From the NCBI GenBank assembly GCA_043720595.1, contig JAYSSK010000206.1, positions 7,016 through 71,015 on the forward strand: a stretch of DNA of 64,000 nucleotides, read 5' to 3'. This document shows positions 1 through 64,000 of this stretch, in pieces. How positions within the stretch are numbered: position 1 is the stretch's first letter; each line of letters starts with the position of its first letter. The position numbers and the translations under genes are program-made. The notes below the pieces were generated by a model. It worked only from the letters and a program-made list of their open reading frames with translations, ran no database searches and had not been told where the DNA came from. Origin of the DNA: Acidimicrobiia bacterium. Lineage in GTDB: Bacteria > Actinomycetota > Acidimicrobiia > Acidimicrobiales > JANYDT01.

Positions 1-2
1 TG

Positions 3-599
3 TACCAGGGAGGCATGGAAGTGCTGCTCGCACTTGTGCTCCCAATCCCTGTGCTGCTGTCGGTGGTTGGTCGAGCCGCGGTGACTTCCGTTTACGGACC
101 TTCGTACGCAAGTGCGTTCCGGCCGATGATGGCGCTCGCCATCGCCCTCGTCATGATCGTCGCGAACGTCTGGCAGGGGTTTGCCCTTGTGGCTGCGGGG
201 AACCAACGAGCGACGTTGTTCGCAGTCGGTCCAGCCATTGCAATCAACATTGCCATCGACGTGCCTCTGGTCATTCGGTATGGACCGCTCGGCGCAGCGC
301 TCGGCACGCTGGCAACTGCGGCGTTTCTGGTCACGTGTTCGTCGAGAGCGGTCACACGAATAACTGGCTGTCGCCTTGATCAGGCACGGCTGTTGCGTCT
401 GTCCGGGTGTGCGGTCGCACTGTGGGTCGTCGGCGCCGGGTTCCAAGCTGCCACTCAGAGTCACTGGTGGATCACCAGCGTGGTGGTGGGCAGCGCATGG
501 GTGCTGCTCCTCTGGTTGACAGGGTCTGTCCGCATGCCACTACAGGGTGATGGTGTTGGTCAAAGCGTTCGGTACGACGTTGGGTCCGGTGTGTCATGA
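3..599 (+). CDS. Polysaccharide flippase (Wzx/MATE-like), C-terminal part, truncated by the window edge
   Basis: Frame is open to the window start. Multiple TM helices and a typical Wzx C-terminal pattern (INIAIDVPLVIRYGPLGAALGT). First gene of a GT operon. Confidence 0.8.
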   Translation, partial: YQGGMEVLLALVLPIPVLLSVVGRAAVTSVYGPSYASAFRPMMALAIALVMIVANVWQGFALVAAGNQRATLFAVGPAIAINIAIDVPLVIRYGPLGAALGTLATAAFLVTCSSRAVTRITGCRLDQARLLRLSGCAVALWVVGAGFQAATQSHWWITSVVVGSAWVLLLWLTGSVRMPLQGDGVGQSVRYDVGSGVS

Positions 600-1708
600 G
601 CGCCTCAGTGAGCCAGAGCGACGGGCCGCCTGCAGGGCTGGACGCAGACCAAGCTAGGCACGCTTACGTTCCAGGGTTTTCGATTGTGATGCCCACATAC
701 AACCGATGCGACGTCGTTGATAGGACGATTCGCCAACTCCTTGCAGTTGACTATCCGGCGGATCGGTTTGAGATCATCGTTGTGGACAATTCAACGGACG
801 GAACACCGGCCATGGTGGCGCGGCACCATGCGGAGACGGCCGGAAGGGTTCGGCTGCTGTCGCTACCAGAACGGCTTCCCGCGATCAAACGCAATCGCGG
901 CCAGGACGAGGCATCGCACGAGTACGTGCTCTTCATCAACGACGACGTTTGGGTTGAACCTCAGTTCCTGGCGGAGCACGCGCGGAGTCACCTGTCCCAT
1001 CCAGAACCGGTAGCCGTCTTGGGATACGTCCGACAATCGGCGGAAATGGAGCAAACCCCATTCATTCGCCACTACCAACCGTTCGCCTATCACGAGTTAG
1101 CCGATCGAGCGGATGCGAAGGTTGGATGGCTCCACTTCTGGAGCATGAACCTGTCGATGCCTCGATCGACCATCCAGGAACGAAACCTTCGATTCCACGA
1201 GGACTGGGCCGAAATCGGCAACGAGGACGTCGAACTCGGGTACCGCTGGGTCAACCGCGCCGGATTACCCGCGGTCTATAACCCTCTGGCCTCCGGTGAA
1301 CACTTCCACCCCCACACGGTCGCGAGCGCTGGGGCTGTCCAAAGGTCCATCGGCAGAGGACTTCGCGACCTCACCCATTTGATCCCCGAGCGAACGCTTC
1401 TGGACCGGTACGGAGTTCTGTCGCTACGGAGTTCGCCACGTGGTCTCGCGCGAGGTGTCGTGCGGGAACTGCTCTTCAACCGGTACACGGTGCCACCGCT
1501 CACTCGATGGCTCGATGGGCTCCCGGCCGAATCAGACCAACGCATTGCTCGGTGGATGTACTGGAAAGTGTTGATGCACCACGTCAACGCCGGTTACCGC
1601 TCTGCGCCTGGCCGGACGCCGAGCCCGTTGCCGGTTCACCCGCCGCGCCATCCGGACTCGGACCCGATTGCAAGTACAACGATTGGCGCTGGACGAGCAG
1701 GAACATGA
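596..1708 (+). CDS. Glycosyltransferase family 2
   Basis: FSIVMPTYNR, EIIVVDNSTDGT, LFINDDV and EDVELGYR GT-A motifs. ATGA overlap with the flippase stop. Confidence 0.92.
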   Translation: MSASVSQSDGPPAGLDADQARHAYVPGFSIVMPTYNRCDVVDRTIRQLLAVDYPADRFEIIVVDNSTDGTPAMVARHHAETAGRVRLLSLPERLPAIKRNRGQDEASHEYVLFINDDVWVEPQFLAEHARSHLSHPEPVAVLGYVRQSAEMEQTPFIRHYQPFAYHELADRADAKVGWLHFWSMNLSMPRSTIQERNLRFHEDWAEIGNEDVELGYRWVNRAGLPAVYNPLASGEHFHPHTVASAGAVQRSIGRGLRDLTHLIPERTLLDRYGVLSLRSSPRGLARGVVRELLFNRYTVPPLTRWLDGLPAESDQRIARWMYWKVLMHHVNAGYRSAPGRTPSPLPVHPPRHPDSDPIASTTIGAGRAGT

Positions 1709-3246
1709 ATAGCTTCACCTCGTTACCCGAACAACAACCCACCCACGCAATGGTCAGCCGCGTGCGTCAAATCATGTTGGTGCTTGGTTCGGCCGGCGTG
1801 GCGTGGTTTGGTGCGTTGCTGGGATTGAAGTTCGTGGCAGCGCTCGCCGTCGCGGCGTGTTTCGTCAGTCTGCTCATCGTCACAAAACGACGCGACGAGG
1901 TCCTGCTCCTCACAGCCACTGTTTCCGTAGCGCTGGTGATTCGAAAATCGCTCGGGACTCTCACCTTCGTGCCGAGCGGAGCTGCCGGACTGTACGTGTC
2001 CAGCTTGGACTTGGTTGTCGTCATGATCTACGGGTTCTGGTTGTTTGAAGGAACGCTGTGGGCCGATCTCAAACGTCTGTGGACACGACGAGTGGTACAG
2101 GTCGTGATTTTGTGGCCAGTGTTCGTGTTGCCAAGTTTCGTGGTGGCAGGAAACGCAGGCCTGGCCTTTGCCGAACTGGTCCGCATGGCGTCGTGCACGG
2201 CTTTGTTCATTGCGTTCGCAGCCAGAGTTCGCACTCGACGCCACGTCCAGATCGTTCTTCTCACGCTTGCTGCTGTGGGGGTGGTCGAATGCATGATTGT
2301 GGTCGCGCAAAAGGCTACGCGAGGCCCACTGGGGCTTTCGTTCCTCGGGACACCGACGACCATGGTCGCAGGCCGCGTCACCGAGGCGGGCGTACTCGAC
2401 CGGCCATTCGGCACGATCAATCACCCGGTATTCATGGGAGCGGTACTCGCCCAGATCGGCCTGCTTGCTTTTGCCGTCACACTCGGCCTCCGCAATCCAC
2501 GTCATCGCCTGCTGGGCCTCGGAGTAGCTGGCGCTTGTGGGCTGCCGCTCGTGTTGTCCCAGACACGCGCCGCAGCACTTGGCGTAGGTGTCATTGCACC
2601 GCTGTTGGTGCTCTGGGCGTTGGCGACCAAGCGATTGGAGCCGCGGCTTGCTGCAGTGTGGGTGGCGGGAGTCGTGGCCTTGCTCGTCGTATCGCTTCCG
2701 ATAACGGTGCCGCTCTACAACGACAACTTTCAAACCGACCACTTCGGAGTCGAGGTCGAATCGAGGACACAACTCAACTCGCTCGCCATCGAAATGTGGG
2801 GCGATTCGCCGCTACTCGGCGTCGGCTTGAACAACTTTCAACCGGCCTCGCAGCGGTATCAAGACCCATCATTGATCTTTGCCGGAAACCCGGTGCACAA
2901 CGTGTACCTGCTGCAACTCTCCGAAACAGGGATCATCGGCACGGGGGGGTTCCTCGCCGCAATGGTTGCCGTGGTGATACTCGCACTCCGACTTTCGCGA
3001 AGCAGTGACCGCTTGTACAGCGCTTTGGGTGCCGGTCTGGTCGCAGTCATTGGTTTCTTCGCGATCGAAGAGATGCTTCTGTTCGCGCTCCGGCAGGAAT
3101 CCCCGCGAACGCTCTTCTGGATGCTCGCGGGCCTCGGAGTGGCGACCGATGGAATCGCACAGCGCGCCTCCACGGAGCGCGTGCCTGCCGTGACGTCTGC
3201 TCCTGTGGACATACCCGTCAGTTCTGGTCTACCGGTGTCGATGTGA
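1705..3246 (+). CDS. O-antigen ligase/Wzy_C family integral membrane protein (polymerase, ligase or O-oligosaccharyltransferase)
   Basis: Many TM segments; RPFGTINHP, LSQTRAA, PLLGVGLNNF and PVHNVYLLQLSETGIIG motifs. Start placed at ATG 1705 (ATGA overlap with the GT2 stop) rather than ORF-track 1507. Confidence 0.85.
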   Translation: MNSFTSLPEQQPTHAMVSRVRQIMLVLGSAGVAWFGALLGLKFVAALAVAACFVSLLIVTKRRDEVLLLTATVSVALVIRKSLGTLTFVPSGAAGLYVSSLDLVVVMIYGFWLFEGTLWADLKRLWTRRVVQVVILWPVFVLPSFVVAGNAGLAFAELVRMASCTALFIAFAARVRTRRHVQIVLLTLAAVGVVECMIVVAQKATRGPLGLSFLGTPTTMVAGRVTEAGVLDRPFGTINHPVFMGAVLAQIGLLAFAVTLGLRNPRHRLLGLGVAGACGLPLVLSQTRAAALGVGVIAPLLVLWALATKRLEPRLAAVWVAGVVALLVVSLPITVPLYNDNFQTDHFGVEVESRTQLNSLAIEMWGDSPLLGVGLNNFQPASQRYQDPSLIFAGNPVHNVYLLQLSETGIIGTGGFLAAMVAVVILALRLSRSSDRLYSALGAGLVAVIGFFAIEEMLLFALRQESPRTLFWMLAGLGVATDGIAQRASTERVPAVTSAPVDIPVSSGLPVSM

Positions 3247-5417
3247 AACGGGGTCGAGCCCGATGCGCGCGTATCGTATGTGCACATGTCGTCCTTTCTC
3301 TGCTTCTGACAAATCGGGCAGTCGCTACCGTCCAGCCCGCTCAACCGGTGCCGGCGACGGTCCAGGCCTCCACAACCGAGGACTTGGACATACTGCTGGG
3401 TGGCGCCGAACGCTCAACCGGGCGTCACCGAGTCTTTCGGGTCGTCGATGGCCGACCCGTACCGATCTCGCCACCAGGAGAGTTGGACTTCTTCTGGCCC
3501 GCTTGGGCATTCGGAGGCACCAAGATCGTGTTGTCCGCTCGGACCGGAGCGGAGGGTTCTCCCGAACAGATCTATTTGATGAACCCAGACGGCACAGGTT
3601 TGGAACAACTGACCGCAAATCCGTGGCGCAATCAGCAGCCCAAAGTGTCGCCGGATGGCCGCTCTGTAGTTTTCACATCGTCCTGGTCCGAGTTCGAACA
3701 CATCGCGCTGTATCGCTTGGACCTTTCTTCACTTGAGGTCACCAATCTGTCGGCCAAGACGAACCGCGTGGGAGCGTTCGACGCCGACCCACGGTTCGCG
3801 CTCGGCGGAACACGAATCGTTTTCGCCAACACCATCCGCGACGACCTGGTGAAGACCGTCCCGACACAGATCGATTCCATGGCGCTTGACGGATCCAACC
3901 GGCGTCACCTCGTTACCGATGCCGCGTACAACGTGGACCCCGCTCTGTCACCCAATGGCCAGCTGTTGACGTACAGCTCGTATCGGGGGAAGGGAAACCC
4001 GCGCAGCGACATCGCCGGGGGTGTCGAGGTGAAACTCGACAAATGGTTCCTCCCGATCCGTAACGTGCGCACTGGCAAAGAGGTGTTGGCCAACAAAGCG
4101 ATGAACTGCGCAGTGCGGGCGCCGGAGGATGCGTGCTCGGCCGACCTTCCATCTGCGTTCAATCCGGTGTGGCGTCCCGACGGAACCGGGCTCGGATACC
4201 TCGCAGCGTTGAGCTCGCGCACGATGTGTTTGTGTGTCGTCGACGCTGATGGAAAGCGAGCCCGTGTGCTCGTACCGACTGACGACATTGCGTTGACGTG
4301 GGCCGATTGGAAGGACTTGTCGGCAGCGCCGTCGTCCGCCGTGGTTTCCCAGCTCAAAGCCATCGGAACTCAACGAAGTACGGACCGCCTGCTGTTTGTC
4401 GCCGCGCGTGGATCCGGGCCTGGATCCATCTGGACATCGTCCGTCGACCGTTGGGGTGAAACCGCCGTGCCGCTACCAAACGGCTTCGACGTACAGACCG
4501 CGCGTTGGAGCGCTGACCGCCGCCGAATCGTCTTCGCCGCCCGGGCGCCGCTCACAATGATCGAACTTGGATTCACGCCGCGAACTGGTCCGAGGCGCAT
4601 CAGGCACTTCCCATCCACAGTTCTCGGTGTCGACATCGTCGACGTTGATCCCACATTGCAGGTCTTCATGGTGAACACCGACGGAACCGGGCTGCAGCGA
4701 TTGACAACGCCGACCATCGAAGACTGGCGCGACGCAGTACCTGACGGTGAATTGCGGTCGAACACCGACCCTGACCTTTCCCCCGATGGTACGAGGGTGC
4801 TCGTGACAAACCAGTCGCCTACCGGCGAATCGTTTCTCCTCTCGATCGATCTCCGAGACGGCACGATCGTCAATTTGACCAACGCAACGTCCGGAACGCA
4901 AGCCGTCACCGACACCACGGGTCGATACTCGCCCGACGGTAAATTGATCGCCTTCTCGAGCAACCTCGGTGCCGATCGGCAGATCATGACAATGGCCGCT
5001 GACGGCACCCGCGTGCGGGCATTGACGGACATCGCCGGAATCACCGCAAGCCCAGCGTGGTCGTCCGATGGCCGCCGCGTCGCGTTCGCGATGAACCTCT
5101 CGCCGGAGCCTCTTGGTGCGAAGGGAAGGCGGGCCGCTCAACCCGGCCTTGACTTGGCGCAGGCAGACCTCGCAGGCGTAGGCAGGTGGCAAGTGGCGAG
5201 CGTCGACGTTGCGACCCGCCGAACTCGCACATTGACCACACCCGACCCTGCTGGTGCGTTCTTGCCGACCTGGTCTCGTGATGGGCGGAACGTTTTGTAC
5301 ACCTCGTTGACGTCGCAGGGCAACACCGACCTACGCATCGTGGACACCACCTCGCTCGTTCAGCGACCACTCCAAATCACACAGCAGATGCGGGAGGTGT
5401 CAAGTGACTGGCGATGA
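3243..5417 (+). CDS. Secreted TolB-like (PD40 repeat) beta-propeller protein, probably two propellers
   Basis: Repeated P-x-(W/L/V/Y)-S-P-D-G blades (PKVSPDG, PALSPNG, PDLSPDG, YSPDG, PAWSSDG, PTWSRDG), IYLMNPDGTGLEQLT, N-terminal signal-like segment. GTGA overlap. Confidence 0.85.
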   Translation: MKRGRARCARIVCAHVVLSLLLTNRAVATVQPAQPVPATVQASTTEDLDILLGGAERSTGRHRVFRVVDGRPVPISPPGELDFFWPAWAFGGTKIVLSARTGAEGSPEQIYLMNPDGTGLEQLTANPWRNQQPKVSPDGRSVVFTSSWSEFEHIALYRLDLSSLEVTNLSAKTNRVGAFDADPRFALGGTRIVFANTIRDDLVKTVPTQIDSMALDGSNRRHLVTDAAYNVDPALSPNGQLLTYSSYRGKGNPRSDIAGGVEVKLDKWFLPIRNVRTGKEVLANKAMNCAVRAPEDACSADLPSAFNPVWRPDGTGLGYLAALSSRTMCLCVVDADGKRARVLVPTDDIALTWADWKDLSAAPSSAVVSQLKAIGTQRSTDRLLFVAARGSGPGSIWTSSVDRWGETAVPLPNGFDVQTARWSADRRRIVFAARAPLTMIELGFTPRTGPRRIRHFPSTVLGVDIVDVDPTLQVFMVNTDGTGLQRLTTPTIEDWRDAVPDGELRSNTDPDLSPDGTRVLVTNQSPTGESFLLSIDLRDGTIVNLTNATSGTQAVTDTTGRYSPDGKLIAFSSNLGADRQIMTMAADGTRVRALTDIAGITASPAWSSDGRRVAFAMNLSPEPLGAKGRRAAQPGLDLAQADLAGVGRWQVASVDVATRRTRTLTTPDPAGAFLPTWSRDGRNVLYTSLTSQGNTDLRIVDTTSLVQRPLQITQQMREVSSDWR

Positions 5418-6492
5418 CCAACCTCAGGACCCCACGCGGGTCCTCATTGAATACCCGGCCGCAAGCCACATCGACAATGGGACTCGGCCGCTCCCTCTGC
5501 TCAGCGTTGTCATCGTGAGTTGGAACACAGCTGACTTGCTTGACCAGTGCTTGCGCAGCATCGCAAAAGAGGTCGGCGACACCACCCACGAAGTCATCGT
5601 GGTGGACAACGGTTCCGACGATGGGAGCGCCGACTTGGTGCGTCGCTTGTGGCCGAACACCATTCTGATCGTCAACGAGTCCAACCAGGGCTATCAACGG
5701 GCCAACAACCGAGGAATGGCAGCGGCCCGCGGAGAACGACTGTTGCTCCTCAACGCTGACGCGTGCTTGCTTCCAGGATCGCTCACGATCTTGATGAGCA
5801 ACCTCGATCGAGACAACACCATCGGTGTCGTTGCGCCGAGATTGGTCTATCCCGATGGCAGTTGGCAGCGTTGGACAGCAGGCCGCGAGCCAAGTCTGGT
5901 CGGTGCGTTCGCATTCTTCCTCTTTCTCGAACGCATCTCGCGACGCTTTGCTGATTGTTCGTTGTGGCTGTACTCGGACACCGCCGAGGCGTTCAGTCCT
6001 GATTGGGTTTCAAGCGCTTGTCTGATGCTGCGCAGGGACACCCTCGCAGACACCGGACCGATGAACGAACGGTTCTTCGCATACATGGATGACGTTGATC
6101 TGTGTCGCCTTGCACGTAGTGCGGGTTGGACCGTCCGATATGACCCGGCTGCCACGGTGATGCACGTGATGGGCGCCGGAACTCGGCGGCGGACCGGTGC
6201 CGCCTCGCCGCTCGCGCTCCGCACGTTCAACCAGTACTTCGCCAGCCTTCACAGCGCCCCCCAGACGGCACTTCTCAAAGCCGTCGAGGCAATTGGTTTC
6301 GCTGCCCGCGTAGTCGCGCACGTCGCCCTCCTCGTGGCCGACCCGATTCACCATCGCAAGGCGATTCGGACGCAGTGGCGAAACACGGTGATCGCGCTCG
6401 AACGAATGAAGACACTTCCCGCCGCGCCGACGCACACAACACCGACGCACACAACACCGAGGCACACACCACAACCCAAAGGAGCACCATGA
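5404..6492 (+). CDS. Glycosyltransferase family 2 (WbbL/rhamnosyltransferase-like)
   Basis: LSVVIVSWNT, VVDNGSDDGS, LLLNADA, WVSSACLMLR and FFAYMDDVDLC motifs. Confidence 0.9.
   Translation: MTGDDQPQDPTRVLIEYPAASHIDNGTRPLPLLSVVIVSWNTADLLDQCLRSIAKEVGDTTHEVIVVDNGSDDGSADLVRRLWPNTILIVNESNQGYQRANNRGMAAARGERLLLLNADACLLPGSLTILMSNLDRDNTIGVVAPRLVYPDGSWQRWTAGREPSLVGAFAFFLFLERISRRFADCSLWLYSDTAEAFSPDWVSSACLMLRRDTLADTGPMNERFFAYMDDVDLCRLARSAGWTVRYDPAATVMHVMGAGTRRRTGAASPLALRTFNQYFASLHSAPQTALLKAVEAIGFAARVVAHVALLVADPIHHRKAIRTQWRNTVIALERMKTLPAAPTHTTPTHTTPRHTPQPKGAP
6427..6471 (+). repeat. 15-bp tandem repeat x3 (CCGACGCACACAACA, third copy degenerate) encoding PTHTT-like units
   Basis: Read directly at the 3' end of the GT2 CDS. 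Confidence 0.85.
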
Positions 6493-7430
6493 ACGTACTC
6501 GTCACCGGCGCAGGAGGCATGCTCGGAAGCGCGCTCGTACCGGCCTTCGTAGAAGCCGGCTACCACGTGATCGCCACCGACTGTGACGTGGCCACCGGCC
6601 CTGTATGGGGGAGGAACGGCCCACCGCTCTTTTACCTGGACGTCCGAGACCACGTCGCGGTCAAAGAAGCAGTGAAGTCGATCCGCCCCACATTCGTTGC
6701 ACACCTAGCGGCAGAAACGGACCTCGAACGATCCGATGCCGATCCTGTCGGGACCCGGGAGACCAACACGGCTTCGACCAGGCACATCGCGGAGGTGTGC
6801 AACGACGCAGGCTCGACGTTGATCTATATCAGCACTGCTGGTGTGTTCGACGGGACGAAGGACGATGCGTATACCGAGGCCGACGCACCGAACCCCATCA
6901 ACACATACGGAGCGACAAAGTTCGAAGGAGAGGTAGCCGTTCGCGAAACCATCGCTGCACATTTCATCGTGCGCGCCGGATGGATGGTGGGCGGAGGGCC
7001 GGGAAAGGATCACAAGTTCGTTGCCAAAATGATCGATCAGATACGAGCTGGTCGAAACACCATTCACGCTGTCGGCGACAAACTCGGAACTCCTACGTAT
7101 ACATTCGACTTTGCCCGCACTCTGCTCGCGCTGATCCACAGCGACAAATTCGGTTTGTACCACATGGCATGCGAGGGAGAAGGCAGTCGATACGACGTCG
7201 CGAAACACATTCTGCAGACACTCGGCCTCGATGATTCGACGAAGCTCATCGAGGTCGGTTCAGAGTTCTTCGCGCACGAATACACCTCCTTGCGGCCCCG
7301 CTCAGAGATCATGCGCAACGACGCTCTCGATCGGATCGGAATGAACATGATGCGCCCATGGCGCGAGGCCATCTCGGACTATCTGTGGCTCAACTTTGCC
7401 GACATGCAACGGGTTCGCCGGTCTGCTTGA
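6489..7430 (+). CDS. rfbD: dTDP-4-dehydrorhamnose reductase (RmlD)-like extended SDR
   Basis: MNVLVTGAGGMLG Rossmann motif, PNPINTYGATK (YxxxK), DKLGTPTY, GLYHM. ATGA overlap and GGAG SD at 6481. Confidence 0.8.
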   Translation: MNVLVTGAGGMLGSALVPAFVEAGYHVIATDCDVATGPVWGRNGPPLFYLDVRDHVAVKEAVKSIRPTFVAHLAAETDLERSDADPVGTRETNTASTRHIAEVCNDAGSTLIYISTAGVFDGTKDDAYTEADAPNPINTYGATKFEGEVAVRETIAAHFIVRAGWMVGGGPGKDHKFVAKMIDQIRAGRNTIHAVGDKLGTPTYTFDFARTLLALIHSDKFGLYHMACEGEGSRYDVAKHILQTLGLDDSTKLIEVGSEFFAHEYTSLRPRSEIMRNDALDRIGMNMMRPWREAISDYLWLNFADMQRVRRSA

Positions 7431-7534
7431 CCTGATTCCCTTCTCGACGCCCGAATGCGCCGACCAGACCTCCCCACCCACACGAGTCCGAAGCACCAGA
7501 CGCCACCGGCACGACTTACCTAGGAGCATCCGCG

Positions 7535-8644
7535 ATGAACATCTCCCCCCTTTCGACCATCAACTCGCCAGACCCCACGTCGCAGGACGACGCACCATCC
7601 GACACGGCAATTGACCTGCGGCGCGTCGCTGTCGTCATTCCGATGCCCAACGACCCGGACTGGGCACTGTTCGATGACCTCTCGCAAGACATCACCGTTA
7701 TCGTTCCCGACGACAGCGATGGGCACCTGACACCACCCGATAGGGCGAACGTTCTGTTCTACGACTACGACGCCCAGCGCGAGGTCATGGGGAAGAACTG
7801 GGACGCCATCCCACACAAGAGCGCTGCGTGTCGCAACTTCGGACACGTGCTCGCCTATCGCGAGGGATACGACGTGATCATTGCGTTGGACTATGACTGC
7901 CGTGTGCGACCGGGCTGGCTCCAAACCCATCTGGAGTCGCTCACCACCGTGGTTGACGCTCCGGCTCTCAAAGGGGAGTGGATCAACTCCATCACGGCAA
8001 AAGGCTTCTACGCCCGCGGATACCCCTACGAGTGGCGCACCCCGGACCGATCTCGCGTGGAGGAAACCTTCGCCTCTGGCCCCGTGAAGATCAACATGGG
8101 AGTCTGGGACAACGTCTTGGACCTGAACGGGGTCGACAAGCTGCCTAGCGAGCCTCCGTACGACCCTGGGCTGTACGGCGAAGAAAACCGCATCGCTCTC
8201 GGCAACATCCCGGTGTGCGGGATGAACACATCGTTCACGGCAGACTTGACGCCCGCATACTTCTTCCTCCCAGATGTGTGGGTGGATGGCTGGCAGCTCA
8301 GCCGCCATGACGACATCTGGGGTGGTTATGTCCTGAAGAAGTTGATGGACCTCCGAGGTGATCTGTTTTCGTTCGGTCGTCCGATCGTGGAGCACACCAA
8401 GCAAACTCGCCTCGAGCGGGTAGTGATGTTGGAGCAGTGGATGCATTTGATGGCGGAAGGTTTCTTCCAATGCGTCGATGCGGCCGTGAGCCGAGTGCGA
8501 CCGGGCGACTACGCGACAATGTTCGCCTCCTTCACCGACGAGTTCCTCGTCGAGGCGTCAAGGAGCCCCCGACCAACGCATTACAGGGGCGTCTACCGAG
8601 AATTGGGCGAGTCGATGCAGCGGTGGGCCCGGTGCTTCGAATGA
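7535..8644 (+). CDS. Reversibly glycosylated polypeptide / UDP-arabinopyranose mutase (GT75)-like protein
   Basis: Collinear match to plant RGP/UAM motifs: KSAACRNFG, ALDYDC, RGYPYEWR, GVWDNVLD, PVCGMNTSF, SRHDDIWGG, GRPIVEHTK. AGGAG SD. Confidence 0.8.
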   Translation: MNISPLSTINSPDPTSQDDAPSDTAIDLRRVAVVIPMPNDPDWALFDDLSQDITVIVPDDSDGHLTPPDRANVLFYDYDAQREVMGKNWDAIPHKSAACRNFGHVLAYREGYDVIIALDYDCRVRPGWLQTHLESLTTVVDAPALKGEWINSITAKGFYARGYPYEWRTPDRSRVEETFASGPVKINMGVWDNVLDLNGVDKLPSEPPYDPGLYGEENRIALGNIPVCGMNTSFTADLTPAYFFLPDVWVDGWQLSRHDDIWGGYVLKKLMDLRGDLFSFGRPIVEHTKQTRLERVVMLEQWMHLMAEGFFQCVDAAVSRVRPGDYATMFASFTDEFLVEASRSPRPTHYRGVYRELGESMQRWARCFE

Positions 8645-8654
8645 GGCGACAGAC

Positions 8655-9812
8655 ATGAAGGTGATGATCGACTGCGCTGCGCTTGGGTCGGGCCTCGGCG
8701 GAGACGAAACCTGGCTAACCGGTCTCATCGAGGGCCTTGCCGCTGTCACGGACACAACGACCACCGACTGTTATCCGCTGCTGGTCGATTCGGCGGAACG
8801 CGTTCCACACGCAGCGAGAGGTCAGCAGTGCTTTCCATTGGTTCCCGTCCGTCGACACCGAGGTCTCCGCCACTTCACGTTTGACCTTCGTCCCGCAACG
8901 AAACATCCCCAGCACGCAGACCTTCTGATGACCATCACGCACGCGCCGATGCGACCCCACGTCCCGTCGGCCCTCGTCATCGGCGACCTTTCGTTTCGAC
9001 ATCTTCCGCAGCTGTACCCCAGCCCGGTGCGTCAGCGATTGAATTGGCTCGTACCACAGCAAGCGAGACAGGCCCAGGTCGTGCTTACCCCAAGCGAATA
9101 TTCTCGCCAGGATCTGATCGAGTCATACAACCTTGACCCTGAACGGGTCTATGTCGTGCCGAATCGTGTAACCCTCCACGACCCTCGCGACGTCGCCGAC
9201 CACGAGAACGCGGCCAATATAGTATGGGCACGAACGAATGGCATTGACCGGCCGTTCCTGCTGTATCTGGGAAACGTGCACCCGCGCAAAAACTTGGGTC
9301 GCCTGGTCGAGGCATTCTTGATCGCTCGACAAAGGCCCGAGATGCATGACGCAGTTCTCGTGATTGCTGGAGCACGTTGGTGGGAATCCCCAGAAGGGCA
9401 GGCGTCCATGTCAGCAGCCCCAACCGGCTCTGTCATCGAAGTCGGTCGGGTGACCGACAGCATCCGTCATTGGCTTCTCGGAAATGCAGTTGCACTGGCG
9501 TATCCGTCATTGTTCGAAGGGTTCGGACTACCGCCTCTTGAAGCAATGGCCCATGGCACACCGGTCCTCGCTTCCAATTGCACATCGCTGCCCGAAGTGC
9601 TCGGCGACGGAGCGTTGTTGGTCGACCCCTACGACGTGGAGTCCATCGCGGTTGGGCTGACATCGTTGTGGACCGACTCGGGCCTGCGCAGATCGCTACG
9701 CGCCGCTGGTCAGCAACGTGCCGCACAGTTTGATTGCAGCCGAGTCGGTCGTGCTGCTGTCACAGCGTTTCGTTCGTCTGTGGGTCCAGAACGTATTGGG
9801 ATCGCGTCGTGA
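8655..9812 (+). CDS. Glycosyltransferase family 4 (GT-B)
   Basis: [34 protein letters not shown] and SLPEVLGD motifs. Confidence 0.93.
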
Positions 9813-10426
9813 ACGGACAGATCGGGATGCGAGAAGCGCTGCGTCAGGACTTCGAGGCGTGCATGGCGCTGGACCATCTGCGGCCCCGCGGGCTGCGGCG
9901 AACGTTCGACGTATTGACCCAGTCCGGATTTCTGACGGTCGTGTTGTTCCGCGTTGCCCACGCAGCTCATCTCCGTGGTTGGTTCCCATTGGCACGATTC
10001 CTCCTGCTTTTGATGGTGATTCTCTTCAGCGCCGAGATCTACCCGCAGGCTCGAATCGGCCCTGGTTTCGTGATCGCGCACCCCATGGGTGTAGCGATCG
10101 GCGCCGGCACCGTCATTGGCCCGAACGTTCAGGTTTACAAGGGTGCATCCATCGGCACCGCCGGGCTCCGCGACCCAGATCTCGATGGTTTTCCTACAAT
10201 CGAAGAAGGGTGCAAGATCTTCGATGGAGCCAAGGTGTTCGGGCCCATCACGATCGGAGCCCACAGCCGCATCGGGGCCGGGGTACTGCTGCTCCAGACA
10301 GTCCCACCGCACTCAACGGTGTTCGCACCGCAAGGCCAGGTTCGTACGGCGTCTCCCGAGGAACTGGCTGGCATCGAGCCGAAACACCTGATGAACGATC
10401 GAGAGGACCCCGTATGGGCGCCGTAA
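9809..10426 (+). CDS. Serine-acetyltransferase-like hexapeptide-repeat (LbH) O-acetyltransferase
   Basis: AEIYPQARIGPGFVIAHPMGVAIG and PTIEEGCKIFDGAKVFGPITIG. Start at GTG 9809 overlapping the GT4 stop. Confidence 0.85.
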   Translation: MNGQIGMREALRQDFEACMALDHLRPRGLRRTFDVLTQSGFLTVVLFRVAHAAHLRGWFPLARFLLLLMVILFSAEIYPQARIGPGFVIAHPMGVAIGAGTVIGPNVQVYKGASIGTAGLRDPDLDGFPTIEEGCKIFDGAKVFGPITIGAHSRIGAGVLLLQTVPPHSTVFAPQGQVRTASPEELAGIEPKHLMNDREDPVWAP

Positions 10427-11439
10427 AAAAGCTGCTGCTCGGGACCGTCCTCTCGGCAGCGGTCGGGGTGGGCATCGTTGCCCTCATCGCGTCGAAAGTG
10501 AACCGCGTCCCATCGGTGCCATCCGGTTTTGTTGCTCCAACCTCGCTCGTCGCTTCGTCGGCCCTGCTGAGTCCGACAGACATCGTTTTCGATTCGAACC
10601 GCACCGGAAATTTCGAGATCTGGGTCATGGCCGGTGACGGCGGCGCACAGCGCCAACTCACTTCTGACACGCAGACAGACGCGTGGTGGCCCCGCCCATC
10701 ACCCGACCGCCGACACATTCTCTTCAACCGTGTGCCAGCAGGTGTTCACGACACGAAGACAGCAAGCGTTTCGCTGTGGGTGATGGACTCCAACGGTAGG
10801 AACCAACGGCTACTCAGACCGCCAGGACTGGACGGGTGGGGCCAACAAGGGCACGCCGAATGGTCCCCCAGCGGCAACCAGTTGGTGATGTTCGGCGGCA
10901 GCACGCTGAACCCACAGATCTATCTCACGGATGCAACCGGTCAGTCTCCGCGAGCGCTCACGGACCGAGGAGGAACAAACATCGATCCGTCTTTTGCTCC
11001 TGACGGACAGACCATTACGTTCGTAGGATGCCCTCGGTCGTTCTGTCAGGCGAGCGACTACGAGATCTATACCGTTGCCGTGACAGGCGGCCCGGTGACA
11101 CGGATTACTGACGATAATCTGCGCGACCACGACCCGTACTTCTCTCCGGACGGCAACCAACTCGCATGGCTCACCGAAGTGACCAAGCCATCGAAGAGCG
11201 ACCCAACCGGAGCTTGGGACGTCCGCTTGTCCGACGCGTCAGGGGCCGGGATCAAACGGTTGACGAACGACACGCACATCACAAGCCGGCCGATCTGGGC
11301 CCCAGATGGCCAGTCCGTATTGGTCCACCGCCTCGAAAAGGGAACGGACACATCATTCCAACTGTTCCGGATTCAAGTGGCGACGGGCGCAATCACACGC
11401 CTGACCTCCGGACCATCAGTCAACGAGTACCCCGGCTAG
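10414..11439 (+). CDS. TolB-like (PD40) beta-propeller protein with N-terminal membrane anchor or signal
   Basis: IVFDSNRTGNFEIWVM, PRPSPDR, AEWSPSG, PSFAPDG, PYFSPDG, PIWAPDG. Hydrophobic N-terminus from ATG 10414. Confidence 0.88.
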   Translation: MGAVKKLLLGTVLSAAVGVGIVALIASKVNRVPSVPSGFVAPTSLVASSALLSPTDIVFDSNRTGNFEIWVMAGDGGAQRQLTSDTQTDAWWPRPSPDRRHILFNRVPAGVHDTKTASVSLWVMDSNGRNQRLLRPPGLDGWGQQGHAEWSPSGNQLVMFGGSTLNPQIYLTDATGQSPRALTDRGGTNIDPSFAPDGQTITFVGCPRSFCQASDYEIYTVAVTGGPVTRITDDNLRDHDPYFSPDGNQLAWLTEVTKPSKSDPTGAWDVRLSDASGAGIKRLTNDTHITSRPIWAPDGQSVLVHRLEKGTDTSFQLFRIQVATGAITRLTSGPSVNEYPG

Positions 11440-11457
11440 CCGGGTGCACACCTTCGG

Positions 11458-12981
11458 TCATCGGCGGGTTGCGGCCGCCCGTGTCAACCGATCTATGACC
11501 GCCGGTGAAAGGCCCTCGGCGTCTGCCGGAGGTTCAACGAGCAGCAGATCAAATCCTGCGATGTCCGCTTGACGTAAGCGCGCGTACAAAACAGCGGCAA
11601 GAGTCGCTCCGGTATACGGGAGCGGCGCGTCGATCTTGGCGGCTCCGGCCGGACCAGAGCCTGGTCCGAGGTAACCCACCCGGCTCCACTCCCCCGGCGG
11701 GATCGGGCTTCCCGGTTCGACTAACAGGACGGCAGCGCGGGGCGCATAGTGGCTGGCCAGCATTCCGGGTGCACGGCTAGGGCCCGATGCAACGGCCTGC
11801 ACAGGGCGCCCGATCACAGCCGCGATTTCGTCTGCGCTAATTGCTCCCGGGCGCAACACCTGCGCGTTGCCGTCAGCCAACTCGACAATGGTGGATTCGA
11901 CGCCAATCACACACGAACCACCATCGAGAATCGTGTCGACCAGACCATCTGCGTGCACATGATCAGCACACGTAGGACTGACGGCGCCGAATCGATTAGC
12001 AGATGGTGCAACCAGTCCCGCGTGCTCGCCACATAGAGCGATGAGCGCGAGCGATAGCGGGTGACGGGGTACGCGCACAGCAATTGTGTCGCGCCCGCCG
12101 GTGACCTCGTCGAGAACGTGTGCTTGACGCGGGAGCACAATGGTCAGCGGTCCTGGCCAGAACGCAGCAGCCAGTCGACGGGCGTCGTCGGTGACCACCG
12201 CCCAGGTGGACAACGAAGCTGCCGACGCGATGTGAACAATCAGCGGATGGTCGATGGGTCTGCCCTTTGCCGCGAACACCGAACGAACAGCAATCGGGTT
12301 GGCGGCATCTGCAGCCAACCCATAGACCGTCTCGGTTGGAATAGCGACAAGGCCACCCCCGCGAATGATCTCCGCTGCTTGCTCGACAGGGCCGGGTCCC
12401 TGGCTGTCGCGATCGGCCAGATCGAGCGCCCGCGTCATCACGATCGGCGCAGGAGAGTTGGGCGAAGCGTGCCCATACAAGCGATCAGGCGTCACGACAT
12501 AACCAATGCGCGCATACCATCGAACCAACTCCGGTTGAAAGGCACTCACCGCTAGCAGGGTCTCCGTTGCCCCGGTGGCTGCAGCGGTTTCGTGGGCTGC
12601 CTTTATCAGCGCTGTCCCAATGCCACTTCCGAACCATTGAGGAGCGCTGGCCACCTTGGTGACTTCTGCCGTACCGATACTGCGCTCATAGCCACGTTGA
12701 GGGCCATCCGCCGGGTTGCCGACACCAGAGGGGATCACCGAAACGGAGCCGACCAAGACACCCTGGTCGAACGCACCGAGCACCACAGCACCCTCGTCGA
12801 TCAATGCTCTAAGTGACTCGGGTCTGAGCCGCTGACCGCTCGAACGCGCATCGACCCTGGCGGCCCAAGCCGCGCGAATCAGGTCCACAACGGCGGTCTC
12901 TTCCTCGGCGCCAACAATCTGCCGGATCTCCAATCGGCCCGACTGCCCGATTGCCTGCCCGATTGCCTGCCCGATAGCCAC
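11458..12981 (-). CDS. sua5: GNAT acetyltransferase fused to Sua5/TsaC2 L-threonylcarbamoyladenylate synthase
   Basis: N-terminal GNAT (VASAPQWFGSGIGTALI, WYARIGY) in frame with AIPTETVYGL, KGRP..HPLIVH, APSANRFG, GVESTIV and PGMLASHYAP. Confidence 0.9.
   Translation of the reverse strand: MAIGQAIGQAIGQSGRLEIRQIVGAEEETAVVDLIRAAWAARVDARSSGQRLRPESLRALIDEGAVVLGAFDQGVLVGSVSVIPSGVGNPADGPQRGYERSIGTAEVTKVASAPQWFGSGIGTALIKAAHETAAATGATETLLAVSAFQPELVRWYARIGYVVTPDRLYGHASPNSPAPIVMTRALDLADRDSQGPGPVEQAAEIIRGGGLVAIPTETVYGLAADAANPIAVRSVFAAKGRPIDHPLIVHIASAASLSTWAVVTDDARRLAAAFWPGPLTIVLPRQAHVLDEVTGGRDTIAVRVPRHPLSLALIALCGEHAGLVAPSANRFGAVSPTCADHVHADGLVDTILDGGSCVIGVESTIVELADGNAQVLRPGAISADEIAAVIGRPVQAVASGPSRAPGMLASHYAPRAAVLLVEPGSPIPPGEWSRVGYLGPGSGPAGAAKIDAPLPYTGATLAAVLYARLRQADIAGFDLLLVEPPADAEGLSPAVIDRLTRAAATRR
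12943..12978. repeat. 12-bp tandem repeat x3 (CTGCCCGATTGC) encoding AIGQ x3
   Basis: Read directly; third copy has one mismatch. Confidence 0.9.
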
Positions 12982-13023
12982 GGTTATGACGCTACCTGCA
13001 CGCTTCGGTAGGGTTCACCGGCT

Positions 13024-13497
13024 ATGGCTGACCAAACTCCACAACCTGCCGCAGAGGCCCCGAAGCGCAAGAATATGGACCGCTGGCTGGGCGATGGTGG
13101 CATGTCCATCATCGGTGGCATCGGAGCATCTATCGACTCGTACGGGGTCGTCGAGAGCAGTTACCGTGACCACGGATGGGCCGAGGGCCGTTGGGAACCC
13201 ACGATGCTTGCTTCCAACCCGCACGGCATCGTGCAGGCTGGCGTGCATGCGGTGCTGCACGACGCCCTGATGAACTTCGCGGTCAACTCAGCTTGCTCTG
13301 GCAAGGACCGAACAAGGGCAACACTCGAGATGAAGACCGAGACGATGAAAGTTGCCCAGGTTGGCGAGTCATTCACACTCCGAGGCGACGTGATCCGGAT
13401 GGCGAAGCAAGTTGCGTACGCCGAGGCCCGCGTGGTGGACGCCGGCGGCGAACTGGTGAGCCGGGCGACGGGGACGTTTCTACTGCATCGCGAATAG
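13024..13497 (+). CDS. PaaI family hotdog-fold thioesterase
   Basis: NPHGIVQAGVHAVLHD motif and C-terminal VAYAEARV...VSRATGTF. Confidence 0.85.
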   Translation: MADQTPQPAAEAPKRKNMDRWLGDGGMSIIGGIGASIDSYGVVESSYRDHGWAEGRWEPTMLASNPHGIVQAGVHAVLHDALMNFAVNSACSGKDRTRATLEMKTETMKVAQVGESFTLRGDVIRMAKQVAYAEARVVDAGGELVSRATGTFLLHRE

Positions 13498-13524
13498 CGG
13501 GGGTTCGGTCAATACGCTCGGGAG

Positions 13525-14310
13525 ATGACCTCTTCCACAGTTCCGGATTTCGCAGCAATCGGCAAGCACTTCTCGCTGGAGGGCAAAGTTGCCTTGGTCA
13601 CCGGCGGCAGCCGAGGAATGGGCCGGGAAATGGTGCTGGCGTTCGCCCAGGCCGGTGCCAATGTGGTCATTGCCAGCCGACGGGTCGAGTCATGCGAGGC
13701 GTTGGCTGCCGAAGTGGAAGCGTCAACTGGCAGGGCTGCATTGGCAGTCGCCTGTCACGTTGCTGACTGGGACCAGATCGACAACCTCGTCAACGTCTCC
13801 TACGAACATTTCGGCAAAGTCGACGTGTTGGTCAACAACGCCGGTATGTCGCCGCTCTACGACAAGCTCTCCGACGTCACGCGGGAGCTGTACAACAAGG
13901 TGCTCGATGTGAACCTTGCCGGGCCTTTTCGGCTCACTGCACTTGTTGGTGAACGAATGCAAGCCGGAAGCGGCGGCTCGATCATCAACGTCAGCAGTGG
14001 CGGCGCGGTCCGGCCGACCAAGAACATCATCCCGTACGCAGCGGCCAAGGCCGGTCTCAACGCGATGACGGTCGGTTTCGCTCATTCGTTCGGTCCCACC
14101 GTTCGTGTGAACTGCATTCAATCCGGTCCGGTGCTCACCGACATCGCAAAGGCATGGCCAGAGGAAATGCTCGAGAAGGGCCCCGAGCGCCTCGCCCTAC
14201 GCCGCTACGGGTTGCCAAGCGAGGTGGTTGGCGCCGCCCTCTATTTTGCGTCCGACGCATCCAGCTTCACCACGGGTTCGATCCTCGCCATGGACGGTGG
14301 CATGCCCTAA
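13525..14310 (+). CDS. Classical SDR family oxidoreductase
   Basis: TGGSRGMG, NNAG, YAAAK and VRVNCI motifs. Confidence 0.93.
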   Translation: MTSSTVPDFAAIGKHFSLEGKVALVTGGSRGMGREMVLAFAQAGANVVIASRRVESCEALAAEVEASTGRAALAVACHVADWDQIDNLVNVSYEHFGKVDVLVNNAGMSPLYDKLSDVTRELYNKVLDVNLAGPFRLTALVGERMQAGSGGSIINVSSGGAVRPTKNIIPYAAAKAGLNAMTVGFAHSFGPTVRVNCIQSGPVLTDIAKAWPEEMLEKGPERLALRRYGLPSEVVGAALYFASDASSFTTGSILAMDGGMP

Positions 14311-14354
14311 GGAAGGGGTTTCCTCAGGGATCCGCCATCTCCCGAAAGCGAATC

Positions 14355-14380
14355 CCGACAAATCCGATCGGATTTATCGG
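14355..14380. promoter_or_regulatory. Near-perfect 26-bp palindrome upstream of the peroxiredoxin gene; candidate repressor operator
   Basis: CCGAcAAATCCGA|TCGGATTTaTCGG, about 45 bp before the ATG. Confidence 0.5.
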
Positions 14381-14426
14381 TTATTGTGTCGGCAACGCAC
14401 ACAACAACTCTTCGGAGGAGATTCAC

Positions 14427-15062
14427 ATGTCACTTCGCCTTGGCGACACCGCACCCGATTTCACCGCACCAACGACCCAGGGCGAGATCAGCTTTCATGA
14501 CTGGCTGGGAGACAGCTGGGGCGTGCTCTTCAGCCACCCAAAGGACTTCACCCCGGTCTGCACCACCGAGCTTGGCCGTGTTGCTCACCTCAAGGGTGAG
14601 TTCGACAAGCGCAACGTGAAGGTCATCGGCTTGTCGGTCGACCCGGTCGAGAGCCATCTCAAGTGGGAAGAAGACATCGCCGAGACCCAGGGCGCAGCGG
14701 TCAACTTCCCAATGATTGGTGACCCAGACAAGACGGTCGCCGACCTGTACGACATGATCCACCCCAACGCATCAGACACATTCACGGTGCGCAGCGTGTT
14801 CGTGATCGGGCCCGACAAGAAGGTCAAGCTGCAGATCACCTACCCAGCCTCGACCGGGCGCAACTTCGACGAGATCCTGCGCGTCATCGACAGCCTGCAG
14901 CTCACCGCCAAGTACAAGGTGGCCACACCGGTCGACTGGCGTGACGGCGGCGATGTCATCATCGGCGCAGCTGTCAGCGATGCCGAGGCAAAAGAGTTGT
15001 TCCCGCAAGGCTGGACAACCGTCAAGCCATACCTGCGGGTGCTCCCACAACCTGGCAAGTAA
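14427..15062 (+). CDS. 1-Cys peroxiredoxin (Prx6 family)
   Basis: FSHPKDFTPVCTTELG and YPASTGRNFDEILRVIDSLQ. GGAGGAG SD before ATG 14427. Confidence 0.96.
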   Translation: MSLRLGDTAPDFTAPTTQGEISFHDWLGDSWGVLFSHPKDFTPVCTTELGRVAHLKGEFDKRNVKVIGLSVDPVESHLKWEEDIAETQGAAVNFPMIGDPDKTVADLYDMIHPNASDTFTVRSVFVIGPDKKVKLQITYPASTGRNFDEILRVIDSLQLTAKYKVATPVDWRDGGDVIIGAAVSDAEAKELFPQGWTTVKPYLRVLPQPGK

Positions 15063-15109
15063 TTCCGCTGGCGAGGTGCACCTCGCCAGTCACCAGCATC
15101 AAACGCAAG

Positions 15110-15155
15110 ACGGGCGGTTCGTTCTCCGGGGGGAGGCACGAGCCGCCCGTTTTTC
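15110..15155 (+). terminator. Intrinsic terminator after the peroxiredoxin
   Basis: ACGGGCGGTTCGT...ACGAGCCGCCCGT stem followed by a T run. Confidence 0.7.
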
Positions 15156-15266
15156 GCGGACCGGTCAATCCGCCGGTTCGACGGACGGGTCGTTGACGAC
15201 GGTTTGAGCAGCGGCTGAACACCGGACGGCGGAAATGTTCCCAAGCGCTGCCGATAGCGTGGGCAC

Positions 15267-16283
15267 GTGAGTGGGTCATCACATCGACGCGAAGACCGAC
15301 CGGATTGGGCGCAGGCCAACCCGGTGCGGATCGACGCGGCGCTCGCCCGAGCGCTGGTCAAGCCATCCGGTGGCTGGTTTGTGTTGGGCGCGTCACGGAC
15401 CTACGGCGGGTCGAGCCGGCACGTGATTGCCAAACTGTCGCCGCTGCGACGAGGCCCGTCCAAAGTGTTGGGTCCTTGGCGCGAGACAGTTGCCGATCAG
15501 GAGTTGGTGTTGTGGCGCACCGAGCCCGGCGGACCGCTTCACATTGCACCTGGCTCCTGCCCCCATATGGGTGCCCATCTCGCCGACGGATCGGTCCGTG
15601 ACGGGTGCCTTGTGTGCCCTTGGCACGGACTATCGCTCGACGAACCCCATGGGCAATGGCGGCAGCTTCCGGTTCACGACGACGGGATCTTGGTGTGGGT
15701 GCAACTCGAACCAACGGCCGCTGACGCACTCAGCGCCCCCGTGCTCCCCAAGCGACCTGATGTCTTCCTCGACGGCGTGACCCGAGTCGATGCCACATGC
15801 GAACCAGCCGACGTGATCGCCAACCGCCTCGACCCATGGCACGGCGCACACATCCATCCGTACGCGTTCACGGCCTTGCGCGTGATCGACGAGACCGACG
15901 ATGCAATCGATCTGGTCGTGGCGTACAAGGTGGTCGGCTCGTACGCCGTCGAAGTCACCGCCCGGTTCGAAACCCCCGAGCCAAGGACGATCGTGATGAC
16001 GATCATCGATGGCGAAGGCACGGGCTCGGTCGTCGAAACGCACGCCACCCCCATCGTGTCTGCGACCGCCAACCGATCGCCGCGCACCGCCGTGATCGAG
16101 GCGACACTGGCGACGTCTGACCGCCCAGGTTTCGCGTACGCCTTACGCGGAGCAGCGATCGCCAGGCCGATCATCAAGCTGTCAGCTGCACGGCTCTGGA
16201 AGGACGACGCCAGGTACGCCGAGCGGCGCTACCACCAGCGCGTCGCTCTAGGCAACCCTCGACCCACCAACTCAAGCCTTTGA
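15267..16283 (+). CDS. crtV: Rieske [2Fe-2S] domain protein of carotenoid clusters (CrtV/DUF5914-like)
   Basis: CPHMGAHL and CPWHG Rieske motifs, DVIANRLDPWHGA, SVVETHATP, RLWKDDARYAERRY. Lies near crtU/crtT. Confidence 0.75.
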   Translation: MSGSSHRREDRPDWAQANPVRIDAALARALVKPSGGWFVLGASRTYGGSSRHVIAKLSPLRRGPSKVLGPWRETVADQELVLWRTEPGGPLHIAPGSCPHMGAHLADGSVRDGCLVCPWHGLSLDEPHGQWRQLPVHDDGILVWVQLEPTAADALSAPVLPKRPDVFLDGVTRVDATCEPADVIANRLDPWHGAHIHPYAFTALRVIDETDDAIDLVVAYKVVGSYAVEVTARFETPEPRTIVMTIIDGEGTGSVVETHATPIVSATANRSPRTAVIEATLATSDRPGFAYALRGAAIARPIIKLSAARLWKDDARYAERRYHQRVALGNPRPTNSSL

Positions 16284-16322
16284 CCGGCAGTCACGCCAGC
16301 ACGATGAGATCACTGGGCGGAC

Positions 16323-16394
16323 TCACCGAGTCAGGTCGATCAAATCGGATCGACCCACCCGGATCCGGTTGCCGTTCGGGTCGATCACGGTGAA
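16323..16394 (-). pseudogene. Possible C-terminal remnant of a VOC/glyoxalase family gene
   Basis: Minus-strand frame reads FTVIDPNGNRIRVG then stop, matching the DPxGN terminal motif. An in-frame stop lies shortly upstream. Confidence 0.35.
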
Positions 16395-16493
16395 CAGGTT
16401 CAGCGGAGCGGCTCGAACTATGCAGCCGCGTACACGTCATTGGCCGTCGTCGATCGCAGGGTTGAGTATCCCGGGCGACGCGCTCGGCAACGT

Positions 16494-17468
16494 TCAGTTC
16501 GCCAACCGAGGTGGAAACAGCGTGCAATTGTTAGCGATCCCGCCGACATAACACTCATACGCTGGATCGACAGCCGTGTATCGAAGGTCGAGATCGATCG
16601 CGCTGGCTGTGCCGCGCAGCGGTCTGATCGCCACCGACAGATGCGTGAAGTCGTTCCCCGGGTTTGGCAGAACAGCCGGAGAAGCGGAATCGAAGTTGAC
16701 GCACCCCGCAGATTTCCAAACCGCCGGCAGGGTCTTGCCTCGCCACCCGCCTGGACACGCGACAAGCCTCACCGTTGAGTTCGTCGAGAGAGTGATGACC
16801 CCGGCCTTGGGATGAAACTGTTCGATCTGAGCCACGATGGAAGTCGAGATGGTGACTCGCTCGACACGGAGCCATACCTTGGCGGGTAGTTCCTCGAGGA
16901 CGCCTACCGCGCGGACATCGACCGGGAACGAACTTGATGCCAGATTCTTGAGCCGTGACAGGTCAGCGCTGTGCATCCACCCGACCACCGTCAGGCCACC
17001 GCCACCCCACATCGCACTGAACCTCGAATTTCCGGAGATTTCGGAAAGCACCTCGACCGCGGCCGGAATCGACTCGCCGACATAGGTGGCCTCGCCAGGA
17101 ACTGTCCGGAGCGTCACGCACACCGTGCGCCGGTTCAGTTCGCCGCGCTCATCGACGACACCGATCAGCGCGGTTCGGAGCGGTTCCGCATCGACCCGAG
17201 TCGTCCGGCCTGTGAACGCGATGGTTCGGCGGTCGAACTCCACCCGAAGGTCTCCGTTGGCGGCCGAAGGAACCGCTGGCGTGCACTGTCTGATGGTCAG
17301 CGCTTCAGCGCTCGGGGTTGCGTGGGCGAACAGGATCACCAGGACGAGCAGCGCGATGCCAGAGCAACGGATCGAACGCACACAACCAGTTGATCGCGCC
17401 GATGCCGCTGTACATATCCGAGGAACGGTTCGCACTCTGCGGCCGGGCAGCATCTCTCTATTGCTCAC
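16494..17468 (-). CDS. Hypothetical secreted protein (start uncertain)
   Basis: Signal-peptide-like IALLVLVILFAHATPSAEA; several Cys; no recognised domain. Confidence 0.6.
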   Translation of the reverse strand: MSNREMLPGRRVRTVPRICTAASARSTGCVRSIRCSGIALLVLVILFAHATPSAEALTIRQCTPAVPSAANGDLRVEFDRRTIAFTGRTTRVDAEPLRTALIGVVDERGELNRRTVCVTLRTVPGEATYVGESIPAAVEVLSEISGNSRFSAMWGGGGLTVVGWMHSADLSRLKNLASSSFPVDVRAVGVLEELPAKVWLRVERVTISTSIVAQIEQFHPKAGVITLSTNSTVRLVACPGGWRGKTLPAVWKSAGCVNFDSASPAVLPNPGNDFTHLSVAIRPLRGTASAIDLDLRYTAVDPAYECYVGGIANNCTLFPPRLAN

Positions 17469-18597
17469 CGGTGCAATGCCGACGAAGTGCTACGCCAGCT
17501 TCGAACAACGCATCGCAAACTCGGGCCAATGCGGTGGGCGACGTGACCAGCCCGGCACGGTCGTTCGGAGTGTGGAAATCCATCCCAGCACCACTGATCG
17601 AGAGCATCGGCAGATACAGGTGCTGAAGCACCTCCCCCTCGCCGACCCAATGAGGTGACGACGCGGTCAGCTTCAAGCCAATGGATGCAAGAGCTCCGTC
17701 GATTGGTTCGATCGCAGACTGGTTCAAGGACGTCATCGCTCTGCGAGTTGCGATGAGTTGGCGACCGTCGGAGCCGTCGGATTCGACCGCAACCGACGCA
17801 CCGATGTGCATGATGCAACCCAGCTCGGGGTCGACACTCCGGTCTCCCGTCAGCTGTTGCGCAACCCAGTGTTCCGCGCCGAGATAGCCCAGTTCGTGGC
17901 CGCCAGTGGCAACGACGAAGATCGGCCCACCGAGAATAAGCCGACTGACCAATTCGAGTAGCACTGCGACCCCGGTCCCTCGCTCGCCGGCGCAACCGAA
18001 CCATCCGGTGAGCGGCGTCGTCAGCATCAGATGCTTTCCGGGTCGACCATTGTCGGCAAACACGTTGGTCGTGCTCAGTGGCATCGTCTGAGCAGACGCT
18101 CGAACATGCACGACGCCGGACTGCAGGACGCTCAACTCGGTGCCAGCGACAAGGAACACCGGGAAATTGGTCGGGTCTACGTGCAACGGCCGGTTGATCG
18201 CCCGCAGCAACCCGGAGGGATGGCGCGTTGCGCAGACTGCGGCCTCGAAGCCAGCCTCACGGGCTCGGCGAACGGGCTCGGCTATAACCGAGATGTCGCC
18301 GCCGAGCCCCGGCTCAAGGTCGATGACGGCAACCCGGTCGGTGTCGATCGTTCCCTGCCACTCGTACGGCACGGGCAGGCACTCGACCTCGTGCTGACCC
18401 ACCCGAATGGTTGCGTCGGAATGCCAGCCCGTGAAGTTGACGGTCTCTCGACGGACGGAAAGCCCGGCAAGCTCTAGGTGTTCGGTCAACCAATCGGCTG
18501 TCTCTAGGTCCACCGAGGAACCAGTTCGGTGAAAACCGAGTGCCTCGTACTCAGCCACTAAACGGAAGAGTTGATCTGGAGAACGACCAGGTCCCAT
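17458..18597 (-). CDS. Hypothetical protein with PA-domain / M28 peptidase-like architecture
   Basis: HRTGS, GERGTGVAVLLEL, GGHELGYLG and FHTPND resemble the M28 scaffold. Confidence 0.55.
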   Translation of the reverse strand: MGPGRSPDQLFRLVAEYEALGFHRTGSSVDLETADWLTEHLELAGLSVRRETVNFTGWHSDATIRVGQHEVECLPVPYEWQGTIDTDRVAVIDLEPGLGGDISVIAEPVRRAREAGFEAAVCATRHPSGLLRAINRPLHVDPTNFPVFLVAGTELSVLQSGVVHVRASAQTMPLSTTNVFADNGRPGKHLMLTTPLTGWFGCAGERGTGVAVLLELVSRLILGGPIFVVATGGHELGYLGAEHWVAQQLTGDRSVDPELGCIMHIGASVAVESDGSDGRQLIATRRAMTSLNQSAIEPIDGALASIGLKLTASSPHWVGEGEVLQHLYLPMLSISGAGMDFHTPNDRAGLVTSPTALARVCDALFEAGVALRRHCTGEQ

Positions 18598-18692
18598 GTG
18601 CGAAGACTACGACCGGTGCGTCAACGTCAGATTCACGATCACCATTCGCGCGTTGTAGGGGCTGCAGGCCGCGAGAGTGACACGGGCGGACG

Positions 18693-20228
18693 TCACCGTC
18701 GAAGACGGGACCGCTGCCAGCGTTGAAGTTTGGTGAGGACACCAGTGGTGGGAATAGACCACACTGGCTCTGGGGCCAAGCCCCATCGCCCGAGCAGTTG
18801 GTTGGCTGCCAGAAATCCTGTCGCCACCGCACGCTCCATCAGGGCAGTTGGGAACGGGACGCGCACCAGATCTCCCGCTAACGCTAGACCGGGGGTGGGT
18901 GTCGCGACGGTAGGACGACGCGCCCAGCTCCCTGGCTGAAACGCGGGGCAGTCCGAACGGACGATGAGCCGTTCGTCAAGGATGGTCATACCGACCGTTT
19001 CGGGATAGCACTGGTTCAATTGGGAAAGCAGCGCCGACTTCACCTTCGCCTCGTCGACCGGGTCGCCGTAATCCGGCCCGAGCGCGTAGGCGTGCATCTC
19101 GATCACGCTGCCCCCGGTCTTGCGCGACCAGACGCGCGCCTCATCCTGGTATCGATGCACGCACGAGATGTTGTCGATGATGCCGAACCCAGCGGTTCCC
19201 GCGAACGGAGCGCGGTCGGGCCGTACGTCGCGGTCGAACCACACTCGGAGCACGGCAAAGGGTGGTGCCACCTGCAGGGCGCCGACATCGCTGCGCCACC
19301 CGGCATCGCCCATCCAGGTGTTTGCGTGGACCACCTCGCGAAGACCCGACACGTTCAACGCAAGCACCACGCCGTGGCGTGCAGACACAGGCTCAACGCT
19401 GTGAGTTGGCGAAGACACACGCACGCGCACACCACGCTGTTGTAAGGCGTGCGTGGCGGGTGACCAAAAAGCATCGGCGAACGGCCGCTGCAGTACATCG
19501 AAGCAGATTCCTTCTCGAGTTCCGAGGAAATACAGATGGAACATCATCAGCAATTCGGCGGCGCTCATTCGCTCTTCCGGGTTGAAGAACGAATGAGCGA
19601 ACACCTCGAACAACATGCGACGCGCGTCCGACGGAAACTGGACGCTATCCAAGTACGCAGCTGCGCTCATCGAATCAAAGCGCGCATACGTATCGTCACC
19701 ATCGAAGGCGAGCATTTCGGCGGCTTGGTCACCGTTGATCTGTCGAAGATCGCGCAGGCCAAGCGTCGGAGTGCGCCTGACCAATGCCAGCAAATTGAAC
19801 GGAGGACGCGAAGGCAGGTTCTTGAACGACTCAACTGCACCACCGGGGCCGAATAGCGGGTAGTCATCCAGCGGCCTCAGCGACGCAAGTTCTGGGTCCC
19901 ACCGTTTCATCAGTGCACGTACGTTGTAGTACTGCCTGAAGAAGGCGTGAAAACCTCGTTCCATCTGCACCGGACCACCGCCAGCCAACGGGCGAAGCTG
20001 GTCGGGCCAGGAGCTCAGGCGGCCACCCAACATCGGCTGTGCCTCGTGCAGGTCGACGGTGATGCCTCGCTCGGCAAGCACCATTGCAGCAGAGGCCCCA
20101 GCGAGGCCGCCGCCGACCACGGTCACCCGATAGCCGGCCTTCGATGGCGCGTTGAGCGGAAGCGACGAACCAACTGGAGTGACGACCGCTGCCCGAGTGT
20201 CTCGCGCGCCGACATACGGCACGCTCAC
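18693..20228 (-). CDS. crtU: Isorenieratene synthase (carotenoid phi-ring desaturase/methyltransferase), FAD-dependent
   Basis: VVGGGLAG FAD motif, MERGFHAFFRQYYN, FAHSFFN, MSAAELLMMFHLYFLG, ALMERAVATGFLAAN. GTG 20228 overlaps the crtT stop. Confidence 0.85.
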   Translation of the reverse strand: MSVPYVGARDTRAAVVTPVGSSLPLNAPSKAGYRVTVVGGGLAGASAAMVLAERGITVDLHEAQPMLGGRLSSWPDQLRPLAGGGPVQMERGFHAFFRQYYNVRALMKRWDPELASLRPLDDYPLFGPGGAVESFKNLPSRPPFNLLALVRRTPTLGLRDLRQINGDQAAEMLAFDGDDTYARFDSMSAAAYLDSVQFPSDARRMLFEVFAHSFFNPEERMSAAELLMMFHLYFLGTREGICFDVLQRPFADAFWSPATHALQQRGVRVRVSSPTHSVEPVSARHGVVLALNVSGLREVVHANTWMGDAGWRSDVGALQVAPPFAVLRVWFDRDVRPDRAPFAGTAGFGIIDNISCVHRYQDEARVWSRKTGGSVIEMHAYALGPDYGDPVDEAKVKSALLSQLNQCYPETVGMTILDERLIVRSDCPAFQPGSWARRPTVATPTPGLALAGDLVRVPFPTALMERAVATGFLAANQLLGRWGLAPEPVWSIPTTGVLTKLQRWQRSRLRR

Positions 20229-20977
20229 ACCGGCCTCCGAGCAAGAAACGAATGCACCACGCCGTCTTGCCAGAAATCGAAGCGGGCCTTGCCGACCACC
20301 GGCCTGGTGCGCACGCCCGCGAAGCCGTGCGAGGTGAGGCGCGCTTCGAATGCCTTGACGCCATCGAACTGCAAGACGCTTCGCCACAGGTACCGATAGA
20401 TCCGTGTGTGACGGCTGGTGATGAGACCGGCAGGGATGATGATCCCCCAGCACACGCTCGTCCACGTGCCGATGGCGCGGGGCGAGTCTCGAACGCTGTA
20501 CTCGTGAAAGCAGATCGGCGCACCGGGCTTGAGTAGCCCCTTCACCCGCTCAAGACACACGTCAGGATCGGCCATGTTGCGAATCCCGTATGCCATCAGA
20601 ATCGCATCGAAGGGTTCGTCGCCCAAGGTTGCCGCAGGATCCATCGCATCGCCCAATACGAATGAGACGTTCGGTGAGTCGATGAACATCGGCTTGGCTC
20701 GCGCTTGGGCAAGCATCCCAGCGGAAGCATCGAGCCCCACAATCGTCGCCGCGGGGTACGCGGAGAGCACGCCAGCAGTCGACAAGCCTGTACCGCAGCA
20801 AAGGTCCAAGATCCGCAGACCGGCGCCAGAGGCACCGAGCTCCAACCGTTCGGCGCTCAACGCGAGGTGCTCCACGTAACCCGGGTTTCGCTGCACAAGA
20901 GTGTCGTATGTGCCCGCGACGATGTCGAAGTCGGCAGGAACCTCTCGTTTGCGCTGGCTGAACGGCTTGGGAGTCAC
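20225..20977 (-). CDS. crtT: UbiE-like class I SAM methyltransferase of carotenoid clusters
   Basis: ILDLCCGTG, GLDASAGML, AYGIRN, HEYSV and YRYLWRSV. Translationally coupled to crtU. Confidence 0.75.
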   Translation of the reverse strand: MTPKPFSQRKREVPADFDIVAGTYDTLVQRNPGYVEHLALSAERLELGASGAGLRILDLCCGTGLSTAGVLSAYPAATIVGLDASAGMLAQARAKPMFIDSPNVSFVLGDAMDPAATLGDEPFDAILMAYGIRNMADPDVCLERVKGLLKPGAPICFHEYSVRDSPRAIGTWTSVCWGIIIPAGLITSRHTRIYRYLWRSVLQFDGVKAFEARLTSHGFAGVRTRPVVGKARFDFWQDGVVHSFLARRPV

Positions 20978-21036
20978 AACGAGCCAGGCTACCGGTGACC
21001 AGCTCGGGACCGACAGCCCGACATCGGGCGGCAGGG

Positions 21037-22878
21037 CTAGCCGGTGAGCGTATTGAGCAACCGAATGGTCATTGGGGAGCCGTCGACAGACGTGCAGGAC
21101 ACTTCATGTATCGGCACTGCTGACTCGATCACGCCGGTGCGCACAGGAAGCTCTGCGGCATCGATGTCCGTCCCGACCCACACCGTGCGAGCGGTCTCGA
21201 TTGTCAGCCCCCGCGTCGCGGGCACCAGTGCTACGGGTTGTCCATCACAGGCGACCTCGAAGGATGTCGCGCCGACCTCAACAGAAGAAGGCGAGGCACT
21301 TGATTCGCCGCTGCTCCACCAGATTATGGGCTTCGTCGGGCCCGCTGTCAGTAGATCCTTCGAAGTTCCAAACCGATATGTGTGCGTACTTACTGCAGCA
21401 ACGGACTCGAAGGGCCTAAGGAACCGAGCCGTCCGCGGATCGAGAGGATCCTTCGCCCACAGTGCCTGTGGTCTGCCGAGATCTGAATCGAGCATCGAAT
21501 GCATCTCATCTATCAGATCGATGTCGGTGACCAAAGTCCCGTGTCGATCGGCCGCATAGTACGGATACGGGTCGTAGCTGGACCCGACACCGATCACCTC
21601 TTCGTCCGGTTCGGTGGAAGCACGAAGGTCGGTGATGTATGTGGGTTCCTCGTGAATCGCCCGCCCATACTGTTCACCGTTTGCCAACCAGAACCCGAGC
21701 AGGTGCACCCCTGTCGCAGCGATCACGAGAGCTGGCTGCCAACGCATACGCTTCTGCACGGCGACTGCTCCGCCGCCCATCAGTAGGCAAACTGCTGGAA
21801 CGATGGCGAACTGGTAGTAGTCGTGCACGACGTAGAGCCCGAAGAACACCAAGCATGCCGACATCGGCACAGCTGCCAGCGCAGCGCCAAGCACCCCTCT
21901 GCCCGAGCGAACCAGCGAATGCAATCCGAAGAGCGCCAGCACCAGCCCAAGGCCACCCATATACAGCGGTGTTCTCACCGCAATTCGGATCCAAAGAACC
22001 GGGTCCAGACGGGCCGCGACGTCAAGGTAAACGCTGTTTTTGACTCCGCTCGAAGTAAGCGCTGTGGTCAAGACGCTGCGCTCCTTCAGCGTGTCGGCCC
22101 AACGGGTCCACGACACTCCGGCCACAAGTGGGACTCCGCAGAATACGGCGCACAGAACCATGCCGCGCAAACGCCGCGACAGAGCGAAGGCCACGAGCAC
22201 CAGCATCCACGGTGCGAACGTCACCATCTTCGACGTTGCTGCGACCACACCGAGTACAACAGCAACAGCACCCCAGCCAATCGAGAACCGACGCGAGATT
22301 GGCCACCGGTCGATGGAACGCACCGAGGCGACAATCCACCACAGCACGGCCGCAGTGGTGAAGGACTCGATGAGCCCGACTCGTCCCCATAGCATGGTGT
22401 ACGGATTCAGCAGGTAGAGGGCAGCCCCCCACAGCCCCTCGCGTTCGCCAACCAGATGCCTGCCAAGCGCAAGAATTCCCCATGCCGTGGCCACGGTAAA
22501 AACCGTTGCAACGAGCCTGAGTGCAACCATGTCTGGCACACCCAGCTTCATAATCAGCGCGCTTATTGCCTGATACCAGGGCAACTCGTACGCGACGTAG
22601 GCGTGCGGACCGAAAACTGATAGGCGTGGGTGAAGGAGGTTAATCCCGGAGCGAGCGAAGATCCGTGCGGTGTCGGCCGTCTGACCCTGGCGCCACCACT
22701 GCTGACGGCCCGCCCACGTGTCGAAGGTCGGTAACGCAAACGCCACGTATATCGCACTGATGATCGTCAGCAGCGTCGAATGAGGGCCACGACCGACCCG
22801 GGAGTTCCGCTGGCCGGCAGTCCCTGGGGCAGAGCGCCCAGGACGCGTCTTTACCTCATCGGCGAGCGCGGACTCCAT
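21037..22878 (-). CDS. ArnT/PMT-like (GT-C) membrane glycosyltransferase
   Basis: WRQGQTADTARIF, ELPWYQ, multiple TM segments, VVHDYYQ. Confidence 0.75.
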   Translation of the reverse strand: MESALADEVKTRPGRSAPGTAGQRNSRVGRGPHSTLLTIISAIYVAFALPTFDTWAGRQQWWRQGQTADTARIFARSGINLLHPRLSVFGPHAYVAYELPWYQAISALIMKLGVPDMVALRLVATVFTVATAWGILALGRHLVGEREGLWGAALYLLNPYTMLWGRVGLIESFTTAAVLWWIVASVRSIDRWPISRRFSIGWGAVAVVLGVVAATSKMVTFAPWMLVLVAFALSRRLRGMVLCAVFCGVPLVAGVSWTRWADTLKERSVLTTALTSSGVKNSVYLDVAARLDPVLWIRIAVRTPLYMGGLGLVLALFGLHSLVRSGRGVLGAALAAVPMSACLVFFGLYVVHDYYQFAIVPAVCLLMGGGAVAVQKRMRWQPALVIAATGVHLLGFWLANGEQYGRAIHEEPTYITDLRASTEPDEEVIGVGSSYDPYPYYAADRHGTLVTDIDLIDEMHSMLDSDLGRPQALWAKDPLDPRTARFLRPFESVAAVSTHTYRFGTSKDLLTAGPTKPIIWWSSGESSASPSSVEVGATSFEVACDGQPVALVPATRGLTIETARTVWVGTDIDAAELPVRTGVIESAVPIHEVSCTSVDGSPMTIRLLNTLTG

Positions 22879-22916
22879 CAGATGTCTTTCGACCCTTCAC
22901 CGCTGGAGCTTGAACC

Positions 22917-23876
22917 TCAATCGGCTAGCAGTAGCAACGTAGCGTCGACGCTGCCCGGCTGGCCACCTGAACGAACCAACTGGTGCATCGCACGTTGCAG
23001 CGACTCGTTGATCGGAGCCGCCATCCCACACGAACGGGCAACGAGGACGACTTCGCCGTTCAGGTAGTCGGTCTCGATGGAGCGGCCGGTAACGATGGAC
23101 TGCCAGGTGGACCCGCCCCCACGATGCTTTCCGTTGACTGGGCGGTATCGCATCGAAGAACGTTGCGCTGCTTCTTCGTCGTCAGTTGCAACGTCGATGC
23201 CAGCCGCAGCGAACACCTCCTCGGCTTCTCGGGCAGCTCGTTTGACGAGTTCCTTGGCGGCATCGGTTGACCGGCCGCACGCTGCTTCAACCGCGTTGCC
23301 GGTATTCAGGATCAGCTTGCGATATTTGGCCCGCATAACGTCGGCACGGGCAACCGACAGGAACTGCGACGCGGCGAACATCGCTGCCAGCTCTTCCGCC
23401 GCGTCCGTCGTACCGCTTGGGTACCGACCGACGTCGAGCGAACCACCAATAGGCGCACTGATGACTTGTACGACACCAGGTTCGAGGAAGGCCGTCGGCA
23501 TCATGACGTTGACGCCCAGAACGTTGGGAAACAGGCGCAGCGCCAGTCGTTCGGCCTCGACGCCATTCGTCGCGCAGGCGACTGTGACCGTCGGCGGGGC
23601 CACCGCGTGAAGATCGGCGAGCGCCAGCGCAGCGTCCTGCGTCTTGGTGGCCAACAACACAAGGTCCGTGTCGTGGAACTGGACAGCCGCCGGTGACCCG
23701 ACCACCGCCACGGGTATCGTGATGGTTGCGTCGGGATCTTCTACCCGGAGCCCACTCGTCTGCATCGCCTGAAGGTGCGTTCCCCGAGCGATGAGCACTA
23801 CCTCGTGGCCATGCTGATGGAGACGACCCCCAATGACGCCCCCAATGCCACCTGCTCCTAAGACGATCACACGCAC
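22917..23876 (-). CDS. Ketopantoate reductase (PanE/ApbA) family protein
   Basis: VLGAGGIGG, LLATKTQD, NGV, KLILN, STWQS and ETDYLNGEVV. Confidence 0.88.
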   Translation of the reverse strand: MRVIVLGAGGIGGVIGGRLHQHGHEVVLIARGTHLQAMQTSGLRVEDPDATITIPVAVVGSPAAVQFHDTDLVLLATKTQDAALALADLHAVAPPTVTVACATNGVEAERLALRLFPNVLGVNVMMPTAFLEPGVVQVISAPIGGSLDVGRYPSGTTDAAEELAAMFAASQFLSVARADVMRAKYRKLILNTGNAVEAACGRSTDAAKELVKRAAREAEEVFAAAGIDVATDDEEAAQRSSMRYRPVNGKHRGGGSTWQSIVTGRSIETDYLNGEVVLVARSCGMAAPINESLQRAMHQLVRSGGQPGSVDATLLLLAD

Positions 23877-23973
23877 AGGGTCACCTTACGCGGGCGCGAA
23901 CCGGACAACCACTGGAGCGTGTACCGAATAACTGCACTTCAGCCGTAGCCGCATCGGCGAGACTGGTCGCCGC

Positions 23974-26100
23974 ATGAGTACCGTCACCCCAGACCCCGCA
24001 CCCAACCCTTCGGGAAAGCGCCGCATCTTCGTCACCACCGCTCTCCCCTACGCCAACGCGGCGTTCCACGTGGGGCACATGATGGAGTACGTCCAGGCAG
24101 ATATTTGGGTGCGGTTCCAGCGGATGCAAGGCCACGAGGTGCACTTCGTCTGCGCCGACGACACCCATGGTGCGCCGATCATGATCGCCGCCGAAAATGC
24201 TGGCAAGACCCCCCAGCAGTTCGTCGCCGACATCGCGGCCGGACGCCAGCAGTACCTCGACGGCTTCCATATCCGGTTCGACAACTGGCACTCCACCGAC
24301 GCTCCGGAAAACCACCAGATCGCACAAGACATCTATCGTTCCCTTCGCTCAGCTGGGCTCATTGCGACACGCACCATCGAGCAATTCTTCGACCCGGCTA
24401 AGCAGATGTTCCTGCCCGACAGGTTCATCAAGGGCACCTGCCCGAAGTGCGGCACGCCAGATCAATACGGCGACTCGTGCGAGAACTGCAGCAGCGTGTA
24501 TTCGCCGACAGAGCTGAAGAACCCGTACTCCGTGCTGTCCGGTGCAGCGCCGGAACTTCGTTCGAGCGAGCACTACTTCTTCACACTGTCAAAGCCTGAA
24601 GTTGTGGCATACCTCCAGGACTGGACCGCCAAGCCCGGGCGACTCCAACCCGAGACGGTGAACAAGATCCGTGAGTGGTTCGACGGTGGCATGAACGATT
24701 GGGACATCTCTCGCGACGCGCCCTACTTCGGCATTGAGATTCCCGACGCTCCAGGCAAGTACTTCTATGTGTGGCTCGACGCGCCGATTGGTTACCTCGC
24801 GTCACTGCGCAACCACTTCGAGAACGGCGGGGCAGCAAGTCATTGGCACCAACCGTCGCGCACGCAGCAGACGTACGACGAGTTCCTCGCGGACGACGCC
24901 GTGGAGCAGGTGCATTTCATCGGCAAAGACATCGTCTACTTCCACACCCTGTTCTGGCCTGCCACGCTGCATTTCAGTGGCCGCAAAACGCCCACCCAGG
25001 TACACGTGCATGGTTTCCTCACAGTCAACGCCGAGAAGATGTCGAAGAGCCGGGGCACCGGGATCGACCCCCTCAAGTACCTCAGCATCGGGATGAACCC
25101 GGACTGGTTCCGCTACTACGTCGCAGCCAAGCTCAACGCCAACGTCGAAGATGTCGACTTCACGCCCGACGATTTCATGGCCCGGGTCAACTCGGACCTG
25201 GTGGGCAAGTACGTCAACATCGCCAGCCGCGCCGCAGGGTTCCTCACAAAGCGGTTCGATTCGACGCTCTCCTCCGGTACTCTGCACACATACGAGTATC
25301 GCGGTGTGGCCGACGAGCTCATCGGCCGCATCGGCGCGCATGCAGCCGAGATCGCAGCGCTGTATGACTCACGTGAGTACTCCAAGGCCATCCGCCAGAT
25401 CATGGCGTTGGTCGATGAAGCAAACGGCCTCATCACCAACATGAAGCCATGGGACCACGCGAAAGATCCGGCCAAGGCTTCCGAAGTGCACGAGGCATGC
25501 AGCATCTGCATCCAACTGTTCGCCCAGTTCACGGTGCTACTAAAACCAGTTATGCCCAGGCTTGCCGCCGACGCAGAGGTGTTTCTCGGGGCTGACGAGC
25601 TGTTGTGGGCCGACGTTGCGCGTTCTTTTGCCGGCGCTCGCATCGGTCAGTACAGCCACCTCATGAAGCGCGTCGATCTGCCGATGCTCGAAGAGTTGTT
25701 TGCGCCCCCTCCCCAACCTGTCGAAGTTCCGGCGTTACCCGGCGGCGAAGCCATCGCGGATACGGTCACCATTGACGATTTTGCCAAGGTCGATCTGCGA
25801 GTTGCGCTCATCGTCGACGCCCAGCACGTAGAGGGTTCGACCAAGCTTTTGCAGCTCACGCTCGATGTCGGCGAAGGCCACACACGCAACGTCTTCTCCG
25901 GTATTAAAGACGCTTACGACCCGGCTGACCTTGTTGGGAAGTACACCGTCATGATTGCCAACCTCGCACCTCGCAAGATGAAGTTCGGCGTGAGCGAAGG
26001 CATGGTGCTGGCTGCGAGCCACGCCAACGAGAAGGCCGTCCCCGGCGTGTTCTTGCTAGACCCACATCCGGGCGTCCACCCAGGGCTACGCATACGTTGA
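23974..26100 (+). CDS. metG: Methionyl-tRNA synthetase with Zn knuckle and C-terminal tRNA-binding domain
   Basis: [43 protein letters not shown] and [15 protein letters not shown]. Confidence 0.98.
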
Positions 26101-26119
26101 CCAGCGGTAGGGCCCGGGT

Positions 26120-26884
26120 TCAGTCCACCTGCACGTCGGGCAGCAACGTACGAACCAGCCACTGGAATGACTTCCAGCCGGCTTCGCGAGCGCCGGTTGA
26201 TTCGCGTGCGAGACGTGCGCCAGCATCGCTGATCGCCTTGCCGTTGGGCACCTTGAGGTGTGCTTCGGCGCAACGCTCCATGAGGACAAACCATCCAAGC
26301 GCCTCGGCCACCGTAGGCCCCACCGTCAGCAATCCATGGTTGCGCAACACCACAGCCTTGGCTGACCCGATCGACTTCGCAATTCGATAGCCGCCGTCGA
26401 CCGTAAGTACATCTACTTCTTCGTCGTCGAACACCTCGTGGTCCTCGAAGAAGCCGGTGGACTCTTGGGTGATGGGCCGGAGCTTCTGAGCCAAGGCGCT
26501 GAACGGCGTTCCGAACGGGGTGTGGGTGTGCGCTGCGCTGACCACATCTGGACGGGCTTCGTGCACCGGCCAGTGGATGTTGTACGCAGCCTGGTTGATA
26601 CCGAGTTCCCCCTCGACAACGCGACCATCCGGTCCGACGAGGACAAGATCGCCAACGGTCACCCGGTTGAAGGGAACTCCGTAACCGGCTATCCACATGT
26701 GGTCGAGTCGCTCGGGATCTCGAGCCGAGATGTGGCCGTCGCCAACACTTCCCCAGCGCAACGCCCCGAACACGCGGTAACCAATTGCCAGTTGCCGCAA
26801 CCGATGTACTCGCAACTGGCCAAGGTCGGAAAACTCGGGTTCGAACTCGTCGGGGCGCAACTGGGAATGCGGATCGGCGTGCAT
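26120..26884 (-). CDS. Class II aldolase/adducin family protein
   Basis: GHISARDP, IHWPVHEARPDV, AHTHT and LRNHGLL. ATG 26884 preferred as start. Confidence 0.9.
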   Translation of the reverse strand: MHADPHSQLRPDEFEPEFSDLGQLRVHRLRQLAIGYRVFGALRWGSVGDGHISARDPERLDHMWIAGYGVPFNRVTVGDLVLVGPDGRVVEGELGINQAAYNIHWPVHEARPDVVSAAHTHTPFGTPFSALAQKLRPITQESTGFFEDHEVFDDEEVDVLTVDGGYRIAKSIGSAKAVVLRNHGLLTVGPTVAEALGWFVLMERCAEAHLKVPNGKAISDAGARLARESTGAREAGWKSFQWLVRTLLPDVQVD

Positions 26885-26899
26885 CGGCGTGTGTTCCAA

Positions 26900-26937
26900 T
26901 CTCAACAGAAGGTCTCAACAGAAGGTCTCAACAGAGG
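26900..26937. repeat. 13-bp tandem repeat x3 (TCTCAACAGAAGG), intergenic
   Basis: Read directly; last copy lacks one A. Confidence 0.9.
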
Positions 26938-26942
26938 TGACG

Positions 26943-28427
26943 TTATGGCGTGCGGCCCACACAGCTTGGCTGGTCAGATAACCAGGCGCTAGCAGCAGTG
27001 AGGACCGGATCCTGCGACGTACCAAACAATCCCCAATCGATGGCGAGCGGTTCATCGGGCGCTATCGGCCCGTCGTACACCTTGCCCGCACGGTCGAGGT
27101 CGTAGCTATGGGTCACCATGAGAAACGAATCGTCGGGCAAGCGGACCCCGACGTTGGCACTCGTCACTCCAACGGTGGGTGCGCCGAACGACCGAGAAGC
27201 GGGACGGCCGATGAATGCAATCGTTGCGATCTCCCCCGCTGACCCGGTCTGCCCAGACGTCAAGACCGCCACAGGGATCGCCGGGTCGTGCAGTCGGGCT
27301 GGAGCCAGGTTGCTCCACACGGTTCGGTTGTCAATCAGCACCTTGCCGCCGTTGAAACGCAACTGCTCACGCGTCTCATCGCCGTAAACGAATCCGCCGA
27401 CGACCTGCTCGGGCATGAACGGCTCTAAGACGCTCATCATCGAGAACGGAAACCCACCCGAGTTTCGACGCAGATCCAACACCCACCCGCAGGGGCTGAT
27501 TTGCTGTTCGACGGCACCGACCGAAGCAACGCCCATCGCTGCGAATGCGGCTTCGTTCTCTGCCTTTCCCGTCGAGCCAGGTAGGTCGAGATACCCGAGC
27601 CGGTTGCCGAGCGTTCGAGCAGTTGGCAACTCGGCGGTCTTCAATTCACCGCGCCGAACCGTGAACTCGATCTCGCCGAGCAGCGGACGGTTGACCCTGA
27701 TAACGGCTGTTTCGACGGCGCGTTCCGCTGCCGTAGTTGCCGTGAACGCTTTGCCGTTGAACGACACGATGCGATCGAGGGTACGAATACCCGCTAGCTC
27801 GGCCGGGGAACCAGGAACCACAAAAATCACGTCAGGCGGATACACCCTGAGCCCGAAGCCTGTGCTCGTACCGTCGAGCAACGAGCGTGCCGCTGGCGGA
27901 TCCAGGAACGCAGAATGACCGTCACCAAGATCCTTGACGGTCTGGCGCAGAATTGGGTACAGGTCTGGGATCGATTGCGCCGTTGCGCCCATCAGCCGAG
28001 CCCTATCAGTGATGCTGCGTACGTCGGCTGTGCGCCGCCGTACCCAGTACCGCTCAACGAAAGTCAATGCGTCCGCCAGGTACTTCGCCGGCGAAGGCAA
28101 CGCCTGCGGTACTGGCGGTGCCGCAAGTGTTGTCGGTGTTGTCGATACGTCCGTTGACGACCGCTCGGTTGTCGGACTCGACACGGTTGAACGCACTGTT
28201 GTGCCTACCGACGGGGTGACAGGCTCCTTGGTCACACGAGTGATCGATCGTTTTTTGGCAATTGTGCGGCGAGTCGTCGGCACTTTCCGCACGACGCGTT
28301 TCGTGGTTCGCACAGCAAGTACGGCGCCGTCTGCAGACGGTGCCGACGGGGACCAAACCACGAACATCGTCACCGCGGTCGTGACGGTCGCTATGGCGAC
28401 GTCACGGTGAAAGCGCTGCCAACGCAC
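26943..28427 (-). CDS. S41 family (C-terminal processing-like) peptidase with PDZ domain, secreted; start uncertain
   Basis: LGDGHSAFL, PGSPAELAGI, LDLRRNSGG, TGSAGE and SFGAPTVG. Thr/basic-rich N-terminal linker. Confidence 0.85.
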   Translation of the reverse strand: MRWQRFHRDVAIATVTTAVTMFVVWSPSAPSADGAVLAVRTTKRVVRKVPTTRRTIAKKRSITRVTKEPVTPSVGTTVRSTVSSPTTERSSTDVSTTPTTLAAPPVPQALPSPAKYLADALTFVERYWVRRRTADVRSITDRARLMGATAQSIPDLYPILRQTVKDLGDGHSAFLDPPAARSLLDGTSTGFGLRVYPPDVIFVVPGSPAELAGIRTLDRIVSFNGKAFTATTAAERAVETAVIRVNRPLLGEIEFTVRRGELKTAELPTARTLGNRLGYLDLPGSTGKAENEAAFAAMGVASVGAVEQQISPCGWVLDLRRNSGGFPFSMMSVLEPFMPEQVVGGFVYGDETREQLRFNGGKVLIDNRTVWSNLAPARLHDPAIPVAVLTSGQTGSAGEIATIAFIGRPASRSFGAPTVGVTSANVGVRLPDDSFLMVTHSYDLDRAGKVYDGPIAPDEPLAIDWGLFGTSQDPVLTAASAWLSDQPSCVGRTP

Positions 28428-28568
28428 AGTGCTCAAGGAATCGCTCGAGGAATGCTCAAGGGACCGGGCATGGACAGACGTTACGAGACATCGACAGCAA
28501 CGTCGCCACAACCCACAACTCAGAAGCGCTCCGCCCACCAGCGCGACGAGTCCGAGGAGCAGACAACA

Positions 28569-28603
28569 GCCGACAACTAGCCGACAACTAGCCGACAACT
28601 AGC
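28569..28603. repeat. 11-bp tandem repeat x3 (GCCGACAACTA) in the divergent promoter region
   Basis: Read directly. Confidence 0.9.
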
Positions 28604-28744
28604 TCTGTTCACGTACCAAAAACGGTTCACCGATTGCCGGGGTCATGTTGCACTTGTAACGTGGCGGCTACTCACCAGGTGCGACGCGTCGGTGGAGCTG
28701 AAATGCTCGCCAACGATCGCTCCCCATTTGGAGGTACCCACCAC

Positions 28745-29815
28745 ATGAAACTCACCCGCAGCGCAATCGCTGCGACGATCGCAGTCACCGGAGCAATTCT
28801 CGTCGCTCCAGCCGCGAACTCGCAGGATCAGAAAGCCGTTGCCTTGATGTTCGACCTCACCGGCCGCGGCGACAAGTCGTTCAACGACGCAGCAGCCGCC
28901 GGCCTCGACAAGGCCAAGGCCGAGTTCCCAACCCTGAAGGCGACCGAGTCGGTTCCTTCCGGCGCAGACGGCGACCGTGCCGAACGTCTGAAGACCGTCC
29001 TCGCAGACAAGAACGGCCTTGTCATCTGCGTAGGCTTCCTCTGGACCCCAGACTGCTCGAAGGGCGCTAAAGCCAACCCAGGCGTGTACTTCGCGTCGAT
29101 CGACGACAACCTGTCAGACCAGGACGAAGGCGCCAACAAGGGCAAGCCGTTGCCCAACGCTGCGGGCTTCACGTTCGCCGAGCACGAAGGCTCGTACCTC
29201 GTTGGCTACATCGCTGGCCTGAAGACCAAGACCAACAAGGTCGGCTTCATCGGTGGCGTCGAGATCGACCTCATCAAGAAGTTCGAAGCTGGCTTCGAAG
29301 CAGGCGCAAAGGCAGCCAACAAAAAGGTCAAGATCACCCAGAAGTACGCCTCGCAGCCTCCAGACTTCTCTGGCTTCACCGACGTGCCAAAGGGCAAGGC
29401 TCTTGCCGCAGCGATGTACAAGAGCGGCATCGACGTGATCTACGTCGCAGCAGGTTCAACCGGTAACGGCGCATTCATCGCAGCCAAAGAATCCGGCAAG
29501 AAGCCAGGCACGATTTACGCCATCGGCGTGGACTCCGACCAGTACCAGACCATCTCGGTAGCCAACGGGCGTGACTACATCCTCAGCTCGATGCTGAAGA
29601 AGGTCGACGTCGCTGCATACACCGCCATCAAGGGTTACGTGAATGGCACACCGGTCACCGGAGCACAGACTCTTGACCTCAAGGCCGGCGGCGTGGACTT
29701 CTCCAAGACCAACAAGAAGCTGCTGGACGCAAAGACCATCGCCAAGGTCGATGCCGTGAAGAAAGACATCATCGCGGGCAAGATCAAGGTTGGCACCACG
29801 CCGACGCGCAAGTAA
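28745..29815 (+). CDS. BMP family ABC transporter substrate-binding protein (nucleoside/purine)
   Basis: GRGDKSFND, FAEHEGSYLVG, VGFIGG, IGVDSDQ and SMLKKVD. GGAGG upstream of ATG 28745. Confidence 0.93.
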   Translation: MKLTRSAIAATIAVTGAILVAPAANSQDQKAVALMFDLTGRGDKSFNDAAAAGLDKAKAEFPTLKATESVPSGADGDRAERLKTVLADKNGLVICVGFLWTPDCSKGAKANPGVYFASIDDNLSDQDEGANKGKPLPNAAGFTFAEHEGSYLVGYIAGLKTKTNKVGFIGGVEIDLIKKFEAGFEAGAKAANKKVKITQKYASQPPDFSGFTDVPKGKALAAAMYKSGIDVIYVAAGSTGNGAFIAAKESGKKPGTIYAIGVDSDQYQTISVANGRDYILSSMLKKVDVAAYTAIKGYVNGTPVTGAQTLDLKAGGVDFSKTNKKLLDAKTIAKVDAVKKDIIAGKIKVGTTPTRK

Positions 29816-29865
29816 CACCAACGCAACATATGAAGTTGGCCAGACTCATTTCGTCTGGCCCGAAC

Positions 29866-29900
29866 AACGGGGCGGCCTCAGGCCGCCCCGTTTCGTTTCT
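29866..29900 (+). terminator. Strong hairpin (terminator or mRNA-stabilising) between the SBP and ATPase genes
   Basis: AACGGGGCGGCC-TCA-GGCCGCCCCGTT followed by TCGTTTCT. A second hairpin GGCCAGAC/GTCTGGCC lies at 29838-29860. Confidence 0.7.
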
Positions 29901-29914
29901 GATAGGAACAACAC

Positions 29915-31456
29915 GTGAGCAACCTCGCAATTGAACTGCGCGACATTGTGAAGCGATTCCCAGGGGTGGTGGCGAACGACGGAGTGAACCTCAAAGTCGA
30001 GAACGGCAGCATCCACGCGATCATCGGTGAGAACGGTGCCGGGAAGTCGACGCTGATGAAGACGCTCTACGGGGCGCACCAGGCTGACGAGGGCACCATC
30101 AGCGTGAACGGTGTGCCCAAGGTGTTCAAGTCTCCGAAGGACGCCATCGCCGAAGGCATCGGCATGGTGTTCCAACACTTCATGCTGGCCGACAACCTCA
30201 CCGTTTGGGAGAACGTCGTGTTGGGTGACGAACCCGGTTCCGGATTCGCCATCAACTCGAAGAAGGCCCGCCAGCGCATCACCGAGCTCAGCGAGAATTA
30301 CGGGCTCGACGTCGACCCCGACGCGATGATCAGCGATCTCGGAGTTGGGCAACGCCAGCGGGTCGAAATCTTGAAAGTGCTCTACCGCGGCGCCCGCATC
30401 CTCATCCTCGACGAACCCACTGCTGTGCTGGTGCCCCAGGAAGTCGACGAGCTCTTCGCTTCGCTGCGTGAACTCGTGGCTCAGGGTGCCACCATCATCT
30501 TCATCTCGCACAAGCTGCTCGAGGTGCTGCGCGTGGCCGATGCAATCACCGTCATTCGTGCAGGCAAGACAGTCGCCGAGGTCAGCGATCCCAAGTCTGT
30601 CACTGCACGCGATCTCGCGGAACTCATGGTCGGCTCCGAGTTGCCCACCCCCGAGACGACAGGAACCACCGTCACAGACCACGTCCTGCTCCAGCTCGAC
30701 GGAGTTGAAGTTCCGCGGTCGGCTGGCGGAGCGGGCAGCAAGACATTGGCAATCAGACGCGTCTCGTTAGCTGTCCATGCCGGCGAAGTGTTGGGCATCG
30801 CCGGTGTCGAGGGAAACGGGCAGGCAGAACTGCTCGAGGCAATCATGGGTGTCCGACCGATGACCGCAGGCACCATCCGCTTCGACGGAACCGACATCAC
30901 TCGTTGGTCCACGAAACAGCGCCGCGAAAGTGGCATCGGATACGTGCCGGAAGATCGGCACCGAGACGGTCTTGTGCTGACGTTTCCCCTGTGGGAGAAC
31001 GCTGCGCTCGGCCACCAGGGTGCCACTCCGTTCTCCAACGGGACCTTGATGAATGCCTCCGGAGCCAGGGAGTTCACGCAACAGGTCATCGACGCGTTCG
31101 ACGTTCGAACGCCCGGTACAGACGTTGCGGCTCTTGCGTTGTCAGGGGGTAACCAGCAAAAACTCATTGTGGGCCGAGAAATGCTGACCAACCCCAAGGT
31201 GTTGGTTGCCGCGCACCCAACGCGCGGCATCGACGTGGGTGCACAAGCAGCTGTATGGGACTCCATGCGAGACGCACGAGCAAAGGGACTTGGCATCCTG
31301 CTCATCTCCGCCGACCTCGAAGAGCTCATCGGGCTGTCCGATCGCCTGCTGGTGCTCTTCCACGGAGAGCTCGTCGCCGAACTCGACCCGTTGCACATCA
31401 CTTCTGCCGAACTGGGCAGCTACATGACCGGAGCAAAGGCAACCACGTCCGCATGA
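29915..31456 (+). CDS. Nucleoside/sugar ABC transporter ATP-binding protein (two NBDs)
   Basis: GENGAGKST, LILDEPT, LSGGNQQK and PTRGIDVG. Confidence 0.96.
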   Translation: MSNLAIELRDIVKRFPGVVANDGVNLKVENGSIHAIIGENGAGKSTLMKTLYGAHQADEGTISVNGVPKVFKSPKDAIAEGIGMVFQHFMLADNLTVWENVVLGDEPGSGFAINSKKARQRITELSENYGLDVDPDAMISDLGVGQRQRVEILKVLYRGARILILDEPTAVLVPQEVDELFASLRELVAQGATIIFISHKLLEVLRVADAITVIRAGKTVAEVSDPKSVTARDLAELMVGSELPTPETTGTTVTDHVLLQLDGVEVPRSAGGAGSKTLAIRRVSLAVHAGEVLGIAGVEGNGQAELLEAIMGVRPMTAGTIRFDGTDITRWSTKQRRESGIGYVPEDRHRDGLVLTFPLWENAALGHQGATPFSNGTLMNASGAREFTQQVIDAFDVRTPGTDVAALALSGGNQQKLIVGREMLTNPKVLVAAHPTRGIDVGAQAAVWDSMRDARAKGLGILLISADLEELIGLSDRLLVLFHGELVAELDPLHITSAELGSYMTGAKATTSA

Positions 31457-32547
31457 ACAACCTCAAGAAGACGCTCACCCCGGCGCTCATTGCACTCGCC
31501 ATCGCGTTCGCCATCGCGTCGGTGGTGCTCATCGCCTCGGGCCACAGCCCGCTTACTGCGTATCGAGCGATGTGGAAGAACTTCGCCACCCTTGACGGTG
31601 TGATCACGTCAGTCAACGTGGGGGCCCGCTACTACATCGCTGCAATCGCCATCGCTGTCGCGCTCAAGATGAACCTCTTCAACATCGGCACCAACGGCCA
31701 GTACCAGCTGGGCGCAATGTTCGGCGCAGTGGTGGGTGCCGCAGTCAAGCTGCCCGCCCCACTGCACGTCGTACTCACATTGGCCGTCGCAATCGCGGCC
31801 GGTGCCGCATGGGCAGCGCTTGTTGCGGTCCTGCACAACACCCGAAACGTTCACCCCGTCGTTGCAGCCATCATGCTGAACGGTGTTGCATCCTCGGTCA
31901 TCACCTACCTGATGCAAAGCAGTTGGACGAACTTCAAAGACCCTGCGCTGAAGGAATACGGCTCTACCCGGCCAATCCCTCGTTCGGGTCAGCTGCCGGT
32001 CTGGAAAGTGGGCGACAGTGTGCTGCAGAGCTACGTCTTGCTGGCCGTGCTGGTTGGCGTCGGTTTCTATCTGCTGGTGTACCGCACGCGATTCGGTTTC
32101 GAGCTGCGCGCCTCGGGTGGCAACCCCAGCGCTGCACGGTCGGCCGGCGTCGACCCGAAGCGAATGGTGCTCATCACCATGGCCATCTCTGGGGGCGTTG
32201 CGGGCCTCATCGGTATGGGCATCGTGCTGTCCTCCAACGATCAGCTCACCTACGGCGACCGGTTCCCCGGCTCACTCGGGTTCACCGGAATTGGCATTGC
32301 CCTGTTGGGTCGCAATCACCCTGCGGGCGTGGCAGCCGCAGCGTTTCTCTGGGCCGCCCTGGATCAAGGAGCTCGCGGCCTGGTGACCGTCAACATCACC
32401 GGCGAAATCGCCGTCATCCTGCAAGGTTCGCTGCTCTTCATCGCAGTCATCGTGTACGCGGTATGGGAACGTAAGTTCCTGGCAGCGACCATTCGAGACG
32501 CCGCGGCCCGAACTGCTGCGGTACGCAAGGAAACGGCACCAGCATGA
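31453..32547 (+). CDS. Nucleoside ABC transporter permease
   Basis: LFNIGTNGQ, RTRFGFELRASG and GFTGIGIALLG. ATGA overlap. Confidence 0.93.
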   Translation: MNNLKKTLTPALIALAIAFAIASVVLIASGHSPLTAYRAMWKNFATLDGVITSVNVGARYYIAAIAIAVALKMNLFNIGTNGQYQLGAMFGAVVGAAVKLPAPLHVVLTLAVAIAAGAAWAALVAVLHNTRNVHPVVAAIMLNGVASSVITYLMQSSWTNFKDPALKEYGSTRPIPRSGQLPVWKVGDSVLQSYVLLAVLVGVGFYLLVYRTRFGFELRASGGNPSAARSAGVDPKRMVLITMAISGGVAGLIGMGIVLSSNDQLTYGDRFPGSLGFTGIGIALLGRNHPAGVAAAAFLWAALDQGARGLVTVNITGEIAVILQGSLLFIAVIVYAVWERKFLAATIRDAAARTAAVRKETAPA

Positions 32548-33872
32548 GCCCCGTTACGGACACGACGAACGGCCCCAGTGGTGCCCACCCTTCCCCACGG
32601 AGCGTCGCCGACCATCCCGTGGTTCACAGACTGTTGGCAGCCAAGTGGCAACGTGCGGCTGCAGCGTTCTTCGGGTTCGTCGTGCTGCTCACCATCGCCG
32701 GCCGCCTGTTCAGCTCACGCGGTGAGGACGGCAGCGGGGCCGGCCTCACCGGATCATCCACCATCAGCACCGCACTCGGGTTTGCGGTCCCGGTGGTGCT
32801 GGCAGGTCTCGGCGGGCTCGTCTGCGAACGAGCCGGCATCATCAACATCGGCCTCGAAGGGATGATGATCCTGGGTACTTGGGGAGCTGGCCTGCTTGGT
32901 TGGCACATGGGGCCATGGGGCGCACTGCTTGGCGGGCTCATCGGAGGACTCCTCGGTGGAGCACTACATGCCCTCGCCACAGTGACGTTCGCCGTTGATC
33001 AAACAGTTTCCGGCGTTGCTATCAACATTGCGTCCCTCGGCATCTGCCGATACCTCAGCGACATCTTCTTCAACGGAAAAGGCAGCGAGGGAGACCTTGG
33101 CACCATTGCGGATTCACCGTCGGTCTCCAACTTCGGTTCCCGCTTCTCCGTCCCGTTCATTGGAGATCCATTGCAATCTTTGGAAGATCGGCATTGGTTC
33201 CTGATCTCTGACCTCGCCGGTGTGGTGCGTGGCCTCCTGGTCGATGTTGCCTGGAGTTCGTTGTTGCTGCTGCTCCTTGTGCCGGTGGTCTGGTACCTGG
33301 TGTGGCGCACGCCGTTCGGCCTGCGGTTGCGTAGTGCGGGCGAAAAGCCAGCAGCAGCAGAATCGCTCGGCGTCAACGTCATTCGCACCAAGTGGATCGC
33401 CGTCACCATGTCCGGCGGGCTTGCTGGCCTTGGTGGGGCGTGGCTTGTGCTCGACAGCTTGAAGTACCAACAGGGGATGACAGCCAACCGCGGCTACCTC
33501 GGCCTGGCCGCCATGATCTTCGGCAACTGGATGCCGGCAATGTTGTTCGTCGGCGCAATGCTCTTCAGCTTCAGCCAGTCGGTCGGTTTCCAACTCGGTT
33601 ACGAATCTCGCGCGCTCATTGGTGCAGTCGGCATGGCCTTTGCGCTCGGCACCATCTGGACGGCCTTTCGCCGCAAGGTGGTCCCTACGGCGCTGATGGC
33701 AGTCGTTTCCATCGGCATCCTCGTGTTCGCTGCCCGCAACAAGGCCATCAACGATGCCCTGATCAAGGCACTTCCCTATGTCCTCACGCTCGTCGTCTTG
33801 GCCGTAGCGTCGAAACGCCAACGTCCCCCGGCGGCATCAGGAATCCCATACATCAAGGGCCAAACGGGCTGA
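32544..33872 (+). CDS. Nucleoside ABC transporter permease
   Basis: ERAGIINIGLEGMM, RTPFGLRLRSAGE, GYLGLAAMIFGNW and LPYVLTL. Confidence 0.93.
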   Translation: MSPVTDTTNGPSGAHPSPRSVADHPVVHRLLAAKWQRAAAAFFGFVVLLTIAGRLFSSRGEDGSGAGLTGSSTISTALGFAVPVVLAGLGGLVCERAGIINIGLEGMMILGTWGAGLLGWHMGPWGALLGGLIGGLLGGALHALATVTFAVDQTVSGVAINIASLGICRYLSDIFFNGKGSEGDLGTIADSPSVSNFGSRFSVPFIGDPLQSLEDRHWFLISDLAGVVRGLLVDVAWSSLLLLLLVPVVWYLVWRTPFGLRLRSAGEKPAAAESLGVNVIRTKWIAVTMSGGLAGLGGAWLVLDSLKYQQGMTANRGYLGLAAMIFGNWMPAMLFVGAMLFSFSQSVGFQLGYESRALIGAVGMAFALGTIWTAFRRKVVPTALMAVVSIGILVFAARNKAINDALIKALPYVLTLVVLAVASKRQRPPAASGIPYIKGQTG

Positions 33873-33874
33873 CC

Positions 33875-34312
33875 GTGGCGTCGTTGCCTATCGACCATAT
33901 CGACTGGGAACCAATCAGGGCAGCAGCCAAGGCCGCCACTGCCTTTTCCTACGTGCCGTATTCGCGCTTACAAGTTGGCGCTGCGGTGCTGATGGACGAC
34001 GGCGTCATCATCACCGGGTGCAATGTCGAGAACGCTTCCATCGGGCTCACTTTCTGCGCCGAGATCACCTTGCTGGGCAGCATGCACATGGCCGGTTACG
34101 GGCGCGGGCACATGGTGGCGTTTGCGGCGACCGACCAGTACGACCGGCGGCTCACCCCGTGCGGGCGCTGTCGTCAACTGCTCATGGAGAACGGGGGTCC
34201 AGACCTGATAGTCGACGCTGCGCCAAACCCGCGGCCGATGCGTGAGCTTCTCCCGGACTGGTTCGGGCCCGAGGACCTGCCGGTGGCGATCGACGGGCCA
34301 GGCGACGGCTGA
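33875..34312 (+). CDS. cdd: Cytidine deaminase (homotetrameric type)
   Basis: YVPYS, GCNVENAS, CAE and PCGRCRQ Zn motifs. GTG 33875 follows the permease stop. Confidence 0.92.
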   Translation: MASLPIDHIDWEPIRAAAKAATAFSYVPYSRLQVGAAVLMDDGVIITGCNVENASIGLTFCAEITLLGSMHMAGYGRGHMVAFAATDQYDRRLTPCGRCRQLLMENGGPDLIVDAAPNPRPMRELLPDWFGPEDLPVAIDGPGDG

Positions 34313-34323
34313 CGTTGGTCCCA

Positions 34324-34377
34324 GCGGAGAAAGCTCCCCACATGATCGGCTCTGACCGGCGGAGCGGTTCGAGACAT
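34324..34377 (-). pseudogene. 5' remnant (18 codons) of a cobalamin-independent methionine synthase-like (Meth_synt_2) gene
   Basis: MSRTAPPVRADHVGSFLR matches the family N-terminal motif PPxRADHVGSxLRP. AAGAGG SD is present. Similarity ends about 10 bp from the convergent cdd stop. Confidence 0.7.
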
Positions 34378-34506
34378 GGCGGGACCTCTTGAATCCGCTG
34401 ATGCGGACGACCGCAGAATCTTCGGGAGCGTTCCGGCAGTCGGTCGCTGTGAAAATCAGCGACACCGACTGTGGAACGAACGACGCGTTCGACTCATACT
34501 TACTCG

Positions 34507-36150
34507 ATGACCGGATGGAACTATGCAGCAGTCTTCGAGGCCGTCGCCTCATCAGTACCAGACCAACTGGCTCAGGTCAGCGGGGAGCGCCGCTACACCT
34601 GGTCCCAGTTCGACGCACGCGCCGATGCGCTGGCGGCACACCTTCTGAAGAGTGGCCTGGGCGAACAAGCCAAGGTCGCGGCATACCTCACCAACTGCCC
34701 TGAATACCTCGAAACGTACTTCGCTGCGTTCAAGGCTGGAATGGTGCCGGTCAATACCAACTTTCGTTACGGGCCCGACGAGATTCGATACCTGTTCGAG
34801 AACGCCGATGCGGAAGCCGTGGTGTTCCACGCCGTCTACGCGCAGCTCATCGACAGCGTTCGCGAACAGCTTCCCAGCGTGCGCCAGTGGATTGTGGTCG
34901 ATGACCCTGGTGAGAGCAACGGAGCCGCTTCGGCGCCGTGGGCAACACCTTACAACTCGATTATCAGTGCACATAGCAATGTGGAAGGTCCGGTACGTGG
35001 TCCTTGGGGGCTGAGCGGCGACCACATGCTGTTCCTTTACACGGGCGGCACGACAGGCATGCCAAAGGGTGTGATGTGGCGCCAGGACGACCTATTCAAC
35101 GTGCTCGGCCGTGGTGGCCACGCCGCGTTTCAGCTTCCAGGTGTCGAGTCGCTCGACGAGTTGCGGACGAGAACCATCCCTATCCGGCCAGTCATGCTTC
35201 CGGCCTGTCCGTTGATGCACGGAACCGGTCAGTTCAGCGCGTTCATCTCAATGGTCTTGGGCGGTTGCGTTGTCACGAACCCAAACAGATCGTTCGACCC
35301 GGCCGAGCTATGGGACCTCGTTGAGGCGGAACGAGTCACCAGCCTTGTTATTGTCGGGGACGCGTTCGCGAAGCCGCTCCTCGCAGCACTCGACACCGCA
35401 CCGGGCCACTGGGACCTGTCCGCACTCACCATGATTTCAAGCAGCGGTGTGATGTGGAGCCAAGAGACGAAAGAGGGCCTCTTGGAGCACCTTCCACATA
35501 CCGTGCTCGTCGACAGCTACGGCTCGTCTGAGGCCGTGGGGTTGGGCGCCAGCGCTTCTTCCAAGGGCAACGCGGCAACCACGGCAGTGTTCCAGCTCGG
35601 GCCAACGGTGCACGTCTTCACCGAAGACAGCCAACGTGTTTCACCAGGGTCCGACGAAACCGGATTCGTCGCCATCAGCGGGTTCGTTCCCGTTGGCTAT
35701 TACAAAGACCCCGAAAAATCAGCTCGGACGTTTCGAACCATAGATGGCGTGCGTTATTCAGTGCCGGGAGACTTCGCCCGGGTCAACGCCGACGGGACCC
35801 TGCACCTTCTCGGCCGCGGGTCGGTCTGCATCAACACCGGCGGCGAGAAAGTGTTCCCGGAGGAAGTAGAAGAGGTGCTGAAAGTCCATGACCATGTTGC
35901 CGACGCGGTCTGCGTTGGCATCCCCGACGACCGCTTCGGTGAAGTCATATGCGCGGTTATCGAACAGTCGGCAATGGCCGAAGACACAGGGTTCGACCAG
36001 GATGCTGTCATTGCTTCGGTCGCGGCGAGGTTGGCAAAGTACAAGACACCGCGGTTAGTAGTGCTGGTCGACAGCATCGGACGTTCACCCGCAGGCAAAG
36101 TTGACTACAAGAACCTCACCGCAGCGGCCAGAGAGCGCCTCGGTCGCTAG
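34507..36150 (+). CDS. Acyl-CoA synthetase (AMP-binding, FadD19-like)
   Basis: LYTGGTTGMPKG, PLMHGTG, GYYKDPEKS and INTGGEKVFPEEVE. Confidence 0.93.
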   Translation: MTGWNYAAVFEAVASSVPDQLAQVSGERRYTWSQFDARADALAAHLLKSGLGEQAKVAAYLTNCPEYLETYFAAFKAGMVPVNTNFRYGPDEIRYLFENADAEAVVFHAVYAQLIDSVREQLPSVRQWIVVDDPGESNGAASAPWATPYNSIISAHSNVEGPVRGPWGLSGDHMLFLYTGGTTGMPKGVMWRQDDLFNVLGRGGHAAFQLPGVESLDELRTRTIPIRPVMLPACPLMHGTGQFSAFISMVLGGCVVTNPNRSFDPAELWDLVEAERVTSLVIVGDAFAKPLLAALDTAPGHWDLSALTMISSSGVMWSQETKEGLLEHLPHTVLVDSYGSSEAVGLGASASSKGNAATTAVFQLGPTVHVFTEDSQRVSPGSDETGFVAISGFVPVGYYKDPEKSARTFRTIDGVRYSVPGDFARVNADGTLHLLGRGSVCINTGGEKVFPEEVEEVLKVHDHVADAVCVGIPDDRFGEVICAVIEQSAMAEDTGFDQDAVIASVAARLAKYKTPRLVVLVDSIGRSPAGKVDYKNLTAAARERLGR

Positions 36151-36232
36151 CGTTACGGGCGCCGGGTCGGCCTGCGGATGCGAGATCAAGAGTGCACACG
36201 ATTCTTGACGGACTTGAGTTCCGCAACGAGTC

Positions 36233-37633
36233 CTACGCGTGCTTGCTAATGGGTCGGTGAGCGTTGAGCGAGGCTCTGTCGGCGGCGTCTCTCCCGGCGT
36301 GCCAGCCGGCCGCGTTGGAGATGGATGATCGGGTTGTGCGGACGTTGGGGAACACCTCGGCCTGGTGAGCCACAACCTGCTCGTGACGCGAAGCAAGGAC
36401 AGGCAGAAACGAACCGCCCATTTCGACTCGGGCATCTTCGGTTGCCACCTCGGCGGCTTCGCGGAGGCGCTCGCCGATGCGTAGCGCGAACGCAATGATG
36501 AACGTGCGGCGAAAAGATTTCGTACGGGAGGTACCGGTTCGGTCGACCGATCTGCCGGCGGCAACCATTGATGACGTCGCCTGGGTAAGGAGCGACGTGA
36601 AGAGCAGCTCGGAGATGTCGAGGTCTGCCGGGAAACCGAACACCGTGACCATGCCCAGCTCTGGTGCCATCACCGCCGAGCAGCGATTCGCTTCGGCCAC
36701 CACGGTGAGCAGAACCGCTTTGGCTTCGAAGTACGGGTCTTCGACGTGCACCCGCCTCGCTACAACGCCCGACACCGTCGGCGCGCCTGCGTCGATCATG
36801 GCGAGGTCGATGGCATGGCGAGCCATGAGCTGCTGTGCCTTCGCTGTGAGCGCGTCGGCCTCTTGGTCGAAGGTGGTGGACTCTGCTTTGGCCAACAGGC
36901 CCCGCACAGTGGCGAGGACCTTTTCATCGAGCGTTCCAGAAGCCGATCTTGTAGGCGGCGGCGCGATGGGGTGCGCGCTGGGCGGCGGAATGAACACCGG
37001 CATCTTTGGCAACCGCCGCAACGCGACGAGCAGTTCGATACCCGCGCGCAAATCGGCAATCAGGCGCATTTCTTCGACCAGCGAATACACCAGCGGGTCA
37101 TCGAAGATCGAGCCGACCGGCGAGGCGGCCGGATGGACACCCAGCGATTGCAGCTGGCGTTCCCACCGATCATCGAGAAAGCGGCAATCGGTTGTCTTCC
37201 GCTCGTGACACAGGGTGTTAACCAGGAGCACCCGGTGCTCCGGCGACTGCTGCTTCGAAACCACGTGCGCCAAATCCAACGGTTGCCACCCCCCGGCGAA
37301 CGTGGCACGAACCGCTTGAGTCAGTGCTGCATCGACGGCGGTCACCCCGGCCCGACGACCGTCGGAAAGGATCGCCGACGTGAGGCGCTCTAGTGCGAGG
37401 AGTAGCTCGGGTTCCATCCCCCGTAAGAACCACGAAATGGCTAGGTCGAGCTGATGCAGGGCGTTCGCCTGCAGATCTGCGTCAGAGCCGGTCCCTTGGG
37501 AGCGGGCCCGTCCTGGCTGCGCAGACGGATTCTGCCAGCGAGCCCATGCCTCGGCTTCGGCTTCGCCCCTGCTACTCGTCAGACGATCTCGTTGCCGGTT
37601 GCTGTCACGGCGCTTGGTGCTGTTGGAACTCAT
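36233..37633 (-). CDS. DUF2786 domain-containing protein
   Basis: VRGLLAKAESTTFDQEADALTAKAQQLMARHAID, ELLFTSLLTQA and GRDAADRASL. Confidence 0.85.
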   Translation of the reverse strand: MSSNSTKRRDSNRQRDRLTSSRGEAEAEAWARWQNPSAQPGRARSQGTGSDADLQANALHQLDLAISWFLRGMEPELLLALERLTSAILSDGRRAGVTAVDAALTQAVRATFAGGWQPLDLAHVVSKQQSPEHRVLLVNTLCHERKTTDCRFLDDRWERQLQSLGVHPAASPVGSIFDDPLVYSLVEEMRLIADLRAGIELLVALRRLPKMPVFIPPPSAHPIAPPPTRSASGTLDEKVLATVRGLLAKAESTTFDQEADALTAKAQQLMARHAIDLAMIDAGAPTVSGVVARRVHVEDPYFEAKAVLLTVVAEANRCSAVMAPELGMVTVFGFPADLDISELLFTSLLTQATSSMVAAGRSVDRTGTSRTKSFRRTFIIAFALRIGERLREAAEVATEDARVEMGGSFLPVLASRHEQVVAHQAEVFPNVRTTRSSISNAAGWHAGRDAADRASLNAHRPISKHA

Positions 37634-37704
37634 GGAGGCCGATCTTTACAGCAGGGTATGACAACGATGAGGTCCGGGCCGAACCGATCCTTGGCGAACA
37701 GAGA

Positions 37705-38118
37705 TCAGCCGTTAGCCTCAAGGCGTTCGCGGTCGCGTGTGCCGATAACTGCGTCGACCTCCACTTCGACCTTCCATTGCGGGTTCATCAGGCCGCTCAC
37801 CACAAGCATTGTGTTGGCAGGACGAATCTCCGAAAAGAGCTCCCCGTGGAGACGCTCGACGGCGTGAACGTCCGTTCGATCTGTCAGATAGACACGTGTG
37901 CGTACGACGTCGGCCAGGCTGCCTCCAGTTTCCATCAATGCTTTCTCGATGATGTCGAAACACCGTTGAAGTTGAGCCGTGACGTCTGGGGCACACGTTC
38001 CATCGGCGTTGACAGGTGCCGTTCCGCTGACAAAGACCATGTTGTCGACTCGAACGGCACGGCTGTAACCGACGATGAGCTCATAAGGCAGGCCGGAGGA
38101 GATGCGCTGGCGTTCCAT
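37705..38118 (-). CDS. RidA/YjgF family protein
   Basis: [25 protein letters not shown] and VEVEVDA. Confidence 0.92.
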
Positions 38119-38156
38119 GGGGCAACCTTACAAAGGCGACCGTGCAACACTTGGTC

Positions 38157-39383
38157 ATGTCAGCCACGACTTCACCTTCGGATTTGGTAAATGATCCGAC
38201 CAATGATCCGACCAATGATTCGACAACCGATTCCGGCAACGATTCCGGCGCCCAGCCGGCGGGCGCGTCCACGCATGCGCCAGCTCTGCTCGGCGCTGAC
38301 ACTATTCGCCGGGTGCCAAAGGTCTTGCTCCACGACCATCTCGATGGTGGTCTCCGGCCGCGCACCATCATCGAACTGGCTGCCGAGTACGGATACCGCG
38401 GTTTGCCATCAACCGATCCCGACGAGTTGGCATCGCTCATCCGGCGAGGCGCCGACCGTAAAGACCTCACGCTCTACCTCGAAGGTTTCGCACACTCCTG
38501 CGGCGTTCTGCAGCACACGGATGCGCTCACTCGAGCCGCACACGAATGCGCCCTTGACCTAGCCGCCGACGGAGTCGTCTACGCCGAAGTTCGGTTCGCT
38601 CCAGAGCTTCACATTGAGGCCGGGCTCTCACTCGACGAGGTCGTCGAGGCAGTGCAAACGGGATTTCGTTCCGGTCAGTCTGCAGCGGCTGCAGCGGGCG
38701 CACCCATTGTCATCGGCACCCTCTGTTCCGCAATGCGCCAAGCTGCACAGTCGAACGAGATTGCCGCACTTGCTATTCGGCATCGAGACTCTGGTGTGGT
38801 CGGGTTCGACATCGCCGGCCCTGAAAAGGGCTTCCCCCCAAGTCGTCATCTCGACGCGTTCAACCTCGTGCACGAAGCCAACTTCCACACCACCATTCAC
38901 GCCGGAGAGGCGTTTGGGCTGCCGTCCATTCACGAGGCGTTGCAATACTGCGGCGCAGAACGCCTTGGCCACGGGGTGCGGATCGTCGACGACATCACGG
39001 TTCACCCAGACGGATCGTATGAACTCGGCCGTCTTGCGTCGTTCGTCCGTGATCGTCGTGTCCCGTTGGAGATGTGCCCGTCGTCCAACGTGCATACCGG
39101 TGCAGCGGCGTCCATAGCGGAACACCCAATTGCGCTGTTGAAGCGATTGCGGTTCAGGGTCACCATCAACACCGACAACCGCCTCATGTCCGGTGTGTCC
39201 ATGACCTCAGAGATGCAAGAACTAGTCGATACGTTCAGCTACGGCCTCGATGACCTGCAGTGGTTCACGGTCAACGCGATGAAGAGCGCTTTCTGGCCGT
39301 TCGAAGACCGGCTGCGCCTCATCGAGCAGGTGATCAAACCCTCATACGCGCGCTTACGAACAGAAATGCTGACCGGGGCCTGA
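38157..39383 (+). CDS. add: Adenosine deaminase
   Basis: [39 protein letters not shown] and NTDNRLMS. Confidence 0.95.
38190..38249 (+). repeat. Degenerate 12-bp tandem repeat x5 ([16 protein letters not shown]) in the add N-terminal extension
   Basis: AATGATCCGACC x2, then diverging copies. Confidence 0.8.
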
Positions 39384-39391
39384 TCTAGAGA

Positions 39392-40018
39392 TCAGCGAGA
39401 CCCGCTCGTTGCGAGGCGCGCCGCGAGCGCTTCGAAACCCGGTCCACCAAGCTCGGTCAAGACAGACTTCCGGCCGGAAACGGTCATAATCAGCGCCTCA
39501 GCAAGCCCCTGGACCACGGGGCCGGAACCTTGCTCGAAATCCATGTCGATCGCACGGATTGTGATGCCACGACACCGCGTCGACTCTTCCCAGATGGTGC
39601 GGTCCAGCACGACCTGAAGTCGTTCCTCATCGACGTGGCGCGGCCTGAGAAGCGGCCGTCGGATGTCCTGATGATGGATGAACAAATCCGCAAGCACAGA
39701 CGCCGTGGTGGACCGGGGCGGCACGTGTCTGTCGCCGATCGTGCCCGCAAAGCTCCCGAGAAGCTCCGTGACCGGACGCGAGCCCCGTTCCTTTGCAACA
39801 CGGTCTGACAGTTTCGGCACGCTCCACCCAGCCTTCAGAAGGGGCATGAACACCGCCCCACGCGTCACGGTCGGCACCCAGTTCAGATGCGCGACGACCT
39901 CGCGCACCCGCCATCCGGTACAAAGCGAATCGGTGTCCCAATCGGCTTCTGATAGCCCAGCAAGGAACTGGGCAAGATCGCGCCGCTCGTCATCGACAAG
40001 GTCCCAAAGTTCGCTCAT
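39392..40018 (-). CDS. Maleylpyruvate isomerase family mycothiol-dependent enzyme (DinB-like)
   Basis: SLCTGWRVREVVAHL and DLFIHHQDIRRPL. Confidence 0.88.
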   Translation of the reverse strand: MSELWDLVDDERRDLAQFLAGLSEADWDTDSLCTGWRVREVVAHLNWVPTVTRGAVFMPLLKAGWSVPKLSDRVAKERGSRPVTELLGSFAGTIGDRHVPPRSTTASVLADLFIHHQDIRRPLLRPRHVDEERLQVVLDRTIWEESTRCRGITIRAIDMDFEQGSGPVVQGLAEALIMTVSGRKSVLTELGGPGFEALAARLATSGSR

Positions 40019-40028
40019 CGGAATCTGT

Positions 40029-41720
40029 TCACGCGCTCAGCACCTGCTCCATTGACGCACGGAGCCCTGCCAGCGAAGGTCCTGCGTCGGCTCCGAGCAC
40101 TTCGAAGTACACCTTGCACTTCGGTTCGGTTCCACTCGGGCGAACAACAACCCGACCACGGTCACCGACCTTGATGACAACGACATCAGCCGGAGGATTG
40201 CTGGTCGCCAAGTCACGCCACTCGGTCACCGCAACACCGTCGAGCAGCGCAGGCGGATTGGCTCGGAGACGCTCCATGAGTTGCGCCATCCTCGCCGGGG
40301 CATCTGCGCCATCAACGCGAATCGACCACTGCGCAGTACGCGATGCGCCGTAGCGCTCCGCAATTTGGTCGAGTCGTGCCACCATGGTCGAGCCATTTGT
40401 GAGCACTTTCGCAGCGAGGTCGGCCATCACCACCGCTGCGCCGATGCCATCTTTGTCCCGGACCAGTTCACCGACACAGAATCCGATGGCCTCTTCGTAC
40501 ATCAACACCGTGGTGAGCTCGGGATGCGCCATCGCGGCACGCGCCAGGTGCTTGAACCCAGTTAACGTTTCCGCGTACTGCACGCCATGTTTCGCCGCAA
40601 TAGCCGCCAAGAGCGAGGACGAGACAACTGTGGTGGCCACAAACCGGTTGGGTCCGAGCGCAACAGTCGCGTCGAGCAGGTGATCCGCAAGCAGCCAGCC
40701 GATCTGGTCGCCCGTGAGTTGCCGCCAGCCCGCCGGTGCACTCGAGTCGGGAATCGCCGCGGTCATCCGGTCAGCGTCGGGGTCGTTGGCAATGACAATG
40801 TGCGCGTCCAACTGGCGGGCCAGTTCCAACGCAAGATCGAGCGCTCCGGGTTCTTCCGGGTTAGGGAATGCCACGGTTGGAAAGTCCGGATCGGGCTGTT
40901 GCTGTTGAGGCACGCCGTGCACCTGACTAAAGCCGGCACCCGCAAATGCGTGTCCCATGGTGGTGGCGCCAACGCCGTGCATCGCCGTGTACACGACGCG
41001 CAACGACGACCGTTCGGCCGGCGTCGACGTTGCCGGGTCCAACGACTTGATACCGCCGAGATACGCCTTGCTCAGTTCGTCGCCCCAGGTAGCGATGCGC
41101 TCGTGTGGGTACGCAGCGACTGGAACAAGATCCTCGGCAGCAATTCGTATGTGTGCTTCTATTTCACGATCGGCCGGAGAAACAATTTGCGCGCCGTCTC
41201 CGAGATACACCTTGTAACCATTGTCCGCTGGCGGGTTGTGGCTGGCGGTGACTTGAATTCCACCCACCGATCCAAGATGCGTTGTGGCGAAAGCAACCAA
41301 CGGGGTAGGGACAAACGACGCAGACAGCGCCACACGGAATCCGGCTGCCACAAGCACGGCCGCAGCATCTTCAGCAAAGCGGCGGCTGCCGTGGCGTGCA
41401 TCATGGCCGACAACGACTAAACCGCCACCCTGACCCTGCTCCACCAACCACGCGGCAAACCCGGCAGTCGCCTGGCGGACAACCAGGCGATTCATCCGAG
41501 CAGGACCAGGACCGATAGCAGCCCGCAAGCCAGCGGTTCCGAACGCGAGCGGCGCGCCGAACAACTCGGCGAGATGGTCGAGGTCTCCGCTATCAACCAG
41601 TTCCTCGAGAACCGACCTCGTGTCGGGATCAGGATCCTGCGCAATCCACCTGTGAACCGCACCAAGCAGATCGGCGTCAGGCCCTTCGGTGGGGTCTGTG
41701 GAGAGAGGCACTTCGGTCAC
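40029..41720 (-). CDS. Phospho-sugar mutase (PGM/PMM family; likely phosphopentomutase role)
   Basis: FGTAGLR, TASHNP, DPDADR and RPSGTEPK. Adjacent to deoC. Confidence 0.93.
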   Translation of the reverse strand: MTEVPLSTDPTEGPDADLLGAVHRWIAQDPDPDTRSVLEELVDSGDLDHLAELFGAPLAFGTAGLRAAIGPGPARMNRLVVRQATAGFAAWLVEQGQGGGLVVVGHDARHGSRRFAEDAAAVLVAAGFRVALSASFVPTPLVAFATTHLGSVGGIQVTASHNPPADNGYKVYLGDGAQIVSPADREIEAHIRIAAEDLVPVAAYPHERIATWGDELSKAYLGGIKSLDPATSTPAERSSLRVVYTAMHGVGATTMGHAFAGAGFSQVHGVPQQQQPDPDFPTVAFPNPEEPGALDLALELARQLDAHIVIANDPDADRMTAAIPDSSAPAGWRQLTGDQIGWLLADHLLDATVALGPNRFVATTVVSSSLLAAIAAKHGVQYAETLTGFKHLARAAMAHPELTTVLMYEEAIGFCVGELVRDKDGIGAAVVMADLAAKVLTNGSTMVARLDQIAERYGASRTAQWSIRVDGADAPARMAQLMERLRANPPALLDGVAVTEWRDLATSNPPADVVVIKVGDRGRVVVRPSGTEPKCKVYFEVLGADAGPSLAGLRASMEQVLSA

Positions 41721-41744
41721 GTAACGTTTTACCAGCGCAGCGGT

Positions 41745-42401
41745 TCAGCCGAGCGCTTCGAGGATTGAAACTGTGGCCGATGTTCCGATGCGGGTTGCAC
41801 CGGCATCGATCATGGCGAGCGCACTTGACAGGTCTCGCACGCCGCCGCTTGCCTTCACTCCAAGTCGACCCCCGACGCACGCGGCCATACGCCGAACAGC
41901 TTCGATTGACGCACCTCCCGCAGCATGAAAGCCAGTAGAGGTCTTCACATATTCGGCGCCAGCCATTTCTGCTGCCTCGCAACTCGCGTCGATCTCATCG
42001 CCCGTGAGCACAGCGGTCTCCAAGATCACCTTCAACATCGCCCGCGGTACCGCAAGGCGAACCTGAGCAATGTCATCTTCGACGAGCTCCCACTCGCCAG
42101 CCTTCACCATGCCGAGATTGATGACCATGTCAATCTCGTTGGCTCCGGCCGCATACGCGAGTGCCGCTTCGAACGCCTTGACCTGCGTGGCAACAGCACC
42201 GCTCGGGAACCCAATCGTGGTGCACACAGCGATTGAATCAGACAACAGGTCGTCGGCCAGCGGCAGCTGCCACGGCATCACGCAGATTGCGGCAACGCCG
42301 TAGAGGTTTGCTTCGCGGCAGAGGTGTTCGACCTGCTCGGGCGTCGCCTCTGGCTTCAGCAGCGTGTGGTCGATGTATTGGGCGAGTTCGTCGCGGTTCA
42401 C
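41745..42401 (-). CDS. deoC: Deoxyribose-phosphate aldolase
   Basis: [29 protein letters not shown] and RIGTS. Confidence 0.96.
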
Positions 42402-42458
42402 GTGCTCATCGTCTCACGGACGGTCACGCCGCGAAACGGCCAGCGAAACTAGATTGTT

Positions 42459-43661
42459 TCAACTGTTGTGCGTGAACTCGGCGTAACAACCCGCCGGACC
42501 AGGCAATACGGTCGACGTCGTGGCAATGGCACACACAGCCGGGCGACCTGGGACCTGCACGATCGTGTCGGTCGTGATTCCCGAGTTGTCAGTCATCGAC
42601 CGGGTTGGGGTCGTGTCGTATTGACCGGTGACCGTGCAGCTGGCTCCGGCGGGAACGTTGTTGAGAACGTAGTTCTGCCCGTCTGCCAGCGGCACCAACA
42701 CTCCTCCCAGTGCCGGACCGGCGCTGCATTGAACTGCCAGGTTTGCTGTCGAGCTGACCGTGAAACTGAGGCTGGCACTGTTCGTCACGGCTATCACCCG
42801 ACGAATCGGATTCCCTGCGGTGCCCGCACTCCGTGCAATCACCAGGCTGCCGAACGGAATGGTGATGGACCCGAGTCCAGATGCAGGCAGTGTGAACGGC
42901 GTCGTCGGTGTTACTTCTGCGCAGGTTCCCGGGACAACCCACGACATCACCCGAGCCGAAGCATCCGCGTTGGAAAACGACACCCGCACCGTCGCTGCCA
43001 CCGTTCCGACGGGCAATGCCGACGCGCACGGCACCGCCTGGCTCACTCGCCGCGCAACAATCAGATCACCAACAGCAGCCGGTGGCAGGGTCGGCGCAGA
43101 CGTGCTGGTGCTCGTTGTACTGGTGGCCGGTGCGGCCGTCGTTGCTGTTGGCGCAGTCGTTGGGCTGCTCACACTCGTGCTGGGAGCAACCGCTGGAACC
43201 GTCGTAGCGGCCGTCGCGACAACCGTGGTGGTGGGCACCCCAATGGTCACTTTGACCTTCAACCGGACTTTCACCGCGGCACGACCATCAGACCCAGTCA
43301 CCGTCAACGTCGTCGAACCGAGCGTCGCCGTGCCATCAGCGGTAGCCACGAGATCCGTGTCATCACCCTCCAACGGGTTTTCGTCGAACACCATCTTTAG
43401 ACCCTTGCGGGTCGACGACGACAGCTTGATCGGACCCTCAAAGGATCCGAGCCGTGTGACCAACACCGTTACGGACGACGAACCATTCCGACCGACCGTC
43501 AGAGACGAGCTGTCCAACGACATTCTAAAGCGCGCCTTACGAACTACGGCTGAAGCCGGATCAATAGACCCGACCACGAATGCAACAACTGCCAAGAAAC
43601 CACCAACAACCCGAAAAGACCATGTACGACCAACATCGAATCGATCAAAAGATACCGTCAT
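42459..43661 (-). CDS. Secreted protein with Ig-like beta domains and a Thr/Ala/Pro-rich linker
   Basis: Signal peptide ending PASA, a TTVPAVAPSTSVSSPTTAPT linker and paired Cys. Confidence 0.7.
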   Translation of the reverse strand: MTVSFDRFDVGRTWSFRVVGGFLAVVAFVVGSIDPASAVVRKARFRMSLDSSSLTVGRNGSSSVTVLVTRLGSFEGPIKLSSSTRKGLKMVFDENPLEGDDTDLVATADGTATLGSTTLTVTGSDGRAAVKVRLKVKVTIGVPTTTVVATAATTVPAVAPSTSVSSPTTAPTATTAAPATSTTSTSTSAPTLPPAAVGDLIVARRVSQAVPCASALPVGTVAATVRVSFSNADASARVMSWVVPGTCAEVTPTTPFTLPASGLGSITIPFGSLVIARSAGTAGNPIRRVIAVTNSASLSFTVSSTANLAVQCSAGPALGGVLVPLADGQNYVLNNVPAGASCTVTGQYDTTPTRSMTDNSGITTDTIVQVPGRPAVCAIATTSTVLPGPAGCYAEFTHNS

Positions 43662-43766
43662 ATGGCAAATGTACCCTCATACGTGTGACACCACAATGAC
43701 TGCCCACCCGAGCCAAGGGTACCCCCGCCCTGCCTGCGCGGGACTGGGAGCCAGCCGACAACCGGA

Positions 43767-43802
43767 CAAACAAAACGGTGCGGGCCGAAGCACGCACCGT
43801 TT
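43767..43802 (-). terminator. Intrinsic terminator downstream of tRNA-Ala
   Basis: Minus strand AAACGGTGCG...CGCACCGTTTTGTTTG. Confidence 0.7.
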
Positions 43803-43827
43803 GGAGTGATTTGACTTTGACCTGACC

Positions 43828-43903
43828 TGGTGGAGACGAACGGAATCGAACCGTCAACCCCCTGCTTGCAAAGCAGGTGCTCTGCCAATTGAGCTACGTC
43901 CCC
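43828..43903 (-). tRNA. tRNA-Ala(TGC), CCA encoded
   Basis: GGGGACGTAGCTCAATTGGCAGAGCACCTGCTTTGCAAGCAGGGGGTTGACGGTTCGATTCCGTTCGTCTCCACCA forms a cloverleaf. Confidence 0.97.
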
Positions 43904-44107
43904 GGAAGGAGCCAACAGACTAGCGGCTCTGCGAGCGGTGCCGTGCACGGATTTGTCTGCGTTGGTCCACGGTCCCGGAAGCAACGCTCGGCACGACCGT
44001 TGCAGAGCTTCGGCCTATTCGACCTAAGTCGTATCGACGTCAAGACCAGGAGCCTTGTTCCATGGACTCACCGGCGGAATCCACCGCTCGCAAACCAAGG
44101 AGCTCCC

Positions 44108-44389
44108 ATGAAGCAAACTCGTTCGATTCGCACCCGGCTTGCTATCGCTGCCGCCGTCGTCGTCGTGAGTTCGAGCATTGCCGCGCCTGCGTTCGCCAAG
44201 CGCGGCCGCGGCAGCGATGACGACCACAGTTCGTCCTCGTCAAGCGTGTCGACCCCGGCCTCAACCCCGGCCTCAACCCCCGCCTCAACCCCGAAGGTGA
44301 GCACCAGCCGACCCCGCAGCTCCGTTCCAACAACCCGCGACGACCGCCGCGGTGATCGAGGACGTCGGCAGGGCCGAGGACGCCGCTGA
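44108..44389 (+). CDS. Small secreted low-complexity protein
   Basis: AAGGAG SD, signal peptide ending PAFA, then SDDD, STPA repeats and an Arg/Gly/Asp-rich tail. Confidence 0.7.
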   Translation: MKQTRSIRTRLAIAAAVVVVSSSIAAPAFAKRGRGSDDDHSSSSSSVSTPASTPASTPASTPKVSTSRPRSSVPTTRDDRRGDRGRRQGRGRR

Positions 44390-44454
44390 GATCGCGCGCC
44401 ACCAACTTCCTGCTAACCAACTTCCTGCCAACTCCAAACGAATATCCTGACCAC

Positions 44455-45756
44455 GTGTCCCGTCGACGAAGTGCCCTCTCCACCGAGGTGCTGCGCTTCG
44501 CATTGGCGGGCCTCGTCGCGTTCGCGTTGCTGGGATTGATCTTGCTGCTGCTCCTCTCGAAGATTGCGACGAGCGAAGCGCTCCGATCCGCTCGGGAGGG
44601 GGCGCGTCTCGCCGGGTACGGGATTATCGAGCCAGCCGTTTCTGCAGGCCTACTCGGCTCACCAGAAACGGCCGCGCCGGAAATTGCCCTGCTCGACGAG
44701 TTGGTAACCACTCGCGTCCTTTCCGAACGCGTCGTGCGAGTGAAGATCTGGACGCTCGACGGGCGAATCGTCTACTCCGACGAACCAAGACTGGTCGGTA
44801 TGACCTACACCCCGAAGGCAGACCATGCCGAAGCGGTCGAGACCGGTGAAATCGGCGCAGAAATTGCGAGTACGAAAGGCCCCGAAAACGAGTTCGAACG
44901 GGAGTCCGGTCAACTGCTCGAGGTGTACATGCCGATGCGAGCCCCTGACGGCACGCCACTGGTCTACGAGCAGTACGAGACATACGACTCGATCGTTGGC
45001 GACAGCCGCCAGTTGATGTGGCGTCTCGCGCTCCCTCTTCTCGGCTGCGTGGCGCTGCTCTGGTTGGTGCAGTTGCCGCTGGCTCGTCGGTTGGCGAACC
45101 GAGTTCGCGCTGCCCAAGCGCAGCACGCGTCACTCGCCGAAGCTGCAGTGACAGCGTCTTCACGCGAACGCGAACGCATTGCCGTCGAGTTACACGACGG
45201 CGTGGTACAAGATCTGGCCGGCCTCACCTACGAGCTGGCCGCCCTCGGATCGCGGACCAGCGATCCAACCGCGCGCGCTGCGCTAGTTCGCAGCGCCGAC
45301 ATCGCCCGCACCGCAATGCGACAAGTCCGTACGTCGCTGGTGGACCTTCACCCAGCAACAATCGGGGCGCTCGGACTCGAAGCTGCTATCGAACAGTTGG
45401 CTGAACCACTCAGACGTGGCGGCATCGACGTGGGTGTCCACGTAGACAACGACACGTTCCCGGTCGCAACACAGGCATTGCTGTACCGCGTAGCTCGAGA
45501 ACTGCTTCGAAACGTCGAAGAGCATGCAGAGGCGTCCCGAGCCGACGTCACCCTCATGACCGATCGGTCTGGAGTCACCCTCGTTGTGTCGGACAACGGC
45601 AAAGGCATCGACGAGGCAACACTCAAGCGGCGGCGCGCAGAGGGTCACGTTGGATTGGACTTACACCGGGCCGTTGTTGCGCAGCAGGGTGGAACTTTGG
45701 AAATCGACTCGACTGCCGGATCCGGTACCACGGTCAGTGTGAGCGTGTTCTTGTGA
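44455..45756 (+). CDS. Membrane sensor histidine kinase (HisKA_3/NarX-type)
   Basis: Two TM segments, ERERIAVELHDGVVQDL, ELLRNVEEHA, VSDNGKGI and GSGTTV. Confidence 0.94.
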   Translation: MSRRRSALSTEVLRFALAGLVAFALLGLILLLLLSKIATSEALRSAREGARLAGYGIIEPAVSAGLLGSPETAAPEIALLDELVTTRVLSERVVRVKIWTLDGRIVYSDEPRLVGMTYTPKADHAEAVETGEIGAEIASTKGPENEFERESGQLLEVYMPMRAPDGTPLVYEQYETYDSIVGDSRQLMWRLALPLLGCVALLWLVQLPLARRLANRVRAAQAQHASLAEAAVTASSRERERIAVELHDGVVQDLAGLTYELAALGSRTSDPTARAALVRSADIARTAMRQVRTSLVDLHPATIGALGLEAAIEQLAEPLRRGGIDVGVHVDNDTFPVATQALLYRVARELLRNVEEHAEASRADVTLMTDRSGVTLVVSDNGKGIDEATLKRRRAEGHVGLDLHRAVVAQQGGTLEIDSTAGSGTTVSVSVFL

Positions 45757-46406
45757 GTCCCGAACTGTCCTCGGATCGAATCCCCATCAACGTGATGCTG
45801 TGTGACGACCACGTCGTCGTCCTGGCCGGCCTTCAGCAACTCGTCTCGGGCTTCGATGGCATCTCGGTGACCGCGACGGCACGCAACGGATTTGAAGTAC
45901 TCGATGCAATCGGACGAACGCTCCCCGACGTGATCCTCATGGATCTCCAGATGCCAGAACTTGACGGGGTCGCAGCTACTCGGCGAATTCGTGCCGAGCA
46001 TCCAACCGTGCAGGTTGTTATCCTGACGTCATTCTCAGACAGGGGACGGATCGAGGCAGCACTCGATGCGGGCGCAGTTGGATACCTCCTGAAAGACGCA
46101 ACACCCGAGGAGCTGGAATCCGCCATCAGGGCTGCTGCACGCGGCGAGTCTCCCTTGGCCCCGAAAGTTGCCAAGGTCCTCGTCACCAAGGACGAGTCAG
46201 CTATCAAGCTGTCTGCTCGGGAACTTGAAGTCATCGGGTTCGTGGCGGCCGGGCTCACCAACAAGATCATCGCGCGAAAACTTGGCATCGCTGAGGCAAC
46301 CGTCAAAGCCCACCTCACCTCCATTTTCCGAGCGATCGGTGTCGACAACCGCACCCAAGCAGCAAGGTGGCTTGGGACTCACCGCGGCGATGGTCAACGG
46401 TCATGA
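45753..46406 (+). CDS. NarL/LuxR family response regulator
   Basis: DDH, MDLQMP, GYLLKD and LSARELEV...TVKAHLTSIF. GTGA overlap. Confidence 0.95.
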   Translation: MSPELSSDRIPINVMLCDDHVVVLAGLQQLVSGFDGISVTATARNGFEVLDAIGRTLPDVILMDLQMPELDGVAATRRIRAEHPTVQVVILTSFSDRGRIEAALDAGAVGYLLKDATPEELESAIRAAARGESPLAPKVAKVLVTKDESAIKLSARELEVIGFVAAGLTNKIIARKLGIAEATVKAHLTSIFRAIGVDNRTQAARWLGTHRGDGQRS

Positions 46407-47095
46407 CACTCCACGCTCGTCAGGTCAAACGCGCAACTGGCACCAACACGTGCGGCCGCGGTGCGCGCTCGCTGTTTTCCCTGTTGGGTCTAGTCCTGAC
46501 TTTGCTGTTGGTGTTGCTCGTCGTTATCGGGCCGGCCAAAGCCAGCGACAGTGGTTCAGGAAAGGGATCGGGCTCCGGGTCCGGATCAGGCTCCAGCGGC
46601 TCCAGCGGCTCCAGCGGCTCCGGCGGCTCCGGCGGCTCCGGACGCGACGATGACCGCGATGGAAGTTCTGTTCCCTCGGTTCCAAACCAGTCGGTTCCAA
46701 ACCAGTCGGTCCCTGCCACCGCACCGCCACCTCCGAACGGAACTGCATCGACCCGCCTGTCAGGATCCGGATCCGTGCCGACCACCGCCGCGACCCGGCC
46801 ATCTTCCCCCGCCGCCAACATCGAACGCAAGGTGCCCTGCGGGCGCGTCACTATCGAACTTCGCGTCCGTTCAGATGGTCAGACCATCGAGCTTCGAACC
46901 AGGCTGAAACCAGAGAAGAAGGGGGTTTGGAATGCGACCGTCATCCGGGATCGCTCCGTCGTGTGGAGAGGTCGAGTTGATCGAGGTCGAGTTGAGCGAC
47001 GATTCAGTGATTTACCCGGCGCCGAGCAAGTCGTTGTTCGATTGAGCAGCGGCTCGGGAGCGACGTGCACCGCTTCGGTAACACTCCCGGGCTAA
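46403..47095 (+). CDS. Secreted protein: Gly/Ser linker plus a small C-terminal beta-rich domain with two Cys
   Basis: ATGA overlap with the RR, hydrophobic signal ending PAKA, (SSG)n linker, C...ELRVRSDGQTIEL...W...TCTASVTLP. Confidence 0.75.
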   Translation: MTLHARQVKRATGTNTCGRGARSLFSLLGLVLTLLLVLLVVIGPAKASDSGSGKGSGSGSGSGSSGSSGSSGSGGSGGSGRDDDRDGSSVPSVPNQSVPNQSVPATAPPPPNGTASTRLSGSGSVPTTAATRPSSPAANIERKVPCGRVTIELRVRSDGQTIELRTRLKPEKKGVWNATVIRDRSVVWRGRVDRGRVERRFSDLPGAEQVVVRLSSGSGATCTASVTLPG

Positions 47096-47127
47096 GGGCC
47101 ATTTCTAAAAACAGACCGGGTCGACGG

Positions 47128-48159
47128 CTATCGTTCGGTCGTTCCCTCGAACCGTGCGCACCGCACGCCTCGTGCGGCGAGATCTCGCAGGAACGGCGCC
47201 GGGTCGACAAACTCGCCGACGCTGTAACAACCGCCGCCACTGAGCGCAGCCCGACGCGGTGATCCAGTCAGCACCGCGCCAACTGTGACGGCCGCAACCG
47301 CTCCGGCAGCCACCGAGGGTCGGTCCATGCACGCCAGCACAACCGACGTCACTTCGCCCTGGATTCGGCCACGGACCTCCACGCGCACCGCTCCGGCGCC
47401 AGCTTCAGCGTGCGGCTTGCGCATCATGGGTAACCGGGAAGTCAGCCGGTCTCGTCGAGTAGCCGCCACACGACCGCTCAGGCGGTCGGCTTCAGGAAAC
47501 AGCCGGTGCATCAACAACGCGTCCGGCAACGCTCCCCGGTAGCAGTCTGCTCCGCCGATTGGATCTGGGAACCAAACCAATTCGCGGCCACTTCCCCCGG
47601 GTCGGTGGAGCCATGTTCCGTCTCGGAAGTCGTTCGATTCATCTGACAGGGCGCTGTGGTGCTGGCGAGCGCAGGCTGGGCCTGCGGTTCCGAATTTGGA
47701 GACGTGAACTTCGTGAACCACCTCAAACCAGCCAGCGGCGTGAGCAGCAAGAACATCGGTAAGGCCCGGAGCAAATCCGGCCCCGAGGATCAGCTCGACG
47801 CCCGCCATTCGAGCGATGGTGTCGAGACCCAACAGTTGTTCCACGTCAGCAACGGAGTCAGACGTCGAGACCACCGCAACACCCTCAGAAATACAAGCCG
47901 CAGTCAGTTCAAACTGATCCGGTGGTGTTGCGATGAGTACAGCGCCAATAGACGTCAAATGCTCACGCACATCGCCGGCACCCGTGTGCGCTCGTCGGCC
48001 AAGCATGCCGGCCACCTGGGCGGCCGTTTCTGGGTTCTCGTCGAACAGCAACAGGTGTGAGACGCCGCCCACGGAAAGGAGTTGACGCGCGGCGCGGGCG
48101 CCCACTGTGCCGCAGCCAACAATGGCGACTGGTCGGCCACCGGGAACCGCCAAACTCAC
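47128..48159 (-). CDS. NAD(P)-binding Rossmann oxidoreductase (saccharopine-dehydrogenase-like); start uncertain
   Basis: AIVGCGTVG, LGAGFAPGLT and ELVWFPDPIG. Confidence 0.7.
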   Translation of the reverse strand: MSLAVPGGRPVAIVGCGTVGARAARQLLSVGGVSHLLLFDENPETAAQVAGMLGRRAHTGAGDVREHLTSIGAVLIATPPDQFELTAACISEGVAVVSTSDSVADVEQLLGLDTIARMAGVELILGAGFAPGLTDVLAAHAAGWFEVVHEVHVSKFGTAGPACARQHHSALSDESNDFRDGTWLHRPGGSGRELVWFPDPIGGADCYRGALPDALLMHRLFPEADRLSGRVAATRRDRLTSRLPMMRKPHAEAGAGAVRVEVRGRIQGEVTSVVLACMDRPSVAAGAVAAVTVGAVLTGSPRRAALSGGGCYSVGEFVDPAPFLRDLAARGVRCARFEGTTER

Positions 48160-48344
48160 GATTTCGGTGGTTTCAGTGGTATCGGATATTTCACGTTCTG
48201 ACGTGTCACCGGAGGTCGGGGCCAGAGAGTTCTCGCCAGCCGCCGCTCTTGGGGGGCACACCACCAGAACCTCGGAGACGGAGCACAAATGCCACCAACC
48301 CGGCAAGGACAATTGCAGTTACCGCACGACGGAGTGCATTCACG

Positions 48345-48418
48345 TGGGGCTAGCTGGAATCGAACCAGCGACCTTCACATTATCAGTGTGACGCTCTAAC
48401 CAACTGAGCTATAGCCCC
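48345..48418 (-). tRNA. tRNA-Ile(GAT), CCA not encoded
   Basis: GGGGCTATAGCTCAGTTGGTTAGAGCGTCACACTGATAATGTGAAGGTCGCTGGTTCGATTCCAGCTAGCCCCA forms a cloverleaf. Confidence 0.97.
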
Positions 48419-48485
48419 TTACGGGGATGCGAGCGTACACCACGATGAAAGCGGTTCAGAAACGAAAAGGATTTTGAGGGAGTAC

Positions 48486-49319
48486 TCAGCGAGCCTCGCG
48501 GCCACTTGCGTCGAAGCCCGTTGCATCGCCACCACTCGGCCGCGCCTGTGCCCGGGTCTCGACCCTGATGTCCAGATCGTCGTCGAAGCTATCGTCGGCT
48601 AGTGCTGCCAACCAGTCAGCGTCGTCGAATTCATCTATCGACGAGCCGTCCGTATCAACTGGTGCTGTTGGAGTGGAGACGCTCGGCGTTGGGGCAACCA
48701 CTTCCGCTTTGTTGCGTGGCTTTCGTTTTTCGCGCGACTTGAGGGGGACAGTAGGAGCAACCGGAGTGGTAGAAGTGGCGGGAACAGCGCTGAAGGTGGC
48801 TCGCCGACGGATCTGACGGCGCACCGCGGAGGTTCGCCGTCGTCCGATGGGACGAATCTGATCGTCCTCAACAACGCTCATAATCACGCCACCGAGCAGG
48901 CCCGAAAGCAAGTTGTAGAGGGCGGCCAGCAGAACCGTCACGACGGTGTTGTGGAGCACCAGCCCGACCACGATGGTCGACGCGCCGCGAAACAGACTTG
49001 CGCCTGAGATGCGCACGCTCTCAGCGAAGCCGATATCCACCAAGAAGTTGATGACCCGGTCAGTGAACCCGGCGTTCTCCCCGATCTGCCAGAACAGCGT
49101 GAGCACACCAAGAGAAATGGCACCACAGATGGCGTGGAATGCCACCGCAAGCTTGAAGACGGGCCATAACTCAAACTTGCGGATCCGTTGCCGGACACGA
49201 ACCCCTGTGCGACGACGGAACACAGTACCGAGGTTACCGGGGTCCCGGCCCTTGGTGAGGGCGCGACGGACATGGCTATGGGAATCTGCCTGCGAACGGC
49301 TCGACAGGGATGGAGTCAT
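48486..49319 (-). CDS. DUF3566 domain membrane protein (start uncertain)
   Basis: RIRKFELWPVFKLA...LAALYNLLSGLLGGV. Canonical actinobacterial position between gyrA and tRNA-Ile. Confidence 0.8.
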   Translation of the reverse strand: MTPSLSSRSQADSHSHVRRALTKGRDPGNLGTVFRRRTGVRVRQRIRKFELWPVFKLAVAFHAICGAISLGVLTLFWQIGENAGFTDRVINFLVDIGFAESVRISGASLFRGASTIVVGLVLHNTVVTVLLAALYNLLSGLLGGVIMSVVEDDQIRPIGRRRTSAVRRQIRRRATFSAVPATSTTPVAPTVPLKSREKRKPRNKAEVVAPTPSVSTPTAPVDTDGSSIDEFDDADWLAALADDSFDDDLDIRVETRAQARPSGGDATGFDASGREAR

Positions 49320-49749
49320 TCGGTTTCGACGGATCAGCGGGGTCGGAGATAGTGGTCGTGGTTGACGGCATCGAGGGAGGGGGCGGGGGTGGCGGAGGTG
49401 GCGGGTCCCACCTCGCAGTAGCGGACGCTGCGACATCGTCGAGCACTACTTGAACTGATACGACCCGGGAGCGCCCTTCGAACTGTTCGACGAACGCGCC
49501 CACGGTGGCACCGTTCAGCGATGCCAGCCGTTCAGCCTCTGCTCTGTCGAATCTGGCACCTGCCAGCGCTGCGGCGTCAGCCGCTTGTTGGGCACGGGAC
49601 CGGTTCACAGCTGCCGACGCGAGCCTGGCCAGCCCGACTGCGGACGTTCCCGCAACCAGAACGACCACGACGAGAAGGGGAAGTACGGACCCGCATTCGC
49701 CATCGGATCGGAGCAAAGAGAAGCGCGTCCAGCGGCGCGCAGAACGCAT
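49276..49749 (-). CDS. Tad/TadG-like (Rv3654c-like) pseudopilin protein
   Basis: GECGSVLPLLVVVVL prepilin-like N-terminus and RAQQAADAAALAGA motif. Confidence 0.75.
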   Translation of the reverse strand: MRSARRWTRFSLLRSDGECGSVLPLLVVVVLVAGTSAVGLARLASAAVNRSRAQQAADAAALAGARFDRAEAERLASLNGATVGAFVEQFEGRSRVVSVQVVLDDVAASATARWDPPPPPPPPPPSMPSTTTTISDPADPSKPNDSIPVEPFAGRFP

Positions 49750-49941
49750 CCGTCGAGTGTGTCTTTGCCACCACAGCCGAAACGGGCGGATCTTGGTATT
49801 GGACGCATTCATCAGGCCCTCTCAAGTAGCGAGGTTGGCTTCGAGGAGCGGACCTGGAGGGGTCAAAATTGGGGGATCCAAGCTCCCCGGCATGTGAGGC
49901 TGATCGGTCTGACCATATCGGTTAGCCCCAACCTTTCGGGC

Positions 49942-52428
49942 CTACTCGTCGGCCGCGTAGACCTTGGCGACAGAAGCGACGGACTGCCCTGAGTCGAGCG
50001 ACATCACCCGGACGCCAGTTGCTTCGCGACCCTGGGACGAAATCTCCCGGACCGCTTGGCGGTTGGTGACCCCCGCATCGGAGATGAGAATAATCTCGTC
50101 TTCGAGTTCGACGGTGAACGCTCCCATGACCTGGCCCTTTTTCGCCGGCAGCTTGATCGCGATGACGCCCTGCCCGCCACGACCCTGCGGTGAGAACCGC
50201 TCGACCTTGACTCGCTTGCCGTAACCCGCGTTCGTGACCATCAACAGATCGGTGGCATCGGAAACCGCGTCGACGGAAACAACCTGATCGCCTGGCTTCA
50301 TCTTCATTCCGCGCACACCTGCTGCAGCCCGGCCCATCGGCCGCACGTCTTCGGTCTGGTCGAAGCGGATAGCCATACCGAGGCGAGACACCATCAAGAT
50401 GTGGTCGCCATCGTTACATTGCACGACTTTGACGAGTTCGTCGTCGTCTCGCAAGTTGACCGCAATGATGCCAGCGCGCAGCGACGAGTCGTAATCGGTG
50501 AAGAGCGTCTTTTTAACCTGGCCCAATTTGGTGGCGAAGAACAAGAATCGGTTGGTTTCGTAGTCCCGGGTGTCGATGATGGTCTGGATCTTCTCGTCCG
50601 GACCCAACGGCAACAGGTTGACAATGGCCGTGCCACGAGCAGAGCGGTCTTTCACCGGGATCTCGTGAGCCTTGAGGCGGTACACACGGCCTCGGTTGGA
50701 AAAGAACAGCAGATAGGCGTGGGCCGAGGTGGTGATGATGGAGGTGACGTAGTCGTCGTCTTTCACCTTGGCGCCCTGGATACCGCGACCGCCTCGGCCC
50801 TGCGTGCGGAACGTATCGGCAGGCATCGCCTTGATGTATCCGATCTTCGAGAACGTGATGACCAGCTCCATGTCCTCGATGAGGTCTTCGAGGCTCATGT
50901 CGCCCGGATCGAACGTGATGACCGACTTGCGAGGTGTGGCGAAGTTTTCCCGAACTGCAGCGATCTCTTCCTTGATGACCGTGTTCAGGATGGTGCGGTC
51001 AGTGAGGATGGAGCTGAGGGTGACGATGTTGTCCTTCTCGGTTTGGAGACCCTTCTCAAGGTCAATCCGAGCCAACCTGGTGAGCTGCCCAAGGTTCATG
51101 GCCAGAATGTCTTCGGCCTGCAACTCGCTGAACTCGAACGGTGCGGCCATCAGACCACCCCGGGCTGCGGCGCGGTCTTCCGATGCACGGATCAACGCGA
51201 TGACCTGGTCGATGACGTTAAGGGCCTTGATTCGACCTTCAAGGATGTGCGCACGACGTTCAGCCGCATCGAGGCGGGACTGGGACCGGCGGGTGATGAC
51301 ATCGACCTGATGCTCGATGTAGTACTCGAGCATCTGCTTCAGATTCAGCGTGCGGGGCACGCCGTCGACAAGCGCAACCATGTTCGCCGAGAACGTGGAC
51401 TGCAAAGCGGTGTACTTGAACAGGTTGTTCATCACGACGAGCGGGTTTGCGTCGCGCTTGAGTTCAATGATCAGTGTGGTGTCGTTACCAGCTGATGCGT
51501 CGTTGGCGTCGGAGATGCCGACCAGATCACCGGAGTTGACCAGTTCGCCAATGCGCTCGATGATGCCTTGTGGGGATGCTTGATACGGAAGCTCCGTAAC
51601 GACGATCTGCGACTTCCCGTTCTTCATCTCCTCAATTTCGGCAACCGCACGCATGCGGATGGAGCCTTTGCCAGTGCGGCAGTAGTCGTGGATGCCGGAC
51701 TTGCCGAGGATGAGCGCCCCCGTTGGGAAGTCGGGGCCTTTCACGAAGGCCATGAGCTCTTCGATGGTGGATTCGGGGCGATCGAGCAGATATACGACTG
51801 CGTCGATGACTTCACCCATGTTGTGCGGTGGGATGTTGGTCGCCATTCCGACCGCAATGCCCTGGCTGCCGTTGACCAGCAAGTTCGGGAAGCGCGATGG
51901 CAGAACGGTAGGTTCCTCGTGCTCACCCGAGAAGTTCGGGATGAGATCGACCGTGTCTTCTTCGATGTCGGCCAGCAACTGCATGGCCAACGGGGCCAGG
52001 CGACACTCCGTGTACCGATAGGCCGCAGCTGTTGCGTCGGGGGAACCGAAGTTGCCGTGCCCGTCGATGAGCGGATGTCGCAGCGAAAAGTCCTGCGCCA
52101 TACGGACCAGCGCGTCATAGGCAGCGGAGTCGCCGTGCGGGTGGTACTTACCTATGACGTCGCCGACCACGGTGGCTGACTTGCGGTGCGCCCGGTCGGG
52201 CCGCATGCCCTGCTGCTGCATTGACCACAAAATGCGACGGTGGACGGGCTTGAGACCGTCTCGGACGTCGGGCAGTGCCCGGCTCACGATGACCGACATC
52301 GCGTAGTCGAGAAAAGACCGTTCCATCTCGGTCTGAATCTCGATGGGCTGGACGTTGCCGAACTCGAACGGTGGCTGAGTTCCGCCGTCCCTGAAAGGTG
52401 GGCCCGATGGTGGGGTGGTGTCGCTCAT
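49942..52428 (-). CDS. gyrA: DNA gyrase subunit A
   Basis: [25 protein letters not shown] catalytic Tyr and GyrA-box QGRGGRG. Confidence 0.98.
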
Positions 52429-52496
52429 GTCAGGTCTCGGTTGTGGTGGTGGTGTCGGGTGCGGTCGAATGCGACCGGGCTGGTTTCATGTGTGTG

Positions 52497-52548
52497 CCGG
52501 TTGTCAGTGCACCGGTTGTCAGTGCACCGGTTGTCAGTGCGCTGACAA
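52497..52548. repeat. 15-bp tandem repeat x3 (CCGGTTGTCAGTGCA) ending in an inverted CTGACAA
   Basis: Read directly in the gyrB-gyrA intergenic region. Confidence 0.9.
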
Positions 52549-52596
52549 TCACTTGGGGAAAAGGCTGTGGAATCTGTGGGTGACCGTGCACAGGGC

Positions 52597-54660
52597 TCAG
52601 ATATCGAGGAAGCGAACGTCGTTCGCGTTTTGGATAATGAACTGCTTGCGGCTTTCGACGTCGTCGCCCATCAGCGTGCTGAGAATCTCGTCGGCGATGG
52701 CCGCTTGCTCGACGGTGACCTTCAGCAATGTTCGCTTGCTGGGGTCAAGGGTGGTGTCCTTGAGCTCTTCCCAGTCCATCTCGCCAAGGCCCTTCAACCG
52801 GTTGAACTCGTACTTCTTGTTGGGGTGTTCGGCGATGAAAACGTTTTTAGCGGCCTCGTCTTTCAGATATTGCTTCTCCTTGCCGACCACGACGGAAAAC
52901 AGCGGCGGCTGCGCGATGTAGCAGTACCCAGCTTCGACCAACGGCCGCATCTGCCGAAAGAAGAACGTGAGGAGCAACGTTCGGATGTGGGCGCCATCGA
53001 CGTCGGCATCACACAGCGCAACGACCTTGTGGTACCTGGCCTTCTCTGGATCGAACTCGTCGCCCATTCCCCCGCCAATGGCGCTGATCAGCGCTTGAAT
53101 TTCGAGGTTCTTCAGCATCTTGTCGATGCGAGCCCGCTCGACGTTCAAAATCTTCCCGCGAATGGGGAGGATGGCTTGAACTCGGGGATCTCGTGCCTTC
53201 TGAGCCGAACCTAAGGCTGAGTCGCCTTCCACGATGAAGAGTTCGCATTCGCTGGGCAACTTGGAGGTGCAGTCACGCAGCTTGCCCGGGAGCCCGCCGC
53301 CACCAAGGCCGGTCTTGCGGCGAACGAGGTCACGGGCGGACTTAGCTGCATTGCGGGCCTGCTGCGCGGCAATCGCCTTTTTGACGATGCGGTTGGCTTC
53401 GGTCGGGTTTTCCTCAAGCCATTCAGCCAACTTTTCGTGGGTTGCCTTCTGCACCAGGGTGCGCATGGCAGTAGTGCCGAGCTTGCTCTTGGTCTGGCCC
53501 TCGAACTGAGGGTCGCGTAGCTTCACCGAGATGATGGCCGTGATGCCCTCGCGGATGTCTTCGCCGGCAAGGTTGTCGTCTTTCTCTTTCAGCATCGGTT
53601 GTTTTCCGTCGCGCGCATACTTGTTGACGACGTTGGTGAGCGCCGCCCGGAAACCCTCGACGTGGGTGCCACCTTCGATCGTGGCAATGCCATTGGCGAA
53701 CGAATGGACGCCCTCGTAGTAGCCGCTGTTCCACTGGATGGCGACCTCTGCTTCGCCGATCCCATCGTCGGCAACAGCTGAATAGGACACAACCTTTGCA
53801 AACAACGGCTCTTTGGTTCCGTTGAGGTGCTTCACGAAGTCTTTGAGACCATCGTTGAACTTGAACGTGACGGTATCTGGCTTTCCGTCGCCGTCTTTGT
53901 CTTTGTGCGGACGCTCGTCGGTGAGGACGATCTCAAGCCCGGCGTTCAGGAAGGCCATCATCCGAAATCGCTCGAGCAAGGTCTCGAAGCGGAACTCGGT
54001 CTCTTCGAAGATGGTTGCGTCTGGCCAGAACGTGATGGCTGTGCCAGTTCGGTTGCGCGGTGCGTTGCCGATCACTTCGAGCTTGTGCTTGAGTTTGCCG
54101 CCACTGTGAAACTCGCACTCGTGGCGCTTGCCCTCGCGGTCGATCGTGGCAACCAGCCGGCTGGACAGCGCGTTGACGACGGACACGCCCACCCCGTGCA
54201 AACCACCGGAAACCTTGTACCCGTCGCCACCGAACTTGCCGCCCGCGTTGAGGACCGACAGCACAATTTCCGCTGCTGACCGGCCTTTCATTTTCGGGTC
54301 AGGGTGGGAGTCGACTGGAATACCGCGGCCGTTGTCCGAAACACGACACCCACCGTCGGCGGTGAGCACGACGTCGATGCGGTTTGCGTACCCTGCCATG
54401 GCCTCGTCGACTGCATTGTCGACCACCTCCCATACGAGGTGATGCAAGCCCGTGATGCCGGTTGACCCGATGTACATACCGGGACGCTTCCGGACGTGCT
54501 CAAGGCCCTCGAGAATCGTGATGTCTTTCGCGCCGTAGTCCGACGCGCCCTTGCCCGACCGGGCGGCGTTGGCCACGGCCGCCTTTTCGATGGCGGCGGG
54601 ACTCATAAGTGACTGCGGGGCATCAGTCGTTATCGGGAGTGGAACGTCGTTCGTAGTCAT
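52597..54660 (-). CDS. gyrB: DNA gyrase subunit B
   Basis: EGLEHVRKRPGMYIG, EVVDNAVDE, GGLHGVG, VEGDSA, PIRGK and DADVDG. Start ATG 54660 (or 54606). Confidence 0.98.
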   Translation of the reverse strand: MTTNDVPLPITTDAPQSLMSPAAIEKAAVANAARSGKGASDYGAKDITILEGLEHVRKRPGMYIGSTGITGLHHLVWEVVDNAVDEAMAGYANRIDVVLTADGGCRVSDNGRGIPVDSHPDPKMKGRSAAEIVLSVLNAGGKFGGDGYKVSGGLHGVGVSVVNALSSRLVATIDREGKRHECEFHSGGKLKHKLEVIGNAPRNRTGTAITFWPDATIFEETEFRFETLLERFRMMAFLNAGLEIVLTDERPHKDKDGDGKPDTVTFKFNDGLKDFVKHLNGTKEPLFAKVVSYSAVADDGIGEAEVAIQWNSGYYEGVHSFANGIATIEGGTHVEGFRAALTNVVNKYARDGKQPMLKEKDDNLAGEDIREGITAIISVKLRDPQFEGQTKSKLGTTAMRTLVQKATHEKLAEWLEENPTEANRIVKKAIAAQQARNAAKSARDLVRRKTGLGGGGLPGKLRDCTSKLPSECELFIVEGDSALGSAQKARDPRVQAILPIRGKILNVERARIDKMLKNLEIQALISAIGGGMGDEFDPEKARYHKVVALCDADVDGAHIRTLLLTFFFRQMRPLVEAGYCYIAQPPLFSVVVGKEKQYLKDEAAKNVFIAEHPNKKYEFNRLKGLGEMDWEELKDTTLDPSKRTLLKVTVEQAAIADEILSTLMGDDVESRKQFIIQNANDVRFLDI

Positions 54661-54994
54661 CTCATCAACCTTTCGATGCGACCGAGAAGCGGCACCTCTG
54701 CCATCCTGAGCAGCGTCTCGCCACACAACGGTGACAGGGACGGGTGAAGGACAGTGCAGAGACGCTGAAACAGGTGCGGCCGGAGTTCGGCGAGCCCTGC
54801 TCCGGTCACGCCGCACCTACGGCACTGCACGGAGCACAGCAACAGGTCTGGGGGCCGTTTCAAGGTGCAAACAGCCTACCAGCACGGGTATGACAGTCCG
54901 GTTCAATCACGGTCAGATCGGTGTTCCCCAGCACCAGCGAAAATCCCCTATTTCCGGGCAATTACGGGATGATCAGAGTGCCTCCCTGCACCGC

Positions 54995-55438
54995 TCAGGA
55001 CCGAGTGCGTCTGCGGGACTCACTGGGTGCTGAAGCCTTGGCCCAACGCGCTGTACGCGAGCCTCCCTCAGCGCCCGACGATCCAGTTGTCGACCCTGTT
55101 GTTGAACCTGCTGGCCGCTGTACGACGACGGTCACGGACGTAATGACCGTTGACCCCCTGCTCTGGTTGATGCGTTCCGCAATGTCACCACTCAGAAATC
55201 GAAGTTCCGTCGCCCATGCTGGTTCGTCGACCGACACCGTGAGCTCCCCGTCTTTCAAGCGTTCCGGGCGGCTGTGGGCGGCAAGTACAGGACCGACAAC
55301 CGCCTCCCAGTCACCGAATACCGACACCAAAAGTTCAGGGGATCCGAGACCCAGTTGTCGGGCGACTGTTCCGAGCGAATCACCCACGGGACGCATATCC
55401 CCAGGGTCATCCACAGGAGTCCATCGTTTCCACGTCAT
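54995..55438 (-). CDS. DUF721/DciA family protein
   Basis: WEAVVG..LAAHSRP..LKDGELTV...AWATELR. Located between recF and gyrB. Confidence 0.88.
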   Translation of the reverse strand: MTWKRWTPVDDPGDMRPVGDSLGTVARQLGLGSPELLVSVFGDWEAVVGPVLAAHSRPERLKDGELTVSVDEPAWATELRFLSGDIAERINQSRGSTVITSVTVVVQRPAGSTTGSTTGSSGAEGGSRTARWAKASAPSESRRRTRS

Positions 55439-56670
55439 ATCATGCTCTCCAGCGCGAAACCGTCCACAGATTCCACAGGTTTACCCACAGACTCCGTGTC
55501 CGCACGGGCTTTCACAGCGGAGACGGTCCCGGCGCGCTCCACTTCGACGACCGCATCCACCTGGACCCCCGGCGGGGCTCCGATAGCCGTCGCCAGGACC
55601 GCTTGGCCAACGGGAAGATGGCGCACCAACGCTGCACTTCGGAAGGCGTCCAGTTCGCTGAACACGTCGTCAAGGAGCAACAGCGGAGCCGTGCCCAGCA
55701 CCTCGGTGAGATGTCGGTGCACAGCGAGGCGCATCGACAGGGCAAGGGTTCGTTGTTCCCCCTGCGACGCATGGGTGCGTGAGGGCCTGACCAAGCCATC
55801 GGCCTCGAGCGAAAGCAGCACGTCGTCGCGATGCGGGCCAGTCATTGACAAGCCACGTCTCACGTCGTCGGCTCGGGACTGGGCGAGCGCATCAGCCAAG
55901 ACGGATTCCGCGAGGGCCTCACCCGCAGCTGGCTCCCGGATCCCTTCAGCGAGCCACGACGACCCGTACGTGACGCGAACCTTCAGAGATGAGTGGGCTG
56001 GCGATTCGGCAATATCGCCATATGCCTTGACCAACGCCGGCCGAAGCGCGTCAAGTAACAACAGGCGAGCATTCACCAGGGACGTGCCCGTTTCGGCCAA
56101 CTTTGCGTCCCATACGTCCAACGTGAGCTGAGCAGCCTCGTCAAGACGGCCGCGTCCCACGGTTGCAACTTGCTTCAGCAACGCATTTCGTTGCTTCAGT
56201 ACCCGTTCGACGTCATCGAGCAAGGACGCGTACCGGGGATGCTGGGCGGAAAGCGCCGCATCGAGCCAGTCCCGGCGTTCACCAGGGCCACCCTTGACCA
56301 GGGTCAGATCTTCCGGGGAGAACACGCTGATCCGTACGACCTCTGCGAGTTCTCTCGTCCGCTTCAGCAGTTGTTTGTTCACCAGGGTTCGTGCACGCCC
56401 TGCTGGAACAATCTCTGTCTCGATGAGGACGGCCCGTGAATCGTTCAGGAGTTCTCCGCGCACGACCGCCCGGTCAGAACCGACCCGGGCAAGTGCATCG
56501 TTCGGAGCGCCACGGAACGACCGAAGCGTTGCGAGATACCCAATGGCTTCGAGCAGGTTGGTCTTCCCGGTGCCATTTCGACCAGAAACGACAGTGACGC
56601 CGGAGCTGAGTTGCACCTCGGCTTCGGCATAGCTGCGGAAGTCTCGGACGGAGAGCCGCTGGAGAGTCAC
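55435..56670 (-). CDS. recF: DNA replication/repair protein RecF
   Basis: GRNGTGKTNLLEA, GPHRDD, SQGEQR and LLLDDVFSELD. Confidence 0.97.
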   Translation of the reverse strand: MTLQRLSVRDFRSYAEAEVQLSSGVTVVSGRNGTGKTNLLEAIGYLATLRSFRGAPNDALARVGSDRAVVRGELLNDSRAVLIETEIVPAGRARTLVNKQLLKRTRELAEVVRISVFSPEDLTLVKGGPGERRDWLDAALSAQHPRYASLLDDVERVLKQRNALLKQVATVGRGRLDEAAQLTLDVWDAKLAETGTSLVNARLLLLDALRPALVKAYGDIAESPAHSSLKVRVTYGSSWLAEGIREPAAGEALAESVLADALAQSRADDVRRGLSMTGPHRDDVLLSLEADGLVRPSRTHASQGEQRTLALSMRLAVHRHLTEVLGTAPLLLLDDVFSELDAFRSAALVRHLPVGQAVLATAIGAPPGVQVDAVVEVERAGTVSAVKARADTESVGKPVESVDGFALESMI

Positions 56671-56704
56671 GAGCGAACGATACGCCCGCGCCGGGCGATT
56701 GTGA

Positions 56705-57796
56705 TCAGGACACCCGCACCGGCATAAGCAAGTACAGGTAATCCGGTCGATCAGGCGAACGCAGGAGTGCCGGTTTCAGCGGATCTGTTGTCTGCAGCGT
56801 GACCGTGTCACCGGTTGCCAGGTCGAGGCCGGCCATCAAGAACTCGGGGTTGAACGCGACCTGGACATCGGACCCCTGGAAGGTGGCTTCAATGTCTTCC
56901 GAGGCCTGGCCGACATCCTGGGTGATGGCGATGAGTTCCAGTGACTCTGCAGACATCTTCAGGCGGACGGGGGTGGCATCTTTGGCCAACAACTTCACGC
57001 GACGCAGCGCTTCGAGGAACCCAAGTCGGTTGACCGTCAACGTGTTGGGGAGCGACGCCGGAATGAGGTTCCGATACGGCGGATACTGACCCTCGATGAG
57101 GCGGGTGGTGAGTCGTACCGAACCAACTTCGAACGCTGCTTCGCGTTGCCCGAGATGCAGGTTTGCTTCGCCCTGTGAGCTGAGCAGGCGGGCCAGTTCA
57201 CCCAATGCCCGGCTGGGCACGAGGACGGTCTGTCCCTCGGCGAGAACTGTCTGACCAGGAAGATCTCGGACCGCCAGGCGATAGGAGTCAGTGGCAACCA
57301 GTCGCAACCCGCCCGCCTCGGCAGCCATGAGCACTCCGGTGAGGATTGGCCGGGCATCGTCGTGGCTGGCAGCAGGAATGACTTGCTTCAGCGCATCGGC
57401 GAGGGCGCCGACTGCGATGGTGACGCCCCCAGCGGCAGGGTCTGGTAACCGAGGAAAGTCTTCGGCCATGAGGGTCCGCACAGCAAAAGCAGAGCGGCCA
57501 GCCGAAATGTGCGCCTGTTCGCCCTCGACGGACACCTGCACGGCGCCGGGCTGAACGGCTTTCAGGATGTCGCTCACCAATCGGGCTGGCAAAACGGCGG
57601 TGCCGTCTTCGCCTGCTGGAACCTCGATCGTCACGTCGATCGTGAGATCAAGGTCGGAACCGGTCAGGCGAAGCTGGGTTCCCGAAAGGCAGACCCGAAC
57701 GCCGGATAGCACGGGCAGGGCACTCCGGCTGGCTACTGCTCGCGCAGCGGTCCCAAACGCCTCGACGAGGACGTCACGCTCACAGCGGAACTTCAT
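56705..57796 (-). CDS. dnaN: DNA polymerase III beta clamp
   Basis: LPVLSGV, RPILTGV, ATDSYRLA and YLLMPVR. Confidence 0.97.
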   Translation of the reverse strand: MKFRCERDVLVEAFGTAARAVASRSALPVLSGVRVCLSGTQLRLTGSDLDLTIDVTIEVPAGEDGTAVLPARLVSDILKAVQPGAVQVSVEGEQAHISAGRSAFAVRTLMAEDFPRLPDPAAGGVTIAVGALADALKQVIPAASHDDARPILTGVLMAAEAGGLRLVATDSYRLAVRDLPGQTVLAEGQTVLVPSRALGELARLLSSQGEANLHLGQREAAFEVGSVRLTTRLIEGQYPPYRNLIPASLPNTLTVNRLGFLEALRRVKLLAKDATPVRLKMSAESLELIAITQDVGQASEDIEATFQGSDVQVAFNPEFLMAGLDLATGDTVTLQTTDPLKPALLRSPDRPDYLYLLMPVRVS

Positions 57797-58033
57797 GGGT
57801 TGTACCTGTCCTATTCATATAAAGAAAAGAGTTAAAAAGGTGATGACTGTTGTAGGTGCTGTGGATTGTGGGCAACGTAGTGTTTCCGCTGTTCAGAGCG
57901 TGTTTCGTTGTCCACTCATGATCCCCAGGCTGCGCGGTTGAGCCGATCGTCGGGATTTGGGCTGTGGACAAAGAATTTGTTTCCCACAGATTGTGGGTGT
58001 TTTCCACCGACGTATCCACAGTGCATATCATGA
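57797..58033. other. Replication origin oriC (dnaA-dnaN intergenic)
   Basis: Perfect box TTGTCCACA (rc, 57963-57971) plus GTATCCACA 58012, TTGTCCACT 57908, TTTCCCACA 57980, overlapping TGTGGATTG/TGTGGGCAA 57860-57875. AT-rich tract at 57811-57838. Confidence 0.92.
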
Positions 58034-59578
58034 TCATTGACCATTTTTGATGATGCGGACGAGTTCGGTGACTTGGTCGTAGGTTGCACGTCGTTCGTGC
58101 ATCTGCTCGGTGATCTTCTCGACTGCGTGGATGACTGTCGTGTGGTCTCGTCCGCCGAATTCGCGTCCGATCATGGGATAAGAGAAGTCCGTCAGTTCCC
58201 TGAAGACGTACATGGCCACCTGGCGTGCCGTCACGAGGGGCCGGCGGCGGCTCTGCCCCGTGAGGTCCTCGATGCTGAAGTCGAACATGGACGCAGTTGC
58301 GTCGAGGATGGAACGCGCCGTGATGGGCCGCGGTTCTGACGAGGACAGGAGATATCCGAGAACGCGTCGTTCGACCGTAATCGGGTCGAGAACTTCGCCA
58401 GGGCCGAGATTGAGACTGGCCCATGCGCAGACTCGGTTCAGAGCGCCTTCGAGTTCCCGGATGTTGTCTTTTATGTTCGTCGCGATGAACGTGAGGACTT
58501 CGTCGGGAACAAAGACGCGCTCACGGTCGGCCTTCTTGCGGAGGATGGCAAGGCGGGTTTCAAGCTCTGGTGGCTGCACATCGGTGATGAGGCCCCATTC
58601 GAACCTGCTCCGCAACCGGTCTTCCAGGGTCCGAATGTTCTTCGGGGGCCGATCCGACGAGATGACAATCTGACGGCCGGACTGATGCAGGAAGTTGAAG
58701 GTATGGAAGAACTCTTCCTGCGTACCTTCCTTACCCTCCATGAACTGGATGTCGTCGATCAGCAACACGTCGCAATCGTCGCGGTATCGGCGCTTGAATG
58801 CTCCGGTGGTGTTGGTTTTGATGGCGTCGACGAATTCGGTGACGAACGTTTCTGTTGATACGTACCGGACGCGACTGTGCTTGTAGTTCTGCTGCACATA
58901 TTGGGCGATGGCCTGTAGGAGATGGCTCTTCCCAAGGCCAGAGTCACCGTAAATAAACAGCGGGTTGTAGCTGCGTGCAGGCGTTTCGGCAACCGACAGC
59001 GCTGCGGCATGCGCGAATCGGTTCGATGATCCGATGACGAAATCTTCGAAGGTGTAGCGAGGATTCAAAATGAGATCCGCGCCAGACGAGCCAGCCCCCC
59101 CGTTCCGTGGCGCGGTGTGTGGTTCCGGCTGCTCTCGTTCTGGTGCTGGGCGGTACGCGGTGAGATCGACCACATTGTCGGGGGTTGGGCCAGCGCCGAT
59201 ATTGCCAGCGTTGCCCATACCTGTGGGCAGATTCGGGCCACTGTTCTGTGTGTTGATTTGCGAGTCGTCCCGGCCATGCGAACGGCTTTCGGTGTCATCC
59301 ACAGGAGCGAGTCGCTGAGTGGCGTCTACCGAGACATCGATGACGACCTCCATCGGCCGACCGCTTGATTCGCTGAGCACCGACCGAAGCAGGCCGAGAA
59401 AGCGTTCCTCGATCTTTTCCTTGACCAAGCCGTCAGGGACGCCGAGCACAACGCGTTGGTCGCTGAGCGACAACGGTGTGGCGTGGACGAAGTACATGTT
59501 CCAAATCGCCTCGGAAACCTGTAGGCGCAGCTGCGCCCCGGCCCGGCCCCACAGTTCGTTTGTCTCCTGGTTGTCCAC
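58034..59578 (-). CDS. dnaA: Chromosomal replication initiator DnaA
   Basis: YTFEDFVIGSSNRFA, YNPLFIYGDSGLGKSHL, LLIDDIQF and GGRDHTTV. Confidence 0.98.
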   Translation of the reverse strand: MDNQETNELWGRAGAQLRLQVSEAIWNMYFVHATPLSLSDQRVVLGVPDGLVKEKIEERFLGLLRSVLSESSGRPMEVVIDVSVDATQRLAPVDDTESRSHGRDDSQINTQNSGPNLPTGMGNAGNIGAGPTPDNVVDLTAYRPAPEREQPEPHTAPRNGGAGSSGADLILNPRYTFEDFVIGSSNRFAHAAALSVAETPARSYNPLFIYGDSGLGKSHLLQAIAQYVQQNYKHSRVRYVSTETFVTEFVDAIKTNTTGAFKRRYRDDCDVLLIDDIQFMEGKEGTQEEFFHTFNFLHQSGRQIVISSDRPPKNIRTLEDRLRSRFEWGLITDVQPPELETRLAILRKKADRERVFVPDEVLTFIATNIKDNIRELEGALNRVCAWASLNLGPGEVLDPITVERRVLGYLLSSSEPRPITARSILDATASMFDFSIEDLTGQSRRRPLVTARQVAMYVFRELTDFSYPMIGREFGGRDHTTVIHAVEKITEQMHERRATYDQVTELVRIIKNGQ

Positions 59579-59623
59579 AGCTAAACCTCAGCCTTACACA
59601 GGGAAGTCCACAGGTGTGGAAAA
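59571..59623. promoter_or_regulatory. DnaA boxes at and upstream of the dnaA start (autoregulation or second origin half)
   Basis: TTGTCCACA 59571-59579 overlaps the GTG start. AAGTCCACA 59604-59612 and TGTGGAAAA 59615-59623 lie just upstream. Confidence 0.8.
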
Positions 59624-60013
59624 CCTCTGCCGATGGGGGAAATCCCGGAGGCGCCGGGGAAAGGTGCCTTGGACACCCTACGCGGCTGGGGAAGCACCCG
59701 GGAGGGTGGGAGATGGAAGCTACCACCACGGAGACGGCGCGCGTCCAGGCTATGGCGGGTCTAGACGGCTACCGCGACGGGTCGGACCGGGCGGTTCGGG
59801 CGACCGAGTAACATCGCCGTGTTCGTTCTTCGGGCAGCAGTTGCCGCGCCGTCAACATCGTCAAACATTCGTCGAAAAGTTTCACCGTGTGCTGTTCAGT
59901 GCTGCTGATCGGTTTCTCGGTCGACGACGATGTCACGGGTGCTCGGCCGTGTCGTCCGTTGCCTCGAACCGAACAGACAAACCGCAGCACTTGCAAGCAT
60001 CGGAACACTGATC

Positions 60014-60148
60014 ATGAAGCGCACCTTTCAACCCAACAACCGCCGCCGCGCCAAGAAGCACGGGTTCCGTGCCCGTATGGCGACTCCTGCTGGCCGTGCT
60101 GTCCTGAAGGCGCGTCGCCTCAAGGGCCGCACTCGTCTGTCGGCCTGA
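60014..60148 (+). CDS. rpmH: 50S ribosomal protein L34
   Basis: [22 protein letters not shown]...KGRTRLSA. Confidence 0.98.
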
Positions 60149-60193
60149 ATTTCCGGGTCCGGGCAAACAGAGCACACTGTCGAGTGCGCTGAC

Positions 60194-60577
60194 ATGGCCG
60201 AACGGTTGCATGTCCAGTCGCCGGCTCGAAGTGACGCGCCCATCCACCCGTTCACCGTGTGGTCTCTGCGTGGAGCGGGCGCCTTCCTCGAGATGCGTCG
60301 TTCCGGCCGTCCATGCAAACAGGGTCTGCTCGTTGTTCAGCGTGCAGCTGGTGTAGCTGAATGCCCGGTCGTGCTCGGCATGATTGTTGGTAAAACGGTC
60401 GGTAACGCGGTGGTCCGGAATCGTGTTCGACGCCAGATTCGTGCGGTGATCCGCGAACTGGCTCCCCAACTGTCCGGCAGCCGGGTGGTCGTACGAGCGC
60501 TGCCCGGCGCTGCTGACTCGTCCTACGAGACGCTGGCCGCCAACATCCGGACGTGCCTGATCGGGGTCAATTCGTGA
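60194..60577 (+). CDS. rnpA: Ribonuclease P protein component
   Basis: VGKTVGNAVVRNRVRRQIR RNR motif; follows rpmH. Confidence 0.92.
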   Translation: MAERLHVQSPARSDAPIHPFTVWSLRGAGAFLEMRRSGRPCKQGLLVVQRAAGVAECPVVLGMIVGKTVGNAVVRNRVRRQIRAVIRELAPQLSGSRVVVRALPGAADSSYETLAANIRTCLIGVNS

Positions 60578-60924
60578 CCCGCCACGCTTCCGTGTCCGTT
60601 GGAGTTGTTAACCAGCGTCTGTCGCCAGGTGCATTTGCCCTAGTCGCAGCCATTCGTTGCTATCGCGCCATGCTTGCAACGCGGCCTTCGCCGTGCCGAT
60701 TCGAACCCACCTGCTCTGCATATGGTCTTGAAGCAGTTCACGTCCACGGAGCAGTACGCGGTTCGTGGTTGATCATTCGCCGAATCAGCCGATGTCGTCC
60801 GGGTGGAGGTTCCGGTTACGAGCCTGTCCCACCGCGAGCGTCGGCAGACACTGGATCTGGCCCGTCTTCATCGTCTTCTACGTCCATTTCTGACTCCCCA
60901 CTACTGACTGAGCGCCATGTTTGA
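60574..60924 (+). CDS. yidD: Membrane protein insertion efficiency factor
   Basis: CRFEPTCSAY..EA...HGA.RGSWL...RISRCRP..GYEPVP. Confidence 0.93.
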   Translation: MTRHASVSVGVVNQRLSPGAFALVAAIRCYRAMLATRPSPCRFEPTCSAYGLEAVHVHGAVRGSWLIIRRISRCRPGGGSGYEPVPPRASADTGSGPSSSSSTSISDSPLLTERHV

Positions 60925-61969
60925 GATCATTGCCCAGGTCTTTGCCTTTCTGTTCGACCTAACGAACAGCTATGCAATGGCGATCATCATCCTGACGGTA
61001 CTTGTCCGGTTGATTCTGCTGCCGCTCACGTTGAAGCAGACCCGCTCCATGCAGGGAATGGCCAAACTGCAGCCGGAGATCAAGAAGCTGCAGGAAAAGC
61101 ATGGCGGCGATCGTCAGGCGATGAACGAAGAAGTCATGAAGCTCTACAAGGAGCACAAGGTCAACCCGGCAGGGGGTTGCTTGCCCATCTTGCTGCAGGC
61201 GCCGATCTTCATCGGCCTGTATCGCGTCGTCAACGGGCTCACTCGCAATGTTGAGCTCTCCGGCCTCATGATTCGCGTGGCTAAGCCGCAATACCTGTCC
61301 AACGACACCGACCTCTATCGCAGTCTTGTGCGTAGCGGTGGTGCGATGAAGTCATTCGGAATCGACTTGGCTCAGTCTGCTCAGGGCATTTCCGGCGGTT
61401 CCAGCTTTACCCGTTTGCCGTACATCCTGTTGGTCGTGCTCGTCGGTGTCACGGGATACTTGCAGCAGGTGATCACCAACAAGCAACAGGGTCCGCCTGC
61501 TACTGCTCAGGCCGCACAGATGCAGCGCACAATGAAATATCTCCCAGTTTTCTTCGCGTTCATTTCGTTCAATATCCAAGCGGCCGTGGTTTTGTACTGG
61601 ATCATCGGCAACCTGTGGATCATCGTCCAGGGTCAGATCCTTCGGAAGCTCAACCCAATTACCCCCGAGGCAGTCACCGCTAGCGCGCTGTCGTCGACGG
61701 TCGACAAGGTGGCCAAGCTGGACAAGGCGGTCCCGCCGGCCGGTAAGTCCGAGGCCAGCACTGTAGTGAAGGGCAGCAGTTCAGCGGTCGGCCCGGGCAG
61801 GTCTTCGGCTTCCGCATCACAGACGCCCAAAAACAAGGCCGCAGCGACTGGCCTCTCCGCTGGTCAGAGCGGTACACCAAAGAAGCAGTCAGCAATTGCT
61901 GCGGCCCGTCAGGCCGCTCGCGATGGGCGCTCCCGCCAAGCTGATTCCACGTCCGACACACAGAAATAG
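60917..61969 (+). CDS. yidC: Membrane protein insertase YidC
   Basis: IIILTVLVRLILLPL, GGCLPILLQAPIF and VLYW. Confidence 0.96.
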   Translation: MFEIIAQVFAFLFDLTNSYAMAIIILTVLVRLILLPLTLKQTRSMQGMAKLQPEIKKLQEKHGGDRQAMNEEVMKLYKEHKVNPAGGCLPILLQAPIFIGLYRVVNGLTRNVELSGLMIRVAKPQYLSNDTDLYRSLVRSGGAMKSFGIDLAQSAQGISGGSSFTRLPYILLVVLVGVTGYLQQVITNKQQGPPATAQAAQMQRTMKYLPVFFAFISFNIQAAVVLYWIIGNLWIIVQGQILRKLNPITPEAVTASALSSTVDKVAKLDKAVPPAGKSEASTVVKGSSSAVGPGRSSASASQTPKNKAAATGLSAGQSGTPKKQSAIAAARQAARDGRSRQADSTSDTQK

Positions 61970-61981
61970 GTTCAGGTAGCC

Positions 61982-62911
61982 ATGGAATGGGTTGAGTTCA
62001 CAGCTTCGTCGCTCGAGGACGCCACACAGTTGGCCGTTGACGGGTTGGGCCTCGAAGAGGCCGCGCTTGAAATCGAAGTCTTGGAGACGCCAGTGGCAGG
62101 GTTGTTCGGCCGCGTCCGTGGGACTGCTCGCATCCGTGCACGCGCCGCCGGCGCGGCGAAAGCTGCCAAAGGCACGAAGGCCGCAGCCAAGTCCGCGTCA
62201 AAATCCCAGTCAAAATCCCAGGCAGCCAAGTTCGACGCGAGCGAGGCCTCCGGTGCTGAGGCTGAAGCTCCGCCTCGTGCCGCTTCGCGCGCTACGCGGC
62301 CAAAGGCAAGCGGACCAGCACTCGCAGCGGTTGCTTCCGTTGCAGCCGCTCCGGTCAAACTTTCGCGAGACCGCCGTCCGCCGGCTTCTCGGGGAAGTTC
62401 GGGCCCTGCGAGGCCGAGCGGTGGGCCTTCACGGATGGCTGACGAACCCGTTGACGTGGATGTCGTGGTGGAAAGCTCGAAGCGCTTTCTGAGCGGCCTT
62501 CTCGAAGCCGCAGGCCTGAAGGGCAAGATCTCGCACCGTGTCGTCGACGAGCAAACCGTCGAGATTGCGCTCATCGGCGATACCCTCGGGATGCTCGTCG
62601 GGCCGAAAGGCCAAACCTTGTTGGCAGCGCAAGAGTTGCTCCGCACCTTCGTGCACCACGATACGGGAGGGCGGTCGGGTCGGTTGATGCTCGACGTCGC
62701 TGGCTACCGCGAAAAGCGGCGCGCTGCGTTGCAGATCTTCACGACACAGGTTGCCGAGTCAGTGGTGTCAACTGGCGAGCGTCGGGTCCTCGAGCCGATG
62801 AATGCGGTTGACCGGAAGGTCGTGCACGATACGGTGGCTGGTATCGCTGGCGTGTCGAGCCTGTCCGAGGGTGAGGATCCTCAACGTTACGTGGTTCTAC
62901 TTCCAGAGTGA
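61982..62911 (+). CDS. jag: Jag/EloR (KhpB) RNA-binding protein (Jag_N, KH, R3H)
   Basis: MEWVEFTA, LVGPKGQTL, LDVAGYREKR and PMNAVDRKVVHD. Confidence 0.94.
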   Translation: MEWVEFTASSLEDATQLAVDGLGLEEAALEIEVLETPVAGLFGRVRGTARIRARAAGAAKAAKGTKAAAKSASKSQSKSQAAKFDASEASGAEAEAPPRAASRATRPKASGPALAAVASVAAAPVKLSRDRRPPASRGSSGPARPSGGPSRMADEPVDVDVVVESSKRFLSGLLEAAGLKGKISHRVVDEQTVEIALIGDTLGMLVGPKGQTLLAAQELLRTFVHHDTGGRSGRLMLDVAGYREKRRAALQIFTTQVAESVVSTGERRVLEPMNAVDRKVVHDTVAGIAGVSSLSEGEDPQRYVVLLPE

Positions 62912-62957
62912 ATCAACTGTGTTTCGCCGGGAATCGGCTGGTCATCCAGGTCATCAA

Positions 62958-63599
62958 ATGACCGAAGGTTCCCGAGTTCACGTCGCCTTGGCGCAGTCGC
63001 AGGCCTACGGATTCCTCGGACCCGGCCCGCTGGAGACGCCGCTCCGCCATGCGAATGCGTTCATCGACGTGGTGTGCAGGGAAGTTGAGCGGCTGGATGG
63101 CGACGCCTCGACCAGTACGTGGTTGGACCTTGGCAGCGGGGGTGGTCTTCCAGGGCTCGTCGGAATTGACCGATTGCCCGAATCCTCGTGGGTGTTGCTC
63201 GATGCGCAAGGCAAGCGGATCCGCTTCCTGGAGTCCGTTCTTGATGACTGGCAGGTGACCCAGCGGGTCAGGTGCGCGCTGGGACGAGCGGAGGAGATTT
63301 ATCGAGCCGGTGAATATAGTGAAGTCGACATCGTCGTGGCGCGAGGCTTCGGTCAACCTGCAATAACGGCGGAATGTGCCACGGGGTTTCTTCCCGTCGG
63401 AGGGATGCTGGTAGTTTCCGAACCCCCACACTCCGATGGGAGCCGCTGGCTAGGAATCGACGGCGCACCCATGGGATTTTCGTTCAGCGGCATTCGTCGC
63501 AGTGGTGGATTCGGATTCGCCGTCCTCCGCAAAATTCGACACCATGCAGCACTGGTCCCCCGCTCTGGGGCACTGCTGGCAAAACAACCGCTGTTCTAG
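62958..63599 (+). CDS. rsmG: 16S rRNA m7G527 methyltransferase
   Basis: LDLGSGGGLPG, LLDAQGKR, GRAEE and VVARGF; position after jag. Confidence 0.9.
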   Translation: MTEGSRVHVALAQSQAYGFLGPGPLETPLRHANAFIDVVCREVERLDGDASTSTWLDLGSGGGLPGLVGIDRLPESSWVLLDAQGKRIRFLESVLDDWQVTQRVRCALGRAEEIYRAGEYSEVDIVVARGFGQPAITAECATGFLPVGGMLVVSEPPHSDGSRWLGIDGAPMGFSFSGIRRSGGFGFAVLRKIRHHAALVPRSGALLAKQPLF

Positions 63600-63705
63600 C
63601 GAACCAGGGTACGATCAGCGGATCCGGCGGATCTCATCTCTTCCGTATGTGAACTTCAGGTCCAACTTCGGCCCCTGTTCGCCACTCGGCCTGGCCTGCG
63701 GGCGA

Positions 63706-63721
63706 TGTTTCACGTGAAACA
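63706..63721. other. parS site 1 (TGTTTCACGTGAAACA)
   Basis: Perfect consensus parS, embedded in a 28-bp perfect palindrome at 63700-63727. Confidence 0.95.
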
Positions 63722-63784
63722 TCGCCCCGACGTGGGAGAGTCGATCATCCACTTGGATCCGCCGACGAAACGGCCCAGGTGTGA

Positions 63785-63800
63785 TGTTTCACGTGAAACA
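63785..63800. other. parS site 2 (TGTTTCACGTGAAACA)
   Basis: Perfect consensus parS. Confidence 0.95.
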
Positions 63801-63968
63801 CCTCGCTGGAACGGGCTGCGGGGCGGTTGGTTACGGTAAGCGCAGTAAAGACGTTCGAACAAGGCAGGCCGCATCACGACCGCACTGACGAGAACCGCTC
63901 CTGATCGTGAAACTTTGGCCTTGGCTGTCCGTCAAAGGCGGCGGAAGATTTGGGTGTCTCCCGAGGCG

Positions 63969-63984
63969 TGTTCCACGTGAAACA
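63969..63984. other. parS site 3 (TGTTCCACGTGAAACA)
   Basis: Common one-base variant of the consensus. Confidence 0.93.
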
Positions 63985-64000
63985 TCAAGAGACCTACTCC

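Follow-up and report, generated by a model that had tools for sequence, protein, structure and literature searches.

The window analysed here (the whole stretch of DNA, 64,000 nucleotides from an Acidimicrobiia bacterium) carries a gene for a Wzy_C-type protein directly followed by a gene for PropA, a protein with two TolB-type propellers, and in many relatives the two are joined in one protein. Our preferred reading, to which we give a probability of roughly one half, is that PropA, which is predicted to be exported, is the likely dedicated extracytoplasmic partner of Wzy, which it follows or to which it is fused within a 13-gene Wzx/Wzy operon. We regard PropA as a likely partner and not as a glycosylated protein because Wzy always adjoins it, about half of the family is fused, and PropA has its own predicted export signal. 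The scaffold or lectin role considered in the earlier note is close to this explanation.

The ORF and sequence check of the window found all ten ORFs described in that note on the + strand, so that their co-oriented, mostly overlapping layout was verified; the extent of the operon was not, since it comprises 13 genes and has its start some 4.5 kb before the window, whose first ORF is only the end of a Wzx of 493 aa. The genes added beyond the window edge encode a priming phosphoglycosyltransferase (L001:2501–3568, Bac_transf E 3.2e-58), a GT2 protein (L001:3565–4518), and a Wzz/PCP co-polymerase (L001:4472–6136), whose matches are divergent yet concordant (Wzz E 4e-5, 24.1 bits against a cut-off of 25.5; GNVR E 1.5e-4; TIGR03007 E 1e-14, under its cut-off). 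The Wzx flippase (start at L001:6133, Polysacc_synt_3 E 1e-17) enters the window with its 3′ part (1..599, +), and is followed, all on the + strand, by a 370-aa GT2 glycosyltransferase (596..1708; PF00535 E 9e-23; identity 51–82% across related loci), the 513-aa Wzy_C protein (1705..3246; Wzy_C E 1.1e-16; 11 hydrophobic segments called), the 724-aa PropA (3243..5417), a 362-aa GT2 glycosyltransferase (5404..6492), a 313-aa RmlD-like NDP-4-keto-sugar reductase (6489..7430; TIGR01214 212 bits, cut-off 224), a GT75/RGP protein that is a predicted NDP-pyranose mutase (7535..8644), a 385-aa GT4 glycosyltransferase (8655..9812), a CysE/EpsC-like hexapeptide acetyltransferase (9809..10426; under the curated cut-offs of both models), and the 341-aa PropB with a single TolB-type propeller (10414..11439). 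The Pfam calls, in order, are GT2, Wzy_C, PD40, GT2, RmlD, RGP/GT75, GT4, Hexapep, and PD40. Seven junctions overlap, by 4 nt at 596/599, 1705/1708, 3243/3246, 6489/6492, and 9809/9812, by 14 nt at 5404/5417, and by 13 nt at 10414/10426; at the other two the genes stand 104 nt (7430/7535) and 10 nt (8644/8655) apart.

Comparison with relatives confirmed that the propellers are members of the operon and that the co-occurrence of Wzy_C, PD40, and GT75 is conserved. In all 13 genomes that have the PropA family, Wzy immediately precedes PropA, the two being fused in nine and split in four, and Wzy fusions account for 37 of the 82 PropA family proteins; the tie between propeller and Wzy_C is therefore stronger for PropA than the earlier note saw. 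Six of the nine fused genomes have one intact ORF, one has an ORF entering the propeller at a contig end, and in the remaining two Wzy is frameshifted and the propeller shares the frame of the C-terminal part of Wzy, about half of it. The reciprocal search placed the Wzy subfamily (E < 1e-90) in 9 of 401 genomes of the order, eight of which also have PropA. As a control, 80 generic PD40 loci were used, from a metagenome scan that gave no other kind of locus (582 kb in total; 27 loci reach at least 8 kb); none of them adjoins a gene for Wzy, Wzx, Wzz, a priming transferase, or GT75 and one adjoins a GT2 gene, so a chance neighbourhood was rejected. The contigs of two runs, which are not independent, are identical to the window across the Wzy/PropA junction; independent support comes from genome G003, which has the same split, and an assembly artefact was thus rejected as its cause. 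The propellers are missing from some loci of relatives, both of them from the operon of genome G035 and PropB from three further loci, which is part of what the earlier note named as refuting its reading. PropA is therefore not essential in every lineage, nor are the propellers indispensable. The G035 Wzy differs at 19 of 81 conserved positions, and propeller-fused members differ at 17–21.

PropA forms a separate family of its own. Its AF2 model (pLDDT 90.9, pTM 0.89) places the two six-bladed propellers at about residues 48–358 and 382–723, and its best structural match is TolB (1c5k: Z 31.9, rmsd 2.2 over 269 residues). TolB and binding propellers of the LRP type head the structural matches, and no lectin or glycan enzyme was prominent among the matches of the structure searches; glycan binding by PropA would therefore have to be read from its context. 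It is unlikely, in our estimate, that PropA has an enzymatic role of its own, shortening or freeing the polymer beside the polymerase as a lyase, hydrolase, or transglycosylase. Conserved, family-specific polar residues do cluster in inserted loops (H455, Q473, E493, D494, D497, R505, and N507), although they may be no more conserved than those of ordinary blades (a control that yielded only 9 generic blades was set aside); the sequence is weakly related to oligogalacturonate lyase (E 3.4e-7), and the high pTM points to two propellers held at a set angle, perhaps with a cleft between them. However, the similarity to TolB is far above that to sialidase- and arabinanase-like folds (Z 19 or less), and residue conservation is weaker than in PropB, the better candidate for an enzyme.

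The earlier note took both propellers to be exported. PropA has a signal-peptide-like N-terminus (predicted Sec signal peptide, 3243..3326, +, with an A-V-A motif at its end), whereas the long N-terminal helix of PropB (residues 2–29 of the structure model), followed by a Pro-rich linker in front of the propeller, looks like an uncleaved membrane anchor. PropB is an optional member of the operon with many invariant polar residues, which may likewise not go beyond what is usual for propeller blades. Its best structural match is also TolB, and the PL22-type lyase Ogl appears among its structure matches only at ranks 44 and 50. Searches with PropB gave four generic propellers among plasmids and generic TolB/PD40 clusters only in the ESM Atlas. 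A PropB homologue is present in a cultured strain, Pengzhenrongella sicca.

The nature of the pathway bears on what the Wzy_C protein does. The priming transferase, GT2, and Wzz genes upstream join the Wzx flippase, and the locus is therefore a surface-polysaccharide Wzx/Wzy pathway; for this reason the Wzy_C protein is likely a Wzy polymerase, probably a beta-linking one. Wzy polymerases act with Wzz and, in diderms, also with outer-membrane export proteins. The operon has one Wzy_C-type gene and no second Wzy-like gene. The GN1 motif is present in 36 and GN2 in 39 of 41 Wzy family members, and these motifs mark beta-linking (type-B) pneumococcal Wzy according to the available text of PMC12502699. 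The full WaaL Arg/Arg/His triad in the Wzy_C protein, where R288, R354, and H398 align with R191, R265, and H313 of WaaL (7TPG), counts against the polymerase reading. Since the triad is common to type-B polymerases, it does not discriminate between ligase and polymerase.

These residues also speak for the opposing view, that the Wzy_C protein is an O-oligosaccharyltransferase or ligase and that PropA (or PropB) is an acceptor glycoprotein, made along with it and glycosylated on leaving the membrane. In one classification, as far as the available portion of PMC10920833 goes, His at this site is the signature of O-ligases and Asp/Glu that of the polymerases of the clan, and short N-terminal linkers rich in Ser/Thr/Pro/Ala occur in both PropA and PropB and are long in a few homologues. 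Against this, the pneumococcal Wzy polymerases share the same His motif, the Wzz co-polymerase would be left without a polymerase, and G035 keeps the enzyme with both propellers absent. The domain search found PglL_A and Wzy_C_2 in none of the 41 Wzy family members; TfpO-type transferases, however, are likewise not known to have either domain. The Ser+Thr fraction of mature PropA, 0.16 versus 0.15 in generic propeller proteins, is not enriched. A glycosylation system with acceptor propellers, as the earlier note had proposed, is thus less supported; we regard this reading as weakly supported and rather improbable.

In the fusions, the polytopic Wzy domain is followed by an Arg-rich linker and then by an internal signal-peptide-like segment, to which the predicted N-terminal signal of PropA in the window is homologous. 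A net-positive stretch precedes the hydrophobic segment in all 37 fusions, a strong h-region is present in 36, and a cleavage-type motif was found in 35 of 37 fusions and 30 of 32 stand-alone N-termini, compared with 161 of 342 control Wzy transmembrane windows; the motif is a home-made heuristic rule, distinct from SignalP, that fires on 47% of control helices. An internal n/h/c signal-like segment after the polytopic domain is therefore present, and its cleavage is predicted from these features. The linkers contain 22% Lys+Arg. A Shine-Dalgarno-like internal start occurs in only one of nine fused ORFs. In two trees the split genes of the window nest among fused ones, and the PropA tree requires 12 changes of the fused/split label, of which strong branches force 7 or more. 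Such flips, the overlapping stop/start junctions common throughout the operon, and low-complexity, read-through-like linkers would fit an incidental fusion, in which the Wzy stop codon was repeatedly lost, harmlessly owing to signal peptidase, and PropA has no special tie to Wzy beyond the operon; we consider this quite improbable, because RmlD, Wzz, Hexapep, and GT4 shift position between genomes while Wzy and PropA adjoin in every case, and because none of the 82 proteins is a fusion of PropA to any other operon gene. The linkers are 55–209 aa long and poorly conserved in length and sequence, which is also expected from neutral read-through.

The earlier note also considered a furanose-containing glycan, which is plausible because GT75 keeps the catalytic residues of MtdL: its DXD at 119–121, R161, D196, R257, D260, and H287 are equivalent to DXD, Arg159, Asp195, Arg257, Asp260, and His287. 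Asp87 of MtdL is replaced by Ala here, and Ser228-Gln229 by Gly-Met. According to the available text of PMC9937993, GT75 NDP-pyranose mutases include MtdL and plant UAM/RGP; the context of MtdL is an antibiotic, whereas here it is a surface polysaccharide. It is plausible from the sequence comparison that GT75 makes the furanose of the polymer.

Under the preferred reading, with PropA as partner of the polymerase, the priming transferase and four glycosyltransferases would build a lipid-linked repeat unit with a GT75-derived furanose, Wzx would flip it, and Wzy with Wzz would polymerise it; an LCP protein encoded elsewhere may link the polymer to the wall. In the fused forms, the C-terminus of Wzy would form the cytoplasmic Arg-rich linker and the internal Sec signal would thread PropA outward, after which signal peptidase I would free it and leave one propeller per polymerase. 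In the window genome a 1:1 ratio could come from the overlapping stop/start at 3243–3246. The role of PropA would be to bind the chain as it grows and to assist in retaining it or passing it on. PropB, which some loci lack, would be a propeller anchored in the membrane, with a conserved pocket and perhaps the activity of an enzyme that trims glycans.

In the available portions of the descriptions of Myxococcus xanthus EPS (PMC7484181) and the pneumococcal capsule (PMC12502699), the Wzx/Wzy pathway has in common with our locus the priming transferase, glycosyltransferases, Wzx, the Wzy_C polymerase, Wzz/PCP, a serine-acetyltransferase-like gene, and the type-B GN1/GN2 motifs. Unlike those systems, the operon has no tyrosine kinase, the genome has no OPX/Wza that we could find, and the locus adds the GT75 mutase, the fused or coupled double propeller, and the optional anchored propeller; propellers are unmentioned in those portions. 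WaaL (GT121, PDB 7TPG) matches the Wzy_C protein with E 3.9e-15, but the latter shares an actinobacterial operon with Wzz and Wzx and can carry a C-terminal propeller fusion. TolB of the Tol-Pal system shares the six-bladed PD40 propeller with both proteins; unlike TolB, they have no TolB N-terminal domain, and PropA has tandem propellers. A Tol-Pal role was rejected for PropA and PropB, both of which lack that domain. The TIGR02800 scores, 141 and 123 bits, are far under the cut-off of 343, and neither TolB_N nor Wza had a match in the 78%-complete genome (the TolB_N control was positive in 2 of 14). A parallel is the fbcH polyprotein of Bradyrhizobium cytochrome b-c1, a respiratory complex of unrelated proteins, in which a single ORF reportedly encodes a polytopic membrane protein together with its exported partner, the two being cut apart at an internal sequence that resembles a signal; cleavage is reported there and only predicted for Wzy-PropA.

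The Wzx/Wzy pathway is known; fusion of its polymerase to a propeller partner is without precedent in the literature searched, where the propeller and TolB-like papers, in their available parts, concern other systems. A bolder version, which we put forward as tentative and somewhat doubtful, is that this actinobacterial Wzy lineage is a polyprotein of polymerase, Arg-rich cytoplasmic linker, internal Sec signal, and double TolB-type propeller, cut by signal peptidase I to give a 1:1 extracytoplasmic polymer-guiding subunit, with the anchored second propeller as a new glycan-processing enzyme family. If the propeller partner of the polymerase is real, it would offer a soluble, easily purified part for studying how monoderm actinobacteria handle what Wzy produces, and two families of TolB-like proteins that lack an explanation would gain a function in context. 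The system would also add to the bacterial polyproteins of the membrane that contain an internal signal peptide, here with repeated splits into two genes.

The pattern scan of GTDB gave only five true members, those missed being supplied by a later profile search; the five full-length relatives from the scan are titled Acidimicrobiia/Acidimicrobiales. In one PropA homologue the fusion partner is instead an M23 peptidase, in keeping with a location at the cell wall.

Judged from sequence comparison, one element of this locus is new: a family of propeller proteins whose genes adjoin those of one Wzy subfamily and are repeatedly fused to them across an internal signal-like segment. We found no description of such a tie in the open-access literature searched. 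The pathway itself is of the already known Wzx/Wzy kind. An ORF check bore out the ten reading frames and seven overlaps of the earlier note, and the two junctions without overlap have gaps of 104 and 10 nt. The window starts within the Wzx flippase gene. The beginning of that gene is on the 7 kb of contig that extend upstream, together with three more genes of the same orientation, for a Bac_transf priming transferase, a GT2 and a Wzz/GNVR co-polymerase. The cluster is therefore a 13-gene Wzx/Wzy operon in the order priming transferase, GT2, Wzz, Wzx, GT2, Wzy_C (1705..3246), PropA (a double propeller, 3243..5417), GT2, RmlD-like, GT75 (7535..8644), GT4, acetyltransferase and PropB (a single propeller, 10414..11439). 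TolB_N and Wza had no match in this genome (78% complete), and LCP had three. Convergent with the operon end, on the minus strand, is a gene (11458-12981) for a fusion protein with an N-terminal GNAT acetyltransferase and a Sua5/TsaC threonylcarbamoyl-AMP synthase.

The PropA search gave at least 35 clusters at E ≤1e-99 and coverage ≥93%, followed by generic multi-propeller proteins at 22–30% identity; at the level of sequence, PropA is a separate family of its own. Full-length relatives in the named collection (n = 5) are labeled Acidimicrobiia or Acidimicrobiales. Whole-genome profile searches placed PropA in 6/28 family, 8/401 order, 2/401 class and 2/401 phylum genomes, each count including the window's genome (13 distinct genomes in total) and each being a lower bound, as the large searches scored no more than two candidates for each genome and incomplete genomes are numerous. 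The co-occurrence of Wzy_C, PD40 propeller and GT75 genes, which the earlier note proposed to check, is conserved: the same Wzy subfamily stands immediately before PropA in 13/13 genomes, and GT75 lies downstream in 12/13, the remaining contig ending before it. The priming transferase, Wzz and Wzx are upstream in 12/13, with Wzx only on the remaining contig. Such neighbors were present at 0/80 generic PD40 loci, only 27 of which span at least 8 kb. Several related loci carry an added methyltransferase, and that of genome G561 has added acyl-CoA dehydrogenase and AMP-binding genes.

The reciprocal search, unbiased with respect to the propeller, detected this Wzy subfamily in 9/401 order genomes. 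The absence of propellers from related loci, which the earlier note had named as evidence against its proposal, does occur in genome G035, where the whole operon is present, Wzy directly adjoins the next GT2 and neither propeller is found; PropA otherwise accompanies Wzy in 8 of the 9. The pairing of the G035 Wzy with a fused member in the Wzy tree (support 98) suggests that the propellers were lost in this lineage. The G035 operon also has an unannotated ORF and a methyltransferase after GT75 (L156:12375-13547). Stand-alone clusters number at least 25 for the Wzy subfamily versus at least 22 for PropA among the matches listed, which fits near one-to-one pairing.

Wzy and PropA form a single ORF of 1236–1441 codons in six genomes (G001, G004, G020, G024, G153 and G203). 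In G178 the Wzy frame stays open past the signal-like segment and reaches the propeller, where the contig ends. In G093 and G1055 a single frameshift, either a sequencing error or a sign of a pseudogene, interrupts Wzy, and PropA shares its frame with the C-terminal half; the frameshift lies at different places in the Wzy part of the two (L126 and L137). The genes are split in G000, G003, G380 and G561. Among 257 fetched proteins, 82 passed the cut-off for the family (300 bits over 380 profile positions), some being near-duplicates. Of these, 37 have Wzy, 44 lack it (a group that takes in fragments and a truncated fusion) and one has an M23 peptidase. In this last protein, P0122, the PropA homologue is fused behind a signal peptide, a linker rich in Thr, the M23 peptidase and SLH-like repeats (SLH assigned by eye). 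In several Wzy homologues (L022:5500-6100, L023:10517-11100, L124, L128) the N-terminus is extended by ~100–190 residues, which contain extra hydrophobic helices and gave no Pfam match.

On the PropA tree (69 rows, 13 partial rows excluded) the distribution of fused proteins takes 12 changes of state, of which branches with support ≥95 force seven or more, against a shuffled mean of 23.5. The split state in the window is likely derived, because the window's protein and its two nearest relatives branch from within fused proteins in both this and the Wzy tree (43 rows), both trees being quick with an uncertain root and the Wzy sample being skewed toward fusions since most members were found via the propeller.

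In every fusion the last Wzy helix is followed by a linker of 55–209 residues, the cytoplasmic part of which is 22% Lys+Arg. A cytoplasmic Wzy C-terminus fits the topology reported for type-B Wzy (PMC12502699). The linker leads into a hydrophobic segment, usually followed by a small-x-Ala motif ~20 residues ahead of the first propeller strand. A heuristic motif rule, rather than a trained predictor, was positive for 35/37 fusions and 30/32 stand-alone N-termini versus 161/342 Wzy transmembrane windows. In fused genomes the long product is the likely source of PropA, because Shine-Dalgarno-like internal starts occur in only 1/9 fused ORFs and one linker has no start codon at all. We infer that signal peptidase I cuts this product at the predicted site; possibly, the segment instead stays as an uncleaved anchor. 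For a long product that is cut, Bradyrhizobium fbcH is a precedent as a polyprotein.

The Wzy_C protein is better read as a polymerase, with a probability of about 75%, because Wzz is present and the operon has no second candidate. Wzy_C proteins within Wzx/Wzy loci are taken as polymerases in PMC7484181, and two motifs shared by beta-linking capsule polymerases (PMC12502699), RX(11-24)GXG and HNX9GX(2-4)G, occur in 36/41 and 39/41 members of this subfamily. A ligase would agree with the match to WaaL 7TPG (E 3.9e-15), in which three of three catalytic residues are kept; a His is linked to ligases in PMC10920833. As to an oligosaccharyltransferase, PglL_A and Wzy_C_2 were in none of the 41 members, and PropA, once considered a possible acceptor glycoprotein, is not rich in Ser/Thr.

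For the glycan made by such a polymerase, the furanose thought possible in the earlier note now has a likely donor source in GT75, because this protein retains the DXD motif as well as residues that correspond to MtdL Arg159, Asp195, Arg257, Asp260 and His287; it departs from MtdL at Asp87 and Ser228-Gln229 (MtdL residues from PMC9937993). O-acetylation is plausible at most, as the CysE/EpsC-like match of the acetyltransferase falls under the cut-off.

The PropA model consists of two self-closed six-bladed propellers (pLDDT 90.9, pTM 0.89), with TolB as the best structural match (Z 31.9, rmsd 2.2 over 269 residues) and LRP-type propellers next. PropB is modeled as a single propeller after a helix at residues 2–29 (pLDDT 97.1), again closest to TolB, and no enzyme fold ranked above TolB for either protein. 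Two cysteines of PropA, C289 and C298, are conserved as a pair, and so is an inserted loop of acidic character (E493, D494, D497, R505, N507). Fourteen PropB residues, D89, R94, R106, H112, D113, H147, E149, D191, E217, D238, D240, H305, R306 and E338, are 96–100% kept across 95 sequences and sit at inner-strand starts and second-strand ends, which in general propeller geometry make up one face; there they would form a pocket.

PropB is at the locus in 8/13 PropA genomes and on a separate contig in G178 (G004 left uncounted), and is missing from the examined loci of G093, G153 and G203. G020 and G024 have two copies, the second facing the first at the operon end (L019:3-1001, L020:1660-2847). 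PropB was detected in 4/296 order genomes, all four also PropA carriers. It may occur in other gene contexts as well, because its protein family (at least 120 clusters at E ≤5e-90) is larger than that of PropA. A homologue with 52% identity, P0312, comes from the cultured actinobacterium Pengzhenrongella sicca.

Elsewhere in the window, a Rieske/DUF5914 oxygenase, a flavin amine-oxidoreductase-like protein and a methyltransferase (15267-20977) recall an actinobacterial carotenoid cluster, and 49945-63596 is a replication-origin region with gyrA, gyrB, recF, dnaN and dnaA (minus strand), then yidC, jag and gidB.

Follow-up and report, generated by a model that had tools for sequence, protein, structure and literature searches.

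A GT75-family protein paired with a non-canonical RmlD-like reductase in an Acidimicrobiia polysaccharide cluster: a candidate flavin-free sugar-nucleotide mutase

What would a relative of the plant reversibly glycosylated proteins (RGPs) do in a bacterial surface polysaccharide cluster? The question is raised by an open reading frame in an Acidimicrobiia genome (G000, 78% complete). The window that we analyzed is a stretch of 64,000 nucleotides (G000:C206:7016-71015), and positions are those of the window unless a contig is named. An initial annotation had described the product as a homolog of the plant UDP-arabinopyranose mutases (UAMs) of family GT75, which might supply a nucleotide-linked furanose donor by a plant-like route, possibly from the product of the adjacent RmlD-like enzyme.

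7535..8644, + strand: GT75/RGP-family protein of 369 aa, DYD clade, predicted NDP-pyranose mutase.

The open reading frame starts with an ATG codon located 3' of an AGGAG sequence, and its GC contents of 0.60/0.43/0.78 at the three codon positions show a coding-type bias. No transmembrane segment was detected in the protein using a 19-residue hydropathy window (maximum, 0.91). A promoter and terminator scan gave nothing usable: 1 and 7 sites were returned, whereas shuffled sequences gave means of 1.4 and 4.1. The eight motifs quoted in the initial annotation are all present, and in the same order: KSAACRNFG (aa 95-103), ALDYDC (117-122), RGYPYEWR (161-168), GVWDNVLDL (189-197), PVCGMNTSF (226-234), PAYFF (240-244), SRHDDIWGG (256-264), and GRPIVEHTK (281-289). 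PF03214 (RGP) was the sole Pfam family matched, with 36.8 bits for a cut-off of 23.8 (E 3.4e-9). That profile matched 22/22 members of our alignment A2 at E <= 0.01, and the G311 and G314 orthologs are among the close orthologs that scored under its cut-off in a six-frame search.

Structural comparisons gave the same assignment. The chains of MtdL were the only matches in a phmmer search against the PDB (E 1.6e-16), and rice UAM2 (8cid) was reached at E 2e-4 by a 44-sequence profile. The AF2 model of the protein (pLDDT 88.3) matched MtdL with a TM score of 0.81 in Foldseek. Its structural alignment with MtdL 7xpt by VIA-align yielded a Z score of 40.1 and an rmsd of 2.4 for 343 aligned residues, compared with Z scores of 29.0 for rice UAM2 8cid and no higher than 13.9 for unrelated GT-A folds. 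By fold match, the model has the GT75 domain plan, namely a GT-A N-terminal domain, the GT75 core, and C-terminal helices, and the ESM Atlas neighbors of the protein were RGP- and STELLO-labeled clusters only. The FAD-binding GLF fold (PF03275) was not found, the Pfam match being to RGP only and the fold that of GT75; likeness to the Glf/UGM mutases is limited to the predicted reaction. The gene thus encodes a GT75 family member, as first proposed. "Plant-like" nevertheless overstated the case, since both sequence and fold are nearer MtdL than rice UAM2, even though Pro36 and Gly229 are residues of the plant proteins.

The gene belongs to a Wzx/Wzy-type polysaccharide cluster and follows the RmlD-like gene directly, which bears out the surface-glycan context initially assigned to it. 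The other genes of the cluster found in the window are as follows.

1..599, + strand: 3' part of a Wzx-type flippase gene, whose start lies upstream of the window at C206:6133.
596..1708, + strand: GT2 glycosyltransferase (PF00535).
1705..3246, + strand: Wzy/O-antigen-ligase-like membrane protein (PF04932).
3243..5417, + strand: TolB-like PD40 beta-propeller protein of 724 aa, conserved in the cluster.
5404..6492, + strand: GT2 glycosyltransferase (PF00535), candidate user of the furanose donor.
6489..7430, + strand: non-canonical RmlD-like NDP-4-keto-6-deoxyhexose reductase (PF04321, 220 bits), predicted partner of the mutase.
8655..9812, + strand: GT4 glycosyltransferase (PF00534).
9809..10426, + strand: CysE/EpsC-like hexapeptide O-acetyltransferase.
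10414..11439, + strand: second TolB-like PD40 propeller, carrying a hydrophobic segment at its N terminus; last gene of the cluster.

Genes for a priming sugar transferase, a GT2 enzyme, and a wzz-like protein lie in that order upstream of the wzx start and complete the cluster. The wzx fragment present in the window had no Pfam match, and its 69%-identical ortholog at locus L001 matches PF13440/PF01943. The GT2 enzyme encoded just upstream of the reductase gene showed weak, below-cut-off matches to the TIGR01556 rhamnosyltransferase family and to GlfT1. The core order of the cluster is common to 10/10 GTDB loci, nine from Acidimicrobiia/Actinomycetes and one from Acidobacteria. We found no ugd, UDP-xylose synthase, or 4-epimerase gene and no GDP-sugar gene in the cluster. 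A Glf-family mutase was found neither in the genome nor in its GT75-bearing relatives (0/10 and 0/4 in two sets).

We compared the active site with that of MtdL. Equivalences are given in MtdL numbering, and Thr13 was mapped via the MtdL-like protein P0270, not MtdL itself. The positions of interest are the following.

7823..7825, + strand: Ala97, aligned with MtdL Asp87 and AtRGP2 Ser91, each of which is essential to its own enzyme.
7889..7897, + strand: Asp119-Tyr120-Asp121, aligned with MtdL Asp109-Asp110-Asp111, the middle Asp being replaced by Tyr.
8015..8017, + strand: Arg161, equivalent to MtdL Arg159 and OsUAM1 Arg158, proposed nucleophile and self-glycosylation site.
8300..8326, + strand: SRHDDIWGG, in which Arg257 would bind the beta-phosphate and the sugar and Asp260 is the proposed general base; the numbers are identical in MtdL.
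8393..8395, + strand: His287, aligned with a Mn2+ ligand of MtdL.

The equivalents of MtdL Arg90, Asp109, Asp111, Arg159, Asp195, Arg257, Asp260, and His287 are all kept in the protein, and each is kept in 120/120 close homologs listed (61-92% identity; 343 matches among 2597 candidates). The predicted Mn2+ ligand set (Asp119, Asp121, His287) and the nucleophile, Asp, and phosphate-binding set (Arg161, Asp196, Asp260, Arg257) are therefore present, including the DxD residues and the Arg to which the initial annotation had drawn attention. Ser96 corresponds to MtdL Ser86. The features of MtdL and Hyg20 at Thr13, Asp87, Asp110, Ser228, and Gln229 are replaced by Pro36, Ala97, Tyr120, Gly229, and Met230, and those of plant class-1 UAMs, DDD and a Ser at AtRGP2 position 91 (PMC6861824, PMC9937993), by DYD and Ala97. 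Pro36, Gly229, and Met230 are three pocket residues unlike those of MtdL. Among the 120 close homologs listed, Ala97 is conserved in all and Tyr120 in 119, with one Phe.

Several of these positions have been probed in characterized members of the family. According to PMC9937993, Asp110 of MtdL binds the ribose O2, and Asp87 contacts the C6-OH of D-Glc or the C4-OH of L-Fuc. The D87N and D87S substitutions in MtdL and S91D and S91Y in AtRGP2 abolished mutase activity, and T13P weakened GDP binding by MtdL approximately 28-fold (Kd from 0.2 to 5.66 uM). The plant proteins have Pro and Gly where MtdL has Thr13 and Ser228, and the inactive AtRGP5 lacks the His287 and Arg257 equivalents (PMC9937993). 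The DDD motif of OsUAM1 is reported to be essential (PMC6861824). A deoxyribose nucleotide would suit the loss of the ribose-O2 binder, and a 6-deoxy sugar would suit Ala97. As substitutions at the Asp87/Ser91 position abolish activity and the DDD motif is essential in OsUAM1, the Ala97 and DYD changes are compatible with impaired activity as well. The middle residue of the DxD motif is generally variable in GT-A enzymes, and DND or DHD occurs in three sequences of our tree outside the query clade, so that DYD is a weak marker of a deoxyribose nucleotide.

That tree was drawn from the best 150 of the 809 clusters retrieved from a representative library at E <= 0.001. Sequences of 290-430 aa (113 of the 150) were aligned, 8 partial or poorly aligned rows were dropped, and the remaining 105 and the query were analyzed with FastTree, which was used with SH-like support for all trees. 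The query falls within a 22-row clade with a support of 100. The middle Asp (MtdL Asp110) is absent from 22/22 rows of this clade and kept in 80/84 other rows. The MtdL-type sequences (T..D..S/T-Q) form a clade apart from that of the query. Plant class-1 UAMs were not identifiable among the retrieved homologs, and the tree holds no recognized plant UAM. By its sequence, the protein can be assigned neither to the plant UAMs nor to the MtdL orthologs; it belongs to a so far undescribed subfamily that has a conserved partner reductase.

The distribution of the gene is patchy. PF03214 was detected in 5/401 genomes of the phylum, G000 included, and close orthologs in 6/40 relatives, with no further close ortholog in a 301-genome sample of the class. 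In G313, which belongs to the same genus, the ortholog is found at the coordinates of L001. Plasmid and phage records contained distant GT75 homologs only (9 and 1 records, respectively; 27-30% identity), and the reductase matches on plasmids did not exceed approximately 34% identity among the 25 listed. Within this phylum, polysaccharide loci also harbor other GT75 types (L139, L140, L142), so that such a setting is common. Haloarcula HAH_1662, considered as a possible GT75 protein, was dropped, as PMC5467301 contains no such terms.

The second element of the locus is the reductase. It scored 211.9 bits against TIGR01214 (RmlD), below the cut-off of 224.05. STAGVFDG replaces the STDYVFDG motif, the YxxxK motif is kept, and a RAGWMxGGG..DHKFV signature is present. 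In FastTree analyses, the cluster reductase belongs to a clade of its own, apart from canonical RmlD. A separate canonical rmlD gene (STDY, contig C316), two rmlC-family genes, and rmlA are present elsewhere in the genome, so the cluster reductase probably does not serve rhamnose synthesis. No rmlB gene over the cut-off was found in the 78%-complete genome, and one was found in 9/10 relatives. We identified no characterized member of the STAG-type subfamily. The best PDB match was 5u9c (E 2.7e-42), which its depositors label dTDP-4-dehydrorhamnose reductase; it may come from Yersinia enterocolitica and could be WbcB, of the pathway to CDP-6-deoxy-D-gulose. RmlD-fold reductases act on UDP- and CDP-sugars too. 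A single-sequence fold prediction of the reductase reached a pLDDT of 36, too low to be of use.

We then examined how consistently the two genes occur together. At the GTDB loci, the reductase gene is directly upstream of the GT75 gene in 7/10 cases; in the other three, it heads the same cluster, at a distance of 8-9 kb upstream. A larger collection of 103 GT75-bearing loci formed 84 groups at 95% identity. Identity to the query is 50% or more in 69 groups, and in 56 of these at least 400 bp of upstream DNA is present. The reductase gene is directly upstream in 46/56 of these close groups, further upstream in three, and not found in the examined DNA of seven. As the metagenome scan took the best 80 of 149 relatives, this sample leans to close kin. 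In the seven distant (38-42% identity) non-viral loci, whose cluster layouts differ from that of the query, the reductase gene is directly downstream in five and 1.4 kb downstream in one, and the last contig is too short. Among 34 relatives (G311-G344), the same 6 genomes carry both genes, and the remaining 28 have neither of them. Because cluster genes are inherited as a block, these counts are not independent. Nevertheless, the gene order switches in unrelated clusters, which argues for a functional pair. The connection that the initial annotation had drawn with the adjacent RmlD-like enzyme is thus strengthened by comparative genomics, as the pairing recurs in the neighborhoods of close and distant homologs.

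The RmlD-like reductase, accompanied by rmlBA at two loci, was the sole nucleotide-sugar enzyme found co-inherited with GT75. At these two loci, L094 and L095, the order is rmlB-rmlA-GT75-reductase, and no tblastn match to the RmlC of our genome was found. The L095 RmlB is over the cut-off (465 bits), that of L094 is split in two open reading frames, and both RmlA-like proteins are best matched by TIGR01207, below its cut-off. L094 and L095 are near kin and sisters in the trees and thus count as approximately one event. The best homologs of the L094 reductase are named as Patescibacteria proteins. A low-GC GT75-reductase pair gave no blastn match in E. coli genomes. The reductases at L088 and L089 have a His at the position of the catalytic Tyr. 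The search for GT75-reductase fusions among proteins of 675-2000 aa gave a lone match, P0391; it and P0130 read like frameshifted GT75 genes running on into downstream genes. As 7998 candidates were scored, the absence of a fusion is weak evidence.

Not all relatives of the protein conform to this arrangement. The phage members (DSD type; L106/107, L108, L110) showed no such reductase in the fetched DNA. An RmlB-like dehydratase gene scoring below the cut-off lies nearby in each of the three phage groups, and at L106 a nucleotide-sugar dehydrogenase gene lies beside GT75. Genome G025 (99% complete) has the cluster, with all four glycosyltransferases and the reductase, and no GT75 gene, indicating that the mutase is dispensable there. 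Glf is found in 13/301 genomes of the class, among them G025. We considered this Glf as a GT75 substitute and rejected it: judged by eye from N-terminal sequences, its gene is beside flagellar genes, far from the cluster, and this is a single case. As an informal control, the MtdL-type GT75 genes at L111, L112, and L142 adjoin genes that best match the NCBIfam GDP-fucose synthase family, below its cut-off.

Taken together, these data point to a role in the supply of an NDP-furanose. The GT75 protein is likely to be a Mn2+-dependent, flavin-free mutase of a dTDP-6-deoxyhexose, most likely dTDP-D-fucose, feeding the Wzx/Wzy polysaccharide, a reading to which we give a probability of roughly 55%. 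Within it, D-fucose is the sugar that we favor, based on the missing epimerase, the substrate range of known GT75 enzymes, and precedent. 6-Deoxy-L-altrose, 6-deoxy-D-gulose, or another isomer would be somewhat less probable, and 6-deoxy-L-altrose is kept in play because the reductase and the FAD mutase of the Campylobacter jejuni HS:41 pathway take both C5 epimers. We infer every chemical step of the following mechanism. The neighboring reductase would make the dTDP-linked 6-deoxyhexose, probably dTDP-D-fucopyranose, which would be the substrate of the mutase. GT75 would hold it via Mn2+, bound by Asp121 and His287, and via Arg257. Arg161, activated by Asp260, would attack C1, the pyranose ring would open, and O4 would close the furanose, which a GT2 enzyme of the cluster would then transfer onto the lipid-linked repeat unit. 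A reaction cycle of this kind has been proposed, but not proven, for MtdL (PMC9937993).

The same residues and neighbors allow other interpretations. The protein might be a mutase acting on a plant-type sugar nucleotide or on another one not based on dTDP (UDP-L-Arap, UDP-D-Galp, or a UDP- or CDP-6-deoxyhexose), the reductase using that nucleotide or making a different sugar of the repeat unit. Pro36 and Gly229, the plant residues at MtdL Thr13 and Ser228, would fit, as would the galE-like and nucleotide-sugar dehydrogenase-like genes recognized elsewhere in the genome by N-terminal motifs and the dehydrogenase gene adjoining one phage member. We nevertheless find it unlikely, given that the cluster has no ugd, UDP-xylose synthase, or 4-epimerase gene, that the only co-inherited enzyme is the RmlD-like reductase, with rmlBA at two loci, and that the ribose-O2-binding Asp and the plant Ser91 are both changed. 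UDP-arabinose in particular, the substrate of the plant enzymes, is not the best-supported one. A functional ortholog of MtdL or Hyg20, acting on GDP-L-fucose or GDP-L-galactose, is very improbable in spite of MtdL being the best solved match, of the shared Ser (Ser96/Ser86), and of a gmd-like gene on C246 (N-terminal motif). Indeed, the MtdL-type sequences form a separate clade, the cluster has no GDP-sugar gene, Asp87, Ser228, and Gln229 are changed, and Thr13 is replaced by the very residue that impairs GDP binding in MtdL.

It may also be that the protein is not a mutase at all: it could be a GT75 that glycosylates itself or transfers sugars, or it could bind an NDP-sugar as a partner of the reductase, like the inactive class-2 RGPs. 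Inactive GT75 members do exist in plants (PMC9937993). DYD in place of DDD, the Ala at the Asp87/Ser91 position, the STELLO-labeled clusters among the ESM Atlas neighbors, and the presence in G025 of the same glycosyltransferases without GT75 are in line with this. However, the His287 and Arg257 equivalents lost in AtRGP5 are kept in 120/120 close homologs listed, along with those of Arg159, Asp195, and Asp260, and the strict pairing with a C4-reductase parallels known reductase-mutase pairs. We thus consider the absence of mutase activity to be unlikely, and a mutase of a dTDP-6-deoxyhexose remains our preferred reading.

If this is correct, a dTDP-sugar enzyme would add a third nucleotide class to GT75, whose substrates characterized so far are UDP-sugars in plants and GDP-sugars for MtdL and Hyg20 in antibiotic pathways. 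It would offer a genetic explanation for furanose-containing glycans in genomes without glf, tell what is made by a common subfamily of reductases currently annotated as RmlD, and provide a cofactor-free tool for NDP-furanoses, which are described as hard to obtain (PMC9937993). As both the type of enzyme and its chemistry are already known, this would extend the family rather than establish a new mechanism. In the open literature, examined mostly as abstracts, we found no account of a dTDP-sugar GT75 or of a GT75 in a bacterial surface-polysaccharide cluster. More tentatively, the DYD GT75 and STAG reductase genes might form a widespread, undescribed two-gene module, which occurs in Acidimicrobiia as well as in low-GC loci resembling those of Patescibacteria and whose mutase has DSD relatives in phage glycosylation clusters. 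Such a module might be the first to make a dTDP-6-deoxyhexofuranose (dTDP-D-fucofuranose) for the surface polysaccharides of bacteria without a flavin, and it would stand in for the non-homologous Fcf1/Fcf2 pathway.

The closest characterized systems are MtdL, from the A201A pathway of Marinactinospora thermotolerans (PDB 7xpr/7xps/7xpt/7xpu/7yua/8hl8), and Hyg20, from the hygromycin pathway, the two characterized bacterial GT75 members, which interconvert GDP-L-Fucp/f and GDP-L-Galp/f without FAD (PMC9937993). Their existence contradicts the premise of the initial annotation, in which Glf/UGM and decaprenyl-phosphoarabinose were the sole sources of the characterized furanose donors of bacteria. 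Our protein shares with MtdL its fold (approximately 22% identity), its metal ligands, and the equivalents of Arg159, Asp195, Arg257, and Asp260, and it is, like both enzymes, bacterial and, as predicted, flavin independent. It differs from MtdL in the replacement of Thr13, Asp87, Asp110, and Ser228/Gln229, and from both by its separate clade, by the predicted use of a dTDP-sugar rather than a GDP-sugar, and by its location in a Wzx/Wzy cluster with an RmlD-like reductase instead of an antibiotic cluster. With the plant proteins (OsUAM1, AtRGP2, OsUAM2), it has in common PF03214, the fold, the self-glycosylation Arg, and the Pro and Gly at the Thr13 and Ser228 positions. Conversely, they have DDD or DDN where it has DYD, AtRGP2 has Ser91 where it has Ala, its cluster has no arabinose-pathway genes, and OsUAM2, a divergent inactive member, is a weaker match than MtdL.

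The partner reductase shares the SDR fold family and the Thr/YxxxK motifs with RmlD (TIGR01214) and the RAGWMxGGG..DHKFV signature with 5u9c, whereas its STAG motif, its score below the TIGR01214 cut-off, and its position apart from the RmlD of the same genome set it aside from canonical RmlD. At the level of the pathway, the nearest parallels are those of E. coli O52, in which RmlA, RmlB, the Fcf1 reductase, and the Fcf2 mutase yield dTDP-D-fucofuranose (PMC10888714; PMC7685785), and of C. jejuni HS:41, which leads to CDP-D-Fucf and CDP-6-deoxy-L-Altf with a reductase and a FAD mutase that accept both C5 epimers (PMC12369002). The predicted logic is the same, with a nucleotidyltransferase, a 4,6-dehydratase, a C4-reductase, and a pyranose-furanose mutase feeding a surface polysaccharide. 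The mutases of those pathways are of the Glf/UGM type, Fcf2 sharing 51% identity with an annotated UGM (PMC10888714) and HS41.17 having been shown to be flavin dependent (PMC12369002), whereas an unrelated GT75 protein would act at this step in our cluster.

The polysaccharide cluster of the window includes two genes for TolB-like PD40 beta-propeller proteins, each with an N-terminal hydrophobic segment:
Window 3243-5417, PD40 protein
Window 10414-11439, PD40 protein
Both belong to the cluster in most loci compared, and a PD40 protein and the wzy-like ORF are fused in L002 and L006. Genome G025 has a version of this cluster that lacks GT75:
G025:C1:2588500-2608400 (L138), polysaccharide cluster
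The reductase and all glycosyltransferases are kept there, and neither a GT75 nor a PD40 match was found in this cluster. The Glf-family gene of G025, at C1:612965, adjoins flagellar genes and two GT2-like ORFs.

Many loci carry a class I SAM methyltransferase gene, absent from the window, between the GT2 and reductase genes, as in L028 and likewise in L005, L010, L024, L035, L036, L042, L048, L051, L057, L073, L075 and L077. The enzyme of L028-like loci is possibly a sugar O-methyltransferase. Another type follows the reductase in L094:
L028:5159-6025, class I SAM methyltransferase
L094:8893-9732, NDP-sugar C-methyltransferase type (PF08421)
In the STAG-type reductases at L088:2779-3636 and L089:3494-4357, HWRTK replaces the catalytic YxxxK.

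DSD-type GT75s of the window protein's clade were found on viral contigs, accompanied by RmlB-like dehydratases and glycosyltransferase-like ORFs:
L106:769-8655
L108:6974-10898
L110:4652-9021
The L106 cluster comes after capsid and cement genes, which suggests a role in virion glycosylation. A full-length GT75 homolog (27.5% identity) is also present in a 595-kb uncultured phage record (H1, LR756511.1:205984-206910).

MtdL-type GT75s adjoin genes whose top match, below cut-off, is GDP-fucose synthase; two of these three loci are on viral contigs:
L111:5650-7996
L112:5535-7735
L142:6805-9778
GT75s of other types occur within the window's phylum, in polysaccharide loci of the Wzx and Wzm/Wzt kinds; one reaches 152 bits against PF03214 and one is MtdL-type:
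L139:6607-7680
L140:8138-9268

A DND-type member of the clade lies in what looks like a secondary-metabolite cluster:
L091:2894-10329
This cluster encodes both canonical and STAG-type RmlD, an epimerase, ABC transporter genes and a radical SAM enzyme, whose top match is the prokaryotic viperin model, with a score below cut-off.

Outside the polysaccharide cluster, the window encodes the following:
11458-12981 (-), GNAT acetyltransferase fused to Sua5/TsaC
15267-20977, Rieske/DUF5914 gene, faced from the other strand by a methyltransferase gene and an ORF resembling FAD oxidoreductases
In L001, a close relative, GNAT and Sua5/TsaC each have an ORF of their own. The arrangement at 15267-20977 may resemble a carotenoid-modification locus.
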